A stretch of DNA of 64,000 nucleotides from the NCBI GenBank assembly GCA_004356805.1, contig SMXW01000045.1, positions 20,216 to 84,215 on the forward strand. Reading direction: 5' to 3'. Shown in pieces: positions 1-64,000 of this stretch (position 1 is the stretch's first letter; the number at the start of each line of letters is the position of its first letter). The notes under the pieces were generated by a model. It did not search any database and was not told where the DNA came from. It saw nothing but the letters and a program-made list of their open reading frames with translations. The DNA is from Acidobacteriota bacterium. Its GTDB lineage: Bacteria > Actinomycetota > Acidimicrobiia > Spongiisociales > ZC4RG35. Both the position numbers and the translations under genes were made by a program.

Positions 1-1
1 T

Positions 2-301
2 GTGCTCACCACCACCGGTCACCGCGGCTATGCCGAGACGGCCGTCGGCCGATTCAAGACCGACCTCAAAGGCCCGGTGGTCGTGGTGGTGCGTCCTGAA
101 GATGTTCAGTTGTCAATTGGAGAGACTCCAAACGCTGTCGTTGCCCGGACAGAGTTCTTCGGTCATGATCAATTAGTGACGGTTACCCTGAACGGGGGTA
201 GGAGGATCCGATCCCGGATCGGCCCAAGACCCAGCTTTCAGCTAGGAGACCGCGTCCGGGTAAAGGCGATCCACGCCAGGGTCTATCCGGGCCGCACCTA
301 A
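2..301 (+). CDS. ABC transporter ATP-binding subunit, C-terminal TOBE/MOP-like domain (5' partial; possibly a molybdate-type importer ATPase)
   Basis: The ORF runs off the window start. The C-terminal beta-rich segment (VVVVRPEDV..GDRVRV) looks like the TOBE domains of ModC/PotA-type ATPases. moaA lies nearby. Family assignment from a C-terminal fragment only. Confidence 0.4.
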   Translation: MLTTTGHRGYAETAVGRFKTDLKGPVVVVVRPEDVQLSIGETPNAVVARTEFFGHDQLVTVTLNGGRRIRSRIGPRPSFQLGDRVRVKAIHARVYPGRT

Positions 302-312
302 GGTCGGAGCCA

Positions 313-999
313 ATGGAGTCGGTCCTTTCGATTGTCGCGGCCGTCGCCGCAAGTCTTTTCGCATTTGATCTTTGGAAGGACTATCGCTTGCGTCCAAGGC
401 CGCACGTTGCGGCATATGGCACAGGCATGACCATGTTTGCCGTCGCCACATGGGCGTTGTTCATCGGTGTCACCTTCTCTTGGACAGGGCCCATCTACCG
501 CACCTTCTTCCTGTTTGGCGCCGTTCTCAACATCCCATTTCTGGCCCTCGGCTCGATGTTCCTGGTGGTCGGGAAGCGCTCCGGTCATGTGATGACAGTT
601 GCTCTTGGGGCATTCACCGCCTTCGCCACGACTCTCACCCTGACCGTGCCCTTCCAGCGCCCTCTGCCAGACGGCGGCATCCCGCACGCACGCGACATGT
701 TCGAGGGCGGATTCGGACCCCGACTGTTCGCCTTGATCGGCGGAGCGGTGGGAGTGACGATCCTGATCTTTCTAGCTCTGGTCAGTCTCGTTCGCTTCTG
801 GAATAAGGACCGGAGCATCGTCTGGGGGAACGCACTGATCCTGGCGGGGACACTGTCGGCGGCGTGGGGCGGCACGCGTCTGGCTCTTGGGGATACGAGT
901 GGATTCACCCTCTCCCTTCTCATCGCCGTGACACTCATATGGGCCGGTTACCGAGTCGCCGCTGGCCGTCTTCGTATGGGTCGCGATCTGCGAGCCTGA
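313..999 (+). CDS. hypothetical polytopic membrane protein (about 6 TM)
   Basis: 228-aa ORF with multiple hydrophobic helices and coding-like composition. No recognisable motif. Confidence 0.45.
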   Translation: MESVLSIVAAVAASLFAFDLWKDYRLRPRPHVAAYGTGMTMFAVATWALFIGVTFSWTGPIYRTFFLFGAVLNIPFLALGSMFLVVGKRSGHVMTVALGAFTAFATTLTLTVPFQRPLPDGGIPHARDMFEGGFGPRLFALIGGAVGVTILIFLALVSLVRFWNKDRSIVWGNALILAGTLSAAWGGTRLALGDTSGFTLSLLIAVTLIWAGYRVAAGRLRMGRDLRA

Positions 1000-1111
1000 G
1001 GTTGTTAGAACCGGATACGGGCCGTACAACCTGAGGTTCGCCCTTACCGGGTACGTGACCCACAGCCTGAGGTTGTTAGAACCGGATACGGGCCGTACAA
1101 CCTGAGGTTCG
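995..1111. repeat. tandem direct repeat (2 x 46 bp, period 71 bp), each unit an AGGTTGT-N20-ACAACCT stem-loop
   Basis: cctgaggttgttagaaccggatacgggccgtacaacctgaggttcg occurs at 995-1040 and 1066-1111, between convergent genes (the membrane CDS ends at 999; the moaA stop is at 1116). Confidence 0.6.
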
Positions 1112-1115
1112 GGGT

Positions 1116-2150
1116 TTAGCCGCCGATGTAGGACATTTCGACCGGTGTGCCGATGCGGGATGTCTGAGAGGAGCGAATTTCGGAGTAGCGGTCGTCGCGC
1201 TTGGCCCAGATCTCGTCGATGACCTCACCCACATCGACCCCGGACCGGAGAGCGTCGCGGAGACTGGTGCCGGACGATGCAAAAAGACATGTGTACAGCA
1301 TGCCCTCCGCCGACACCCGCGCCCTGGTGCACGCCCCGCAGAAGGGCTTGGTAACCGATGCGATCACCCCTACCTCGCCCTCGCCGTCGCGATAGCGGAA
1401 CCGTCTGGCGACTTCACCGGGGTAGTTGGCCGGAACTGGCTCCACCGGATAAGCCGAATTGATCGTATCGATGATTTCTGATGCCGGGACAACGTCGTCG
1501 AGACGCCACCCGTTGGTGTTTCCGACGTCCATGAATTCGATGAACCTGACAATATGGCCCGTCCCCCTGAAGTATTCGGCCATGTCGAGGACCGAATGCT
1601 CGTTGACGTCCCTTTGGACAACGCAGTTGACCTTCACCGGCCCGAGTCCGACTTCGACCGCGACGTCGATGGCCTCGAGGACAGTGGCAACAGGGAAACC
1701 CACATCGTTCATTCTCTGGAATGTGGGGTCGTCCATCGCGTCAAGACTCACCGTTACCCGGTCGAGCCCGGCCTCTGCCAGACCTGCCGCCTTTCGCGCC
1801 AACAGAGAGGCGTTGGTGGTAAGGGTCAGGTCGTCAACTCCACCGACCGCTGCGATGGCAGCCACCAGTTCCTCGATCCGCTTGCGTAACAACGGCTCAC
1901 CGCCGGTTATCCGAACCTTGGTGACGCCGCGGGAGACAAACGTGCGGACCAATGAGGTTATCTCCTCAAAGGTGAGCAACTGGTCCCGGGGCAGAAACAC
2001 GTGATCGGGTCCAAATACCTCTTTTGGCATGCAATAGGTGCACCGAAAATTGCAACGATCAGTGACCGAGATCCGAAGATCTCTGAGATGACGGTCAAAC
2101 TGATCGGTTACCCCTGTCATTGGATCAAGAATAAGCCGGAAGACAGACAA
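1116..2150 (-). CDS. moaA: GTP 3',8-cyclase MoaA (radical SAM)
   Basis: CNFRCTYCMP radical-SAM motif. C-terminal GG end and overall MoaA layout. 344 aa. Confidence 0.9.
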   Translation of the reverse strand: MSVFRLILDPMTGVTDQFDRHLRDLRISVTDRCNFRCTYCMPKEVFGPDHVFLPRDQLLTFEEITSLVRTFVSRGVTKVRITGGEPLLRKRIEELVAAIAAVGGVDDLTLTTNASLLARKAAGLAEAGLDRVTVSLDAMDDPTFQRMNDVGFPVATVLEAIDVAVEVGLGPVKVNCVVQRDVNEHSVLDMAEYFRGTGHIVRFIEFMDVGNTNGWRLDDVVPASEIIDTINSAYPVEPVPANYPGEVARRFRYRDGEGEVGVIASVTKPFCGACTRARVSAEGMLYTCLFASSGTSLRDALRSGVDVGEVIDEIWAKRDDRYSEIRSSQTSRIGTPVEMSYIGG

Positions 2151-2190
2151 TGGATTCGAGGTTCTCTATCACAACGCCGACAATACCGAT

Positions 2191-2553
2191 ATGGGGATCT
2201 TCAAGAAGCGCCACAAGGCCGCACAACTCAGCTCGTCCATCGAGTTCGAGCAACTGCTCACCGAGGGTAAGCCGGTTCTGGTCGACTTCATGAAATACGG
2301 CTGTCAGCCTTGTCAGATCATGGATGGCATCGTCAATGAGGTGGCCGACGAGTTCCAGGAAGAGGCCATTGTGGTCAAGGCCAACCTCGACAAGGTGCCG
2401 GACCTTTTCTCCAAGTTCAAGGTGCGATCCACACCGACCTTCGTGCTCCTGACCCCGCAAGGCAATGGTTTGCACCTGAGGTGGCGACAGTCGGGCCTGG
2501 TGAAGAAGGACGTCATGGTCACCAACGTTCAACGGGCGATAGAAAAGCTATAG
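2191..2553 (+). CDS. thioredoxin-like protein (CxxC)
   Basis: 120 aa. CQPC active-site motif in a thioredoxin-fold context (VLVDFMKYGCQPCQIM). Confidence 0.6.
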   Translation: MGIFKKRHKAAQLSSSIEFEQLLTEGKPVLVDFMKYGCQPCQIMDGIVNEVADEFQEEAIVVKANLDKVPDLFSKFKVRSTPTFVLLTPQGNGLHLRWRQSGLVKKDVMVTNVQRAIEKL

Positions 2554-2634
2554 ACCACAGGCCGGAGTCTGGCTCTCAAAACCCTCGGCAACTCGATTCG
2601 AGGCCCTGGTGAAGCAAATGAAGTTCGGTTCTGA

Positions 2635-3816
2635 TCAGGCCTGATTCGGCATTTCAGGTTTGACTTGCCAACTGAGGTACCACCCACCCAGCCCCAGTGG
2701 CAACACGATCAGCGGGATCAGCCATCCCACGATCGGCAGCATCCAGAGGATGCCCACCACCGCAGATCCGGCGAGAACAGCCCCAAAGATCTCGAGCTTC
2801 CTGAACAGCACTCCACCGACCCTGCCGACTGTGGGGATGCCTGCCACCAGCGACGCTGCAAAAACCACTCCGACAGCCGCCAGAACCACGGGTCCGAGGA
2901 TGATGAGCAAGGGAAAGCTCGCCGAAGGTGGAGCGAGAGTGAACAGCAGCGCTCCGATAGCCACCAGGAACAAGGGCGATGCCATGACCACAGCTCCGAG
3001 CAACCACGCCCTCATAGGTGACACTTTCACTTTTTCAATGGCCGCGACGGTCCGAGACGGCCATACCCACGCCGTGCTGAGAGCGGCAATCGTCAGCAAG
3101 AGAACCACAAAGAACCTTCCGAACAGAACGAGCGCCCTGACCCTGATATTGGGTGGCAGCGGTGTCTTGTGCACCACAACCCCGCCCACGTTGGCCATCT
3201 CCAGGCCCTGCGCCGCGGACTCGGACCGGTAGCCGAGATCTCCGGACACCGTCAGATCGTCGACGACGGTCAGCTGCCCGACCGAGACGTCGACATCATT
3301 CTCAACCGAACCGGCGATTGCCAGAGTTCGTTGACTGCCCTCCAGATCCTTTCCAATGTGACCAAGTGCCTCCATGTCGAGCACCCAGGCCAGCACGTCG
3401 CCACCAACTGAAGAGCTTTCTGCAAGCCGGACATCCAGGGCTGTCACCACGATGTCTCTGCCGACGCTCCCGTTCACGACAAGCGATCTCGCAATCACCC
3501 GGAGTGCTCCACCGACCGACCCGTTGATCGTCACCCTGGGAGCCACCGCTGTCACCGAGCCGGTGACCGTCCCCTCTAGGACGACCTCCTCCGCGGCAAC
3601 GGCGATCAAGTCCCCATCGATCTCGCCATCGATCGACACCTTGATCGCTCCCGCGTAGAGATCGTCCTCGAGAAGGTCGCCGGGCCGAATGATGACGAAC
3701 TCAGAGTTCGCGGTCTCTGCCGCCTGTACCGGTGTTGTCGCTCCGACAAGGACAACCCCCGCGGCCAAGCCGAAGAGGAGAGGCCTAAAGCGAAAAGGCA
3801 TCAGCCGCCAGGTCAA
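2635..3816 (-). CDS. bactofilin-like (polymer-forming beta-helix repeat) protein with signal peptide and C-terminal 5-TM domain
   Basis: N-terminal signal/TM segment. Repeated G-x-V-x-G/D-D beta-helix units (GSVGGALRV.. GSVGRDIVV.. GDVLAWVLD..), then hydrophobic helices. The start overlaps the nuoN stop by 32 nt. Confidence 0.5.
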   Translation of the reverse strand: MTWRLMPFRFRPLLFGLAAGVVLVGATTPVQAAETANSEFVIIRPGDLLEDDLYAGAIKVSIDGEIDGDLIAVAAEEVVLEGTVTGSVTAVAPRVTINGSVGGALRVIARSLVVNGSVGRDIVVTALDVRLAESSSVGGDVLAWVLDMEALGHIGKDLEGSQRTLAIAGSVENDVDVSVGQLTVVDDLTVSGDLGYRSESAAQGLEMANVGGVVVHKTPLPPNIRVRALVLFGRFFVVLLLTIAALSTAWVWPSRTVAAIEKVKVSPMRAWLLGAVVMASPLFLVAIGALLFTLAPPSASFPLLIILGPVVLAAVGVVFAASLVAGIPTVGRVGGVLFRKLEIFGAVLAGSAVVGILWMLPIVGWLIPLIVLPLGLGGWYLSWQVKPEMPNQA

Positions 3817-5251
3817 TGAGCGGCGCCGGCAGAATGCCGGCTAGAACCGTTCCGGCCACGGCGATCGTAAGCACCCAGCGGGCGGCCAACGAGACCACGA
3901 TCCCTTCTTCCTCCGTCTCGTCCATGTACATCGCGACGATGACACGCAGATAGAAGGCGAAGGAGATGACCGAGGCCAGAAGCGCAACTATCACCAACCA
4001 CCCGTAGCCATTCGCCCACGCTTCGCTGAAAACACCAAACTTGGCAACGAACCCCGACGTGAGCGGCAGACCGGCCATACCCAGCAAAAGAACAGCAAAC
4101 GCTGCCCCGAGAGCCGGGCTCCTACGGGCCAGTCCCCGGTACTCGTCGATTGAAGAGCCAGAGCTACTTGGGCCGCTCACCACCGCCACCACCGCGAACG
4201 CCCCGATCAGCTGGATCGCGTAGACGGTCACGTAGAAGAGCATCCCTGTGGTGGCTCCCCCAACGATCCCGGTCAGGATGAATCCGGCATGAGCGACACC
4301 CGAATAGGCCAACAGTCGGCGAACGTCACTTTGGACAAGAGCGATCGTCGAACCGACGAGCATCGAGAGGGCCGAGATTCCGGCGATCACCGGAAGCCAA
4401 CTGTCGTCGAGTTGGGGGACTGCTGTGAGCAGAATCCGGGCCATCGCCAGGAACCCGGCGATCTTGGCCATCGCTGCCATATACCCGACCACACCGGATG
4501 GGGCACCCTGATACACGTCGGGAGCCCAGCTGTGAAACGGCGCTGCGGACACCTTGAAGCCGAGCCCGACGATGATCAGAGCGAGTCCTATCAGGATCAC
4601 GGCCGGTCTGGTGACTATGAACTCCGTGAAGAACTGTCGTATCGCAAGTATCTCGAGTTGACCGGTTCCCGCGTACAGAAGGGCCACTCCGTATATGAAG
4701 ATTGCCGACGCAAAGGATCCAAGCAAGAAGTACTTCATCGCAGCCTCGTCGGCCTTGGTCTTCTCCTCGGTCAATCCGGCAAGGATATAGAGCGAGATCG
4801 AGCCGATCTCTAGACCAAGAAACATCATCACGAGGTTGTTGGAGGCGACCATGATCGAGAATCCGGTCGTGGCCAGGAGAACCAGGGCGATTGCCTCGGC
4901 ACCCCGTCGATTGAGGCGCTCGACAAGCCTCCACCCTGCGAGCAATCCAAGCCCCGCCATCACCAGCAACACGAAACGACCGAACACAGCGAACCCGTCC
5001 ATGACGATCATGCCGGAAAAGGCCACCAGTTCGTCAAGACCGCCGACCTCGAGAGCATCTCCCGCCTGAGCCCATTGCAGAAAAGTGAAAAAGATCGCGA
5101 TTACCAGAGTGATTGCAGAAATGGCACCCAGCACACGTGTGGCCGGCTTCCATTGAACCTCGACGAGGAGAACCCCAACGGCTCCGAGCGCAAGCACGAG
5201 TTCGGGAAGGATGGCGATCCAGCTGACCTCGGGCGTGGTGATCTCGATCAC
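3785..5251 (-). CDS. nuoN: NADH-quinone oxidoreductase subunit N
   Basis: 488-aa antiporter-like subunit. Last gene of the nuo run. Confidence 0.9.
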   Translation of the reverse strand: MIEITTPEVSWIAILPELVLALGAVGVLLVEVQWKPATRVLGAISAITLVIAIFFTFLQWAQAGDALEVGGLDELVAFSGMIVMDGFAVFGRFVLLVMAGLGLLAGWRLVERLNRRGAEAIALVLLATTGFSIMVASNNLVMMFLGLEIGSISLYILAGLTEEKTKADEAAMKYFLLGSFASAIFIYGVALLYAGTGQLEILAIRQFFTEFIVTRPAVILIGLALIIVGLGFKVSAAPFHSWAPDVYQGAPSGVVGYMAAMAKIAGFLAMARILLTAVPQLDDSWLPVIAGISALSMLVGSTIALVQSDVRRLLAYSGVAHAGFILTGIVGGATTGMLFYVTVYAIQLIGAFAVVAVVSGPSSSGSSIDEYRGLARRSPALGAAFAVLLLGMAGLPLTSGFVAKFGVFSEAWANGYGWLVIVALLASVISFAFYLRVIVAMYMDETEEEGIVVSLAARWVLTIAVAGTVLAGILPAPLIDLAADAFSL

Positions 5252-6780
5252 TCGTGATCACCACCAGCCACCAAAACATCGCCAAGTCTTCCCGGCTCCG
5301 GTATCACGAACTCGGTTTGTTCTTCGATGTGATCGAGGAGGGCCTCGGTTGATGGGGCGATCTTGTCGAGAAGGACGTTCGGGTAGAGACCGATCACGAG
5401 AACCAGGATGGCGAGTGGAGCGAGGAGCGAGATCTCTCGAATCGAGAGATCGGAAAGCGCGATGTTCTCCTCCTTGTCGGGAACCCCTGTGAACACTCGC
5501 TCATAGGCCCAGAGCATGTAGATCGCCGCGAGCACAACCCCAATGGCGGCGACGATGGCGAGGGCCGGAAGAGTCGAATAGCTGCCTACGAGAATCAGAA
5601 ACTCGCCAACGAAACCGTTGAGACCGGGAAGGCCGATCGAAGCGAAGATCATGAATAGGAAAAACCCTGCAAAGACGGGCATCACCTTTTGCAAGCCGCC
5701 GAACTCGGAAATCTGCTTCGTATGACGGCGCTCGTAGATCATCCCAACGAGAAGGAAGAGAGCCCCGGTAACTAGTCCGTGATTGACGTTCTGGATCACG
5801 GCCCCCTGAAGACTTCCCGAGGTGAGGGCGAACGTTCCGAGGACGATGAACCCGAGATGGCTAACCGATGAATAGGCGATGAGCCTTTTCAGGTCAGGCT
5901 GGACGATGGCCACGACAGCGCCATAGATAATGCCAATTACGGCGAGTGTCCCCATGATCCAGGCCGCATCAACAGAGGCCTCAGGGAACAGGGAGAGATT
6001 GAATCGCAGCAGCCCGTAGGTGCCCAGTTTCAACAGCACGGCTGCCAAGAGGACCGATCCAGCGGTAGGGGCCTCGGTGTGAGCGTCTGGTAGCCAGGTG
6101 TGGACCGGGAAAAGGGGAACCTTGATGGCAAAGGCCAGGGCGAACGCGACAAACAGCCACCGCTCCGCACTCGTTGACAACTGCACGTTCATCAGATCCG
6201 AAAGGGCGAAGGAGGCCGAACCGAACTGGTCGGCATACGTGACGGCAAGAGCGATGATTCCGGCAAGCAGCAGGGCCGAGCCGAATGCGGTGAAAATGAA
6301 GAACTTCATCGCCGCATAGATCCGCCGGTCGCTCCCCCAGATACCGATGATGAAGTACATCGGAATGAGAATCGCCTCGAAAAAGACGAAGAAGAGAAAG
6401 AGGTCGAGAGCCAGGAACACGCCGATCATGCCCGCCTCGAGAAGAAGCGTGTACACCACAAACTCCTTGGTTCGTCGGGTGATCGACGTCGAAGCGGCCA
6501 AGGCGATCGGCACCAGGATCGCAGTAAGGAGCACCATCGGCATCGAAACGCCGTCTATGCCAAGACTCCAGCTGATGCCCCACGGTTCATACCAAACGGC
6601 TTCCTGGACGAACTGATATTCGGCAATGGGCTCAAAGACCCAGAAGACGTATCCGGCGAGAGCCAGCGGGAGCACCGCGAGAGCGACGCCCAGCGGTAAG
6701 TGCAACTCCTTGAGACGCCCTGGCACGAGGGCGACGATCGCCGCGCCAATGACAGGCAGAGCGATGAGCCAGGTCAACAT
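5248..6780 (-). CDS. nuoM: NADH-quinone oxidoreductase subunit M
   Basis: Antiporter-like subunit. The true start is MLTWLIALPV at 6780, forming TGATG with the nuoL stop. The upstream 34 codons of the ORF call are Arg/Gly-rich run-in. Confidence 0.9.
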   Translation of the reverse strand: MLTWLIALPVIGAAIVALVPGRLKELHLPLGVALAVLPLALAGYVFWVFEPIAEYQFVQEAVWYEPWGISWSLGIDGVSMPMVLLTAILVPIALAASTSITRRTKEFVVYTLLLEAGMIGVFLALDLFLFFVFFEAILIPMYFIIGIWGSDRRIYAAMKFFIFTAFGSALLLAGIIALAVTYADQFGSASFALSDLMNVQLSTSAERWLFVAFALAFAIKVPLFPVHTWLPDAHTEAPTAGSVLLAAVLLKLGTYGLLRFNLSLFPEASVDAAWIMGTLAVIGIIYGAVVAIVQPDLKRLIAYSSVSHLGFIVLGTFALTSGSLQGAVIQNVNHGLVTGALFLLVGMIYERRHTKQISEFGGLQKVMPVFAGFFLFMIFASIGLPGLNGFVGEFLILVGSYSTLPALAIVAAIGVVLAAIYMLWAYERVFTGVPDKEENIALSDLSIREISLLAPLAILVLVIGLYPNVLLDKIAPSTEALLDHIEEQTEFVIPEPGRLGDVLVAGGDHE

Positions 6781-8666
6781 CAGACGCCCGCCACCACGAG
6801 CCAGATGACCACGACAACGGCCCCACCGAGAAACAGAGCGCCGTAGTTGCGGACGTATCCCGTCTGAAGAGGCCTCACCCATGCCCCAAAATCGCGCACC
6901 AGCCGGGCTACGCCATTGACGGCACCATCGATGATCGGGACGTCGAATCCGAAGGCAGTGGCATCCGCTGCCCTCTTACCTGGTGCCACGAGGACTCGCC
7001 CGTAGATGTCATCGACCCCATAAGCGTCTTCCCAGATACCCCAGATCGGTTGCAGCCCTTCCTCGAGCCGTTGCCAATCTTGCGGTGGCCGGCGGTAGGT
7101 GAGCCAGGCCGCAAGGATCCCGGCGGCTCCGGCAAGCACGGAAAGAAGGGAAACCACAACCAGGATCAATACGTTTTCCGGAGGCTGCCCGACACTTATC
7201 AACTCGAAGCTGGGCTCGAGGAAGCTCTCCAAAGTGAGACGGATCGGTGTGTTGGTCAGGCCACCGATAGTGGACAAGACCGCCAGGACAATCAGCGGCA
7301 CGGTCATCACCCGTGGTGACTCGTGGGGGTCAACACCCCCATCCCATCGGGGCTTGCCGAGGAAGATGAGCATGAACAATCTCGTCATGTAGAAGCCGGT
7401 TATCAGCGCGGTAACCAACCCGATCACCCAGAGGACGGAGAACCATCCGCCCCTCTCGAACACGGAGGCGAGAATCTCGTCCTTGGACCAGAAACCGCCA
7501 AGTGGTGGGATGCCGGCAATGGCCAACGTGGCGATCCCCATCGTGATCCCGGTGACCCTCATCTTCTTGAAGAGCCCACCCATCTTGGCCATGTCCTGCT
7601 CACCGTTCATGGCGTGGATAACGGACCCGGCACCCAGGAAGAGAAGCGCCTTGAAGAAGGCATGAGTCATCAGGTGGAAGAGTCCGGCGAAATATGCGGT
7701 GGTCCCCACGGCAAGAACCATGTAGCCAAGTTGGGAGATGGTCGAGTACGCCAACACCTTCTTGATGTCGCGTTGGGAGATGGCGATGGTCGCCGCCCAG
7801 AGAGCGGTGAGGGCGCCAACGGTGGCCACGATCGTCTGAGCAGCCGGTGACAACTCGAAGATGGCCGCGGAGCGGGCAATCAGGTAGATGCCGGCGGTCA
7901 CCATCGTGGCCGCATGGATGAGAGCCGAGACCGGAGCGGGGCCTTCCATGGCATCTGGCAGCCACACGTAGAGCGGTATCTGAGCAGACTTGCCTACGGC
8001 TCCGGCAAAAAGGAGCAGGGCAATGGCTGTCGCCATGCCTGTGGTCAGCTCAGCGCCGGCCCGCTCAAAGACTCCGGCGTAGGAGAGTGTTCCGAAAGCG
8101 GCAAAGATCAACATCAGAGCGATGAGAAAACCGAAGTCACCAATCCGGTTGACGATGAAGGCCTTCTTGGCCGCAGATGCAGCCGAAGGTCTCACGAACC
8201 AGAAGCCGATGAGCAGATAGGAGCAAAGACCCACCAACTCCCACCCGAGAAAGAGCATGGCGTAGTTACCGGCGAGGACGAGGGTCAGCATCGAAGCCGC
8301 AAACAGATTGAGGTAAGTGAAGAAGCGGGAGAACCGTTCGTCGCCGCGCATGTAGCCGATGGCGAACACGTGAATCAGGGCACCAACTCCAGTGACGACC
8401 ATCGCCATGAAGGCCGCCAGGGGATCCCAGAGCATCTCGAGGTTGGCTCCGATCGCCGGCATCCACTCCCAGAGCAGCACGGTGGATCCGTGCTCACCTC
8501 CCTGGAAGAACGGAATCGCGGCGACGAGTGCAACTACGAACGAGGAGGCGATCGCCCCCGACGCCAGCCAGCCACTCCAGGGCTCTTTGATGTAACGACC
8601 AAAGAAGTGAAGGAACACCGCGCCCAGGAGAGGCAGCGCAATGATGAGCCAGATGACCTCGATCAC
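6780..8666 (-). CDS. nuoL: NADH-quinone oxidoreductase subunit L
   Basis: 628-aa antiporter-like subunit with long C-terminal extension. Start MIEVIWLIIALPLLG. Confidence 0.9.
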   Translation of the reverse strand: MIEVIWLIIALPLLGAVFLHFFGRYIKEPWSGWLASGAIASSFVVALVAAIPFFQGGEHGSTVLLWEWMPAIGANLEMLWDPLAAFMAMVVTGVGALIHVFAIGYMRGDERFSRFFTYLNLFAASMLTLVLAGNYAMLFLGWELVGLCSYLLIGFWFVRPSAASAAKKAFIVNRIGDFGFLIALMLIFAAFGTLSYAGVFERAGAELTTGMATAIALLLFAGAVGKSAQIPLYVWLPDAMEGPAPVSALIHAATMVTAGIYLIARSAAIFELSPAAQTIVATVGALTALWAATIAISQRDIKKVLAYSTISQLGYMVLAVGTTAYFAGLFHLMTHAFFKALLFLGAGSVIHAMNGEQDMAKMGGLFKKMRVTGITMGIATLAIAGIPPLGGFWSKDEILASVFERGGWFSVLWVIGLVTALITGFYMTRLFMLIFLGKPRWDGGVDPHESPRVMTVPLIVLAVLSTIGGLTNTPIRLTLESFLEPSFELISVGQPPENVLILVVVSLLSVLAGAAGILAAWLTYRRPPQDWQRLEEGLQPIWGIWEDAYGVDDIYGRVLVAPGKRAADATAFGFDVPIIDGAVNGVARLVRDFGAWVRPLQTGYVRNYGALFLGGAVVVVIWLVVAGV

Positions 8667-8668
8667 AC

Positions 8669-8974
8669 CTAGCCCCTCAACTCGGAGAGCTCGTCGACAG
8701 AAGCGGTCGCCCTTCTCCGGAATACGGCCACGATGATCGCCAATCCGACAACGACCTCTGCAGCCGCGACCACCAAGACAAAGAACACCGCGACCTGGCC
8801 GTTGAGGTCATTCAGTGCCCGACCGGCCGAGACCAGGGTCAGATTCACGGCATTGAGCATGAGCTCGATGCACATGAACATCACGAGGGCGTTGCGCCGC
8901 AACAACAGACCAAGGGCACCGATGAGGAAGAGTGCTGCCGCCAAGGCCATGTACCAACCGGCGGCGACAATCAT
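8669..8974 (-). CDS. nuoK: NADH-quinone oxidoreductase subunit K
   Basis: 101 aa, 3 TM. Conserved ELMLNAVNL motif. Confidence 0.9.
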
Positions 8975-9492
8975 GCCTGCTCCCTGCGGTGGTGAGCCAG
9001 GCCGATCGCCCCCGCCGCGGCAATGGTCAAAAGCAACGCCGTCGCCTCGAACGCCAGCACCCAGTCGGTGAACAGCAGCTCAGCGATCGCCTGAATGGTT
9101 CCGTTGGTCGCTTCCGGGATCGTATTCGTCGCTGCCGGAACCCAATCGAAATTGCCGAAGACCGTCAAGGCCCCGGCAAAGAGAACGATCACACCCCCAA
9201 GCCCACCGACGAAGGCCCGTTGATAGGGCAGCTTCTCGTCCCAGTCCTCGGACTTGTCGACACCGATCAGCATGATCACAAAGAGGAAGAGGGTCAGGAC
9301 TGCTCCGGCGTAGACGATCACCTGGACGGCGGCTACCAGATGAGCCAATTGCAGCACATAGAGAACAGCCACCGAGAAAAGAGTTCCCAGGAGTCCCATC
9401 GCCGAATAGACCGGGTTGCGAGCAGCCACGATGGCTACCGCTCCGACAAGGGCGCCTATCGCCATGAGGACGAAAAGGATCGTCTCAGCCAT
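8971..9492 (-). CDS. nuoJ: NADH-quinone oxidoreductase subunit J
   Basis: 173-aa membrane subunit between nuoI and nuoK. Confidence 0.85.
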
Positions 9493-10141
9493 CGTCGTCC
9501 TCGGTGGGTGACCGTGCGTCGAGCTCGCTCTGGCCGGGCTCCGGGTCCCAGTCCCCCGGGCCAGGAGTCCCCTGCCACATCTTCACACCCTGGTAGGAGG
9601 CCATGCCGGAGGGGGCGGTGGCCTTGACCCAACCATCGGCGACTGCAAGCTCATCCATGTCGGCCAGCTCGTCATCGGGGAACATATGAGGCACTCCCCC
9701 TTTTTCGTCCATGAGAAGGGTCTCTCTGGTGTAGATCGCGTCCTCGCGGTTTGTGGTCGACATCTCAAAGAGGTGAGTCATCGTGATGGCCTCGGTCGGA
9801 CAAGCCTCCACGCAGAGCGCGCAGAAGATGCAGCGGAGCATGTTGATCTCATAGACGAAACCGAACCGCTCACCGGGTGACGTCGGGTTCTCGGGATCGT
9901 TGTCCATCCCACGCACAAAGATGCACTTGGCCGGGCACACTCCGGCACAGAGCTCACATCCGATGCACTTCTCCATGCCGTCGGGATACCGGTTGAGCAC
10001 ATGACGCCCGTGGAAGCGCGGCGGCTTCTGACGCATCTCTTTGGGGTACTCCGTTGTCACCAGTTCCTCGCCGGTGATGGTGCGGAGCATCGTCCCGCCG
10101 GTGACTCTGAGCCCTTTGATGAATTCTCTGATCACACCCAT
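9485..10141 (-). CDS. nuoI: NADH-quinone oxidoreductase subunit I (2x[4Fe-4S])
   Basis: CIGCELCAGVCP and CIFCALCVEACP ferredoxin motifs. Acidic C-terminal tail. Confidence 0.9.
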   Translation of the reverse strand: MGVIREFIKGLRVTGGTMLRTITGEELVTTEYPKEMRQKPPRFHGRHVLNRYPDGMEKCIGCELCAGVCPAKCIFVRGMDNDPENPTSPGERFGFVYEINMLRCIFCALCVEACPTEAITMTHLFEMSTTNREDAIYTRETLLMDEKGGVPHMFPDDELADMDELAVADGWVKATAPSGMASYQGVKMWQGTPGPGDWDPEPGQSELDARSPTEDDDG

Positions 10142-10143
10142 CG

Positions 10144-11238
10144 CTAACTCCAGGGGGCGCCGAATTGACGAAAACCGATGGCGACGGTGGAGATGACCAG
10201 CCAGGTGAGTGCTGCCGGAATCAGACGCTTCCAGCCCAGGGTCATGAGCTGGTCATATCGCAGCCGTGGCAACGTGGCCCGGAGCCAGAAGAAGATAAAG
10301 ACAATCGCATATGTCTTGATGAGGAAGTAAATCGTGGGAAGAGAGCCGGAAATGAGCCCCGGGAGGGATCCCTCGAATGTAGGACCGGCCCACCCACCGA
10401 GGAACAACGTGGCAGCAATGGCCGACATCGAGAAGATATTGACGTACTCGGCCAGAAAAAACATGGCGAAGCGCATACCGGAATATTCGGTGTGGAACCC
10501 GCCCACGAGCTCTTGCTCTGCCTCGACGAGATCGAACGGCGCCCGGTTGGTTTCCGCGACTATGGCCACCAGGAAGATCACAAACGCCACGAACTGAGGA
10601 AAGAGATTCCAGCGGGGAACGAATGACAGAACGGGCGAGATGTCTCCCCAGGTTCCGGTCTGGCGCTCCACAATCTCGGCCATCGACAGTGTGCCTCCCT
10701 CGCCTTGGGTGGCAGTGAAGACCACAACGGCAACCATGGCAAGACCCATTGCCGCCTCATAGGAGATGGCCTGAGCCGTGGCACGCACGGCACCAAGCAA
10801 GGGGTATTTCGAGCCCGAAGACCATCCTGCAAGAACCACCCCGTAGACGGCCATCGACGACATCGCCAGGATGAACAGCAATCCGATGTTGAGGTCGGCT
10901 CCCTGAAGCGCCACCTCGTGGTCGCCGATCATGAAGGGCTTGCCCCACGGCACCATCATGAAGATCAAGAACGCGGGGATGATCGCAAGGAACGGAGCCA
11001 GCAGGTACATGCCCAGCTCGACCTTTCGCGGAATCACCGACTCCTTGAAGAACAGCTTGAGACCGTCTGCCACCGTCTGGAGGATCCCCCATGGTCCGGC
11101 GCGGCTGGGACCGATGCGACTCTGCATATCGGCGAGGATCTTCCTCTCCGCCCAAACGTTGATCACCGTGACGACAAGCAGAAGCACAAAGGTCACCACC
11201 ACCCTGAAAGCAATGATCCCAAACTCAGGCCAACTCAT
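10144..11238 (-). CDS. nuoH: NADH-quinone oxidoreductase subunit H
   Basis: 364 aa. Conserved NuoH/ND1 N-terminus (ERKILADMQSRIGP). Confidence 0.9.
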   Translation of the reverse strand: MSWPEFGIIAFRVVVTFVLLLVVTVINVWAERKILADMQSRIGPSRAGPWGILQTVADGLKLFFKESVIPRKVELGMYLLAPFLAIIPAFLIFMMVPWGKPFMIGDHEVALQGADLNIGLLFILAMSSMAVYGVVLAGWSSGSKYPLLGAVRATAQAISYEAAMGLAMVAVVVFTATQGEGGTLSMAEIVERQTGTWGDISPVLSFVPRWNLFPQFVAFVIFLVAIVAETNRAPFDLVEAEQELVGGFHTEYSGMRFAMFFLAEYVNIFSMSAIAATLFLGGWAGPTFEGSLPGLISGSLPTIYFLIKTYAIVFIFFWLRATLPRLRYDQLMTLGWKRLIPAALTWLVISTVAIGFRQFGAPWS

Positions 11239-13661
11239 GAGGTCGTCACCCTGACCACCGGATCCGACCCTAGGGATGACGCACCCTGCTGGTTGAACGG
11301 GACGTAGACAACCCCGGTCGGAGTGCCCTCGTCGAGGACACAGGTGAATTCGCCCTCCCCGCGAGTCGTCACCACCTTGATGGTGTGTCCGTCCCGGGCG
11401 CCGATGCTCGGAGCGTCGCCCGGGTTGAGATGAGCAACAGCGCCCGGGCCGAGTTTGTGTAACGACGGAGAGTGCTGGAGTCGAACTCCGTTGTCGTACA
11501 TGACCCGCGCGACGTGCAGAGTCAACTTTGCCGTCGGAGCCTTGGACCCCTGAAGGGCCACCGGAATGTGGTTTATCGCCTGAGCGCCATGAATGGGGAC
11601 AACAATGCCATCACGGTGATCCCATTCGAGAGAGTCCCACGTCAGATCCTCATAGGCCGGAGAAACCGTGGCTATCTCTTTTGTGATCCCTTCCGCGGAA
11701 GCGAGACCGAGCGAGACCCCCATTCGGGTCGCGATGTCGTCGAGAATGGCCCAATCAGTGCGCGCTTGTCCCGGAGCAGGCCGAATCTGGTTGACCTTCT
11801 GCACCCGTCCTTCGACGTTGGTGACAGTTCCCTCTTTCTCCGAGAACCCCGATGCCGGGAGGATGACGTCTGCGTTCCGATTCGAATCGTTCAGAAACAG
11901 ATCGATGGCGATGACGTACTCGGCGGCGTCGAGAGCATCGACCGCTATGGACGGCTCAGGCAAGTCGTTGATCGGATCGGCGCCGACGAGCACCAGGCCT
12001 CTTACTTCTCCGGAGTCGAGTCCCTGGAGAATCTGACGTGTGTCTCTGCCTATGACGGCAGGAATGTCGCCCCAGGATGCTGCCAGGTTGGCGCATCCGA
12101 TCGTGTCGAGACCGACCCTTCCCGGCAACAGATCGGGGGCGAGGCCCATGTCAAGAGCGCCGTAGGTGTTGGCCCGACTGTTCAGTGGCATCAGCTTGGC
12201 GTGGACAGCCTTCCGCCGAACCAGGGCAGCGACCGACTCGGCTAGCTGCGGCCCGTCGGCATGACTTGCGATACCGACCAACGCCACCACCTTCTCGGCG
12301 GCAAACGCCTGGCTGACCTCGGGATGATCGCCATTCGCCAACTCGTCGAGTAGCTCGTACCCACCCCCGGGTCGGTAGGTGAGCTTGTGGCTGGCCCGGT
12401 CGTCGAGCCCTGTCGCCCTCGGATGGATGACCACCAGAGTGGCTCCCAACTCCTGTGCTGCACGTCGTACGCGCAGATACAGGGTGGGGTGCTCTTCCTT
12501 GAGGTCGGGTGCCCAGACGACGATGGTGTCGGCGTCATCGATGTCAGCGATTGTGGCGCGATCTACCGACGCAGAAAGGAAGTGAGACGCCAGCGCATCG
12601 TCCAGTCGGGCGTCGACATTGTTTGATCCCAGGGCCACCCGGGCGAATTTGGATATGGCGTATGCATCCTCGTTTGTCCCCTGCGCTCCACCGATGACGG
12701 CCAACGCCTCGCCCCCGTCTTCGCTCTTGATGAGGTCGAGACGGTTGGCGGCGGTGTCGATGGCCTCCGTCCAGCTGACTTCGACGAGCTCGCCACCCCT
12801 CCGAACCAGTGGCGAGGTCAAGCGCTGATCGGATCGCAGGTACTCGTACCCGAATCGAGCTTTGTCGGAGAGCCAACCGTGATTGGTGGCATCGTTGTCG
12901 ACGCCTGTGTAGCGAAGAATCTCGTTCTGGCTGGCGTGGATCTCAATCCGGGGGTGTGCGGTGTCCTGGAGAGACGAGCTCTCCACCTTCTGAAGATCCC
13001 ACGGCCGTGCCCTGAATCGATATGGCTTGGCGGTGAGGGCGCCGACCGGGCAGATCTGGACGGTGTTGCCCGAAAAGTAGGAGGAGAACGGCAGGTCCGG
13101 GAAAGTATTGACCTCGGTGGTGTTGCCTCGATGCTGGAACTCAATCAGCGGATCGCCGGAGATCTCCTCGGAGAAGCGTGTGCACAGGGCACAAAGGATG
13201 CAACGCTCCCGGTCGAGCAAAACGAGTTCGGAGATCGGGATTGGTTTCTCGAATGAGCGCTTGATCTCGACAAAGCGGCTCTCCCCTGGTCCGTAGGCAA
13301 GAGCCTGATCCTGCAACGGGCACTCGCCGCCCTTGTCGCACACGGGACAGTCCAGGGGATGATTGGCGAGAAGGAACTCGAGGATCGCCTCCTGAGCCTT
13401 CTTGACCTCTTCGCTCTCCGTGTCGACAACCATTCCGTCCGATACCGGACTGGTGCATGCCGTCACCATCATCGGTCCTCGGGGAGTCTCGATCTCAACA
13501 AGACACATACGGCACATCCCGACAGGGCTCATCCGCTGGTGCCAGCAGAACCGCGGGATGTAAGTGCCCTCGTCCTGAGCTGCCTTGATCAGGAGCTCGC
13601 CGGCGGGGACCTGGCTCTCCACACCGTTGATGGTGACGGTGACCAATTTCGCTTCGCTCAT
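11235..13661 (-). CDS. nuoG: NADH-quinone oxidoreductase subunit G (Fe-S, molybdopterin-like fold)
   Basis: 808 aa. N-terminal 2Fe-2S and 4Fe-4S Cys clusters (CWHQRMSPVGMCRMC; CPVCDKGGEC). Confidence 0.9.
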   Translation of the reverse strand: MSEAKLVTVTINGVESQVPAGELLIKAAQDEGTYIPRFCWHQRMSPVGMCRMCLVEIETPRGPMMVTACTSPVSDGMVVDTESEEVKKAQEAILEFLLANHPLDCPVCDKGGECPLQDQALAYGPGESRFVEIKRSFEKPIPISELVLLDRERCILCALCTRFSEEISGDPLIEFQHRGNTTEVNTFPDLPFSSYFSGNTVQICPVGALTAKPYRFRARPWDLQKVESSSLQDTAHPRIEIHASQNEILRYTGVDNDATNHGWLSDKARFGYEYLRSDQRLTSPLVRRGGELVEVSWTEAIDTAANRLDLIKSEDGGEALAVIGGAQGTNEDAYAISKFARVALGSNNVDARLDDALASHFLSASVDRATIADIDDADTIVVWAPDLKEEHPTLYLRVRRAAQELGATLVVIHPRATGLDDRASHKLTYRPGGGYELLDELANGDHPEVSQAFAAEKVVALVGIASHADGPQLAESVAALVRRKAVHAKLMPLNSRANTYGALDMGLAPDLLPGRVGLDTIGCANLAASWGDIPAVIGRDTRQILQGLDSGEVRGLVLVGADPINDLPEPSIAVDALDAAEYVIAIDLFLNDSNRNADVILPASGFSEKEGTVTNVEGRVQKVNQIRPAPGQARTDWAILDDIATRMGVSLGLASAEGITKEIATVSPAYEDLTWDSLEWDHRDGIVVPIHGAQAINHIPVALQGSKAPTAKLTLHVARVMYDNGVRLQHSPSLHKLGPGAVAHLNPGDAPSIGARDGHTIKVVTTRGEGEFTCVLDEGTPTGVVYVPFNQQGASSLGSDPVVRVTTS

Positions 13662-15037
13662 TCAGCCACTTCTGGGGGGCGACCCCCAGACCCCCGCTCG
13701 CTGCTCGGCATGAGGTCCTTATCGCTGGGGCGGTCAACTTCGCTGGTTTTCTCGGACGTCTCTCGCGTTTGAGTCTTGTATGGACATCCTCCGTTGCTGA
13801 CATGGGAGTCGACCTCGTCACGGAAGTAGTCCCTGAGGGCGATGATCGGAGAAACCGCCGATGGGCCAAGCGGGCAAATCGTCGTCATCTTGGGCGGCCA
13901 GACGAGACCGATGCTGATGCCATCTGACACGTCAACAAGGAGATCGAGGTCGACCGCTCGACCTTGACCCTCCTCAATGCGACGCAGAATCATCTCCAGC
14001 CACGTCGTCCCCTCGCGACAGGGTGTGCACTGACCACATGATTCGTGTGCGAAGAACCGGATAACCCTTTCGGCAGCCTTGACCATGCAGGTGTCCTCAT
14101 CCATCACGATGACTGCTCCAGAGCCCAACATCGATCCCGCGGCAGCTGTCGCGTCCTTGGTGATCTCGAGGTCTAAGTGCTCCTCTGGGACGAACCAGGG
14201 GGCGGAGGCCCCGCCGGGAATCCATGCCTTCAGTCCCTTGCCGTCGGGAATGCCGCCCCCGACGTCATAGATCAACTCACGCCAGGTGATCCCGTGCGCC
14301 AGTTCGTAGTTCCCGGGACGGTTGACGTGCCCCGACAGCGAGGTCATGAAGGTCCCGGTGTCGGCGTTGCCGGTGAGTCCTGAGAACTCTCCCGCTCCCA
14401 TAGCCAGTATGTGAGGGAGGTTGGACACAGTCTCGACGTTGCTGACGATGGTGGGCATCATGTAGAGGCCCTTTGCCGCCGGGAAGTAGGGGGGCTTCAG
14501 CCTCGGCTCACCTCGTTTGCCTTCGAGAGAGTTGATCATGGCTGTCTCCTCGCCACAGATGTATGCCCCACCGCCGAGATGAACGGTTACCTCTAGGACG
14601 TAGTCGGAGCCGAAGATTCCTTTGCCGAGATAGCCCTTGGCATACGCCTCGTCGACCGCAGCTTGGACCCTGCGCGCAGGCTTGGAGTACTCGCCCCTTA
14701 TGTAGACAAAGGCGTGGTGAACCTCGTTGGCGATCGAGGTGATGATGATCCCCTCGATCATCTGGTGGGGGTCACGCTCCAGAAGCTGGCGGTCTTTGAA
14801 CGTCCCGGGCTCCGACTCATCGGCGTTGACGACGAGGTAGGAGGGTCGGGCCGGAGCCAGGAGGCTCCACTTGAGGCCGGCGGGGAATGCTGCACCCCCG
14901 CGGCCGAGCAAACCGGACATCTTGATCTCTTCGATGAGCTCGTCGCGAGTCAGTCCCAGGGCCCGCTTGCCCTGCGTATAACCCCTTGTGGACTCGTACC
15001 TGGCGATGGTGTGCGAGTCGCTCGGATGGTCGACCAT
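13658..15037 (-). CDS. nuoF: NADH-quinone oxidoreductase subunit F (FMN, NADH-binding)
   Basis: GGAAFPAGLKW and the CGQCTPCREG Fe-S motif. Start set at MVDHPSD. A TTG at 15052 is an alternative. The upstream 38 codons of the ORF call are spurious. Confidence 0.85.
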   Translation of the reverse strand: MVDHPSDSHTIARYESTRGYTQGKRALGLTRDELIEEIKMSGLLGRGGAAFPAGLKWSLLAPARPSYLVVNADESEPGTFKDRQLLERDPHQMIEGIIITSIANEVHHAFVYIRGEYSKPARRVQAAVDEAYAKGYLGKGIFGSDYVLEVTVHLGGGAYICGEETAMINSLEGKRGEPRLKPPYFPAAKGLYMMPTIVSNVETVSNLPHILAMGAGEFSGLTGNADTGTFMTSLSGHVNRPGNYELAHGITWRELIYDVGGGIPDGKGLKAWIPGGASAPWFVPEEHLDLEITKDATAAAGSMLGSGAVIVMDEDTCMVKAAERVIRFFAHESCGQCTPCREGTTWLEMILRRIEEGQGRAVDLDLLVDVSDGISIGLVWPPKMTTICPLGPSAVSPIIALRDYFRDEVDSHVSNGGCPYKTQTRETSEKTSEVDRPSDKDLMPSSERGSGGRPPEVAE

Positions 15038-15063
15038 CCGCCTTGTAACCAAAAGCGGTGTTG

Positions 15064-15687
15064 TCAATCCGCTGCCTCGCTGCCAACGGTGCCAAGGGGC
15101 TGGAAGGCCGGGTAGGGGCCAATGGCGCCACTTTTCTCGCTGATGCCCCAATCGAAGCTGGTTCTGCCGCCGAACAGCGCTTGCATCTCGTCGGAGTTCA
15201 CCACGTCAGGGCGTGCTTTCTTGAGCCACCGAACCAACTGCCGCGCTTTCTCCGGTGAGACACCCTCGATCAGTTCGTAGTTGATCTGAACGGCGGGGGC
15301 GCCTCCGCAGGCACCGATGCATTCGACGTGTTCGACCGAGAGAAGGCCGTCATCGTCGGTCTCCCCGTGTGGAACACCGGACTCGTCCTCGACGGCATGA
15401 AGAACATCGTCACCACCGAGCAGCATGCACGTGATCGACGTGCAGCAGGAAACCAGATACTGCCCGGTTCGCTCTCGTTTGTACATCGTGTAGAAGCTGG
15501 CCACCGATAGAACCTGAGCCGGTGTGATTTCACACCATCGGCCCACTTCCTCCATCCCGTCACCCGTCAGATAACCCTCTTCGGACATCGCCAAGTACAG
15601 CAGAGGCATGACAGCCGACCGTTTCTCCGGGTATCGGGCGATAATCTGGCGAGCCCGCTCCTGAGTGCCTTCGGACCAGCGACTCAT
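15064..15687 (-). CDS. nuoE: NADH-quinone oxidoreductase subunit E (2Fe-2S)
   Basis: 207 aa. Cys motif CCTSITC...CIGACGGAP. Confidence 0.9.
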   Translation of the reverse strand: MSRWSEGTQERARQIIARYPEKRSAVMPLLYLAMSEEGYLTGDGMEEVGRWCEITPAQVLSVASFYTMYKRERTGQYLVSCCTSITCMLLGGDDVLHAVEDESGVPHGETDDDGLLSVEHVECIGACGGAPAVQINYELIEGVSPEKARQLVRWLKKARPDVVNSDEMQALFGGRTSFDWGISEKSGAIGPYPAFQPLGTVGSEAAD

Positions 15688-17039
15688 CGGTCGACGTCCC
15701 CCATGACCGGATCGATCGAGGCGATGGTGGCGACGGTGTCCGCCATGAGACTGTCGGCCATAGCGATCGGTAGCGATTGGAGGTTGTAGAAGGAGGGTCC
15801 TCTGGTGTGCATGCGGTAGGGAATGGCCTCCCCATCGGAGACCAGGTAACAGCCCAACTCGCCGCGGGGTGACTCCACTGCAACATAAGTCTCTCCAGGT
15901 GGAACCTTGAAGCCCTCCGTGAAGAGTTTGAAGTGGTGGATCAGCGCCTCCATCGACTCATCTATCCGGGCTCGCGGTGGTGGCGTGATCTTTCGATCTC
16001 CAACTCTGAAATCACCCTTTGGCATGCCATCCATGACCTGTTCAACGATCTTCAGTGACTCCCACATCTCGTCAATTCGCACCCGATACCGGTCGTAAAC
16101 GTCACCGTTCTCGCCTATCGGCACATCGAACTCGTAGTTCTCGATGCCGGAGTAGGGAAATACCTTGCGGAGATCCCAATCGACCCCTGCCGCCCGAAGT
16201 GCCGGACCTGTGATGCTGAAGGCGATGGCCTCCTCGGACGAGATGACACCCACTCCCTTGGTTCGCGACAGCCAGATCGGATTCTCTTTGAGCAGGTCGT
16301 CGTACTGATCAAACCGCCGTGGAAAATCCTTCAGAATCCCGGCGACATCGTCCTTCCATCCCGGTGGCAGATCGGCGGCGACACCTCCGGGTCGGATGTA
16401 GTTGTGATTCATCCGAAGTCCGGTGGTCTTCTCGAAAAAGTCGAGGATGGACTCCCGCTCCCGGAACCCGTAGATGAATATCGACAGGGCGCCCATATCC
16501 AAGCCGTTGGTAGCCAGAGCAACGAGGTGCGACGAAACGCGATTGAGCTCGGTCATCAGTACCCGAATTGCTGCCGCCCTTGGCGGCACTTCTATGTCGA
16601 GAAGAGTCTCCACGGCAAGCGAAAAAGCGAGTTCCTCGTGAAAGGGGGCCAGATAGTCCATCCGAGTGACGTTGGTGGGACCCTGGCCAAAGGTGAGCTG
16701 CTCCGCAGTCTTCTCCATTCCCGTGTGGAGATATCCGATGATCAACTTCGTCCTACGAATGACCTCACCCTCGAGCTCGATCTGAAGTCGGAGCACGCCG
16801 TGCGTAGATGGGTGCTGCGGGCCCATGTTTATGATCATCCGCTCGTCGTCGGTCGCCTCGTCGTCGAACAGATAATCGTCGTCGACGACTCTGCCGAACT
16901 GGCTGTCGAGTCGGTCAGGCGTCTCGTCGGCAGAGATCTCTTGAGCACCTTCGTCAGTAGGCTGAATCTGCGGCTCCTCGGAACCGGCAACCCACACATC
17001 CACGATCTCGGTCGGCTCCTTCTTGGTTTCGTCTGTCAT
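15684..17039 (-). CDS. nuoD: NADH-quinone oxidoreductase subunit D
   Basis: NMGPQHPSTHGVLRL signature. Acidic N-terminal extension of about 60 aa. The ATG at 17039 follows the nuoC stop. Confidence 0.9.
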   Translation of the reverse strand: MTDETKKEPTEIVDVWVAGSEEPQIQPTDEGAQEISADETPDRLDSQFGRVVDDDYLFDDEATDDERMIINMGPQHPSTHGVLRLQIELEGEVIRRTKLIIGYLHTGMEKTAEQLTFGQGPTNVTRMDYLAPFHEELAFSLAVETLLDIEVPPRAAAIRVLMTELNRVSSHLVALATNGLDMGALSIFIYGFRERESILDFFEKTTGLRMNHNYIRPGGVAADLPPGWKDDVAGILKDFPRRFDQYDDLLKENPIWLSRTKGVGVISSEEAIAFSITGPALRAAGVDWDLRKVFPYSGIENYEFDVPIGENGDVYDRYRVRIDEMWESLKIVEQVMDGMPKGDFRVGDRKITPPPRARIDESMEALIHHFKLFTEGFKVPPGETYVAVESPRGELGCYLVSDGEAIPYRMHTRGPSFYNLQSLPIAMADSLMADTVATIASIDPVMGDVDR

Positions 17040-17040
17040 C

Positions 17041-17514
17041 TCAGTCCACCTGATGGGAGTCTTTGAATTGGACGGGAACCGAGCCGACGCCGAAGTCCTT
17101 ACGGAGAGGATGCCCCTCCCAGTCATCGGGCATCAGGATTCGGGTGAGGTCGGGGTGACCAACGAAGATGATTCCGAACATGTCATACACCTCGCGTTCG
17201 GCGAATCCGGCTCCGGGCCACAGCGGGGTCAGCGAGGCAACGGTCGGCTCATCCCGGCCCATTGACGTGATAATCCGCAGCCGAACGCCGAGACTCATCG
17301 AGAGCAAATTGGCGATGACCTCGAAACGATCGGGCCGCTGCCGCATCCAGTCGACTGCCGTCACGTCGGCGCACACTTCGAAGCCATGGTCCTTGGCGGC
17401 CTCCCCGAACGCATACCAATCGTCTACCGGCACGCGAGCAACGTCCTGACCGTGAGACTTCTCCCAAATGACCTGCTCGAACTGACCTGAAAGCGTGTCG
17501 AGGACTGGAATCAT
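17041..17514 (-). CDS. nuoC: NADH-quinone oxidoreductase subunit C
   Basis: 157-aa core ([10 protein letters not shown]... [18 protein letters not shown]). ATG overlaps the nuoB TGA. The ORF-track N-terminus is run-in through nuoB in another frame. Confidence 0.85.
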
Positions 17515-17978
17515 CGCTTGATCTCCCCGGCCATGATCTTGTCGTGAAGAGTGAGAATGCCGTGCATCAGGCTTTGCGGGCCCGGCGGGCATCCGGGAAC
17601 GTAGATATCGACAGGGACGATCTGGTCCACTCCCTGAACCAGGGCATAGTTGTTGAACATTCCACCGGTCGATGCACAAGCCCCCATGGATATGACCCAT
17701 TTGGGATCGGGCATCTGGTCGTAAACCTGCCGAAGAACCGGAGCCATCTTCTGGCTGACCCGGCCGGCGACGATCATCAGGTCTGCCTGTCTCGGTGAGG
17801 CTCTGAACACCTCCATGCCAAAGCGGGCCAGGTCGTGGTGGGCGGCACCCGTGGCCATCATCTCGATGGCGCAACACGCCAGACCAAAGGTGGCCGGCCA
17901 CATCGACCGGGTTCGAGACCAGTTGGCAGCCTTCTCCACCGTGGTCATGAGAAGGTTCCCCAGTGGGGTTGTCGCCAC
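17511..17978 (-). CDS. nuoB: NADH-quinone oxidoreductase subunit B (4Fe-4S N2)
   Basis: CCAIEMM...[10 protein letters not shown]...CPP motifs. GTG start overlapping the nuoA TAG (cTAGTGg). Start moderately uncertain. Confidence 0.85.
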
Positions 17979-18385
17979 TAGGCAGCCTCGCTGGTCTCTT
18001 GCGAGACATAGCGGGCTCGACGCTTGACATTCCAGTCGAGGGCACCGCGCTTCCAGACGTACATCAGCGTCTCCATTACGAAAAACGTGAAGATGAGCAT
18101 CGCCGCCACGCCGTACCAACCCAGTGCGGTCCAGATGGACGCCCACGCAAAGAGGAAGATGATCTCCACATCGAAAATGACGAACAGCATTGCAACGAGA
18201 TAGAACTTCACGGGAAACCGCTGGATCGCTTCGACCTCAGGGACGATGCCGCACTCGTAAGGGTCGAGCTTTTCCGGAGTAGGGCGATCCGGACTCACCA
18301 TCTTCGACATGACGAGAGACACGAATACGAATAGGCCGGCCAACAGGAGCATTAGGCCGATGGGGAGATAGTCCGCCAAGGTCAC
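17978..18385 (-). CDS. nuoA: NADH-quinone oxidoreductase subunit A
   Basis: 135 aa, 3 TM. First gene of the operon. Confidence 0.85.
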
Positions 18386-18411
18386 GATTCGGAGCTTAGA
18401 ACGGCCTCAAC

Positions 18412-18429
18412 TTGTGAAGTAATTCGCAG
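18412..18429. promoter_or_regulatory. candidate Rex operator (ROP-like) in the nuoA / desulfurase divergent promoter region
   Basis: TTGTGAA-gtaa-TTCGCAG. The left half is a perfect Rex half-site. The right half matches TTCACAA at 5 of 7 positions. It lies 27 bp upstream of the nuoA start. rex is encoded at 21770. Confidence 0.35.
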
Positions 18430-18462
18430 AGACGACCTCATCACCCGAGGAATTAGAGTCCC

Positions 18463-19701
18463 GTGATGACCAGCCCATCACCAACACTCCCAATCGAGGA
18501 GGTCCGCTCCCGGTTTCCTGCTCTTCACCGACGCGAAGACGGACGGGAGGTCGCATATCTCGACGGGCCCGGCGGAACCCAGATGCCGCAGATCGTCATC
18601 GAAGCGATGACGTCGATTCTTGAAAACGGCATCAGCAACCTCGGTGGCGGATACGGCCCCTCAATCGCTGCGGACGAGATCACCGCATCCGGACGGAAGG
18701 CAATGGCCGACTTCCTCAATGCCGACCCCGACGAAATCGTTTTCGGCCAGAACATGACCAGCCTCACCTTCGCCCTGAGCCGTGCCTTAGCCGGCACTTG
18801 GAACGCGGGCGATGCCATCGTCGTGACCAGCCTTGATCACGATGCCAACTACACACCGTGGGTTCGAGCCGCCGGGGAGCATGGAGTAGAGGTCCGCCTG
18901 GCCGAGTTCGATTCGACCACAGGCGTGCTCGACCCTGAGACGATCATCGATCTGCTCGACGATCGAGTTCGACTTGTCGCAGTCTGTCTTGCATCCAACT
19001 CGCTGGGGACTCTGGTCGATATCGCTCCGATCAGCGCAGCCGCCCATGAAGCGGGCGCCGTGGTGTTTGTTGATGCCGTTCACGCCAGCCCGCACCGGTC
19101 AATTGATGTTGAGAGGCTTGGTTGCGACTTCATCGCCGTTTCGGGCTACAAGTTCTTCGGACCACATATCGGGGTTCTGTACGGGCGGATCGATCATCTG
19201 GCTGCGCTCGACGCCTACAAGGTTCGGCCGGCACCGTCGGATCCGCCGGGGAAGTGGGAGACCGGGACACAGAGCTTCGAGGCGATTGCCGCCGTCACGG
19301 CGGCTGTCGACTACATAGCCGGACTGGGCGGAAGTGGAGACACGAGACGAGCCTCCCTTCTGCGTGCCTACGAGAACATCTCGGTCTACGAAACAGGCCT
19401 TTCACGGCAATTCCTGGCGGGGATAGACGAACTCAGCAAAGTACGGCTCTACGGCGTGCCGGAAGCTGGTGATCGCCGGGTCTCCACATTTGCCATCGGC
19501 ATCGACGGATACCATCCGGACGATGCCGCCCAGCGACTGTTGGCCAATGGCCTCTATGTGTGGTCAGGCCACTACTACGCCGTGAACGCGATGGCCGAGT
19601 TGGGCGTTCTCGAAGAGGGAGGCTTGGTCCGCATTGGCTTTGTCCACTACAACACCAGTCAAGAGGTGGACCGGGTACTGGAGACCCTCGCAGAGTTGTA
19701 G
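18463..19701 (+). CDS. aminotransferase class V (cysteine desulfurase / selenocysteine lyase family)
   Basis: 412 aa. PLP-fold pattern with conserved motifs (SGYKFFGPHIGVLYG lysine region; HYNTSQEVD C-terminus). Confidence 0.75.
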   Translation: MMTSPSPTLPIEEVRSRFPALHRREDGREVAYLDGPGGTQMPQIVIEAMTSILENGISNLGGGYGPSIAADEITASGRKAMADFLNADPDEIVFGQNMTSLTFALSRALAGTWNAGDAIVVTSLDHDANYTPWVRAAGEHGVEVRLAEFDSTTGVLDPETIIDLLDDRVRLVAVCLASNSLGTLVDIAPISAAAHEAGAVVFVDAVHASPHRSIDVERLGCDFIAVSGYKFFGPHIGVLYGRIDHLAALDAYKVRPAPSDPPGKWETGTQSFEAIAAVTAAVDYIAGLGGSGDTRRASLLRAYENISVYETGLSRQFLAGIDELSKVRLYGVPEAGDRRVSTFAIGIDGYHPDDAAQRLLANGLYVWSGHYYAVNAMAELGVLEEGGLVRIGFVHYNTSQEVDRVLETLAEL

Positions 19702-19713
19702 TCACTTAGCTTT

Positions 19714-19756
19714 CTGTGTCGGAAAACCCGGCCTGAAGCCGGGTTTTCCGACACAG
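19714..19756. terminator. perfect 19-bp inverted repeat hairpin between convergent genes (bidirectional terminator-like)
   Basis: ctgtgtcggaaaacccggc-ctgaa-gccgggttttccgacacag. No clear U-tract on either side. Confidence 0.45.
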
Positions 19757-19785
19757 AAGGGCGCGACTACCGGGAAGGCAACGGG

Positions 19786-20454
19786 TCAGTCGATCAGAGC
19801 GTCTGCCAGACCAGCGATGTCATCGACGACCAGCTCCGGCGGCTCACCGGGGAGACTCCACACCACATCTGACCGTTGCACGAAGGCCGACCGTGCTCCG
19901 GCTGCAACCGCCCCGGCACAGTCCCAATCGTGGGCGGCGACCAGCATCATGTCGGCGATCTCGACACCCATCACATCCGCGGCGTGCTGATAGGGCTCGG
20001 GCGCCGGCTTGAAGCGGCGCACCTCCTCCACCGAGATGACTCTCCGAAGAAACGTGCGTAACCCGGCGTTTTCCATCTGGTCGTTCGCCGCGCTGGTCGA
20101 GCCATTGGTCAGAGCAACCATCGCAAAGTCGGCGTCGAACAGTCGCTGCAGCGCGTCATGGACCTCAGGGTGAGGAGGAAGGCTCGTCATGGTCGACACG
20201 ATTGACCCGGCGTCCTCACCGCGCATGGCCAGACCTCGCTTCTTGGAGACGGTGAGCAGCGACTCGATCCCGATCTCGGCGAACGACCGATAGTCCCCAA
20301 CATGGTTGGCGACGAGCGAACCGTGAAGCATGCGGGAAAACCACTCACCGACGGGCGCATCGATCCCAAAGGCCTCTTCGAATCTGGCCTTGATGGGGGC
20401 GAGGCTCAGCAGGGTTTCGTTGACATCGAAGGCGAGGAGCGCGGGTCGACTCAT
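19786..20454 (-). CDS. HAD-superfamily hydrolase (haloacid dehalogenase-like, subfamily IA)
   Basis: FDVNETL motif I with catalytic Asp. HAD core motifs downstream. Confidence 0.7.
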   Translation of the reverse strand: MSRPALLAFDVNETLLSLAPIKARFEEAFGIDAPVGEWFSRMLHGSLVANHVGDYRSFAEIGIESLLTVSKKRGLAMRGEDAGSIVSTMTSLPPHPEVHDALQRLFDADFAMVALTNGSTSAANDQMENAGLRTFLRRVISVEEVRRFKPAPEPYQHAADVMGVEIADMMLVAAHDWDCAGAVAAGARSAFVQRSDVVWSLPGEPPELVVDDIAGLADALID

Positions 20455-20486
20455 GGACGGCCATGTTAAAGGTCAGAGGTCGTGCT

Positions 20487-21725
20487 TCAGGGCGTCGGGA
20501 TGGTCCTGACGATGGCGGCGAGGGAGTCGTAAGCCCTTTCGCCTATCGCCTTCTCATCTTCGTCCAGGAGATTGGCCATGATTTTCAATGTCCACTCCAT
20601 GAGTGGACGGTTCTGGAGACCGGCATGCGCCAGGGTCCGCATGACGGACGGGTGTCCGATGAGCTTCACGAAGATGCGGGCCATCTTGTAATAGAGCCCG
20701 TACTCGTCGTCGAGCCGTTGCGGATACCGCTGGAGGGCCCACTTCTCGTCGTTGCCGGCGGCCTGCCCGACGTACTCGGCGGCTATACGACCCGTCTCGT
20801 AGGCGTAGGAAATGCCCTCACCATTCCAGGGGTTGATGGCGCCGGCCGCGTCACCGATCGTGATCCAGTTCGACCCGACAAGCGGGCCCTTGGAGAAAGA
20901 CATCGTCAGCTTGCCACCGACCGGCTTGGTCAGCCGTGACTCCTCAGTCAACCCCCAATACTCGGGCGCCGTGGCCACGTAGTCATTCATCATGTGGGTC
21001 GTGTTGACGTGCTTCCACCGCTTGAAGGTGGATAGAAGCCCCACGCCGACGTTTACCGTTCCGTCTCCAAGGGGAAACACCCATCCATAGCCAGGCATCG
21101 TTGCACCGGTCGAGTCCCGAAGATCCAACTGAGACTCCAGGAAGGGATCGTCCGACTTGGGCGACGAGTAGTAACCGCGGGCAGCCAGGCCCATCGGATA
21201 ATCCTTCCGTCTGGCCGTGCCCAGCTCGCGGCCAAAGCGATTCATCGACCCGTCGGCGATAATCGTCACGTCTGGCGTCAAAGTCTCTTCGTCGCCACTG
21301 TTTGCCAGGGCGACAGAAGTCAAAGTGCCCTCCTCGATGACAGGGGTGGCCGTCGTATTCTCCCGGATCAGCACGCCCTCTTTCTCGGCAAGACGAGCCA
21401 CCTGAAGGTCGAGATCCCGCCGACGCATCATCCCGCCCCAGTTGGGGAACCTGCTGTGATCGGGCCACGGCATCTCCATCATGAGGTCGTCACCGGCGTA
21501 CGAGCGGAGTCCGGCGATCTTGTGAAAGTCAGACAGGTCGAAGTCGAACCCCATCTCCTGAAGCTGCAGAATCGCACGAGGGGTCAACGCGTCACCACAG
21601 GTCTTGTCGCGGGGGTATTCCTTCTTCTCGACCAGCATGACCTCGTGGCCCGCGCGAGCCAGCCAGAAGGCAGCCGAGGAACCGGCAGGACCGCCACCGA
21701 CTATGAGAACGGAAGGGGAAGGCAT
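20487..21725 (-). CDS. geranylgeranyl reductase family FAD-dependent oxidoreductase (possibly a MenJ-like menaquinone side-chain reductase)
   Basis: VLIVGGGPAGSSAAFWLARAG dinucleotide-binding motif. CGDALTP region. The MenJ function is inferred from family and respiratory context only. Confidence 0.75.
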   Translation of the reverse strand: MPSPSVLIVGGGPAGSSAAFWLARAGHEVMLVEKKEYPRDKTCGDALTPRAILQLQEMGFDFDLSDFHKIAGLRSYAGDDLMMEMPWPDHSRFPNWGGMMRRRDLDLQVARLAEKEGVLIRENTTATPVIEEGTLTSVALANSGDEETLTPDVTIIADGSMNRFGRELGTARRKDYPMGLAARGYYSSPKSDDPFLESQLDLRDSTGATMPGYGWVFPLGDGTVNVGVGLLSTFKRWKHVNTTHMMNDYVATAPEYWGLTEESRLTKPVGGKLTMSFSKGPLVGSNWITIGDAAGAINPWNGEGISYAYETGRIAAEYVGQAAGNDEKWALQRYPQRLDDEYGLYYKMARIFVKLIGHPSVMRTLAHAGLQNRPLMEWTLKIMANLLDEDEKAIGERAYDSLAAIVRTIPTP

Positions 21726-21769
21726 TGACGACCAGAGCGTAGAAGCAAGCCAGATGTATCGTCGCTCCG

Positions 21770-22378
21770 ATGAGCGGGATCTCCCACGCCACAGTCTCCA
21801 GACTTCCTCGCTACCTTCGGCTCCTCGAGGAACTGGAGGGCGCTCACGAGACGGTGAGCTCTGATGACCTGGCAGTTGCTGCGGGGGTCAATGCCGCCAA
21901 CGTTCGGCGTGACCTTTCCGATCTCGAATTTCAGGGCACGAGAGGAGTGGGGTATTCGGTTCCCTCTTTGGGTGATCGAATAAGGAGGGAACTCGGAATC
22001 GAGAGCCGGCGACTGGTTGCCATCATCGGGGCCGGCAACCTGGGCACGGCGCTGGCACGCTACGACGGACTAGCCAAACGGGGATTCGACGTGACCGCCA
22101 TCTATGACACCGATCCCAACAGAGTCGGACAGAGCATCGGAGATGTGCAGATCCAGCGAATGGAAGACATGCCAATGGACTGCAAGGTCGGGTGTTTCGA
22201 CATGGCGATCCTGGCCGTCCCCGCCAACGCGGCCCAGAGCGTGACCGATCTCTTGGTCAAGGAAGGTGTTCACTCGATCCTCAATTTCGCACCTGTCCGA
22301 GTGAGTGTTCCCGAAGGCGTGGCAGTGCGTCAGGTCGACCTGTCGACCGAATTGCAGATTCTCAGCTACTACGGCTGA
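21770..22378 (+). CDS. rex: redox-sensing transcriptional repressor Rex
   Basis: N-terminal winged helix (TVSRLPRYLRLLEEL). Rossmann NADH-binding domain (IIGAGNLGTALA). Confidence 0.85.
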   Translation: MSGISHATVSRLPRYLRLLEELEGAHETVSSDDLAVAAGVNAANVRRDLSDLEFQGTRGVGYSVPSLGDRIRRELGIESRRLVAIIGAGNLGTALARYDGLAKRGFDVTAIYDTDPNRVGQSIGDVQIQRMEDMPMDCKVGCFDMAILAVPANAAQSVTDLLVKEGVHSILNFAPVRVSVPEGVAVRQVDLSTELQILSYYG

Positions 22379-22416
22379 AGTGAAGCCTTGGCTTGGCAAC
22401 ACACATCAAGTACCGG

Positions 22417-22779
22417 TTATGAGTCGCCCTGCCGGGCTTCCTCGTATTGGTGGAGAGCAACAAGAAACACGAAGAAGATGACCAGAGCGACGGCCAAGAA
22501 GGTGATCGGGATCACTCGGATCTCAATGGCGTTGAGCCCTTCGATGTTGTCCGGCTTTGGCCCTCTCGGGGCGTAGATGACAAACAGCAGGGATGTGAGG
22601 CTCAGCCACCCGAACATGGCAGCCCCGGAGACCAGAAATCCGAGCTTCTTGCCCAGGTTGGTGTAGTTGAACAGATACATCGCGCCGTAAAAGAGGACAA
22701 CGGCGCCGATCGTCAGCAGGACTCCCGTAACGAAGAGGTTGGCCGAGAACAGCGATCTGAAGAGCTCACGGAAGAACAT
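22417..22779 (-). CDS. small membrane protein (3 TM), last gene of the Rieske/cyt b/cyt c operon
   Basis: 120 aa, hydrophobic. Stop-start spacing to the cytochrome c gene is 4 nt. Confidence 0.45.
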   Translation of the reverse strand: MFFRELFRSLFSANLFVTGVLLTIGAVVLFYGAMYLFNYTNLGKKLGFLVSGAAMFGWLSLTSLLFVIYAPRGPKPDNIEGLNAIEIRVIPITFLAVALVIFFVFLVALHQYEEARQGDS

Positions 22780-22782
22780 CTC

Positions 22783-24477
22783 CTACTCCTTCCCGTCCAT
22801 GTTCCCGCTACGCAGATACATCGCCAGCAGACTGAGATCCTCGGCCGAGAGAGTGGCGCCAAAAGCGGGCATCCGTCCCGACCCAAAGCCGTTCAGCCCA
22901 TAGGGCTTCTGCGACTCCGACCCTTTTATGAGGAGCTCGATCAAAAGGTCTGGCTCACTTGGGTCTTCGGGAGCCTCCCCGAACTGCACCAACTCGCGAC
23001 CGTCCCACAGCGCCGGCCCGAAACCGCCAGAACCGGCCTCCAGCGTGTAGGGAATGCCCGCACTGAAGCCTGCCGTATGACAGCGTGCGCAGTTGGCGTT
23101 GAACAGGGCGACCGCCCTGGCTGCCTCATCCACACCCGTCTCCATCGATGCGGCCACTCCCGGAATTTCGATCTCCCATTGCCCAGCGCCTTGTGCCGAG
23201 AGCAGAAACTCGAGGCCATCCTCTTCTTGGGTCCTCAGTTTGTCCTGGTTCTCGGCGGTCACCGTCGTCGTGGTGGCCACCGACTCTTGGGCGCCCACCA
23301 TCGAGCTGGCCGTCCTCTGGTCCGGCAGGCCACCGACCGATTCGGGGTTGGTTGGATTGAGTTCGATCTCCACGATTCCGGCGGGGATCGTCTTGCTACT
23401 GGCCTCCGCCATCTGACCGGTGATCGCTGCCTCTGCTTCGTCGGAGATGCCGTCGCCGTCGGTGTCGTCACCCTCACCGGCAGTCTCGAGGATGTCCTCA
23501 ATCGCAACCAGGTGAACCGCCAGAATCGGATCGCTCGGGATGGCGGCCTCCAATTGAGCCACGGCATCCTCGGCCTTCTCCGCGTCCGGGGTCGCCGGGT
23601 CGAGCGTTATCGCATCGACCACCCGGAAGTAGTCCACTGCCTGCGAAGAGATGGCCGAAAGCTCGACCTCGGCTACATCGGACAGCCCATCATCGTCTGT
23701 ATCTATCCCCACGTCGGCATTGTCGAGAACCTCACGAGCCTGGTCGGAGAGTTGGGTGATGAATGTCGAGTCCGCCGGTGCCTGTTCTATCTCGGCGAGA
23801 ACCTGGCGCTGAGAAAGGATTGCTGCGTCCACGATCTGGTCGGCATTCTCGAGACGGGCGACCTGGGTGGTCATGGCTCCTGGTGTTTTGTCGACCGCTT
23901 CCTGTTGTTTGATCTGGATCGTGCCCAGGTAGTTGACGACGTCACTGACCTGCTGCTCGTTCATCGGCCCGCCCCCGGGCAGGCCCCAGGCAGGCATGGG
24001 CGTGTTCCCACGGCCAAAGGTGATCCAGAAATTGAGCTCGGCGTCGTCATACCGGTACAGCACGTCGTTGAGGGAGGGCACCGCCCATGAGACGGTGACA
24101 CCGGAGCGCTTCTCGACATAGAAGGCAGACCCACCGACACCGAGTGGACCGTGACAGCTGAAGCAAGCGAACTCTTCGACCAGATGCTCACCACGCAACT
24201 CGGATTCGGTAGCGAAGTCCTCGACGAAGCCCTCTTGGCGGTTGGTCTCACCAAGAAAGTAGAGGGGGAGGGAAATAGCAAGGAAGGCAGAACCAACAAT
24301 GGCCGCCTTCTGGCTCTTCTCGAGTCGTCTGGTCTCCAGATGCTGGTCGTCGATTCCGGGCTGAAGGTTGTGAGCGATTTCTTCGCCGCCGCGATTGCGT
24401 AGAGCCGAGACCACCATCAGCCCTAGCCAGGCGACACCGGCGACGATCGCAAGGACGGTGATGACGTCGGCGGTCAC
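22783..24477 (-). CDS. membrane-anchored diheme c-type cytochrome (QcrC-like)
   Basis: Two CxxCH motifs (CFSCHG, CARCHT). N-terminal TM anchor. Acidic low-complexity insert. Confidence 0.75.
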   Translation of the reverse strand: MTADVITVLAIVAGVAWLGLMVVSALRNRGGEEIAHNLQPGIDDQHLETRRLEKSQKAAIVGSAFLAISLPLYFLGETNRQEGFVEDFATESELRGEHLVEEFACFSCHGPLGVGGSAFYVEKRSGVTVSWAVPSLNDVLYRYDDAELNFWITFGRGNTPMPAWGLPGGGPMNEQQVSDVVNYLGTIQIKQQEAVDKTPGAMTTQVARLENADQIVDAAILSQRQVLAEIEQAPADSTFITQLSDQAREVLDNADVGIDTDDDGLSDVAEVELSAISSQAVDYFRVVDAITLDPATPDAEKAEDAVAQLEAAIPSDPILAVHLVAIEDILETAGEGDDTDGDGISDEAEAAITGQMAEASSKTIPAGIVEIELNPTNPESVGGLPDQRTASSMVGAQESVATTTTVTAENQDKLRTQEEDGLEFLLSAQGAGQWEIEIPGVAASMETGVDEAARAVALFNANCARCHTAGFSAGIPYTLEAGSGGFGPALWDGRELVQFGEAPEDPSEPDLLIELLIKGSESQKPYGLNGFGSGRMPAFGATLSAEDLSLLAMYLRSGNMDGKE

Positions 24478-25392
24478 CTAGGCCTCTTCGTCGCCGCTGG
24501 TGGCGCCGATGCAGCTCGGACCTTGGGGGTAGTTGACGGAGAGTGCAGGGGCACGCGAGGTCTGGATGACACTGCCCGTCTTGATGATGAATCGGCCGTC
24601 TCGGACTTCTACGACAAATCGGTCGAGATTTCGCGGCGCCGGACCGGCGAAGTACTCGCCGACCGAGTTGTACTTCGATCCGTGGCAGGGGCATTCAAAG
24701 CCTTGCGAAGGCGCGCACCAGGGAACCCGACATCCAAGGTGGACGCAACGCTGAAACAGCGCCATGAGCCCGTCGGTCTCGACCTGCTTTCCTGCGTACT
24801 GATCGGAGAGAGAGGTTGGTGCCGGCACCACGTAAGCCTTGGCCTCCGGTATGAAAAGGGGGAGAATCGAACCGGTCGGTGTGAAAACCGCACTCTTCAC
24901 CTCGGCCAGGGAGCCTGCATCGATATCGGACCCGAAGCCGCCGCTCAGTCTTGGCCAGAAGAACGCAAGGGAGTTGATTCCCATTATTCCCAGGAATGAG
25001 AAGAAGGTTACGTTCAGCGCCCGGTTGAAGAACTGACGACGGGTGACACCCGCCTCCTCTGGCGAAACCTCCACAACCCTTTGTGTCTCGACAACCTGGA
25101 TCGCCACCGGGGACGGCTCCGGCTCCGCGACCCCTACCTCGACCTCGACCTCGACCTCATCACCGGTCTCTTCACCGGTCTCTTCTATCACCGGAACGGG
25201 TATCGGTTCGACCCGCACCCCGACCATCGACTTGTCGGCCTTGAGGGTCTCCGATGACACGCCTGCGGTTGGATCGACCACGTCGGCCGACTCGTCCGAC
25301 TGCGAACGTCGGAAAGCGATGGTGAATGCTCCGACTGCGCCCAGAATGGCGAAAAGAGCCACACCAACCAGAACCAGGTTGCCAAAGCTCAC
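24478..25392 (-). CDS. Rieske [2Fe-2S] iron-sulfur protein of a cytochrome bc/b6f-type complex
   Basis: CVHLGC...CPCHGS Rieske boxes. N-terminal TM, then an acidic EV/EETG repeat linker, then an internal twin-arginine-like TRRQFF segment. Confidence 0.85.
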
Positions 25393-26354
25393 TCGAAGTC
25401 CACCCAGTCCTTGAGGTCATCGAAGAAGATCCCGTCCTTCCACGGGTAAGAGAAGTTGAAACCCCTTCCCCTGAACAGGACCCCGAGGATGGTGAGGGTC
25501 GCTGCACCCGAGATGAAAATCGAATAGAGAAGGATGGCGAACTTGCGGTCGCTGGGCCGTGTCGACGGGTTGCGGTCGACAAAGGGCACCATCATGAACC
25601 CGATGATTCCGACAATGGTGGGCACGGTCACTCCAGCGATCTGCGGGTCGAAATAGCTGAGAAGCTCCTGAAGCCCGAGGAAGTACCAGGGGGCCTTTGA
25701 CGGGTTTGGTGTTGCGTTGAAGTTGGCCGGATCGAGCAGAGGCGAGTGGATTACCACCGCCATTATCACCAGAAGCGCCGTAATGGCCAGGAGGGCACCG
25801 AATTCGACGAGCATCAGGTGCGGCCACGTGTTGACCTTGTCTTGGGGCTCCGGCTTCACGTCCTGAATCGCTCGGGCCTTGACGACAGTGAGAAGACGCT
25901 GAGTCCGGACACCGTCGGGGAGACCGGTGGGCGGGACCGACGGGCGGGGACTCACCAGGCCGGCAACCTTGGCGTTATCCGTGCCGTGGTCTTCGGCGGT
26001 TGGGGAATCCTCAGGTTTGTCTTCAACAGCTACTGGACCCCGTTCTTCAACCTCCGCCGCCGCAGATGGAAAGGCCTCGTCGTCCGACGACGGGGATGCA
26101 GCCACAACCTCTTCCACAACCTCCTCTGTCGACGGCGGTGCCTCTTCCACCGGATCGTCAACCTGCTCCGCGGGGGGCTCCGACCTGCTTTGCTCGTCCG
26201 GGAAGGGTGCTTCTTCGACGATCTCTGCCTGAGGAACCTCTACCGCCGGGCCCTCGCCCTTCATCTCAGCCAACACCTGTTCCACCGGCACCCCAAGTGC
26301 CTTGGCCTTCGCCTCCGCAGATCTCCTCAGGAGACTCTCTGGGATATCAACCAC
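25389..26354 (-). CDS. cytochrome b C-terminal half (b6f subunit IV-like) with long cytoplasmic N-terminal extension
   Basis: [12 protein letters not shown] (PEWY-type motif) and 3 TM. N-terminal 190 aa are acidic/Pro-rich and begin with the shared [14 protein letters not shown] module. Confidence 0.75.
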
Positions 26355-26363
26355 AAGAACTCC

Positions 26364-27140
26364 TCATAGGGGACCCGAAATGCCGCCGTCCTTGCGGACT
26401 CGCCAGAAGTGGATGGACATGAAAATGACGATGATGAACGGAAAGAAAAGAACGTGGAGGACGTAGAAGCGAAGCAGACCCGCCGCGCTCACCTCCACGT
26501 CGGCGAGGAGAACGAACTTGACCTGATCACCAACGACCGGAACGAATCCGGCCATGTTGGTTCCGACGGTGACCGCCCAAAGTGCCAGCTGATCCCACGG
26601 CAGGAGATAGCCCGAGAAGGAGAGCAACAGTGTCAGAAACAGGAGGACCACTCCGATCACCCAGTTGAACTCGCGTGGCGGCTTGTAGGCGCCGTGATAG
26701 AAGACACGACTCATGTGAAGAAACACCGAAAGGACCATGAGGTGCGCTCCCCATCGGTGCATGTTTCGCACCAGCGACCCGAACGCAATGTCAGTGGATA
26801 GCTCCTGGATGTTGACATACGCCAGCTCGGCGGTGGGCGTGTAATAGAACATCAGAAAGATGCCGGTGATTGTCAGGTGGATGAAAAGGAAGAAGCTGAG
26901 CCCACCGAGACAGAGCGTGTAGGACAGCTTGACCGCGTGCCTCTTCACCTTCACCGGGTGGAGGTGATAGAGAACGTTGTTCATCACGACATAGGAGCGG
27001 TTTCTCGGACTATCCGAGTAGCCCTGTTTGAAGGGCGAACCGGGACGAAGAATCGCACCGACCACCTGTGAGCTCCACAGCTTGTCGTTTGTCTCTTTGA
27101 TCCGGTCCCTGAGTCCGGTTTTGCCGTTGCGGTTAGCCAA
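26364..27140 (-). CDS. cytochrome b6-like (N-terminal half of cytochrome b, bis-heme)
   Basis: Conserved heme-ligand His pairs in helices B and D (RNMHRWGAHLM...LHMSRVFYHG; FYVLHVLFFPF). 258 aa, 4 TM. Confidence 0.85.
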   Translation of the reverse strand: MANRNGKTGLRDRIKETNDKLWSSQVVGAILRPGSPFKQGYSDSPRNRSYVVMNNVLYHLHPVKVKRHAVKLSYTLCLGGLSFFLFIHLTITGIFLMFYYTPTAELAYVNIQELSTDIAFGSLVRNMHRWGAHLMVLSVFLHMSRVFYHGAYKPPREFNWVIGVVLLFLTLLLSFSGYLLPWDQLALWAVTVGTNMAGFVPVVGDQVKFVLLADVEVSAAGLLRFYVLHVLFFPFIIVIFMSIHFWRVRKDGGISGPL

Positions 27141-27157
27141 TTAGTGCGCTCCCCTCG

Positions 27158-27607
27158 CTACCAACGCATACCGTACGAGTATCCGTTCTTGAAATCACGC
27201 TGACCGGTGTCGAAGTCCCACGGGCGGCGGTCGAGGCCCAACTCGGTCGCCTGGTCTGCAAGCGAGCCTTCGAACTTGCCCAAAGAGATGACGTTGGTCG
27301 GACACCGGTCGATGCACAACGCGCATCGGGTGCACTCATCCTCATCGACGATGAAAAAGCCGAAGTTCTGGTCATCCTCGGCCGGATGGTCGACGTTGAC
27401 TCCTTCGGTGATTGCATCCAGAGACAGGTAGTGAATGCACTTCCAGGGACAGATATCGACGCAGCCTTCGCAAAGGATGCATTCCACCTGGTCGATGTGG
27501 AGGAACTGCTTGGAACGCAGCTTGTCCTTGAAATAGTCACCTTCGACCAGAGCAAGCTGATAGTCATCCCTGATCGGCGGGATCTCGTCGATGACTCCAC
27601 GGGGCAT
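27158..27607 (-). CDS. 2x[4Fe-4S] ferredoxin-type protein co-operonic with the Rieske/cyt b genes
   Basis: CILCEGCVDICP and CTRCALCIDRCP. Start MPRGVIDE overlaps the stop of the upstream membrane gene (ATGA). The upstream 123 codons of the ORF call overlap that gene out of frame. Confidence 0.7.
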   Translation of the reverse strand: MPRGVIDEIPPIRDDYQLALVEGDYFKDKLRSKQFLHIDQVECILCEGCVDICPWKCIHYLSLDAITEGVNVDHPAEDDQNFGFFIVDEDECTRCALCIDRCPTNVISLGKFEGSLADQATELGLDRRPWDFDTGQRDFKNGYSYGMRW

Positions 27608-28239
27608 CAGGCGTCTCCCTTGACCAAAGGACGCCCATATGGCGACTTCCGCTCGGACGGTTGGGCACCTGGTGGACGACCTTCCTTGATCTTCTGAATC
27701 TGAATCCCCAGAACCGCCCCGAACCCAAGCAGCACGATGTGATAACCCATCGAGATCGAGTCCTTGAGGACCGCGTAACTGATCTCGATGGTGTTGCCGA
27801 GGACGAGGGCCGGTGGGATGACGAGCGCCACTCTTTGCGACGACCAATCGAGTTCGGTCTGGGCGAAGGTGAGCCACTCTGAGGGGGCTATCCCAAAGAA
27901 GAAGAGGAGAGCGAGCCAGGTGATCATTGCCGCGACCGTGGCGCGAGCCCAGGTCATCCTCTGATTCAGAACCCAAAGAAAAGTAGCTCCGACGAGAGCG
28001 AATGTAGTGGCACCCAGAATGATCAGATAGCCGATTCCCAGCCAGACGGTGCCTCGCGGAAACCAGTTGAGGTAATCGACGGTCACCACAACATCAACGC
28101 CATCGATGAGCTCCGTCTCCGGAAAGCTCGACCAGTGGATCCAGACGACCCCGACCACCAGTCCAAGGACACCGAGAAGAAGCAATCCAGATCCGATTGC
28201 TTGGCGGCGTCTGTCGCTTAATTCTCCGAGGCGATACAT
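27607..28239 (-). CDS. membrane protein (about 5 TM), first gene of the Rieske/cyt b operon
   Basis: 210 aa, hydrophobic, no motif. Translationally coupled to the ferredoxin gene. Confidence 0.5.
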   Translation of the reverse strand: MYRLGELSDRRRQAIGSGLLLLGVLGLVVGVVWIHWSSFPETELIDGVDVVVTVDYLNWFPRGTVWLGIGYLIILGATTFALVGATFLWVLNQRMTWARATVAAMITWLALLFFFGIAPSEWLTFAQTELDWSSQRVALVIPPALVLGNTIEISYAVLKDSISMGYHIVLLGFGAVLGIQIQKIKEGRPPGAQPSERKSPYGRPLVKGDA

Positions 28240-28408
28240 GGTCAGGTGCAGTCCGGACGTGTGTAGCTGGTTGTTGGGGCGTTTCTACCACAAGCAGGGC
28301 CCTCTTAGATAACCCAACCTGTGGCACTAACTGGGGTCAATGTAGCGGCGTCGTGATTTGTGGAAGTAGTTATGCTCCCGCCCGTCTCATTTCCGACGAG
28401 GAAGACGC

Positions 28409-29845
28409 TTGGCTGATACCCCAAACTCGGACAATCGAACACTTCACGTTGTGGGAGAAGACGACAGTCGCGTCGCCGCAAATCATCTCGTAACCGGTGC
28501 CTTCTTTCTCGTGCTCGGTGGGGGTCTCCAGTTGCTCTCCCTGATGTCACTCCGTTTCGCCGACATTTTTCCCATTACTTACGGGCGTCTCGAGCCCATG
28601 GCCAACCTCACCCTGATGATCGGGTTCGTCTCCATTTCGCTGATCGGAGGCATCTACTACGTCCTTCCTCGGCTCACCGGGGCAAGGTTGAGTGTCAGCA
28701 GCCTCGCCAGGTTTGAATTGTTCGGAATCGCCGGTCTGGTGCTGGTTGGTTTGCTGGCGATCGGATTCGGGTTCGGCACAGGTGGTCAGCCGTTCGGTCT
28801 TCCGTGGTGGATCAATCTGCCGATGACCCTTCTGCTCGCCGTTCCGGCGCTGGTCACCATTGGAACCATCTCGGACCGCAGCGAGAACCGAAGCTACGTG
28901 ACTCTTTGGTTTGTCCTCGGTGGAGTAATTTGGCTGCCCCTCCTCTACCTGGCCTTCTCCTCGGGCGACCTCCCATATCTCTCATCAACTGCTGTCGCCT
29001 ACACCGACGTGTTCTTCTCCGCCGGCTTCGTCACGATGTTTCTCTTTACGGTCGGAACGGGGCTCTTCTATTACACGATGGTCAGGGAGCTCGATGTCTC
29101 CCTCGCTAGTCGCCAACTTGCCCTCGTCGGGTTTTGGTCGCTGGGATTCGCCGCGGTCTGGTGGGGAACTGCCCAACTCATGTTCGGGCCCGGACCTTCG
29201 TATCTTTCCGGTGTAGGGGCTGCCCTCGGTCTCGCGTTCCCAATCGGAGCACTGGCAAACGCAGCAAACGCATCGCTGACCCTCGAGGGCGCCTGGGACA
29301 AGGTCCGAGACAGGCCCGACCTGAGAGCCGGTGTCCTCGGTCTCTATCTCGGGGTTGGGGTGGCAGTGATGGCAGCACTTGCCGGTTTCCGGTCGATCGC
29401 ATCGGTAGCGGCGTTGACAGGCTTCTGGCAGGCCATCGAATATGCCGCCATCTCAGGGGTTGGCACTCTGCTCATCGCCAGCGTGAGCTTCTCAGCCGTC
29501 CCTCGTCTGTTTGGCAGGGAGCTTTACACGAGGAGAACGAAGACCTTCTTGACCCTGACACTCACCGGATCAGTCGGGGTTCTCGTCTTCATGGCCGCCT
29601 CCGGTCTTGTCTCGGGCTACTCATGGATCGGCGGCTCCAATTCTGGTGCCTATGTCGACGTCGGAGAAGGTTGGGGCGCCGGTTTGGGAGGGAGCGTCGA
29701 AACAATGATGTTGATCGCTGTCGGGTTCGCCATCGTCACCTTCTTCGGCCAGCTCGCCTACGCGGCCACCATCATCGGAACCGTCACGCAGGGAAAGGCC
29801 GCCACACAGGAGGTTCTTGTAGCAAAGGCCACTGTCGATGAGTGA
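28409..29845 (+). CDS. 12-TM membrane protein with heme-copper-oxidase subunit-I-like helix pattern but lacking the canonical His ligands
   Basis: 478 aa and 12 predicted helices. N-terminal ANHLVTGAFFLVLGGGLQLL and YYVLPRLTG segments resemble COX1 helices I-II and PRLN loop. Only 2 His in the whole protein. Homology is an inference. Confidence 0.5.
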   Translation: MADTPNSDNRTLHVVGEDDSRVAANHLVTGAFFLVLGGGLQLLSLMSLRFADIFPITYGRLEPMANLTLMIGFVSISLIGGIYYVLPRLTGARLSVSSLARFELFGIAGLVLVGLLAIGFGFGTGGQPFGLPWWINLPMTLLLAVPALVTIGTISDRSENRSYVTLWFVLGGVIWLPLLYLAFSSGDLPYLSSTAVAYTDVFFSAGFVTMFLFTVGTGLFYYTMVRELDVSLASRQLALVGFWSLGFAAVWWGTAQLMFGPGPSYLSGVGAALGLAFPIGALANAANASLTLEGAWDKVRDRPDLRAGVLGLYLGVGVAVMAALAGFRSIASVAALTGFWQAIEYAAISGVGTLLIASVSFSAVPRLFGRELYTRRTKTFLTLTLTGSVGVLVFMAASGLVSGYSWIGGSNSGAYVDVGEGWGAGLGGSVETMMLIAVGFAIVTFFGQLAYAATIIGTVTQGKAATQEVLVAKATVDE

Positions 29846-30590
29846 CCTTCTGGCTGCAACCTCCACCACACTCGGGGTGCCGGAGGACCTGGTGCGTCGT
29901 TCGGCCGAGGCTCGCGCCGCCGAGGCCGGCTCGAATGTCGATGAAATTCTGACCGCGTGGGGTGGAGGCGAGGCCATAGTCGTCACATCCTCTGCCGCAC
30001 CGGAACCACCTCCCTCTGTCGAAGTGAGCTCCGAGCCACCGGCTCAGCAAGAAGATGTCGCCCCTGACATCGTGATTGAGACTCCGCCGGCTCAAACCGC
30101 CCCCATGGCCACTGCTCCCCCAGGCACTTACCAGCCACCTGTCCTTGTTGGGGCGCCGGACAAACCTGGAATGATCATCCTCGGTGCGATCGGGCTGTTT
30201 CTGGTCGTCCTCATGATGGGGCTGATTGGCCCTTCGGTTGCCACAGACGAGCCTGGTTCCCGCACCAGCGAGATCCCGTACTCACAGACAGCAGTCAATG
30301 GTCAACGTGTCTATGCGTCTCTCGGATGTGCCGCCTGTCATACCCAGATGGTGCGCCCGGTCGTCGCGGATGTCGGGCTTGGGGCCGTGACCTTGAATGA
30401 CACCAATCAAGTGGTGGGAGATCGACGATTCGGGCCGGACCTCTCTGATGTGGGGACACGGATGACATCGAGTCAGTTGGAGGCGACGGTCACTGGGGAT
30501 ACCACGAAGCACCCGCCGCACAACCTGGCTCCAAAAGATATGACCGCCCTGGTTGCGTACCTTTTGGAATCAAGGAATTCGGAAGGATAG
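29838..30590 (+). CDS. membrane-anchored monoheme c-type cytochrome
   Basis: CAACH heme motif. Central TM anchor. N-terminal module LGVPEDLVRRSAEARAAEAG shared with two other proteins. Confidence 0.7.
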   Translation: MSDLLAATSTTLGVPEDLVRRSAEARAAEAGSNVDEILTAWGGGEAIVVTSSAAPEPPPSVEVSSEPPAQQEDVAPDIVIETPPAQTAPMATAPPGTYQPPVLVGAPDKPGMIILGAIGLFLVVLMMGLIGPSVATDEPGSRTSEIPYSQTAVNGQRVYASLGCAACHTQMVRPVVADVGLGAVTLNDTNQVVGDRRFGPDLSDVGTRMTSSQLEATVTGDTTKHPPHNLAPKDMTALVAYLLESRNSEG

Positions 30591-30592
30591 GG

Positions 30593-31621
30593 ATGAGCGA
30601 ATTCATCGCGACTGCCGCGGCCGCCCTGGGAATACCTGAGGATCTGGTGCAACGCTCAGCTGAGGCGAGGGCGGCCGAGACTGGAGGGTCGGTCGATGAT
30701 GTTCTGGCGGCGTGGGCCGGAGGGGGCGTGGTGGCGGCAACAACGCCCGCATCCGAACCGGCGGAAGTGACCGTTCCCGAAGAAGAGGATTCCCAGCCGG
30801 AGCCGGTTGCAGCGGCCCCGGCTGCTGTCGTGGTCGAGACTCCGACTGCGATGCCTCAGCCCACAACGAGAGCCCCGGTGCCCACCGAAGTGACACCGGG
30901 TGAGGCAGCGCACCTCCCGGAGGTGATAACCGTGCCAACCGCCGGCATCAGGGAGCAGACGAGCTTCGTCATTCCCAAGTGGCTGACGGCTGTGTTTCTC
31001 ATCGTCCCGCTGTTCGCCTTGTTTGCGCTCGGTGGTGCCTCCACCGGTGAGTGCGGCGAGGCGACCGAGTTGATGACGGACGTTGTGACCGGGAACATCG
31101 TCAATTGTGATGGGTCCGAATTCACCGGTCAGTCTGTCGGCGGGGGCGGAATCGACTACATCGCTCTGGGTGGGAGCATCTATGCGGGGGGCGCAGTAAC
31201 GGGTGTCAATTGCGCCGGGTGCCATGGGGTCAACGGTCAGGGGTCAGCCACCTTCCCGGCACTAAGCGGAGCGCTCACCACATTTGGGGCCTGCGTCGAC
31301 CACATCGTGTGGGTGGGACTTGGGTCCTCGGGATTCCAGTCAGCAGGGGAGAGCAGCTACGGCGACACCTCAAAGCCGATCGCCGGCGGTATGCCCTCAT
31401 TCAGCAGCAATCTGACCGAGGAACAGATCACGGCGGTTTCCGCTTTCGAGCGTGTCCGATTTGGCGGTGGCGACCCGGACGAGGTTCTGATCGACTGCGG
31501 TCTCGCCGAGTCCCCGGACGACGGGGAACAGGGCACGGGAGACGGTGGAGATGACTCCACGGAGAGTGACTCCACGGAGAGTGACGAAGAGACCGAGGCC
31601 TCGGTCCGTCACCTCGGCTAA
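30593..31621 (+). CDS. membrane-anchored monoheme c-type cytochrome (tandem paralog)
   Basis: CAGCHG heme motif. TM anchor. N-terminal LGIPEDLVQRSAEARAAETG module. Acidic C-terminal tail. Confidence 0.7.
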   Translation: MSEFIATAAAALGIPEDLVQRSAEARAAETGGSVDDVLAAWAGGGVVAATTPASEPAEVTVPEEEDSQPEPVAAAPAAVVVETPTAMPQPTTRAPVPTEVTPGEAAHLPEVITVPTAGIREQTSFVIPKWLTAVFLIVPLFALFALGGASTGECGEATELMTDVVTGNIVNCDGSEFTGQSVGGGGIDYIALGGSIYAGGAVTGVNCAGCHGVNGQGSATFPALSGALTTFGACVDHIVWVGLGSSGFQSAGESSYGDTSKPIAGGMPSFSSNLTEEQITAVSAFERVRFGGGDPDEVLIDCGLAESPDDGEQGTGDGGDDSTESDSTESDEETEASVRHLG

Positions 31622-31878
31622 CCCCACTCCAAACCCAGGAACGCCTTCTCGAGCGCCTTGCGATCCCCGATGACCCCCTCGGCAAGCACCTCGTCACCAG
31701 GACCCAGAACCACGGGAATTCTCACTCCATAGAGAGACAGGAGGGTGTCATCACCGTCGACATCGATCTCCTCGATGACTACGCCCACCTTCATCGCCGC
31801 CCACTCGACCAGCGGTCGGGCGTCATTGCACAAGTGACATCCGGGACGGGTGAGGAACCGAATGGAAAAATTACTCAA
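31618..31878 (-). CDS. glutaredoxin-like protein (DUF836-type, CxxC)
   Basis: 86 aa. CHLC motif near the N-terminus. Thioredoxin-fold pattern. Confidence 0.6.
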   Translation of the reverse strand: MSNFSIRFLTRPGCHLCNDARPLVEWAAMKVGVVIEEIDVDGDDTLLSLYGVRIPVVLGPGDEVLAEGVIGDRKALEKAFLGLEWG

Positions 31879-32168
31879 GAAATCACTCTTCGTGGTCGAT
31901 AGCGCGGTGCATGCAGGAAGGAGGGGACTCCGTTTCCCTCATACCTAGGGCACGTTCGTCCGAGGTGTGAACGGATAGCCTCCCAGCCCGCCCCACGGTG
32001 ACGGAACCCTTCTTCATGTAGTCGGGGCCCCTGTTTACGGGGGCCTCGACAAGTTTGAAGCCCCTGAGCCACGGGTTCGCCCGATGCCGGCATACGATCC
32101 GCGGCGCGTGAGACCGGCCACCGCGATCATCATCTTGATTCTTCTCGTTCTCATCGCAGTGGCAGGAC

Positions 32169-32993
32169 TCATTCAGCTTTGGGTGCTCTTCTCCCCGCCA
32201 GGGTGACTGACATGCCTTCGGCAAGGTTGAGGGCCTCGACCGCACGACCACCCCGAACGGCCAACGCGACCAAACCCGAGGAGTCGACGTGGAGCATTGG
32301 CTCACCGTCCTCAACATCGGAGTAGGACGTAACCCATTTGACCGAGTGCAGGGTTGACCCGATTTTCACGGTGACGGCTTCACCCGGGCTGATCCCGACA
32401 GCATCGAGGTCTTCGGGAGAAACATTCGTCTGCACGTTGCCATAACCGTCGATCCACCAAGCTTCTCCGGCGACTGTCGAATTGACGATTTCTGTGAGAG
32501 GAAGGAGCATCGGCGTGATCTCATCGCCGGCCAACGTGGGTCCAAGATCCTCGAGGGCGGCGTTTCCTGAAGCCAGAAGTGCCGCAGCCGGTGCAAACAC
32601 ATCTCTCCCGTGGAATGTCTCTCCGGGTGAGGGGATCATCGCCTCTGGGCTCTCAATCGAAACGATCTGAGAGGCGCCCCCGACCATGGCAACACCCGGC
32701 GAGAGAAGTCCGTTGTCGGGGCCCACGAAGAAGCCCCAGGGTGTTTTGGCCGCGATCGCCCTGCGATCGGAGCCGACACCGGGATCGACCACAGCTAGAC
32801 ATACCCCCTCCGGCAGATATTGAATGGCTCGGGTCAGAGAAAGCGCACCAGCTCTTACGTTTCCTCTGGGGATCTCGTGTGCGATATCGATGACCGATGA
32901 CTCCGGGGCAAGCTTTGCCAGCACACCGTGAACCACTCCCACGAACTCGTCGTGATAGCCAAAGTCGGAGAGAAAACTGATCGGAAGGGACAT
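32169..32993 (-). CDS. SAM hydroxide adenosyltransferase family protein (DUF62; fluorinase/chlorinase-like fold)
   Basis: ISFLSDFGYHDEFVGVVHGV N-terminal signature. Start set at MSLPISF. The upstream 52 codons of the ORF call are Arg-rich run-in. Confidence 0.7.
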   Translation of the reverse strand: MSLPISFLSDFGYHDEFVGVVHGVLAKLAPESSVIDIAHEIPRGNVRAGALSLTRAIQYLPEGVCLAVVDPGVGSDRRAIAAKTPWGFFVGPDNGLLSPGVAMVGGASQIVSIESPEAMIPSPGETFHGRDVFAPAAALLASGNAALEDLGPTLAGDEITPMLLPLTEIVNSTVAGEAWWIDGYGNVQTNVSPEDLDAVGISPGEAVTVKIGSTLHSVKWVTSYSDVEDGEPMLHVDSSGLVALAVRGGRAVEALNLAEGMSVTLAGRRAPKAE

Positions 32994-33187
32994 CGCTGGC
33001 GACGGTAGTGGCCTGTAGCACAAATGGTGTGAGTGTGTCTCCGAGACATCGACGTTCGATTCGCAAGGAGGCACAACCAAGCTGCATCCGCTCGTGCGGC
33101 AAGGCAGAGGACGCCGCAGGCGACGTCGAGGGCCGGAGAGACGCCGCAATCACTCGTAAGTGGGACCAAACCTGGTGTGTCGTGGAA

Positions 33188-34102
33188 ATGACGTCCGCGT
33201 ACCGGCCCTATATTGCCGGAATGACCGAATTCTCATATGACGACCTGGCCCAGGACGTCGCAACAAGCAACGTCTCGATGCTGATCGGAGGCCTGGACAC
33301 CGGCAAGACGACCCTCGCTCTCCAGGCCGTGCGTCTAGCGCTTGCTTCCGGGCGGACACCCGTCATCGTCGATGCCGACGTTGGGAACTCGACCATCGGT
33401 CCACCAGCGTGTGTAGGGATGAAAGTATTCAACTCGCTGGATGACCTCGAAAAACTCGACCAGCCCGACGGACTCCACTTCGTCGGCACCGTGACGCCGT
33501 CACGGTTGGTCCTCCAGCACGTCGTCGCCACGGCTGTGATGGTCGAAAGGGCAAAGCAGGTCGGAGATGTCGTGATCATCGATACGACGGCGGTGGCGTC
33601 AGGTGTGTCCGGTGAGACTCTCAAGTACCACAAGTCGGAGCTCTGTCGACCCGAAAAAATCATCGCCCTTCAGCATGGGGAGGAGATGGAGCCCGTTGTC
33701 GGCATGCTGCGACGGTTTCTCGGCATAGAAGTGATCACCGCACCTACCGACCCGGCTCTCCTTCCGATGACACCCGACGGACGAGCTCGCAAACGCGCGG
33801 ACGGCTTCGCGGCAGCACTCCAGCCGCCTCTGGACCGATGGAAAGTGCGCCCAACCGTTTTCGCTCCGACCGTCCCGGTCGGCCTCAATCTTGGGAGGCT
33901 CGAGGGTGTCCTCGTGGGTGTCCAGGGCTCGGGAGGCGGTTGTCTGGGGCTTGGTGTCCTGGACCATGACGACGGCATACTGCGGGTGATGACCAATGTC
34001 GGTGAAGGCATGACCGGGCTCCGGCTCGGTTCTATGCGCCTCGACACCAGCACATACGCATCGACGATGGTCAGCCTTCGCGAGGTCATGTTCGGCGTGT
34101 AG
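33188..34102 (+). CDS. Clp1/Grc3-like P-loop polynucleotide kinase domain protein
   Basis: Walker A GGLDTGKTTL followed by the VIVDADVGNSTIGPP (DxDxGQ-like) clasp typical of the Clp1_P family. Start uncertain (33188 or 33221). Confidence 0.5.
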   Translation: MTSAYRPYIAGMTEFSYDDLAQDVATSNVSMLIGGLDTGKTTLALQAVRLALASGRTPVIVDADVGNSTIGPPACVGMKVFNSLDDLEKLDQPDGLHFVGTVTPSRLVLQHVVATAVMVERAKQVGDVVIIDTTAVASGVSGETLKYHKSELCRPEKIIALQHGEEMEPVVGMLRRFLGIEVITAPTDPALLPMTPDGRARKRADGFAAALQPPLDRWKVRPTVFAPTVPVGLNLGRLEGVLVGVQGSGGGCLGLGVLDHDDGILRVMTNVGEGMTGLRLGSMRLDTSTYASTMVSLREVMFGV

Positions 34103-34238
34103 CGTCCCCCCAGTCCGCTCCCTTTTCCCTTTCCGCCCTGGACGGTTGGCGTTGCTGAGGTTGTGCTTGGTCGAGCTGCCACCACGGATTGGTTCGCCCG
34201 AAGGTCTTCATCGCTCATAGCCCCAACTCGGGGGCGAT

Positions 34239-34670
34239 TCAAACGACCATCGACCCCAGCGCAACGATCCACAGAAGGCTCTCGAGTGCCAACGCTCGCG
34301 TGAATGGCTTGACGCCGGCAGCCGCCCGGGGTGCATCACCGGTCTCGATCCCCCCTTTGATCTCATTCCAGGCCGGACGGGCCACAAGAGCTCCGATGAT
34401 GAGTATCCCAATCGCAGCGGCAAGTCCGAAATAGATCCACACGGAGGTTTCAGCAAACCCAGTCGTCAGCGCGATCAGACCGATACCGCTGAGCACGGTG
34501 CCCGAACCCGACAGGATTCCAAGCCGTTCAGCCCGATGCATCCGTCGGATCAAGCCTTCACCATCAGTCATCACGTGAACAGATTGTCTGACATCCCGAG
34601 GAATGAGGAGCTTATGACCAAACCAGGCGGCCGCGAACAGGATGTGAATGACCTTGGTGGCGACCAGCAT
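34239..34670 (-). CDS. hypothetical membrane protein (4 TM)
   Basis: 143 aa, hydrophobic, coding-like. Confidence 0.4.
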   Translation of the reverse strand: MLVATKVIHILFAAAWFGHKLLIPRDVRQSVHVMTDGEGLIRRMHRAERLGILSGSGTVLSGIGLIALTTGFAETSVWIYFGLAAAIGILIIGALVARPAWNEIKGGIETGDAPRAAAGVKPFTRALALESLLWIVALGSMVV

Positions 34671-34971
34671 CCAGCCAACGCTACCGCGTGGCAGGAACCG
34701 GTCCCGGGTCGTCGCCTGCTTCGACCCGTCTTGATCTTGTGACAGGAGCGAGGAGGCTTGCCGGTCCGGTTACTCCAACCCGGTTCCGATTGACACGATA
34801 TCGATGGCATCGAGGTCCGACGATGCTGAACAACATCGGTTTCTGGCCATTACCGGAGCATGCGTCTATTGAGCTGTCGTGTTGCGTAGCCGTGATTAGA
34901 CCCCTGTCAATGAATGGTGAGACCCAGCTCCAAACTTCAAGGAAAAAGCGCATCTCGCCGATAACCCCTCC

Positions 34972-35631
34972 ATGCTGGGGAAACGAAAATGGCTACCGAT
35001 TGTTCTGCTTGCCTCATTGGCAACAGTCAGTCTCGGTCTGTCGGCCGTCGCCGATTCGGCGTCTGAGGCCGGCTTTCTCGCGAAGATCAACGCCTCCCGC
35101 GCCGCCAATGGTCTCGCCGCGCTGAGTGTCGACGGTGGTCTGCGTAATCACGCTCGTAATCACACCCAGGACATGATCGACGCCGACGAGATCTACCACT
35201 CGTCCAGCGATGAGCTGAAGGCGGCGGCAGGCAGTGGCTGGTCGAAGCTCGGGGAGAATGTCGGGCGGGGGGGAACGGTGGATTCGCTTCACAAAGCATT
35301 CATGGACTCGGCCGGACACAAGGCCAACATCCTCGGTGACTACAACTACGCGGGGATCGGCACGGCGAGCAGCGATGGCGTTCTCTATGTGACAGTCGTA
35401 TTCATGAAGAAGGGCGGCGGGTCGACAACCACCACCACAGCACCGGCCGCGACCACCACGACCAAGGCGGAGTCGACCAACACCACAAAGCCCAAGACCA
35501 CCACCACCACCACCACCACGATTCCGCCGACCACTACCACGACAACACTGATAGTGGGTCCCGACAAGCCGGTGACTCCCGGGGAGTCCTGCCTGGTCGC
35601 AACGCGCTTCTGGTGGATGTGTCACGACTGA
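34972..35631 (+). CDS. secreted CAP/SCP/PR1-like domain protein with Thr-rich linker
   Basis: Signal peptide. CAP-domain motifs (HTQDMIDADEIYHS; GHKANILGDYNYAGIG). Poly-Thr/Pro low-complexity region. C-terminal Cys pair. Confidence 0.75.
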   Translation: MLGKRKWLPIVLLASLATVSLGLSAVADSASEAGFLAKINASRAANGLAALSVDGGLRNHARNHTQDMIDADEIYHSSSDELKAAAGSGWSKLGENVGRGGTVDSLHKAFMDSAGHKANILGDYNYAGIGTASSDGVLYVTVVFMKKGGGSTTTTTAPAATTTTKAESTNTTKPKTTTTTTTTIPPTTTTTTLIVGPDKPVTPGESCLVATRFWWMCHD

Positions 35632-35918
35632 GTACCTGAGGCGGGCCTGTCCTCAGACGGCAAAACGCCCCAGTGACCTTCCGGAGCATCCTCCGCACTT
35701 CCCCGAACGGACGCTTCTCCCGATTGCCTCTAGGGCGTTCGCAGGACCAAATCTACGACAAACCGGAACTCGGTTCAATGACCTCGAATGTGATCTAACA
35801 CAGCGCCAAGCAACGTAGCCAAACGCCGTTGGTTGATATTGTGGAGCGCAAACCCTAGTTACCAACAGGATTCGGGGTTATCAACAGGCCTTGTCCACAG
35901 GGGTGTGTTCACAAGTTT

Positions 35919-36338
35919 CTAACCCGAATTTTCGCGATTAGGGAAGCCTGCCCTGATCATCGCTCGAAAGGCCACCTCCACCATCTCGTAGACCTCTCCC
36001 AGCACGAGATCGAGTTCTTCGAGCGTCACCTGACCGGAGGCGAGCCGGCCACGCACGACAACGGCACCCTCCTTGTCGACGGCAAAGAACGCTCGCCATG
36101 ACCTCGCGTTCCGGACCAGCGCCTGACGATGAACATCAGCGGGGGCGAGCGGTGCCGGCATGATGTAAGCCTCGAACTGAAGGCTGCGGTCGCCAACATC
36201 AAACCAAACCGTCGTGGCGTCGCGCACTTCTTGCCTCATCCGAACAGCCCACCTGCCCTCCACGTCTTCGGCGTACTCGACGTGGGACTCGGAGTCTTCG
36301 AGCCAGAGTTGTATGCGACGTTCGAGGATGCGCCTCAA
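35919..36338 (-). CDS. YbjN-like domain protein (putative sensory/chaperone-like)
   Basis: 139 aa with a YbjN/DUF-type alpha-beta pattern. Weak assignment. Confidence 0.4.
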   Translation of the reverse strand: MRRILERRIQLWLEDSESHVEYAEDVEGRWAVRMRQEVRDATTVWFDVGDRSLQFEAYIMPAPLAPADVHRQALVRNARSWRAFFAVDKEGAVVVRGRLASGQVTLEELDLVLGEVYEMVEVAFRAMIRAGFPNRENSG

Positions 36339-37282
36339 ACGAACTCCAACTCCAACCGGGACTCGGTCGACCCCACGACCTCTCCTCCCCCGACCACATC
36401 GGGGCGACCGACCTTCTCGAGGTACATGGCTGCCGGTCTTGACAACTCATCCACCGCATCGAGAGCGGCGACTGCGGCCACCTCAGCAACGTCCATCAAC
36501 CCATCCCAGCTCTTGGCCGCTACTCCCAAGCGACTGCCGACAGAAACGCCGATGCAGCCTTGGGCACCTCCCTTGGCCACTGCGTTGATAGCCGTGGCGA
36601 TCAGGGAGTCACCTTCGCCATTGCTCGCGATGAGGGCCGGATAACGGTGCATCACGGCTCGAACCTCATCGAAAGCAGGTTCTGCTGCGAATCGTGCGAA
36701 TAGGAGTGACATGGCGCGGGCGGTCGTTCTCAGAACCGGAGCGCCACATCCATCGACCCCCAATGGTTCGACCGGGTGCTCTCCAAGCTCCGAGACAACC
36801 GCGACGATCCGCCTTTGCAGCGGGTGTTCAGGTGTGAGATAGGTGTCGGTGGGCCATCCCTGAGCGACGCAAGCACGGAGAAACCCTGCGTGCTTTCCCG
36901 AACAGTTGTGCCAGATCCTGCGAGGAGACCTCTCTCCGGTACGCACCCGATGGCGAGCAGCTTCACCCGATATTGGCCAATCTGGAGGTGTCCGCAGATC
37001 CCTAGCGCTGAGTCCGGCCCTGGCCAGCACCGAGTCGACAATCGCCACGTGAACAGGCAGGCCACGATGTGAGGCCGCCGCCATCGCGAGTTGGATGGGC
37101 TCTAGCCCGGCTCCTGACATCTGCGAGACATATGCCTGAAAGGGTTTGGCCGACGAACGTAGATAGAAGGGTCGATCGATGTCGCCGGACCAGGCGACCA
37201 GTGAGCCGTCCGGACGGGAAATGGCCACGACACCGTCGTGGGTTGTCTCGACAAGACCTGATCTGACCCGGGCGGCGAGCAA
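36335..37282 (-). CDS. L-asparaginase II family protein
   Basis: 315 aa. Asparaginase_II-type motifs (RSSAKPFQAY, GVAAKSWDG). Confidence 0.7.
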   Translation of the reverse strand: MLAARVRSGLVETTHDGVVAISRPDGSLVAWSGDIDRPFYLRSSAKPFQAYVSQMSGAGLEPIQLAMAAASHRGLPVHVAIVDSVLARAGLSARDLRTPPDWPISGEAARHRVRTGERSPRRIWHNCSGKHAGFLRACVAQGWPTDTYLTPEHPLQRRIVAVVSELGEHPVEPLGVDGCGAPVLRTTARAMSLLFARFAAEPAFDEVRAVMHRYPALIASNGEGDSLIATAINAVAKGGAQGCIGVSVGSRLGVAAKSWDGLMDVAEVAAVAALDAVDELSRPAAMYLEKVGRPDVVGGGEVVGSTESRLELEFV

Positions 37283-37284
37283 GG

Positions 37285-37815
37285 TCAGCCGGGGACCGTC
37301 GCCTCGCCCTGCTCGCTCCGGTAGCGGTCGACTATCTCATTCTGGAGGGTGTCGATCGCCGAGTGGAGTTGCTTACGCTGGTTGGACATCTCGGTCTCAA
37401 CCTCATGAAGCCGATCCAGGGCCTCCCTGATCTCGTCGTCAGACAAGTCCGGAAGTTGGGTGAGAACACCGTCGTCCATGATCTTGTCGATCAGTCGGCG
37501 CCCGGTCTTCGAGGGAATCGGCGGCATGATCTCGATGCGTTTCAGGTTGGGTTCCTCGCCGAAGACCATTCCACTGGCGAGGATCTCGGGCAATGCCTCG
37601 AGCAGGGTCCGCTCCTCTTCCCCGCCACGACGACGCAACTCGAAATTGAGAAGATCCATCCGCCCGTGGAGCAGACGGCGGTAGTACGAAATTTGAGACT
37701 CGACGTCCTCAGCGGTGTGGCGTCTTTGTCTCAGTTCCTTCAACTCGAGCCCGGACAGGTTGCCCGCGTACTCATCCTCGAGGACGATGTCGATGCGGCG
37801 ACGCTTGTCGTTCAC
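37285..37815 (-). CDS. coiled-coil regulatory-type protein (hypothetical)
   Basis: 176 aa with two long charged helices. No enzymatic motif. Confidence 0.4.
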   Translation of the reverse strand: MNDKRRRIDIVLEDEYAGNLSGLELKELRQRRHTAEDVESQISYYRRLLHGRMDLLNFELRRRGGEEERTLLEALPEILASGMVFGEEPNLKRIEIMPPIPSKTGRRLIDKIMDDGVLTQLPDLSDDEIREALDRLHEVETEMSNQRKQLHSAIDTLQNEIVDRYRSEQGEATVPG

Positions 37816-37824
37816 GCCGCCAGG

Positions 37825-38916
37825 TTACTTGCAGGCTCCGGCCAGGGTGGGATAGGGGTTCACCGCTGCTCCGCCCCTTCCGCCGGGATGGAGCTCGAAG
37901 TGGACGTGAGGGCTGCTGCCCGTGGCATTGCCACTAGCGCCGTTGAAGGCAATTGTTTGTCCTTGACTCACGCTTTGGCCGCTGGAGACATTCCATCCGG
38001 CTAAGTGGGCGTAATAGTAGGCGACACCGTTGTTGGCTGTCAGCCAGACCGTCTTTCCCCCCAGACCCCGGTTGCCCACCCAGACAGTTCCTGATGCAAC
38101 CGCATAAACCGGCTCATTGAATGCAGCAAACAAGTCGGTCCCCTTGTGTGACCTGCCACCTGAGCGTGGCGCGCCCCACGTGTCTCGGAAAGACGTCCGG
38201 CCCGGGGTCATGGGGCAGATGAACGGCCCGACCTGAACCGAACCGGCAGCACGCTGGCGAACCGCCTGACGGGCCGCCGCCTGCTCGATCTCGTATTGCT
38301 TTTGCAGCTCTTTGCATCGTCCGCTCAGCTTTGCATAGGAAGCCTGCTCACGCTCCATCGCCCCTTCCTGGATGCCCCTGAACTCGAAGGCTTGGTCTTC
38401 TGCGATCTTGAGGGCATCGTGGTTCTCATCCAGCTCCTCCTGGAAACGGCCAAGCTCACCTTTGGCAGCGATCAGGTCGTTGATCGATTCTTTTCCACCA
38501 ACAGTTGCGGTACTGAGGAACTCTGACGTCGTCAGGAACTCGTCTACCGAGGAGGCGCTGAGAATGATGCCTGGGTTAGAGAAGCCCCCCAACATGTAGA
38601 GCTGGACCGCCTGCTCTTCGATCCTCTCTTGGTTAGCGACGAGATCCTCAGAATGGCTGTCGACCGATCCCTGGATCCGACGTTGCTTGCCCTCGAGAGT
38701 GTCGACCTCAACCAGAACACCCTCATATTTGAGTGCGGCATCATCGAAGTCGGCACGGGCCAGCCTGTACTCGGTGAGTTGCTCGCGGGAGTCCTCACAG
38801 GCCGCATCGACCTGTGACCTTGTGACCGCATAGATGGGCAGCGGGAATAGAGAAGCCACCAGCGCGACCAGGGTGATGAGCAGAAGAGCGCGATAATGCG
38901 CCTTCAGGGCAATCAT
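37825..38916 (-). CDS. M23 family metallopeptidase with N-terminal coiled coil (secreted)
   Basis: Signal peptide [23 protein letters not shown]. Long coiled coil. C-terminal LytM/M23 domain with HxxxD and HVHFE motifs. Confidence 0.75.
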
Positions 38917-39259
38917 TGGGGCCAAATGGTAACCAGGGGTTGAAGCTTGCAGTAGTTGGTGCCCCCTCAACCTCCCTCAACCACGACAACCGCAATATGG
39001 GTCGGAAGAGGAGACATCATTGGCCGATACGGCCTCGCCGGAGCGGTCGACTTCTCGGGTTATCCGCAGGGCACCGTAACGATTGACCTCATCGGCGGCC
39101 TCATCCTGGGCGTCCTCATCGGTCCCTGGGGATTCCGTGTCGACAACAGCACTGGTATCGGGACTGTGTTTGGTGGATTCACGACATTCTCGAGCTCTAC
39201 GACCGTTGTGGTCGACCTCGGTGCCGTCTTTGCCAGGGTCATGACCGAGCGAGACGCCA

Positions 39260-40255
39260 CTAGAGAATCACTTGGATCAACGGGTAGTAGATCGCAGCCG
39301 CAAGAACGACACCATCCAGAGCCGTCAGGACGCCGGGAGAGCGCTCGGTGAGCGTCACTCGTCCCGTCCGCAGCATCGAGGACAAACCGTGCCCAGCGAC
39401 CAACGCCACGGCAACACCGAGACCCACCAAGAGATAACCAGCGACATCAAGGTCCCAGAAGGCCGCGGCACCTACGGCCGCCAAAACTGCTGTGATGGCC
39501 GTCGTGGAAAACGGATCGAGGAATGGGATAGCCGGCATCCGGACCACCAGGGCACCAAGCAAGACGCCAACAACCACTGCAACAAGGAATACATCCACTG
39601 CACTGTCGTCAGGCGAGAAGCTTGATCGGGACAGGACCATCGACCCGGTCGCCAGACCTGCAAGCAGGCTGACAAGCAGTGTTGGGGCGTAGACATCGAC
39701 GGTGCGATAGTCGGCAAATACCACTGACCAGCCAAGCACAACCGCCACGGCAAACGCCACCGTGAGGCCATACCCGGCACCGCCAAGGATATGAGCCGAG
39801 AGAGCGCCCGCAGCCGCGGTGGTCGTAATGGCCAGAGGGGACAGCAGGCGACCTCGCGCGGCAAACGCTGCAGATAGATCGAGCGCCCATGCGGCGGCGA
39901 TCGCCACCAGCGCCGCCGCCCAGATCTCCTGGCTTTGGGTGTTGGCGAAAACGCCCACGATCAGAACGCTGAGCGGCAGATATACCAGCAGGTCGACGAG
40001 GGCGAGTGTTGCCGGTTGGCTGCCTCCAGAGACGGGAGGCAGTAGAACTACTTCGTCGGACTCGATCACGGAGTCCTCCAATGCTGCCTCCTCACCATTG
40101 AGCCACACCCGAGATGTCTCAACAACGCTCTCGAAATCGGGCCCGAACTTCTCATTGGCCCTGTCTATGACACCGCCAACGGTCGCCGCGGGGATGTCGA
40201 CCCGGGCGGTCCCGGCGATCTCGCGAAGGCTTGCGAACAGTCGAAGCTTGGCCAT
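39260..40255 (-). CDS. MoaD/ThiS-like beta-grasp domain (ending VSGG) fused in frame to an Ala/Leu-rich membrane domain of about 8 TM
   Basis: MAKLRLFASLREIAGTARVDIP...WLNGEEAALEDSVIESDEVVLLPPVSGG matches the MoaD pattern, including the terminal GG. The reading frame continues without a stop into SQPATLALVDLLVYLPLSV... The upstream 88 codons of the ORF call are Arg-rich and not coding. Confidence 0.55.
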   Translation of the reverse strand: MAKLRLFASLREIAGTARVDIPAATVGGVIDRANEKFGPDFESVVETSRVWLNGEEAALEDSVIESDEVVLLPPVSGGSQPATLALVDLLVYLPLSVLIVGVFANTQSQEIWAAALVAIAAAWALDLSAAFAARGRLLSPLAITTTAAAGALSAHILGGAGYGLTVAFAVAVVLGWSVVFADYRTVDVYAPTLLVSLLAGLATGSMVLSRSSFSPDDSAVDVFLVAVVVGVLLGALVVRMPAIPFLDPFSTTAITAVLAAVGAAAFWDLDVAGYLLVGLGVAVALVAGHGLSSMLRTGRVTLTERSPGVLTALDGVVLAAAIYYPLIQVIL

Positions 40256-40314
40256 ACGGGTCGAGCGTAAAGACTCGAGGGCCGTCCTTGCAGGGATTTG
40301 CCTACCCTCGCCCA

Positions 40315-40734
40315 ATGGACGAAGCACCATTTGTCGCCGTTGACGTCCCGCTTCTCGGCCACGAGCGTCACAAGAACTGGGCGAAAGTGGTTGACTCTGT
40401 CGACACCAACAAGTCTTCCGGGTGGGCCTACGACGGCGCATTCGTAAGTGTTGGAGGCATCCAGGATGTACCGGTCGGATCGGTCCTCCTCGTCTACGGG
40501 GAGAAGGGATCCAGGGCAAACCCTCAGATTCTCGCCCGTGTCTACACCGTCAACGCCGACTCCACCCTCACCCATGAAGCCGAGGCCAAGGGAAAGGCCT
40601 GGGCCAGGACCTTGCGCGACCCGATCGAGCGGTGCCTCGGAATGGAGCGCGACACGCCCGACTTGTCCTATTTGTCAGATGAGATGCTCGCGGACGAGAT
40701 GCGTGCCAGAGGATGGAAGGTGGAGCGGCCGTGA
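40315..40734 (+). CDS. hypothetical protein
   Basis: About 139 aa. Coding-like composition. No motif recognised. Start uncertain. Confidence 0.35.
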   Translation: MDEAPFVAVDVPLLGHERHKNWAKVVDSVDTNKSSGWAYDGAFVSVGGIQDVPVGSVLLVYGEKGSRANPQILARVYTVNADSTLTHEAEAKGKAWARTLRDPIERCLGMERDTPDLSYLSDEMLADEMRARGWKVERP

Positions 40735-41699
40735 AGGCGATCGTTGTAGATAGAGGCGGAGGCCCCGAGAAGTTGGTCCTCACCGATGTCCCGGACCCAA
40801 ATCCCGGAGTGGGAGAACTGGTTGTCGAAGTGGCCGCAGCCGGCCTCAACTTCATCGACACATACCACCGCGGTGGGCTCTACCCCATGGACTTCCCCTT
40901 CACTCCCGGTCTCGAAGGAGCGGGGGTGGTCGTCGAAGTCGGTGAATCGGCTGGTGGTTTCTCCATAGGCGATCGCGTCGGGTGGACCAATGTCATCGGC
41001 AGCTATGCGGAGAAAGTCGCGCTGCCCATGGACAAAGCCATTCCCATCCCGGAAGATGTCGACGAATCCACAACAGCGGCCATTCTTCTTCAAGGGATCA
41101 CCGCTCATTACCTGGCCACCGACACCTACCCACTCACCCCAGGTGATCGTTGTCTGATCCACGCCGGCGCAGGTGGTGTCGGTCTGCTCCTGACCCAAAT
41201 CGCCAAGTTGTATGGCGCCGAGGTGATCACGACGGTGGGGACTGACCAAAAGGCTCAGCTCAGCAAGGATGCGGGGGCCGACCATGTCGTGGTGTACACC
41301 CGCGAGAACTTCAAGGATGCGATAGAAACGGCTTACGGGCCCCACCCGCTCCACGTGGTCTACGACGGTGTCGGAGCGACCACCTTCGACGCCAGTCTCG
41401 ATCTCCTCCGTCCCAGGGGAATGATGATCACGTACGGCAATGCCTCCGGACCCGTGCCGGAAATATCGCCCCTGACCCTGGCGCAAAAGGGCTCACTGTT
41501 TCTCACCCGACCCACGATGACGAACCACCTACAGACGAGGGAAGAGTTGCTGAGCCGGGCAAACGCGCTCTTTGAGTGGATCGCCGGAAGGCAACTCGAG
41601 GTGCGGATCGGTGCTGAGTATCCACTCCGGCAGGCGTCTGAGGCCCATCGGGCCCTGGAGGGTCGTGAAACCACCGGCAAGGTGTTGATCAGGCCCTAG
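40713..41699 (+). CDS. qor: NADPH:quinone oxidoreductase (zinc-free MDR family)
   Basis: MDR fold with GAGGVGLLLTQIAK NAD(P)-binding motif. Possible GTG start at 40731 overlapping the upstream stop. Confidence 0.8.
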   Translation: MEGGAAVKAIVVDRGGGPEKLVLTDVPDPNPGVGELVVEVAAAGLNFIDTYHRGGLYPMDFPFTPGLEGAGVVVEVGESAGGFSIGDRVGWTNVIGSYAEKVALPMDKAIPIPEDVDESTTAAILLQGITAHYLATDTYPLTPGDRCLIHAGAGGVGLLLTQIAKLYGAEVITTVGTDQKAQLSKDAGADHVVVYTRENFKDAIETAYGPHPLHVVYDGVGATTFDASLDLLRPRGMMITYGNASGPVPEISPLTLAQKGSLFLTRPTMTNHLQTREELLSRANALFEWIAGRQLEVRIGAEYPLRQASEAHRALEGRETTGKVLIRP

Positions 41700-41971
41700 G
41701 TTCGAGAGAGTCGAACACACCGCGAATGATCCCACCATGGTTGGCAACATCGGACACCCCATTGAGGCCCACTCGAAAAGGCTGAGCACGCCCGGCTCAG
41801 CCCAGCTTTGGCTCGACCTCTCGGAGAGAGCAGACAGGACGGCCGCACAGCTGAGATCGGACGCCAGATAGGTCCCGGCCCTCACCCCAACCGTTGCTCA
41901 GCCGGCCAAACCGCACCCGCTCCTCCAAGTTGTCTCTTATGCTCGCCTGGTCGGCGAGTAGGGGCCCGGTA

Positions 41972-43372
41972 ATGGATGGTCGTCGGATAGTCATGACGTT
42001 GGCGTTTTATCCACGGGGTGGATCGGCGCAGGTGGTGCGTTATCTGGGCGGAGCTCTGGAGACACTGGGGCGGACGGTAACGGTGTGTTGTGGGTCGCTG
42101 GGGCCACCGGGATCTTCCGCTCATGCGGCGACGTTCTTCGCGGGCCTCGACGTGCAGGCACTTGACTTCACCGAAGCGGCGGCATGGTTCGATCAGGGAC
42201 GGGACCCGATGGCCGCACCGGTGCCCTTCCCCCCGTCGTTTGAGGATCGACCCGACGTGCCCGACCGGGTGTTCGCCTCCTTGGACGATGACGTCTACCG
42301 GCGTCAGGTAGCGGTATGGCAGTCCCTGCTCGAACGGGTGGGGTTACCGGACCTGTATCACATAAATCATCTGACTCACGTCAACGATGCGGTGTCGGCT
42401 GTTGGTGCTCGGCCCACTGTTGTCCACCTGCATGGCACTGAGCTGAAGATGCTCGCCAAGATCCGTCTCGGCGGTGGGGAGCGATGGAAGCATGCGGCCG
42501 AGTGGGATCAGCGTCTGGTGAGGGCCGGCCGTCGGGCCGATCGTCTCGTTGTCATCTCACCGACAGACCGGCAGCTGACAATCGACCTGTTGGGGGTGGC
42601 CCCTTCGCTCATCGAAGTGGTGCCGAACGGGGTTGATGTCACCAGGTTCGCACCCGTCCACTTGACGAGAAGCGAACGGTTGGTCCAGTGGCGTCAGTGG
42701 CTGGTGGACGAGCCGCGAGGGTGGGATGAAAACGGCCAGCCGGGCACGATCCGCTACTCGGACAACGAATTAGAGCGTCACTTCTTGGACCCGAAGACGG
42801 GCGAGCTGCTCCCGGTGCTGCTGTTCGTCGGCCGCTTCCTGAATTTCAAACGGGTCCCATTGCTCGTCCGCGCCTACGCCGCAGTGCGGGAGGCGCTGGG
42901 ACCTTGCCCGCCTCCGTTGGTGATCTGGGGAGGCTATCCCGGCGAGTGGGAAGGCGAACATCCCCACACGGTGGCTACCACGATGGGAGTCGACGGTGTC
43001 TTCTTCGTCGGCTGGCGGGGACATGAGGATCTCGCTGTCGGGTTCAACTGTGCCGACATATTCGTGGCACCTTCGGTCGATGAGCCGTTTGGCCAGGTCT
43101 ACCTGGAGGCCATGGCATGTGAGCTCCCGGTAATCGCCACCGACTCGGGAGGTCCCCAATCGTTCGTCAACACCGACCCGGCTCGGCCGAACGGCTGGCG
43201 GGTCTCACCAGACAACGAAACCGAACTTGCCGACGCCATCGTCGAGGCGGCGTCCAGCGAGTCCACTCGACTTGAGCGAGGGCGCAACGCCCGACAGCTG
43301 ATCGAAAGCCAATACGACTGGCGGCACATCGCCCGGCAAATCGACCGAATCCATGACGACCTACTCACCTAG
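41972..43372 (+). CDS. glycosyltransferase family 4 (GT-B fold, retaining)
   Basis: C-terminal FVAPSVDEPFGQVYLEAMACELPVIATDSGG E-x7-E motif. Start set at MDGRRIVMTLAFYP. Confidence 0.7.
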   Translation: MDGRRIVMTLAFYPRGGSAQVVRYLGGALETLGRTVTVCCGSLGPPGSSAHAATFFAGLDVQALDFTEAAAWFDQGRDPMAAPVPFPPSFEDRPDVPDRVFASLDDDVYRRQVAVWQSLLERVGLPDLYHINHLTHVNDAVSAVGARPTVVHLHGTELKMLAKIRLGGGERWKHAAEWDQRLVRAGRRADRLVVISPTDRQLTIDLLGVAPSLIEVVPNGVDVTRFAPVHLTRSERLVQWRQWLVDEPRGWDENGQPGTIRYSDNELERHFLDPKTGELLPVLLFVGRFLNFKRVPLLVRAYAAVREALGPCPPPLVIWGGYPGEWEGEHPHTVATTMGVDGVFFVGWRGHEDLAVGFNCADIFVAPSVDEPFGQVYLEAMACELPVIATDSGGPQSFVNTDPARPNGWRVSPDNETELADAIVEAASSESTRLERGRNARQLIESQYDWRHIARQIDRIHDDLLT

Positions 43373-43473
43373 TCCTTTCCATGGCGGGCCGGTCCGATGC
43401 GTCCGCTGACGTTCTGGGCTGCTGCTGATTGTGCCGATCCTGGGGTTGCGGTGCTGGAGACCTCGTCCCCCAA

Positions 43474-44493
43474 CTACCCGAGTCCGGGGGCACCGGCATA
43501 CGCGGAAAGGACGGGTTGGCCTCCGAGGTGGACATAGAGGACCCTGGACCCGGGCGGGATCTCGCCGGACCGAATCATGCCGATGAGTCCGGCCATCGAT
43601 TTCCCTTCATAGACGGGGTCAGTGAGCATGCCCTCAGTTCGGGCTGCCAGGTGGATGGCGTCGATGGTTTGCTGGTCCGGTACTCCGTAGGCGGGGCCTT
43701 GGTACCCCGCTACCACAATGATCTCGTCATCTCGAAGCTCCCGGTCGACACTGATCATCTTGGCGGTGTTGTTGGCGATACGGGTGACCTGATCGGTGGT
43801 CTGGCTCAGTGTCGCTGAGGCGTCGATGCCGATGACTCGGCGATCGTTGCGATCCTCGAGCGCGAAGCCGGCGATCATGCCGGCGTGAGTCGACCCGGTC
43901 ACGGTGCACACGATGATGTGATCGAAGAAGACGTCGTGTTCGATTTCCTGAGCGGCAACCTCGAGTGTCCAGTTGGCGAAGCCGAGACCACCAAGTGGGT
44001 GATCGGATGCTCCGGCAGGTATCGAGTAAGGCGTGCCCCCGGCGGCTTCGACCGACTCGATGGCGCTTTTCCAGCTGTCGCGGATGCCGATATCGAAGCC
44101 TGCGGGGTCTATGCGGATGTCGCCACCCATGATGCGGGTGAGTTGGATGTTGCCGACTTTGCCGTAGGCCATGTCGGGCCAGTCGACCCAGCCTTCCTGC
44201 ACCGTGACGGCCTTCATGCCGAGGTGGCAGGCGACTCCGGTCACCTGTCGGGTGTGGTTCGACTGGATTCCGCCTATCGACACCAGTGTGTCGCAGCCCT
44301 GGGCAAGGGCTTCTGCGACGAGGTATTCGAGCTTTCGGACCTTGTTCCCACCGAAGGCGATGCCGGAATTGCAGTCCTCGCGTTTGGCCCAGATCTCGAC
44401 CTTTCCACCGAGGGCTTCACTCAGACGTGGGAGAGGGTGTGTGGGCGAGGGCCCGAAAAGAAGGGGAATGCGTGGAAAATCGTCGAGGCTCAT
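43474..44493 (-). CDS. acdS: 1-aminocyclopropane-1-carboxylate deaminase
   Basis: Near-collinear similarity to Pseudomonas ACC deaminase, including the PLP lysine region ([21 protein letters not shown]). The diagnostic Glu in YEGKS and the Leu in LYVHLGG distinguish ACC deaminase from D-cysteine desulfhydrase. Confidence 0.85.
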
Positions 44494-44616
44494 TTTGGAT
44501 CCCGTCGCAGAATCGGTGGTTATCCGAATCCAATCACCCGACGCCGACCCTAGGCCACTGATCCATGGAGCGCCAGCCGGGCATCGCCGGCGTACCCCTC
44601 CCCCTGTCGGTCACCA

Positions 44617-45477
44617 TTACGGGTTGCGAGCCGAGGTTTCCGTGATGAACTCCACTATTTCTCGCGCTGACTGCCTGATCTCCTCGCCAAAGAGGAAGGT
44701 GAGGTGGTTGCCATCGATCTCGACCAGTCTTCCATCACTGAGACCAGCAATCATCCTCCGAGCCTGATCGGCCGCGAGAAGCGGCGGGGATCCCGGGGGC
44801 CCAAAGGGGCGAGTTGCTCGAATCACAAGCACCGGAACCTCGATGCGCTCCAGGTACTCGATCCAGGGGACACCGATTATCCCTGTGACGGCTTCCTCGA
44901 TGTGATTGGGATTGGATCTGGACTGGACCGTCCCGTCGTCGTTCTCTCTCACGTCCGCCCGGTAGTAACTCTCAATCTCCGGATTCCACCAATCCTCGAA
45001 GTAAGGCTGTTGTTTTACGGTATCGATGTAGTCCTCCCACGATGGGAGGACCCGACCGAGTCTCTCCATCGATGGCCTGATCTGTTCCAGGATCGCCTCG
45101 TCGACTTCGATCGGCGCATCCATGATGACGCAACGCCTGACTCGCTCAGGATGATGAGCGGCGATGTGATAGGTGAGAAGCCCTCCAAAAGAGTGGCCAC
45201 CGATGAACGCCCGGTCGAGCCCGAGATGATCGAGAAGTCCGAGAATGTCGGCGGCGTGGTCTTCCATTGCGTAACCAGTATCCGGCTTGTCACTCAACCC
45301 ACGTCCTCGCAAATCCACCGCGATGAGCCGGACCTCCAAACCGAGTGCCTTCGCCAGACCATCGAAGCTGTGGGCGTTGGCGGTCAACCCGTGGGTCATG
45401 ACGAGAATCGGGCCGTTGCCGCCATGATCGATGTAGTGCAGCCTGATTCCGTTGGTGTCGATGAATTCACTAATCAT
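44617..45477 (-). CDS. alpha/beta-fold hydrolase
   Basis: GHSFGG nucleophile elbow. HGLTAN oxyanion region. 286 aa. Confidence 0.75.
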   Translation of the reverse strand: MISEFIDTNGIRLHYIDHGGNGPILVMTHGLTANAHSFDGLAKALGLEVRLIAVDLRGRGLSDKPDTGYAMEDHAADILGLLDHLGLDRAFIGGHSFGGLLTYHIAAHHPERVRRCVIMDAPIEVDEAILEQIRPSMERLGRVLPSWEDYIDTVKQQPYFEDWWNPEIESYYRADVRENDDGTVQSRSNPNHIEEAVTGIIGVPWIEYLERIEVPVLVIRATRPFGPPGSPPLLAADQARRMIAGLSDGRLVEIDGNHLTFLFGEEIRQSAREIVEFITETSARNP

Positions 45478-45591
45478 GTCTGCTCCTCGGGTGACAACCT
45501 AAGACATATCGACCTCCCAGAGCCTGGGGCACCCCGGGCTCTCTTGAAGGACTCGAGAGAAAAACTCAATCCCATCTCGCCAGCCTGACCC

Positions 45592-46026
45592 TCAACGACC
45601 CACCAGATCTACGGCATCAGCCACCACTCCCGGTGACTGGAGATGGGCCTTCCAGACATCGACCTCCGAAACCGTGATGTCCGGTAGCTGTTGTCTCACT
45701 CTTTCCACCGAGTCGAAGGGCACATTGCCATCTCGACTCCAGACGCAAACCACGGGCACGCTCATACCCGACAGATCTGACGGCACCAACGAGGAGGGCT
45801 GCGTGCGCAGGAACGATCTGATCGAATCAGTCGACCCCCTGATGGCTATCTCACGCGCTGTGATTTGATTCTGATTGGGGCACCAGCCACCGTCGGCGCA
45901 GTTCGGCGTCCAGATGTCCGTTGCGAACCTGCCACCAGTCTCGAACGTAAGGGTCCACCGCCCGACCCACCCAGGCCAAGCGTTCGATCGTCGGGCGACT
46001 TCGAGTCGAGGGTTCTTGAAGACCGC
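45592..46026 (-). pseudogene. 3' fragment of an alpha/beta hydrolase gene lacking a start and the nucleophile elbow
   Basis: A continuous frame directly follows the lutC TGA and encodes ...SMSVPVVCVWSRDGNVPFDSVERVRQQLPDITVSEVDVWKAHLQSP (hydrolase C-terminal region). No ATG/GTG/TTG until the last 65 codons. Confidence 0.3.
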
Positions 46027-46680
46027 TCATTTGATCAACACGATGTGAACATGTTTGGGTCCGTGAACTCCAAGGGTGAGTTGCTGCTCTATGTCGCCGG
46101 TGCGACTGGGCCCGGTAATCACCACCAGATTTGCGGTGTTTGCAACGCTTTCCGGGAATTTGTGGGCCCAATGGACCAGGGTTCGCTCCATCAAAATCAG
46201 ATCCAGGAGGGCCACATGGACCTCGGGCACGAGGCTGGCCATTCTCGGTCTTCCCGGTCGATGTTCGAGCACGACACTGCCACTCTCGGCGAGACCGGCT
46301 GTGGCTCCGGTGACGCCCAGATCCAGGTCGCGATACCCCAACTGATGCTCCATCCTGGTCTCGACAGGCACCTCCCCTTCCACCCTTGTCAGACCCGCCG
46401 CGGTGAGAGCCGAAGCCACACCGGAGGCAGGAAGATCCTCCCATGCCATGAAGGATCTGCATTGATGCCCTGCGGCGATCCCGGCCACAGCTCTAGGCAC
46501 CCCGTGTCGTCCGACCGGCCCATGAACCACGGCGTCCACGTCCTGGGCCCGTTCCCGGAACAGTGTCTGAAGATCTTCATCTTCCAAGTCGGGCAAGCGG
46601 TCGGGGATACCCAACACCTCCGGCAGGACGGCGGTCATAGCCGACCGTCCGACTCTGGCGAGAAAGACATCACGATCCAC
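46027..46680 (-). CDS. lutC: lactate utilization protein C (LUD domain, YkgG-like)
   Basis: LUD-domain pattern. Follows lutB. Start approximate (GTG 46680 or ATG 46638). Confidence 0.65.
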   Translation of the reverse strand: MDRDVFLARVGRSAMTAVLPEVLGIPDRLPDLEDEDLQTLFRERAQDVDAVVHGPVGRHGVPRAVAGIAAGHQCRSFMAWEDLPASGVASALTAAGLTRVEGEVPVETRMEHQLGYRDLDLGVTGATAGLAESGSVVLEHRPGRPRMASLVPEVHVALLDLILMERTLVHWAHKFPESVANTANLVVITGPSRTGDIEQQLTLGVHGPKHVHIVLIK

Positions 46681-48070
46681 GGTTGGTCCTCCACCATTCA
46701 GCGAACGACTCCGAGGCGGGACGTGGCAAGTCACGAAATTTCGTCCACCCTCTCCCCGGACCTGGGATCCGGCGCAGCCAGCCACCTGACGCCAAGGGGG
46801 CGCTCAGACGCGAAGCCCACTTCGTCGCCCTCCGCCATTTCTGAGGGTCCGTCGTCGTTCGGGCGTATCGGCTCATGCCTTTGTTGAGCCAACCCGGCAG
46901 TCTGCCCTCAGAAGCGGCACGTTCCCTCAGCTGGAGAAGCATCGAAGGGATTTGGATACGTATCGGGCACACTTCCTCACAGGCTCCGCACATGGTTGAT
47001 GCGTAAGGCAACTCCCACCAGGGTTCCATTCCGTGCAAGCCGGGAGTGACAATCGAACCGACTGGTCCCGAGTACACGGTGCCGTAGGCGTGACCTCCGA
47101 CGGTCTGAAAGATGGGGCAGACATTGAGACAGGCGCCACATCGGATACAGGCCAGGATCTCCGCGGTGGGACCGCCCAAGATCTCTGAGCGACCGTTGTC
47201 TATGACGACGACGTGTGACTCTTCGGGGCCGTCGGGATCGCCCTCCCTCCTCGGGCCGGTGATGACGCTGGTGTAAACGGAAAGCCTCTGCCCGGTGGCA
47301 GAGCGGGCTAGAACCTCCAGCACAACGGTGGCGTCCTCCCAGCTCGAGACGATCCTCTCCATGCCCATCAGAGCGATGTGAACTCTCGGAGCCGTCGTGG
47401 TCAGCCGGCCGTTTCCCTCGTTGGTGACCAGGACGACCGACCCTGTCTCGGCGATGGCCATGTTCACGCCGGAGATACCCGCGTCCGCACTGAGAAAGAT
47501 CTCCCTGAGATGGGCTCTGGCGATCTCGTTGAGCTCTGTCGGATCGTCGGTGTACTCGACACTCAGCTTCTCGGAGAACAGTTCACCGATGTCCTGGCGG
47601 GTCATGTGGAGTACGGGAGCGATGATGTGACTGGGCGTGTCGCCGGCAAGTTGCACGATGAACTCCCCGAGATCGGTCTCGACCACCTCCAGACCGACGC
47701 CTTCGAGGTGGTGGTTGAGCTCGATCTCCTCGGAGACCATCGACTTCGACTTCACCACGAGACTGGAGTCCGACTGTTGGAGGATTTCGGCCACGATCCG
47801 ATTCGCCTCGTCGGCATCGGCTGCGAAGTGCACTGTGCCGCCAAGAGCGGTGACCTGATCTGCGAATTGACCTAGAAGCCGGTCGAGATGACTGAGGGAG
47901 TGAAGACGGATCGCCCGCGCCCTATCGCGCAATTCCTCCATGATGGGGAACTCGGCCACGACGCGATCTCTTGCGTCATTGAAGTGCCGTATCCCCTTGA
48001 CGACCGCAGCGGCCTCTTTACTGCCGAGGAGGGCGTCGGCGCGAGTGACGAAGCTGACCGGCTGGCTCAT
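46670..48070 (-). CDS. lutB: lactate utilization protein B (4Fe-4S ferredoxin-type, YkgF-like)
   Basis: CIRCGACLNVCP and CGACEEVCP motifs plus the DUF3390-like C-terminus. Confidence 0.85.
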   Translation of the reverse strand: MSQPVSFVTRADALLGSKEAAAVVKGIRHFNDARDRVVAEFPIMEELRDRARAIRLHSLSHLDRLLGQFADQVTALGGTVHFAADADEANRIVAEILQQSDSSLVVKSKSMVSEEIELNHHLEGVGLEVVETDLGEFIVQLAGDTPSHIIAPVLHMTRQDIGELFSEKLSVEYTDDPTELNEIARAHLREIFLSADAGISGVNMAIAETGSVVLVTNEGNGRLTTTAPRVHIALMGMERIVSSWEDATVVLEVLARSATGQRLSVYTSVITGPRREGDPDGPEESHVVVIDNGRSEILGGPTAEILACIRCGACLNVCPIFQTVGGHAYGTVYSGPVGSIVTPGLHGMEPWWELPYASTMCGACEEVCPIRIQIPSMLLQLRERAASEGRLPGWLNKGMSRYARTTTDPQKWRRATKWASRLSAPLASGGWLRRIPGPGRGWTKFRDLPRPASESFAEWWRTNRGS

Positions 48071-48792
48071 ATGTCACTGCCTGCCAATAGCTCAGCAATA
48101 TGCTTGACCACCACTTTGGATCCTCTACGTCGAAGACCTCCCTCCAGGTGCATCAGACATGAGACATCGCCCGCCACGAGTGTGTCGGCGCCGGACGCCT
48201 CAACCCGATCGAGCTTCTCATCCATGATTGCAGCGGAGATGGCCGGCATCTCGATCGAGAAGAGACCCCCAAAACCACAGCATTCCTTGTCACCGTCGAG
48301 GTTCACACGGTCGACCCCCTCCAGCAATCGGTCAGCCTGGGCTTCCAACCCGAGCCCTCGCAGACCATGACATGAGTAGTGATAGGCGACCGAACATCCG
48401 TCACATGAGGCGGATGCGTCAACACCGAGATCGTCAATGAGAAACTGAGTGAGTTCGCGGGTCCGACCCGCCACCCGGTCTGCCTGATCGGCTCGATCGG
48501 TTCCTTCGAAAAGCTCGATGTAGTGGTGGGCAATCATCTGGGTACACGATCCGGACGGGACCACGATCGGACCCTCCGTGACGTCGAGGACATCAAGGGT
48601 GTGAGCAGCCATTTCTCGCGCCTGATCGGTGAGACCGACATTGAAAGCAGGCTGTCCGCAGCAGGTTTGACCCTCGGGAAAGTCCACCCGGCAACCCGAA
48701 TTCTCGAGAACCGCCAGGGTGGCACGACCCACCTGGGGTGCTAATACATCAACCAGGCAGGTGACAACAAGCTGGACTTGCGGCCATTCCAT
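48067..48792 (-). CDS. lutA: lactate utilization protein A (CCG-domain Fe-S oxidoreductase, YkgE-like)
   Basis: Two cysteine-rich CCG domains (CCGQPAF...; CCGFGG). Confidence 0.8.
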   Translation of the reverse strand: MEWPQVQLVVTCLVDVLAPQVGRATLAVLENSGCRVDFPEGQTCCGQPAFNVGLTDQAREMAAHTLDVLDVTEGPIVVPSGSCTQMIAHHYIELFEGTDRADQADRVAGRTRELTQFLIDDLGVDASASCDGCSVAYHYSCHGLRGLGLEAQADRLLEGVDRVNLDGDKECCGFGGLFSIEMPAISAAIMDEKLDRVEASGADTLVAGDVSCLMHLEGGLRRRGSKVVVKHIAELLAGSDI

Positions 48793-48804
48793 AGGGCATG
48801 CACG

Positions 48805-49479
48805 TTACGCCTTGCGCTCGTTCACGGCCTTCAATGCCTCCAGATACCGCTCCACCATCGCCACATAGGCCTTGGTCCCATCCTTGAAGTCGTCACTGAT
48901 GTCCCGATATCGGCGCCGCAATGCGAGGGCGGCGAACTTGGCCCCGCTGAGGTAGTACTCGAGGCCCGCGCCCGGGATCGCCGTCTTCCCCGGCTCGACC
49001 GGGCCATGCTCAACCGCCAGCTGCGAGGTCGGATCGAGACCCAAGGCCCCGAGCTCTTCGAGAACCAGATCCTCATCGGGTCTGTCGGCGTAGTCCTTGC
49101 CGACAAACCGGAACACAATCTCCCCGTCGGGCGAGATGATCACGACACCCGGCCGCGATATCAGTCTCGGATCGTTCTCGTCGGCGAACCTCAGCGGAGT
49201 TATTGCCTGATCCCTTTCAACATCGGAAAGGATCGGGAAAGGGAGGGCCAGCTTTTCCATCACAGCAGCGTTCTGACCGGGCGAGTCGGCGCTCAGTCCG
49301 AACACTCTGGCGCCTCGCTCCAGAAATTCACCCTGTCGCTGGGCCATGACGGCCAACTGGCCGTGGCAGTACGTTCAGAAGTCGCCCCGGTGAAAGGTGA
49401 TCACGGCCGCGGCGTCGAGATGATCGGACAGCGTCCACGGTTTGCCGGCGGCGTCCAAGACTGTGAAGTCGATTGCCAA
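48805..49479 (-). CDS. candidate selenoprotein: redoxin-like thioredoxin-fold protein (AhpC/TSA_2 / PRXL2-SelU-like) with in-frame UGA in a UxxC motif
   Basis: The 183-aa annotated ORF (GEFLERGARVFGLSADSP...) lacks the redox-active N-terminus. Reading through the in-frame TGA at 49377..49375 gives ...TLSDHLDAAAVITFHRGDF-U-TYCHGQLAVMAQRQGEF..., placing the TGA at the first Cys of the FxRxxGCxxC redox motif. A stem-loop (ACGGCC-AGUU-GGCCGU, extendable) starts 3 nt after the UGA, at the SECIS position. The start codon (TTG 49479) is tentative. Confidence 0.5.
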
Positions 49480-49668
49480 CTTGCTTCCCTCCTCGGGTAT
49501 GAGTCCCCATTGTTAGCGTGCTCGGACTCATGTTCATTCCCGCCGTCGAAGGATCGCCATGACCGAACTTCTGCTTCCCAACCTGAGGCCCTGGCCAAGT
49601 GTGGACCGATCGGCGAGATCCATGGTGATCCGCAGAGGGAGAGGCGTGGCTCGAGAAGGTGCCCTCGT

Positions 49669-50319
49669 TTGACCGCCTCCCGCTGGTTCATCCCGTTTGG
49701 CGGCCGTGAACTTCCCAGACGTCTGGTGAACCTTGTTGTCGGCCTCGTCATCTTCGGGGCGGGCATCGGATTGATGCTCCAGTCCGGTCTTGGTGTCCCG
49801 CCCTGGGATGTACTTCATCAGGGGCTCGCTGTTCGATTCGGCCTCACCGTTGGGGTCTGGTCGATCATCATCTCGTTCGTAGTCCTCCTGTTCTGGATTC
49901 CGCTGAGGGAGCCCTACGGGATTGGAACCGTTCTCAATGCATTGATCATCGGGGTGATGATCGATGTGACAGCCGTTGTGGTGCCCGAAGCCGGAAACAC
50001 CGTGGTGGCGATTCTCATGCTCGGGTCCGGGATTCTGTCGATCGGCTTCGCGTCCGGCCTCTACATCGGGGCCAATCTCGGGCCCGGCCCCCGTGACGGG
50101 CTGATGACCGGAATCGCCCGGAAGGGCCCGTCGATCCGTTTGACCAGGTCGATACTCGAGATCGTGGTGCTGATCGCTGGATGGCTGCTCGGTGGCACAT
50201 TCGGGATCGGAACCATCGCCTTTGCCCTGCTGATCGGACCGTTGGTTCAGTTTTTTCTGCCTCGCTGGACTATCGACGCGGGTCGTCGGGTCGACGGTTG
50301 GGAACACCCTGCTCGCTGA
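49669..50319 (+). CDS. YczE/YitT-like membrane protein
   Basis: GLGVPPWDVLHQG motif and 5-6 TM. TTG start at 49669 (a GTG at 49726 is the alternative). The ORF-track 513-aa call is a chimera with antisense sequence. Confidence 0.55.
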   Translation: MTASRWFIPFGGRELPRRLVNLVVGLVIFGAGIGLMLQSGLGVPPWDVLHQGLAVRFGLTVGVWSIIISFVVLLFWIPLREPYGIGTVLNALIIGVMIDVTAVVVPEAGNTVVAILMLGSGILSIGFASGLYIGANLGPGPRDGLMTGIARKGPSIRLTRSILEIVVLIAGWLLGGTFGIGTIAFALLIGPLVQFFLPRWTIDAGRRVDGWEHPAR

Positions 50320-50785
50320 GCCTAGGTTCCCCGGACATCGACTTTCGGCCTGGAGACAAGGTTGGCTAAAAGGGAGTCCCGGACTGACGATGAGCAACCG
50401 GAGAGGGGCCCTCGGGCTTCGCCGTCAGGTTTGTCCCATGGAACGACCCGATTGGTTCGTCGAGGACCCGATGTTGCACGGACCGGAGAAGAGGAAGTGG
50501 GGAGCATTCTCACCTACCGCCGCACCTACATCCTCCGTCACGCCGGTCATTCCTGGCAGGGACGATGTCGGCCGGAGGCGTCGTTCATGATCCGCTACTG
50601 GTGGGACAACTTGGTTTGAGGACGAAACCCGCGAAAACTGATCAGCCACCCGACTAGCTGAACCCGTGGCACCCATATATGGTGCCGTCACTTCCCCAGA
50701 GCACCCGTTTCGGCGTCCGCTTCCCCGCCTGGATGGCCGTTTTGGCTGTCTGAGCACGCACTACGGGCTGTGGATAACTCGGTTC

Positions 50786-50874
50786 TTGACGAGTTGCAGG
50801 CTTGTAATTACAGTGTTGGAGTCCATACCAGATGTAGGTGGACACTTCCCCGCACACCACAACATCTAGTGGTG
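50786..50874 (+). promoter_or_regulatory. candidate nrdJ promoter with NrdR-box-like palindromes
   Basis: TTGACG (50786-50791), an 18-nt spacer, then TACAGT (50810-50815). The perfect palindrome TGTAATTACA (50803-50812) overlaps the -10. An inverted repeat CACCAC-N8-GTGGTG sits at 50855-50874, and the palindrome GCACCCATATATGGTGC at 50669-50685. Confidence 0.3.
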
Positions 50875-50943
50875 GGAGCTATAGATGGACGTGTTCTCGG
50901 TCTTCGGTGCCGAAACAAGAGAAGTGCGGAGGAGGCACAACAG

Positions 50944-53900
50944 ATGAGCGAAGGCCTACGGATAACCCGTCGCTTTACCGAGGCCGGTAACGACCCATAC
51001 GACCGACTGGAGTGGTCGACTCGTGACTCCAGAATCACCAACCCCGACGGCTCTGTTGTCTTTGAGATGACCGACGCCGAGATCCCGTCTCAGTGGAGCC
51101 AGGTCGCCTTGGACATCATGGTGTCCAAGTACTTTCGCAAGGCCGGAGTCCCCCAGTACGACGAGGACGGAACCCAACTCTTCGACGACGAAGGCCGACC
51201 GCTGACCGGTCCGGAGCACTCCGCCAAACAGGTCTTCAATCGTCTCGTCGGCACATGGCGGCACTGGGGGGAGAAGGGGGGCTACTTCGCCACCGCTGAT
51301 GATGCCGAGGCCTTCGAGGACGAGCTTCGCTACATGCTCGCCAACCAGATGGCCGCTCCCAACTCACCACAATGGTTCAACACCGGACTCAACTGGGCCT
51401 ACGGGCTCACCGGCCCACCCCAAGGACTGTGGTACGTCGATGACGAGACCGAGGAACTCATATCTTCCCCTGACTCCTACAGCAGACCCACTCCTCATGC
51501 CTGCTACATACTCAGCGTCAGCGATGACCTGGTCAACCCGGGTGGAATCATGGACCTGTGGGTGCGGGAGGCTCGCATCTTCAAGTTCGGTTCCGGCGCC
51601 GGATCCAACTTCTCCTCCATCCGAGGCGAGAACGAACTGCTCTCTGGTGGTGGCAAATCCTCCGGGGTCATGTCCTTCCTCAAGATCGGGGACCGCGCCG
51701 CCGGCGCGATCAAGTCGGGTGGCACCACCCGTCGCGCAGCCAAGATGGTCATTCTCGATGTCGACCATCCCGACATCGAGAAGTTCATCGACTGGAAGAA
51801 GGTCGAGGAAGAGAAGGCCAAGCTGCTCATCGACCACGGTGGCTTCCCGGCCGATTTCAATGGTGAGGCTTATGCCACTGTCTCGGGGCAGAACTCCAAC
51901 AACTCGGTCCGCATCAGCAACGACTTCGTCAAGGCCGTGGAGCAAGACGATAACTGGGACCTGATCAATCGAACCGACGGTTCGGTCCGCAAGACGATCA
52001 AGGCACGCGATCTCTGGTCTCGCATAGCCGACGCTGCCTGGGCCTGTGCGGACCCTGGTCTCCAGTTCGACTCCACGATCAACGAGTGGCACACCAGTCC
52101 TGCCGGTGGTCGCATACGGGCTTCTAACCCATGCGCGGAATATCTCTTTCTGGACGACACCGCCTGCAACCTGGCGTCGCTCAATCTCGTCAGGTTCTAC
52201 GACGACGAGAGCGGCGAGTTCGACATCGAGGCCTACAAACACACTATCCGCATCTGGACCATCGTCCTGGAGATCTCCGTGGCGATGGCTCACTTCCCGT
52301 CAAAGGAAATTGCACAAGGCTCCTACGACTATCGGACTCTTGGGCTTGGCTACGCCAACCTCGGGTCGCTGCTGATGCGTCAGGGCATCGCTTATGACTC
52401 CGATGAGGGCCGGGCCATCGCCGGCGCAATGACCGCCATCCTCACCGGGCACTCCTACGCAACATCGGCCGAGATGGCGGGGGTTGTGGGACCGTTCCCG
52501 CGCTTTGAGGAGAATCGGGAGGCGATGCTCCGGGTCATCCGTAACCATCGTGCGGCTGCCTATGACGGCGACGACTTCGACGGTGTCACCACCAGGGTGA
52601 TGGGCATCGATGCAGAACTGTGCCCGGACGATCTGGTGACCGCCGCCCGCGAGTCATGGGATCTCGCTCTCGAGCGTGGTGAGGAAACCGGCTATCGCAA
52701 CGCACAGTCCAGTTGCCTCGCGCCTACCGGAACAATCGGGCTTCTAATGGATTGTGACACCACCGGTGTCGAGCCCGACTTTGCCCTGGTCAAGTTTAAG
52801 AAGTTGGCCGGTGGCGGTTACTTCAAGATCGTCAACCAGTCCGTGGCGCCGGCACTGGCCAGCCTCGGCTACAACCTCGACCAGATCAACGATGTGGTGC
52901 AGTACATCGCTGGGACCAACTCCATGGAGGGTGCCCCACACATCAACGAACTGACGTTGGCCGAGAAAGGCTTCGACAGCGACGACCTTGCCAAGCTCGA
53001 GGAAACCCTTCCCAGAGTCTTTGATTTGAAGCACGCGTTCAACGTCTTCACCTTTGGCGAAGCAACCTTGCAGCGGCTCGGGTTCGGTGTCGACGAATAC
53101 ACCTCGTGGAACTTCGACCTACTTCAGGCGCTCGGATTCACCAAAGAGCAGATCGCAGGAGCCAACGACCATATCTGTGGTCGCCAGACCATAGAAGACG
53201 CTCCCTACATCCGGGACGAGCATCTCAAGGTGTTTGACACTGCCAACAAGAACGGGAAATACGGACGGCGGTTCATTCACCACAACGGCCACATCAAGAT
53301 GATGGCGGCGGCTCAGCCGTTCATCTCGGGTGCGATCTCGAAGACGATCAACATGCCCAACGAGGTCGACACCGAAACCATCGAGGAGGCATACCACCTC
53401 TCGTGGGAGTGGGGTCTCAAGGCCATGGCTCTCTACCGGGACGGATCAAAGGCGGTGCAGCCCCTCAACTCCACCGCCGACGAAGGTGAGAAAAGCGAAG
53501 AGGAGGCCGTCGGGATCACTGCTGCCGTCGAGCAGGAGAAGGCGATCCACTGGGGGAATCTCCCAGCTGGGACTTCGCCAAGCCAGGCATACGCCCAGGG
53601 AATGCCGCCGCCTCGGTTCCTGCTCCCGGCCCGTCGTCCCGGGTATCTCCAAGAAGCCCGAGTGGGAGGCCACAAGGTCTATCTGCGTACCGGTGAGTAC
53701 AACGACGGAACCCTGGGGGAGATCTTCATCGATCTGGCCAAAGAAGGCGCAACGCTGAAAGGCATCCTCAGTTGTTTCGCCATCGCAGTTTCCAAGGGTC
53801 TCCAGTACGGAGTGCCGTTGGAGGAGTTCGTCGACACTTTCACGTTCCAAACCTTCGAGCCCCGGGGAATCGTCGAAGGTCACGAGAACATCAAGATGGC

Positions 53901-54312
53901 CAACTCGATCATCGACTACGTATTCCGGGCCCTTGGCGTTGAGTACCTGAAGCGCGACGAACTCGCCCAGGTGCCACCCGATCGTGGGGGCGACCTGGCC
54001 GCACCGCCGAAGGGTCTGGCAGTCGAAGCGGGACTTCAGCTGGACCTGAGCGACGCTGTGGCCGAAGGTGATGTTGACGTGCTGCAACGGGCAGCCGAGT
54101 TCGTCGACTCTCCCGACGGATCGGTGCCGGAGCCAGTGGTGGAGAAGGTTGTCGCCACGGTGGCCGTCGGCGACCACGCTGCAAATACCGACATGATGTT
54201 GTCAGAGAACATGGGTGATGCACCTGTGTGCTCCAACTGCGGGCATATGACCATTCGCAACGGGAATTGCTACGTCTGCCTCACCTGTGGAGACACCACC
54301 GGCTGTAGCTGA
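50944..54312 (+). CDS. nrdJ: adenosylcobalamin-dependent ribonucleoside-diphosphate reductase (class II) with C-terminal zinc ribbon
   Basis: SNPCAEY active-site Cys region. C-terminal CSNCGH...CYVCLTCG ribbon. 1122 aa from MSEGLRITRRF. Contiguous catalytic motifs, so no intein. Confidence 0.9.
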   Translation: MSEGLRITRRFTEAGNDPYDRLEWSTRDSRITNPDGSVVFEMTDAEIPSQWSQVALDIMVSKYFRKAGVPQYDEDGTQLFDDEGRPLTGPEHSAKQVFNRLVGTWRHWGEKGGYFATADDAEAFEDELRYMLANQMAAPNSPQWFNTGLNWAYGLTGPPQGLWYVDDETEELISSPDSYSRPTPHACYILSVSDDLVNPGGIMDLWVREARIFKFGSGAGSNFSSIRGENELLSGGGKSSGVMSFLKIGDRAAGAIKSGGTTRRAAKMVILDVDHPDIEKFIDWKKVEEEKAKLLIDHGGFPADFNGEAYATVSGQNSNNSVRISNDFVKAVEQDDNWDLINRTDGSVRKTIKARDLWSRIADAAWACADPGLQFDSTINEWHTSPAGGRIRASNPCAEYLFLDDTACNLASLNLVRFYDDESGEFDIEAYKHTIRIWTIVLEISVAMAHFPSKEIAQGSYDYRTLGLGYANLGSLLMRQGIAYDSDEGRAIAGAMTAILTGHSYATSAEMAGVVGPFPRFEENREAMLRVIRNHRAAAYDGDDFDGVTTRVMGIDAELCPDDLVTAARESWDLALERGEETGYRNAQSSCLAPTGTIGLLMDCDTTGVEPDFALVKFKKLAGGGYFKIVNQSVAPALASLGYNLDQINDVVQYIAGTNSMEGAPHINELTLAEKGFDSDDLAKLEETLPRVFDLKHAFNVFTFGEATLQRLGFGVDEYTSWNFDLLQALGFTKEQIAGANDHICGRQTIEDAPYIRDEHLKVFDTANKNGKYGRRFIHHNGHIKMMAAAQPFISGAISKTINMPNEVDTETIEEAYHLSWEWGLKAMALYRDGSKAVQPLNSTADEGEKSEEEAVGITAAVEQEKAIHWGNLPAGTSPSQAYAQGMPPPRFLLPARRPGYLQEARVGGHKVYLRTGEYNDGTLGEIFIDLAKEGATLKGILSCFAIAVSKGLQYGVPLEEFVDTFTFQTFEPRGIVEGHENIKMANSIIDYVFRALGVEYLKRDELAQVPPDRGGDLAAPPKGLAVEAGLQLDLSDAVAEGDVDVLQRAAEFVDSPDGSVPEPVVEKVVATVAVGDHAANTDMMLSENMGDAPVCSNCGHMTIRNGNCYVCLTCGDTTGCS

Positions 54313-54790
54313 CCTGATCCGCCTGGAGACGATCGCTTTTGGGCGGACCGCGCGCTCCCGCATTGCGAAGGGCCCCGCTGAAGCGGGGCCCTTCCACTAC
54401 ATGGTCCGTTTCATCAAGCTGATATGGCGGCTCCTCATGTCCGAAGTAGATCAGGAATGCGATGGCGACCACCCACATGAGCGGGTGCACTTCGCCAACC
54501 TTTCCCTTGACCACCTTGATCAGCGTGTACATGACGAAAACGGCGCCGATGCCGACTGTGATTCTGAATGTCAGAGGCATCAGGATGAACGTCAACAGCG
54601 CAGGGAATCCCTCCTCGAAGTCGTCAAAGGTCGATCCCTTTGATGAGACCCATCATCAGGAATCCCACGAGGATCAGAACCGGAGCAGCTGCCTCCGGCG
54701 GAACCATTCCGGCCAGGGGCTACAGGAAGATGGCAAAGAGGAACAGGACTCCGACGACGACTGATGTCAAGCCGGTACGTCCCCCCTCTG
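54281..54790 (-). pseudogene. AzgA/NCS2-family purine permease, 3' remnant with in-frame TAG
   Basis: NTSYIERSAGMAEGGRTGLTSVVVGVLFLFAIFL*PLAGMVPPEAAAPVLILVGFLMMGLIKGIDLDDFEEGIPALLTFILMPLTF..VMYTLIKVV matches the C-terminal third of guanine/hypoxanthine permeases. Upstream sequence is frame-shifted and unrecognisable. The 3' end overlaps nrdJ by 32 nt. Confidence 0.5.
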
Positions 54791-54992
54791 CCATACCCGC
54801 CGACCTCTCGATATAGCTGGTGTTCGAGTGTGGAACCCTCCGAAGGCGGGGCCTTGGGACATTCAGTCGTGTCTGTCATGTTGCTCCTCCCAACTCGACG
54901 CCTGGGCAGGCGCCGACGACGTTTTCAAACTGGCCAGGAGATCTGGGGCCGTGTCGGACAGATCGAGGGGTTTCGTACAGTTTTCAGACCGA

Positions 54993-55301
54993 TCACATCA
55001 GAGCCCGAACCAACCAGAAGACCCCCATCCCTGCGATCAGAGTGAAGATGTGGCTCCGGGTCCTGTAGGCAACAGCGCCGCCAACCAAAAATGCTGAGAC
55101 TTCGGGAATTCCGATGGCAACGTTTCCGCCACTGTCGATCAAGAGAGCAACGATCAACGCACCAAGCACCGCCGGTGCCACGAACTGAAGCGAAACCAGG
55201 ACAGGATCGGGAATCTTCTTGTTGGCGAGGGCAAGGATGAATATCCCCCGACTCAGATAAGTTCCGATACCGACGGCGACTATGGCCAGAAAGTCGGTCA
55301 T
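54993..55301 (-). CDS. azlD: branched-chain amino acid exporter small subunit AzlD
   Basis: 102 aa and 3-4 TM. Follows azlC with a 4-nt overlap. Confidence 0.7.
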   Translation of the reverse strand: MTDFLAIVAVGIGTYLSRGIFILALANKKIPDPVLVSLQFVAPAVLGALIVALLIDSGGNVAIGIPEVSAFLVGGAVAYRTRSHIFTLIAGMGVFWLVRALM

Positions 55302-55978
55302 TCTCGGAGCCTTTCGGCGATGGTGCCCGCCAGAATCCCGACGAAGGCTCCGACCAGAAGACCGGCACGATTGGGCAAACCTGCTGTCAGGTAGGTGACA
55401 CCTGCCCCCACCAACGCAGCAATCAACTTCGGATACCTATCGATACCCAGAACGATCAATCCAAGGAACAGGATGGAAACGGCAAACTCGAGGTTCCAAG
55501 CTTCTGGTACTACGGGTCCAACCACCAGACCCAGCGCCGACGTGATTAGCCACAACGCCCAGAAGAGCAGGCCGGATGATAGGTAGTAGGTCCGAAACGT
55601 CTTTGGATCGTCGTCGGCGCGGAGCATCGACAGGGCAAACTGCTGGTCGATGAGGAGATAGGGACCGAACCATCTCATCCAGTGAGGTTGTTGCTGGAAG
55701 ACCGGGGCCAGGGCGGCCGAATACATCAGATGCCTTGCGTTCACCACGAGACCGGCGGTGATCGCCGCCGCCACGGCAGCGCCCGAGCCGAGCAACGAGA
55801 TGAGGGTCAGTTGGGCTGCTCCGCCGAAGATGATCCAAGAACTGCTCCAACCGACGAAGGGGCTGATTCCCGATTCGACAATCACCAAGCCAATCACGAA
55901 AGCAAAGGGGACCGCGGGCACAAAAAGTGGCAAGGCGTCGACGATGCCCTGCCTGACAATGGAGCGGTCCAGCGACAT
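55298..55978 (-). CDS. azlC: branched-chain amino acid exporter AzlC
   Basis: AzlC-family membrane pattern. Start set at MSLDRSIVRQG. The upstream 69 codons of the ORF call are low-complexity run-in. Confidence 0.7.
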   Translation of the reverse strand: MSLDRSIVRQGIVDALPLFVPAVPFAFVIGLVIVESGISPFVGWSSSWIIFGGAAQLTLISLLGSGAAVAAAITAGLVVNARHLMYSAALAPVFQQQPHWMRWFGPYLLIDQQFALSMLRADDDPKTFRTYYLSSGLLFWALWLITSALGLVVGPVVPEAWNLEFAVSILFLGLIVLGIDRYPKLIAALVGAGVTYLTAGLPNRAGLLVGAFVGILAGTIAERLRE

Positions 55979-56177
55979 GAGCGGAACAGGATAAGGCGCC
56001 CGTCCGGTTGACCAAGTGCTCTCCAATAGAAATGCAGCCGCCCACTTCGGCGAGGCCGGGGCGTCGCTCGCCAGAAGGCAGGACGAAGGCGCATCCGCAT
56101 GTTTTGGCGAGGCAAGGCCGTTCGCGGCGTTACCATCCGTTGAAAGGTCAGCGTATTTCTTGTTGGGGGCACCAGGC

Positions 56178-56480
56178 ATGAGCACTTTCCGTCACACACT
56201 GATGCTGCGATTCACTGCCGATGCCACCGAACAGCAGAAGCAGGCCGTCTACGACGGACTGGCCCGTATGCCCGGAGTAATGGACTTCATCCGCAGATAC
56301 GAGTTCGGGACCGACCTTGCCATCAGCGAGGGCAACCCGGACTTGGCCCTGGTTGCCGACTTCGATTCAGAGGAAGACTGGAGGGCGTACCAGAGTCACC
56401 CGGACCATCTTGTTCTGGTCAACGACCTCGTCAAGCCAATCGTCAGAGAGGCCATTCGGGTTCAGTACCTGGTCGACTAG
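56178..56480 (+). CDS. Dabb (stress-responsive dimeric alpha/beta barrel) protein
   Basis: About 100 aa. HTLMLRF...DFDSEEDWRAYQSHPDH Dabb pattern. Confidence 0.6.
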   Translation: MSTFRHTLMLRFTADATEQQKQAVYDGLARMPGVMDFIRRYEFGTDLAISEGNPDLALVADFDSEEDWRAYQSHPDHLVLVNDLVKPIVREAIRVQYLVD

Positions 56481-56509
56481 GTCGCGGCGGCCAACTCGAT
56501 GTCGTTCTC

Positions 56510-57229
56510 TTACCGTTCGACATCGATCTTCACCGTCTCCAAGGCGATCTCCACCATCTCGTCGAAGGTCTCCTGACGCTCGTCGGCACTGGTGGCCTCA
56601 CCGGTTCGGATGTGATCGGAGACCGTTGCAATCGTCAACGCCCGTCCACCCTTCTCGGCAGCAACGCCATAGAGACCCGCGGCCTCCATCTCCACTGCAA
56701 GAACACCCATCGCCTCCATACGATCGAAGGCTTCGCCATCGGGGTTGTAGAAGAGGTCGGCGGTGTGGACGTTTCCGACCTTCACGTCGATGCCCATCGC
56801 TGCCGCTGCAGTAGCCGCGGCCTGAAGCAGCCAGAAATCGGCGGTGGCAGCAAAATCATCGCCGCCGTAACGAATCCGATTGACCCCAGAGTCGGTGCAT
56901 GCGCCAATGGCGAGCACGACATCGCGGATCTTGACCGAAGGCAGTATTCCGCCACAGGACCCGACCCTTATCAGTCGCTCCACTCCGAACTCGGTGATGA
57001 GTTCGGTCGCGTATATGGAAGCCGAGGGGATGCCCATCCCGGTCCCCATCACCGAGACCGGGATCCCTGAGTAGGTCCCCGTGTAGCCGAGCATGTTGCG
57101 GACGGCGTTCACCTGCTTGACGTCATCAAGGAAGTTGTCGGCGATGTGTTTGGCACGCAGTGGATCACCGGGTAGAAGAATCGAAGGTGCAAAATCACCC
57201 TTCTCGGCAGAGATGTGCGGCGTGGGCAT
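56510..57229 (-). CDS. deoD: purine nucleoside phosphorylase DeoD-type
   Basis: [30 protein letters not shown]... conserved hexameric PNP motifs ([14 protein letters not shown]). Confidence 0.8.
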
Positions 57230-57342
57230 GGCGAAGGCGACTCCTCGGGCTCTCGGTCGGCCACAACCTATCGGATCCGCGGAGGAGAACGGCAGCCCAC
57301 GCGGCGGATTCCCACCGGTCCACACCCGCGTAGTCTTCGCCC

Positions 57343-57837
57343 ATGTCCGACATCTACGATTTCATCATCAGGTTGCGGGCAATCCGCGACTACACCGCCG
57401 ACCCGCTCTCCACAGAGGATCTCGAGGCGATTCTCGAAGCGGCGCGATGGACCGGCAGTTCCAAGAACCGCCAGGACTGGTCGTTCGTGGTCATCACAGA
57501 CCCCGACCGCCTCCAGGGTCTCGCCGAGCATGGGGACTTCACCCAGCCGATTCGAGACTCCAAGACAACCGTGGTGCTCGTCCAGGAAGAGGGCGGCAAC
57601 ATGTTCGACATCGGCCGAGCCGCCCAGAACATCATGCTCGCAGCCAAGGCGATCGGTGTGGCCTCGTGTCCGATCACTCTTCATCGCGACCACGACGCTC
57701 GCGAGTTTCTCGGCGCACCCAACGAAACGATCGTCAGATACGCCGTCGCTCTCGGCTACCCGACCGAGGATGCCCGGCCTGCCATGTTTGGTGGCCGAAA
57801 AGGCGCCCAATCCGTGATCAAACAGGATCGCTACTAG
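57343..57837 (+). CDS. nitroreductase family protein
   Basis: 164 aa. RAIRDY and DWSFVVI nitroreductase signature. Confidence 0.75.
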
Positions 57838-57874
57838 TGGTCCGTCACTGGCTCAAGCTACCGTCACTCGACTC

Positions 57875-58801
57875 ATGACTGACACCCTCGTGGAGGCCCG
57901 TGGCCTCACCAAGAGATTCGACGACTTGACGGCGGTCGACGGGATCGACTTCGACATCCACCAGGGCGAAGCCTTTGGTTTCCTTGGCCCCAACGGAGCG
58001 GGGAAGACCTCGACGATGAAGATGATCACAACCGTCAGCCCCATTACCGAGGGAAAACTGACGGTGTTCGGACTCGACCCGACCACACAGGGTCGATCGA
58101 TCCGTCAGCGCATCGGCGTGGTCCCACAGGAAGACAATCTCGATCTCGAGCTGACGGTTTCCGAGAACCTGTACATCTACGGCCGCTATCACGACATGAG
58201 TCGGGCCGAGATCAATCCGCGGATCACGGAGCTGCTCGAGTTCGCTCAGTTGTCCGACCGTCGAGATTCAACAGTGGAGCCATTGTCGGGTGGCATGAAG
58301 CGTCGACTCACCATCGCCCGCGCCCTGATCAACGATCCCGACCTCATAATCCTCGACGAGCCGACGACCGGCCTCGACCCGCAGGCTCGGCACCTTCTTT
58401 GGGACCGGCTCTACCGACTCAAACGTGATGGGGCGACCCTCATCATCACAACTCACTACATGGACGAGGCCGAGCAGCTCTGCGATCGACTCGTGGTGAT
58501 GGACCAGGGGAAGATCGTCGCTGAAGGATCACCCCGCGAGCTCATAGAACAGTATGCGCCTCGGGAGGTCCTCGAGCTGAGATTCGACGACGAGCAGAGG
58601 GACGACGCTGTCATCAAGATGGACGGTGTCGCGGCCCGGTCTGAGGTCCTGGCAGATCGAGTCCTCCTCTACACCGACGACGCCGACGACACACAGCGCG
58701 CGCTTCACGACCGCGGGGTCCACCCCGAGCAGGTGCTTGTTCGCAGATCAACACTCGAAGACGTCTTCCTCCGTCTGACCGGTCGGAGACTGATCGACTG
58801 A
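57875..58801 (+). CDS. ABC transporter ATP-binding protein (ABC-2/DrrA-NodI type)
   Basis: Walker A GPNGAGKTST. ABC signature LSGGMKRRL. Walker B LIILDEPTTGLD. Confidence 0.85.
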   Translation: MTDTLVEARGLTKRFDDLTAVDGIDFDIHQGEAFGFLGPNGAGKTSTMKMITTVSPITEGKLTVFGLDPTTQGRSIRQRIGVVPQEDNLDLELTVSENLYIYGRYHDMSRAEINPRITELLEFAQLSDRRDSTVEPLSGGMKRRLTIARALINDPDLIILDEPTTGLDPQARHLLWDRLYRLKRDGATLIITTHYMDEAEQLCDRLVVMDQGKIVAEGSPRELIEQYAPREVLELRFDDEQRDDAVIKMDGVAARSEVLADRVLLYTDDADDTQRALHDRGVHPEQVLVRRSTLEDVFLRLTGRRLID

Positions 58802-59589
58802 TGACCGTCCTCAGCAGGTCTCTCCGGGTCGCCGAATCGGAGGCCATCGCGTATCGACGCACATGGCGAGGAACAGTGATCAGCTCCTTCATCAACCCGA
58901 TACTCTTTCTTGCGGCCATGGGCGCGGGTCTCGGCTCTCTGGTCGACAGTGGCAGCGGTGAGCTGGCAGTCCCCTATCTCGCCTTCGTGGCCACCGGGTT
59001 GATGGCGGCTTCCGGCATGCAGAACGGAGCGACCGACGGATCGTTTCCGGTGATGGCGGGAATCCTCTGGCGCAAGAACTTCATCGGTGCGATCAGCACA
59101 CCGATCAGCCCCTCCGACATCATCTACGGACGATTCCTATGGGCCATGCTGCGACTCACGTTTGTGCTTGTCGTGTTTGCGGTGATCGCCGTGCTGTTCG
59201 GCGCAATGGAAATTGGACCGGCTTTGCTGGCCGTCCCACCTGCAGTCCTGACGGGTCTCGGCTTCCTGACGGTCATCACCTCCTGGACCGTGACTCAGAA
59301 GGACGGGCTATCTCTCTCGACACTCTTCAGGTTCGCCATCGTGCCCTTGTTTCTCTTCTCCGGCACGTTTTTTCCAATCAGCCAGCTACCCGGCTTCCTC
59401 CAGCCTGTCGCATATGTGACACCTCTTTTTCACGGTGTCGAGCTTGTCCGCAAGATCGCCCTGCCCGGAGTCGACGCATCAGTGGTCACATCCATCCCGA
59501 TGTGGATCCACTTCGCCTACCTGTTGACCATGGTCGCAGTCGGCCTGTATCTCTCGACCAGGCTCCTCGACAAGAGACTCCGGCCATGA
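58801..59589 (+). CDS. ABC-2 family transporter permease
   Basis: 262 aa and 6 TM. Translationally coupled to the ATPase gene. Confidence 0.75.
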   Translation: MTVLSRSLRVAESEAIAYRRTWRGTVISSFINPILFLAAMGAGLGSLVDSGSGELAVPYLAFVATGLMAASGMQNGATDGSFPVMAGILWRKNFIGAISTPISPSDIIYGRFLWAMLRLTFVLVVFAVIAVLFGAMEIGPALLAVPPAVLTGLGFLTVITSWTVTQKDGLSLSTLFRFAIVPLFLFSGTFFPISQLPGFLQPVAYVTPLFHGVELVRKIALPGVDASVVTSIPMWIHFAYLLTMVAVGLYLSTRLLDKRLRP

Positions 59590-60395
59590 GCGTCTCCGCC
59601 CCTTCCCGAATCTCGGGGATCGGTCGATTGACTCCGTTCCGCGCTCAGCGGATCTGGGAGCACAACTACATCGCCTACCGGCGGCTCTGGAAGGTTGTGT
59701 TCAGCGGGTTTTTCGAACCGGTCTTCTATCTGTTCTCGGTCGGCGTAGGGATCGGAGCACTTGTCGGCGACGTGTCAGGTCCCGGCGGTGTGCCAGTTTC
59801 TTACGCCGCCTTCGTGGCACCCGCCTTGATGGCGGCGTCGGCGATGAATGGCGCAGTAATCGAGACGACCTTCAACATTTTCTTCAAGCTCCGATTCCAG
59901 AACGTCTACGAGGGAATCCTGACCACGCCGATGCAACCGGCGGACATTGCGATCGGGGAGATCGGTTGGGCCCTGCTGCGAGGAGTCCTCTACTCGTCGA
60001 CCTTCATCATCGTGATGGTTGTGATGGGTTTGACGACATCGTGGCTGGCGATCCTCGCCATCCCAGGCTCGGTCCTCGTCGGGTTCGCCTTCGGCGCCGT
60101 CGGCCTGGCCGCCACCACCTACATGAGGTCGTGGCAGGACTTCGATCTGGTCACTCTTGCCACCATGCCCATGTTCCTCTTCTCGGGAACCTTTTATCCG
60201 CTCGACGTCTACCCGCCGGCTATCCAATTGGTCGCCAAGATCTCACCGCTTTATCACGGAACCGAGCTGCTCAGGGGTTTCACGCTTGGAGTGTTGGACT
60301 GGACGATGCTCGTTCACGCCCTGTTCCTGCTGGTCATGGGTCTGATCGGGGCAGCCATCGCCAACCGTAGGCTCGACGCAATGCTGCGCAAGTAG
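59586..60395 (+). CDS. ABC-2 family transporter permease (second subunit)
   Basis: Start MSVSAPS overlaps the upstream stop (ATGA). 6 TM. Paralogous to the preceding permease. Confidence 0.75.
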   Translation: MSVSAPSRISGIGRLTPFRAQRIWEHNYIAYRRLWKVVFSGFFEPVFYLFSVGVGIGALVGDVSGPGGVPVSYAAFVAPALMAASAMNGAVIETTFNIFFKLRFQNVYEGILTTPMQPADIAIGEIGWALLRGVLYSSTFIIVMVVMGLTTSWLAILAIPGSVLVGFAFGAVGLAATTYMRSWQDFDLVTLATMPMFLFSGTFYPLDVYPPAIQLVAKISPLYHGTELLRGFTLGVLDWTMLVHALFLLVMGLIGAAIANRRLDAMLRK

Positions 60396-60413
60396 TCGAG
60401 AGCCCTCACACCG

Positions 60414-60761
60414 CTAGGTGGTTCCGTCGGAAGGTAGGCCCGGGTCGATGCGGTCCCACAACTCGTGGTCGACCAACGACTCATACTCCGGGTGTTTGTC
60501 GACAAACGCTCTTATAAAGGGGCAAATGGGGATGATCATCCCGCCTTTTGCCTTGACGTCGTCGAGCGCATAGCGAGCGAGCACTGATCCGACACCCTGA
60601 CCGCCAAATCCCAGCTTGATCTCTGTGTGAACGAAGAAATGTCGCCCACCACGGATGTGATATACGGTGTAGCCGGCGACCTTCCCGTCGACTTCGACCA
60701 CGTACCGATCATGTTCGCCATCGTCGTGGACGGTTATCTCGGCGCTGTCGGTCTCGCTCAT
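60414..60761 (-). CDS. GNAT-family N-acetyltransferase (small, YjdJ-like)
   Basis: LGFGGQGVGSVLARYALDDVKAKGGMIIPICPF acetyl-CoA binding region. Confidence 0.6.
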   Translation of the reverse strand: MSETDSAEITVHDDGEHDRYVVEVDGKVAGYTVYHIRGGRHFFVHTEIKLGFGGQGVGSVLARYALDDVKAKGGMIIPICPFIRAFVDKHPEYESLVDHELWDRIDPGLPSDGTT

Positions 60762-60836
60762 GAGTGTAGGCAGCGAACATACAACGAATACGGCTGAGCA
60801 CGCGTCGCCAGCCAAGCTTTAGGCTTCCTACATCTC

Positions 60837-62504
60837 ATGCTTGACCTGACCTTTCCACTCCACGCCCCGCGTGGAAGCAACCTGAACACAAACGGTTGGC
60901 TTCAAGAAGCTGTCCTCCGCTGTCTCCTCAACAATCTTGATCCCGATGTCGCGGAGGACCCGGAGAATCTGATCGTCTACGGCGGGCGGGGCAAGGCAGC
61001 CCGCAACATCGATGCCCTCCATGCCATCGTCGCAACGCTGCAGAGACTCAAGAACGATGAGACGCTTCTAGTGCAATCAGGCAAGCCGGTAGGCGTGTTT
61101 CGGACTCACGACATGGCGCCTCGGGTCCTCATCGCCAACAGCATCCTCGTTCCCCGATGGGCCACTCTCGAACACTTCTGGAAGCTCGAAGCCGAAGGTC
61201 TGATCATGTATGGGCAGATGACCGCAGGCTCCTGGATCTACATCGGAACTCAGGGGATTCTCCAGGGCACGTATCAAACGTTCGTGGCAATCGCAGAGAA
61301 GAGCTTTGGTGGAAGCCTGGCCGGCACACTCACTTTGACAGGTGGCCTCGGCGGCATGGGTGGCGCTCAGCCTCTGGCGATAACCATGAACGGTGGTGTC
61401 GCTTTATGCATCGACGTCGACCCCGGCAGAATCCAACGTCGCCTCGAGACCGAGTATCTCGACGTACTGGCAGACTCGATCGAAGACGCAGTCGACCTTG
61501 CCCTGGTCGCCAAGCGCGACCGCAAGCCACTATCGATTGGCCTTCTGGGGAACGCCGCAGACCTGTTCCCGGAGTTGCTGAGGATCGGCCTAGATGTCGA
61601 CATCGTCACTGATCAGACCTCGGCTCACGACCCACTCCACGGATACATCCCTACCGGCTACAGCCTCGACGAAGCTACCCGGTTGAGGGACGACGACCCT
61701 GACACCTACATCAAGGCTGCCCGGGAGTCGATGGCTACGCAGTGTGAAGCCATGGTGGGCTTCCAAACAGCGGGAGCAGAGGTGTTCGACTACGGCAACA
61801 ATCTCCGCGGGGAAGCGCAGACAGCCGGGTATGACGACGCCTTTTCCTATCCGGGCTTCGTACCCGCTTACATCCGCGATCTCTTTTGCGAAGGTTCGGG
61901 GCCTTTCCGGTGGGTGGCGCTGAGCGGTGACCCGGCCGATATCGCAGCTACCGACGATGCACTGCTGGATCTGTTCCCCGAAAACGATGCCCTGGCACGC
62001 TGGATCCAATTGGCCCACGAAAAGGTTCACTACCAGGGGCTTCCCGCCCGCATCTGCTGGCTTTCCTACGGCGAGCGCCACCTCGCCGGTCTACGTTTCA
62101 ATGACCTCGTCGCCTCCGGTGAGGTCTCGGCGCCGATTGTCATCGGCCGCGACCATCTCGACTCGGGCTCGGTCGCATCCCCATATCGGGAAACCGAGGC
62201 GATGGCCGACGGGTCGGATGCGATTGCGGACTGGCCCATCCTCAATGCCATGCTCAACGTCTCCTCGGGAGCCGCCTGGGTTGCCGTTCACCATGGCGGT
62301 GGGGTCGGAATCGGGAACTCGATCCACTCCGGGGCCCAGGTAGTGGCCGATGGCACAAAACAGGGGGCGTTCCGGGTGGAGCGGGTTCTGACCAACGACC
62401 CGGGAACCGGCGTGATGCGACACGCCGACGCAGGCTACGAGAAGGCCCGGCAGGTCGCCCGAGATCGCGGCGTCGACATTCCCATGCTCGATGCCGATAC
62501 TTGA
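60837..62504 (+). CDS. hutU: urocanate hydratase
   Basis: Collinear with characterised HutU ([49 protein letters not shown]). Confidence 0.9.
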
Positions 62505-63390
62505 TCCGGGTTGGCCTCGCGCCGACGTCTGGCTGGCACAGGAGCATCCGGATCCGGACGTCCTGGTCGTCGGGGTGCCCTCCGCCAAGGCATCGCTGAC
62601 TCCGTCGCGAGCCGACCTGACCCCCTTTGCCCTTCGTGACCGTCTGACTCGGTTCTCCACCTTCCACAGCGAGTGGGGGGCAAACCTCGCTGATGTGACC
62701 GTGCGAGACGTCGGCAACTGGCCGATCTCCGAACTGGACATGCACACGATGCCCGAGGCTGTGACCGAGTTGGCGACCAAACTCCCCAACGTCCCCCTGA
62801 CCCTCTACATCGGCGGTGACAACGCCATCACCCGTCCTCTGGTCGCGGCCATGGCTGGCGATCTGTCTCGAATTGGTGTCATTACCTTTGATGCCCATCA
62901 CGACGTGCGCTCGCTCGACAACGGGCCGACCAACGGGACCCCCATACGTGGTCTGATCGAGGAGAACGGGATTCCGGGGGTCAACGTCGTCCAGATCGGC
63001 ATCCACTCCTTCGCCAATTCGGCGGAGTACAGGGCCTACTGCGACGAAGCAGGGATACAGGTGGTCATCGTCGAGCAGGTGGAGCGCGACGGTATCCGTA
63101 GCGTCGTCGAGAATGTCCTTGCCATCCTGGCCGAGCGATGTGACTCCATCTATGTCGACGTTGACCTCGACGTGCTCGATCGCGTCTTCGCCCCTGCGTG
63201 TCCGGGTGCCAGCCCAGGTGGCTTGACCATCCGCCAGCTAGCCGAGGGCGTTCGCCGGTGTGCCGGTCACCCGAAGGTGCGAGCGATGGATTTTGTCGAA
63301 GTTGATGCCGAAGCGGACACCCATGGCATCACACTCGATTCCACCGCCCACGTTTTACTTTCAGCCGTGGCAGGTTATAGCGAACGCTGA
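62491..63390 (+). CDS. hutG: formimidoylglutamase (arginase/ureohydrolase family)
   Basis: Arginase-fold metal-binding motifs ([20 protein letters not shown]). Follows hutU with overlap. Confidence 0.75.
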
Positions 63391-63410
63391 TGCAACCAGA
63401 CGACCGAGCA

Positions 63411-64000
63411 TGGGGTTCTACACACCGATGAACCAGACATTGGCCAACGTCGCTGTTGTGGCCGCCACCGTGGGCACGATCGCCTTTCTCGTTCCACAGA
63501 TCTCGAAGCTGATCCGAACCGGGGACTCAGCCGGTGTCTCGACCACCTGGGCGGCCTTGGGACTGGTCACCAATGTCGGGTGGTTTGCCTACATGATCAA
63601 CCAGAGCCTTTGGGCGGCGATCCTTGCACCGTTTGTCACCATCCTTGCGTACGCGTTGACCATGTGGGCGCTGGTGCGGACCGGGCGCGATCCGAGGAAA
63701 AGCTATCTGGTGGCCGTCGTGTGGGGAGTGCTGTTGATGGCTACGGCTCTTCTCGCGGGCTGGACGACACTCGGCGTCGTTCTCGGCTTGTCCTACGGGG
63801 TGATGCTCACCCCCTCGGTTTGGACCGCATTTCGCACCGCCGACCCGTCCGGAATCTCATCGGGGACCTGGTGGATCGGGATTGCAGAAGCCTTTCTCTG
63901 GGGCTACTACGGATGGTTCCACGCCGACGTCGGGATTCTCACCTTCTCCGTGGTCGGTCTCGTCGGATCCGTGCTGATCCTGGCCCGATACCACTCGACC
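63411..64000 (+). CDS. PQ-loop-like (SemiSWEET/LAB_N-type) membrane protein, 3' partial at window end
   Basis: Not in the ORF track because there is no stop before the window end. ATG at 63411. Hydrophobic helices with VPQISKL PQ-motif. The ORF continues to position 64000. Confidence 0.4.

Follow-up and report, generated by a model that had tools for sequence, protein, structure and literature searches.

The window analysed here is a stretch of 64,000 nucleotides in which a redoxin gene, three lut genes and a divergently oriented membrane-protein gene lie side by side (Table 1). A conventional open reading frame of 183 aa with a TTG start (48805..49356, reverse strand) and an in-frame TGA at 49377..49375 had been described in an earlier note on this DNA, and both are present. 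The frame also continues upstream as the earlier note had quoted it, ..KPWTLSDHLDAAAVITFHRGDF-TGA-TYCHGQLAVMAQRQGEF.., giving a piece of 34 codons 5' of the TGA in the same frame as the 183-aa ORF 3' of it. Reading through the TGA generates the motif RGDF-U-TYC. Upstream of the TTG start of the redoxin gene the next in-frame stop is TAA. The N-terminal residues M/L/V-A-I-D-F-T are conserved across related loci, and an alignment of the upstream regions showed a GGAG-type purine-rich block 5' of the gene in most of them.

Table 1. Features of the redoxin-lutABC locus. Positions are those of the window.
Feature	Position	Strand	Basis or remark
Predicted selenocysteine (Sec) redoxin gene, 224 codons + TAA stop	48805..49479	-	Frame, start and stop read from the sequence
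Predicted Sec-redoxin product, MAIDFTVLDAAGKPWTLSDHLDAAAVITFHRGDF-U-TYCHGQLAVMAQ...NERKA, with U35 and C38	48805..49479	-	TGA read through
Start codon TTG	49477..49479	-	Relatives start here with ATG, GTG or TTG
Ribosome-binding site GAGGAGG, 8 nt 5' of the redoxin start	49488..49494	-	Sequence reading
In-frame TGA, putative Sec codon, residue 35, first position of U-x-x-C	49375..49377	-	Comparative
TGC, Cys38, second (resolving) residue of UxxC	49366..49368	-	Invariant Cys, TGC or TGT in relatives
Candidate bacterial SECIS hairpin ACGGCC-AGUU-GGCCGU, 6 bp	49349..49364	-	Conservation and fold
Thioredoxin/peroxiredoxin-fold domain, residues 1 to ~135	49075..49479	-	
C-terminal helical hairpin extension, residues ~170-224	48808..48972	-	No Pfam family; present in Sec and Cys forms
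lutA, two CCG cysteine-rich domains	48067..48792	-	PF02754 CCG, 4.1e-28; starts 12 nt past the redoxin stop
lutB, LUD domain + 4Fe-4S dicluster + LutB_C	46670..48070	-	Pfam, conserved gene order
lutC, LUD domain	46027..46785	-	Pfam, gene order; true start probably 3' of the ORF's first start codon
Upstream motif ACGCTAACAATGG, ~30 nt 5' of the redoxin start	49507..49519	-	Conserved in ~25 diverse loci
Divergent membrane-protein gene, weakly YitT-like	49660..50319 (start approximate)	+	PF02588, E = 0.004, below cutoff

The adjacent lutA (CCG), lutB (LUD + 4Fe-4S) and lutC (LUD) identify a LutABC operon, with a predicted role in lactate utilisation. The redoxin gene had been thought to follow lutABC directly; in the direction of transcription it precedes it. 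Nearly all loci show the same succession of membrane gene, redoxin, lutA, lutB and lutC, the membrane-protein gene being a conserved neighbour in most, with ~12-16 nt separating the redoxin stop from the lutA start. This arrangement suggests a conserved operon, redoxin-lutA-lutB-lutC, in Acidimicrobiia-type genomes, with the redoxin gene as its first cistron and the four genes presumably co-transcribed. The upstream motif ACGCTAACAATGG may be a -10 region or an operator for these genes; a strict sigma-70 scan upstream of the redoxin gene gave no canonical promoter. In one sub-clade an aldehyde dehydrogenase gene and a glyoxalase-fold gene are inserted in the redoxin-lutABC operon.

The read-through protein matched the Pfam family AhpC-TSA (PF00578) over residues 2-123 with E = 6.8e-22 and a score of 78.2 bits (cutoff 26), and the N-terminal extension thus completes the redoxin domain as had been anticipated. 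The family named beforehand, PRXL2/SelU (AhpC-TSA_2, PF13911), was not matched, and the protein falls instead in AhpC-TSA (PF00578, 'Prx-like UxxC'). The peroxiredoxin pattern PxxxTxxC is absent: Thr is replaced by Sec or Cys and the motif R-G-D-F-U has no Pro four residues before. If the AhpC-TSA register is set by motif spacing, the F-U-T-Y-C motif would place Sec at the Thr position and Cys38 at the peroxidatic Cys position of peroxiredoxins. At residue 109, the candidate for the catalytic Arg if equivalence is judged from sequence, several members have K or L instead, and the Arg is not kept among the Cys homologues. Since Sec would stand in for the Thr of the peroxiredoxin TxxC and for the leading Cys of CxxC relatives, the protein most likely works as a thiol-disulfide (selenenylsulfide) oxidoreductase and less likely as a classical peroxiredoxin.

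The nearest structures were BcpB, AhpE and ResA, and the C-terminal extension lay outside every PDB match. The solved structures of BCP/PrxQ, AhpE and ResA/TlpA show 16-26% identity to the redoxin, do not have the C-terminal helical pair and are not selenoproteins. In the AlphaFold model of a Cys homologue (pLDDT 96.5) the first Cys of the motif is found directly before the first long helix, and the extension forms two long helices, 170-190 and 192-216. The motifs Y-x-x-G-A-K-F-A..ALR.R and RY are conserved in the extension.

The earlier note had asked whether orthologues carry TGA or TGC/TGT at the codon in question. Sixty-two loci were compared, one of which (L066) was uninformative owing to an N in the codon and loss of the frame. 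TGA was present at codon 35 in all of the 61 informative loci, which come from independent assemblies. Among 44 distinct full-length sequences, in which identity between pairs goes down to 48% for protein and 58% for nucleotides, there were no frameshifts and no stops besides the TGA. Entropy in codons 2-34, 5' of the TGA, was 0.38, 0.29 and 1.10 bits at codon positions 1, 2 and 3 respectively, a three-base periodicity of the coding type; the corresponding values 3' of the TGA were 0.57, 0.39 and 1.33 bits.

These results bear directly on whether the gene has simply been truncated, the TGA being a real stop and the functional product, if any, being the 180-183-residue ORF after it. The 120 best database relatives are indeed all annotated with ~180 residues, as 'redoxin domain-containing' or hypothetical proteins, and the downstream ORF has possible TTG/ATG starts of its own. 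However, gene callers give such uniform 180-aa calls for any Sec gene, and the short product would be without three strands and the entire active-site motif. The 34 upstream codons are under purifying selection at the protein level and have their own start codon and ribosome-binding site. With the TGA kept in 61 of 61 loci at identities down to 48%, no other stop or frameshift, and intact Cys homologues, the pseudogene alternative raised in the earlier note is very improbable.

The stop had been placed on a redox Cys column, and this proved correct since all 12 distant full-length homologues carry Cys there, in the motif RGDW-C-xx-C-NGQL. These proteins are 30-40% identical to the Sec-redoxin and have the same two-domain architecture. 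In four Cys homologues for which DNA was at hand the codons at the hairpin positions were GGG/GGC/TGC, CAG and CTC/CTG, and the hairpin was absent. No lutABC genes were seen beside Cys homologues on the four contigs checked, three of them under 2 kb. TGA recurs at the same position in three more distant sub-families (L078, L079 and L081), whose hairpins are different: their loops, GGUC or CGUGC, lie 20 nt past the UGA, and their folding energies range from -8.9 to -10.6 kcal/mol.

The identity of this column also matters for a split gene, in which termination at the TGA and re-initiation would yield a 34-residue peptide and a 180-residue protein that fold jointly, the hairpin aiding coupling or re-initiation. 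The necessary start codons can be found within 30 nt past the TGA (TTG 49356 and ATG 49347), and one gene caller reported a 35-aa upstream piece as a separate ORF in L078. Such a break would nevertheless hit the catalytic residue, which is Cys in the intact homologues, and so remove the nucleophile. Moreover, the starts past the TGA have no ribosome-binding site and are not conserved, M45 being changed to T, I or L in several loci. A split gene is therefore hard to credit.

Downstream of the TGA the earlier note had drawn a hairpin starting 3 nt after the UGA. The 6-bp ACGGCC-AGUU-GGCCGU hairpin is conserved, but it starts 10 nt past the UGA, with the AGUU apical loop (49358..49355) 16 nt past it. 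The outer pairing, which starts 1-3 nt after the UGA, does form when the window sequence itself is folded, but relatives do not preserve it, and an extended lower stem was rejected as part of the element, being broken in several of them. Nucleotides +15 to +27 after the UGA were invariant in 48 distinct sequences. Synonymous variation was zero at codons 40-42 (GGC CAG TTG), and codons 43 and 44 were fixed at 98% and 93%. Among 93 columns in which the amino acid is conserved and the codon degenerate, only six were without synonymous variation, and three of the six are the consecutive codons 40-42; elsewhere in the gene, a Gly, Leu or Ala column draws on 3-6 codons. The hairpin is thus conserved beyond the needs of the protein sequence.

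The consensus fold has six pairs, and the stem is invariant in the main clade apart from one A-U pair turned into G-C in two sequences, a compensatory change, and a single G-U wobble, so that covariation supports the pairing only minimally. What speaks for the pairing is rather the synonymous-site invariance, along with the different hairpins found at this place in the sister sub-families. The 16-nt hairpin folds with -10.0 kcal/mol (z = -3.9, one of 200 shuffles equally good) and a 42-nt stretch with -16.8 kcal/mol, while a 61-nt fold of the window sequence alone is unremarkable (z = -0.65). Judged from the alignments, the evidence that goes beyond chance is comparative: the TGA in 61 of 61 loci together with synonymous invariance confined to the hairpin codons.

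A published model of bacterial SECIS elements (PMC13188914) specifies an apical loop of 3-9 nt on an upper stem of 4-16 bp, G at loop position 1 or 2 usually with G or U next, a UGA-to-loop spacing of 16-37 nt, and a minimum free energy of -7.5 kcal/mol or lower. The hairpin agrees with all four rules (PMC13188914), having a 4-nt loop on a 6-bp stem, G-U at loop positions 2-3, a distance of 16 nt and an energy of -10.0 kcal/mol. At gathering thresholds Rfam gave no matches anywhere in the window, as one would expect of a database without models for bacterial SECIS elements. A crude search of the window for further TGA codons that lie in frame and are followed by a hairpin listed 11 candidates and no second selenoprotein gene; those other than 49377 were rejected as alternative frames or the opposite strand of known genes, or as a gene junction.

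The invariant GGCCAGTTGGCC might instead be a site acting at the DNA level, protein-binding or restriction-related, and be unrelated to decoding. It is an inverted repeat present as a single copy in the window, and one match is not unusual by chance (0.41 expected). Against this, GGCCAGTTGGCC is found only in TGA-bearing genes and at the distance from the UGA given by the SECIS model, and the other sub-families have different hairpins in place of GGCCAGTTGGCC. There is little to recommend a DNA-level site.

Neither the 64-kb window, the 10 kb on either side of it nor the loci retrieved for comparison yielded a selA, selB, selD or tRNA-Sec gene. ARAGORN gave no tRNA-Sec in the window and 59 loci, and a Pfam scan of ~50 window ORFs and the genes called in 10 kb beyond each end gave no selA, selB or selD. 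The lack of sel genes near the redoxin gene is an absence of evidence because these genes need not be linked to it. Sec machinery has been reported in Actinomarinales, another order of the same class (bioRxiv 10.64898/2026.04.03.716425). TGA is the commonest stop in the window, ending 27 of 44 genes, and a genome-wide reassignment of TGA is therefore ruled out.

The lack of sel genes in the DNA searched would be compatible with the UGA being read as another amino acid, either Cys, by means of a Cys-charged tRNA with a UCA anticodon that a SelB-like factor delivers, or Trp or Cys by near-cognate suppression stimulated by the hairpin. Sec sites accompanied by SECIS-like elements have been described as naturally recoded to Cys in a few bacteria. 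For Cys insertion, however, TGA and a costly hairpin would bring no gain over a one-step change to TGC or TGT, a change made by no orthologue in the clade. The hairpin also matches the SelB-type SECIS model (PMC13188914), and the position is typical of Sec in thioredoxin-fold selenoproteins (PMC1088965, PMC2398784). Decoding as an amino acid other than Sec is consequently considered unlikely.

The gene at 49479..48805 (reverse strand) very probably encodes a 224-residue selenoprotein in which UGA codon 35 is read as Sec by means of a SECIS stem-loop. The earlier proposal, a selenoprotein whose Sec opens a CxxC-type motif and whose gene has a SECIS hairpin just past that codon, is thus borne out by the conserved TGA, the constraint on the hairpin and the Sec/Cys pair. 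Insertion of Sec at codon 35 would be consistent with these three features, the coding constraint on both sides of the TGA, the fold and the synteny. When the redoxin mRNA is translated, the ACGGCC-AGUU-GGCCGU stem-loop would, by analogy with the fdhF SECIS in E. coli, recruit SelB with Sec-tRNA(Sec) to the ribosome so that the UGA is decoded as selenocysteine. The product is predicted to have a peroxiredoxin-like thioredoxin fold with U-x-x-C at the start of the first helix and a family-specific C-terminal helix pair. In the presumed catalytic cycle Sec35 would be the attacking nucleophile, with Cys38 resolving.

The closest known systems are the 'Prx-like 1' or 'Prx-like thiol:disulfide oxidoreductase' selenoproteins (PF00578, UxxC) predicted in Geobacter and marine metagenomes (PMC1088965, PMC2398784, PMC13188914). 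Like them, the redoxin has an AhpC-TSA domain in which a thioredoxin-like UxxC replaces the peroxiredoxin TxxC/TxxU, numerous Cys homologues that make up Sec/Cys pairs, and a small candidate SECIS hairpin just past the UGA. Unlike them, it adds a C-terminal helical hairpin of ~55 residues and a motif of its own, RGD[FW]-U-x-Y-C-x-G-Q-L, and is found in Acidimicrobiia-type genomes at the head of a lutABC operon. This comparison was made by descriptions, and at the level of the sub-family the redoxin may be distinct from 'Prx-like 1'.

The best NCBIfam match was NF040769, 'SelL-related redox protein' (E = 1.3e-13, residues 2-90), which has in common with the redoxin a Prx-like fold and Sec in a CxxC-type motif. 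The match scores 51 bits against a cutoff of 120 and leaves the C-terminal extension uncovered. SelL proper has a UxxU motif and is eukaryotic. Prx TxxU/PrxU (NF040737) belongs to the same fold superfamily and Pfam family, and the redoxin scores 24.9 against its cutoff of 270. In Prx TxxU, Sec is at the peroxidatic position, the last of TxxU, whereas in the redoxin Sec would replace Thr and the peroxidatic position keeps Cys. PRXL2/SelU (PF13911), some animal members of which are selenoproteins, shares a thioredoxin fold with a CxxC/UxxC motif. The candidate hairpin resembles the E. coli fdhF SECIS and the consensus model in being a stem-loop within the coding sequence after the UGA with a small G-U apical loop at a fixed distance. 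It differs from the fdhF element in being much smaller (16 nt, 6 bp) and without a bulged U in the main clade, and its loop is at the minimum distance of the SECIS model, 16 nt.

Gene order suggests that the redox task of the redoxin, as the head of a redoxin-lutA-lutB-lutC operon, is probably tied to the lactate-oxidising iron-sulfur LutABC complex. Heterodisulfide reductase HdrB reduces a disulfide by means of CCG cysteine-rich domains of the same type as those in LutA. Given these shared domains, LutABC could pass electrons from lactate to the Sec-Cys selenenylsulfide. The selenoprotein would then be a dedicated redox partner of LutABC in a lactate-driven thiol/selenol reducing system, a speculative and rather unlikely extension. 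If true, it would name a physiological electron acceptor for LutABC, and the reducing system could serve, for example, in defence against peroxide or reactive aldehydes.

Public copies of the gene product (e.g. MCH7581211.1, TDI56083.1 and JGI 'hypothetical protein' entries) are truncated to ~180 residues with the active site missing, and no NCBIfam model captures the Sec-redoxin family. Metagenomes revealed Prx-like UxxC selenoproteins as early as 2004-2008. Thus the redoxin is a newly recognised, mis-annotated example of an already known type of selenoprotein and current understanding is not overturned. The use of Sec in the Acidimicrobiia-type class has only recently been noticed, and a full-length profile would put hundreds of database records right and give these genomes one more selenoprotein family. 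Further selenoprotein genes in these genomes might be sought with the invariant 16-nt hairpin, a compact and well-defined SECIS candidate, and the conserved position of the redoxin gene before lutABC offers a lead on the partners of the poorly understood LutABC iron-sulfur complex.

Reading of the minus strand bore out the earlier note's description of a 183-residue ORF with a single TGA ahead of it in the same frame. An in-frame TAA lies 12 codons upstream of the TTG start of the extended frame, and reading through the TGA gives a product of 224 residues, MAIDFTVLDAAGKPWTLSDHLDAAAVITFHRGDF-U-TYCHGQLAVMAQ.... When the stop was replaced by Cys, Pfam AhpC-TSA (PF00578) matched residues 2–123 with E = 6.8e-22, so that the extended protein does align to a redoxin model as had been proposed, and Redoxin (PF08534) matched as well. 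The PRXL2/SelU assignment made at the same time was not sustained, as the scan of this Cys-substituted protein gave no match to AhpC-TSA_2/PRXL2.

Coordinates of the redoxin gene and of related or associated genes. Positions are in the window unless a fetched locus (L-number) is named.
Feature	Position	Strand	Remarks
Downstream ORF, 183 aa, TTG start	48805..49356	minus	frame reading
Single in-frame TGA ahead of the 183-aa ORF	49377..49375	minus	frame reading
TTG start of extended frame	49479..49477	minus	34 open codons before TGA
Ribosome-binding site GAGGAGG	49494..49488	minus	8 nt before TTG start
Distant TGA-bearing redoxin gene	L078:1190-1861		SECIS-like hairpin
Distant TGA-bearing redoxin gene	L079:2250-2922		SECIS-like hairpin; same gene in L080
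Distant TGA-bearing redoxin gene	L081:1550-2233		SECIS-like hairpin
L055 gap, aldehyde dehydrogenase	L055:3890-5350		PF00171, 1e-153
L055 gap, glyoxalase-fold plus AHSA1/SRPBCC gene	L055:6099-6932

Database copies of the redoxin are ~180 residues long and start just past the TGA site in all 120 best relatives (58–98% identity), under the names 'redoxin domain-containing protein' or 'hypothetical protein'. Codons were compared at 60 metagenome loci and at 8 from GTDB genomes, most of these genomes being MAGs of Acidimicrobiia or Actinomycetota. Where the match starts at residue 1, the codon aligned with the window TGA, which the earlier note had singled out for comparison, is TGA in 61 of 62 loci; the sole exception, L066, has an N and loses the frame ahead of the site. 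The 44 distinct full-length sequences, with pairwise identities down to 48% (protein) and 58% (DNA), contain no further internal stops or frameshifts. Codons 2–34 are periodic as coding sequence, with mean entropies of 0.38/0.29/1.10 bits at codon positions 1/2/3 (0.57/0.39/1.33 bits for codons 45–135, the remaining redoxin domain). Judged by this comparison, the TGA is a conserved feature and not a lesion. Genome-wide reassignment of TGA was ruled out since it is the commonest stop in the window, ending 27 of 44 genes.

The conservation extends to the nucleotides behind the TGA. Counted from the U of UGA, positions +15 to +27 (GGCCAGTTGGCCG) are invariant among 48 distinct sequences apart from a single GCT, which retains a G-U pair. 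Only 6 of 93 degenerate codon columns with a conserved amino acid show zero synonymous variation, namely three two-fold Phe codons and the consecutive codons 40–42 (GGC CAG TTG); codons 43 (GCC, 98%) and 44 (GTC, 93%) are the next most fixed. Leu columns elsewhere in the gene are mostly CTC or CTG. The RNAalifold consensus is a 6-bp hairpin, ACGGCC-AGUU-GGCCGU, with one compensatory change (A-U to G-C, in two sequences) and, in isolation, an energy of -10.0 kcal/mol (z = -3.9). This core of the hairpin reported earlier is thus conserved; the longer lower stem of the window's own fold is not conserved among relatives. The bacterial SECIS model specifies a loop of 3–9 nt on a stem of 4–16 bp, 16–37 nt from UGA to loop, a G at loop position 1 or 2 and then G or U, and an energy <= -7.5 kcal/mol (PMC13188914). 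The redoxin hairpin agrees with the model in all four respects, its UGA-to-loop distance being 16 nt.

An exhaustive profile search followed by alignment gave 12 distant relatives (30–40% identity) that possess the C-terminal extension as well as the redoxin domain. These carry RGDW-C-x-x-C-NGQL, and the first Cys falls exactly on the TGA column. In the four Cys homologues whose codons were compared, the same G/C-Q-L residues are encoded by GGG/GGC/TGC, CAG and CTC/CTG, and the SECIS-like hairpin is absent. TGA also occupies the first-Cys position (RGDW-U-PYC) in three more distant, truncated-looking sub-families, with different neighbours (PspA, proline dehydrogenase/P5C reductase; an alpha/beta hydrolase). 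Different hairpins stand in the same place there, GCCAGCU-GGUC-AGC(u/a)UGGC and GCCAGUC-CGUGC-GGCUGGC, with the loop 20 nt after UGA and energies of -8.9 to -10.6 kcal/mol. Both comparisons support a predicted decoding role for the hairpin, and the sub-families with hairpins of their own indicate that putative Sec use in the redoxin family is wider than the lutABC-linked clade.

No selA, selB, selD or tRNA-Sec was found in the window, in the 10 kb on each side of it or in the fetched loci, and a crude window scan for TGA-plus-hairpin candidates gave no second convincing selenoprotein gene. The Sec trait is present in the class Acidimicrobiia, because complete machinery and ~5 selenoproteins per genome are reported from another order (10.64898/2026.04.03.716425), which is no proof for this organism. 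PF00578 with a thioredoxin-like UxxC defines an established predicted selenoprotein family, 'Prx-like thiol:disulfide oxidoreductase' or 'Prx-like 1', first seen in Geobacter and then in hundreds of copies in the Sargasso Sea and GOS metagenomes (PMC1088965, PMC2398784, PMC13188914). The redoxin described here shares both features. It falls below the curated cutoffs of the NCBIfam models for PrxU and for 'SelL-related redox protein', the latter being its top model (51 bits against 120). The gene is very probably a genuine selenoprotein gene. Apparently undescribed are the sub-family with a C-terminal helical pair and the motif RGD[FW]-U-x-Y-C-x-G-Q-L, the mis-annotation of all its copies as truncated proteins, and its conserved position heading a lutABC operon.

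In the high-confidence AlphaFold model of the Cys homologue P0172 (pLDDT 96.5), two long C-terminal helices (170–190, 192–216) come after a thioredoxin/peroxiredoxin fold, and the first motif Cys, residue 37, is directly ahead of the first long helix (38–49). Peroxiredoxins have F-y-P-x-D-F-T-x-x-C where this family has F-H-R-G-D-F-U-T-Y-C, placing Sec at the Thr position and Cys38 at that of the peroxidatic Cys; TxxC peroxiredoxins are known to be related to CxxC redoxins in this way. The Pro of peroxiredoxins is missing, and residue 109, the candidate for the catalytic Arg, is not conserved in the alignments. A thiol-disulfide oxidoreductase that forms a selenenylsulfide is therefore inferred in preference to a classical peroxiredoxin.

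Some taxon labels conflict. The title of L002 (CAXMMT010000007.1) names an alphaproteobacterium, 'uncultured Boseongicola sp.', and MCH7581211.1 and TDI56083.1, 98% identical to the window redoxin, are labelled 'Acidobacteria bacterium', while among GTDB genomes the closest are MAGs of Acidimicrobiia/Actinomycetota. The likely cause is mislabelling or contamination of bins.

Elsewhere in the window, the ORF of the class II ribonucleotide reductase starts with GTG at 50770 but its called product has 1122 residues, not 1180, so that no obvious gene fills the ~600 nt (50320-50944) from the membrane-protein gene to nrdJ; Rfam at gathering thresholds gave no match there. A respiratory cluster (22783-31621) has several unusual features: a split cytochrome b (N-terminal part 26364-27140, C-terminal part 25389-26354), a Rieske protein, a 564-aa multi-haem cytochrome c and, on the other strand, a distant COX1-like protein (PF00115, just 1e-19) with FixO-like and cytochrome c subunits, which may form an unusual enzyme of the haem-copper oxidase or NO-reductase type. 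Positions 3785-18045 carry a full nuo (complex I) operon, and part of a second, shorter nuo-like set (nuoA, B, C, D, H, I, J families) is found at L082:1-4415, within the 10 kb that adjoin the window on the left. At 32169-34102 a SAM hydroxide adenosyltransferase gene (PF01887/PF20257) overlaps the start of an opposite-strand Clp1-type P-loop polynucleotide-kinase-like gene (PF16575, 5e-23), a family uncommon in bacteria.

Upstream of the redoxin, the motif ACGCTAACAATGG lies ~30 nt before the start and is conserved across loci in all clades. Possible roles are those of a promoter -10 region or an operator; a strict sigma-70 scan called no promoter at it. The adjacent GGGAATGAACATG (49541..49529, minus strand), when reverse-complemented, reads ATGTTCATTCCC (M-F-I-P), with which the divergent membrane-protein gene begins in most related loci. 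The window's clade retains just a 10-codon remnant there (MFIPAVEGSP followed by a stop), and its membrane gene apparently starts ~150 nt further off (..WFIPFGG..). This pattern, seen over 49507-49541 (minus strand) and ~49660-49700, suggests that the shared promoter region was duplicated or rearranged locally.

In the Pfam scan lutA, with its CCG domains, starts 12 nt past the redoxin stop and is followed by lutB and lutC. The redoxin had been placed directly after lutABC; read in the direction of transcription, it leads the cistrons instead of ending them. Nearly all loci retain the series divergent membrane gene, redoxin, lutA, lutB, lutC. No lutABC was found adjoining the Cys homologues or distant Sec sub-families, most such contigs being short. 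One sub-clade (L050, L053, L055, L056, L063) has extra DNA between redoxin and lutA and, where the contig reaches far enough, between lutA and lutB. The genes in the L055 gaps hint that the operon may handle lactaldehyde- or methylglyoxal-type substrates besides lactate. A full-text literature search linking LutABC with selenocysteine returned nothing relevant. Gene order alone prompts the idea that LutABC reduces the redoxin through the HdrB-like CCG domains of LutA, which we consider improbable; were it true, lactate oxidation would be tied to thiol/selenol redox chemistry.
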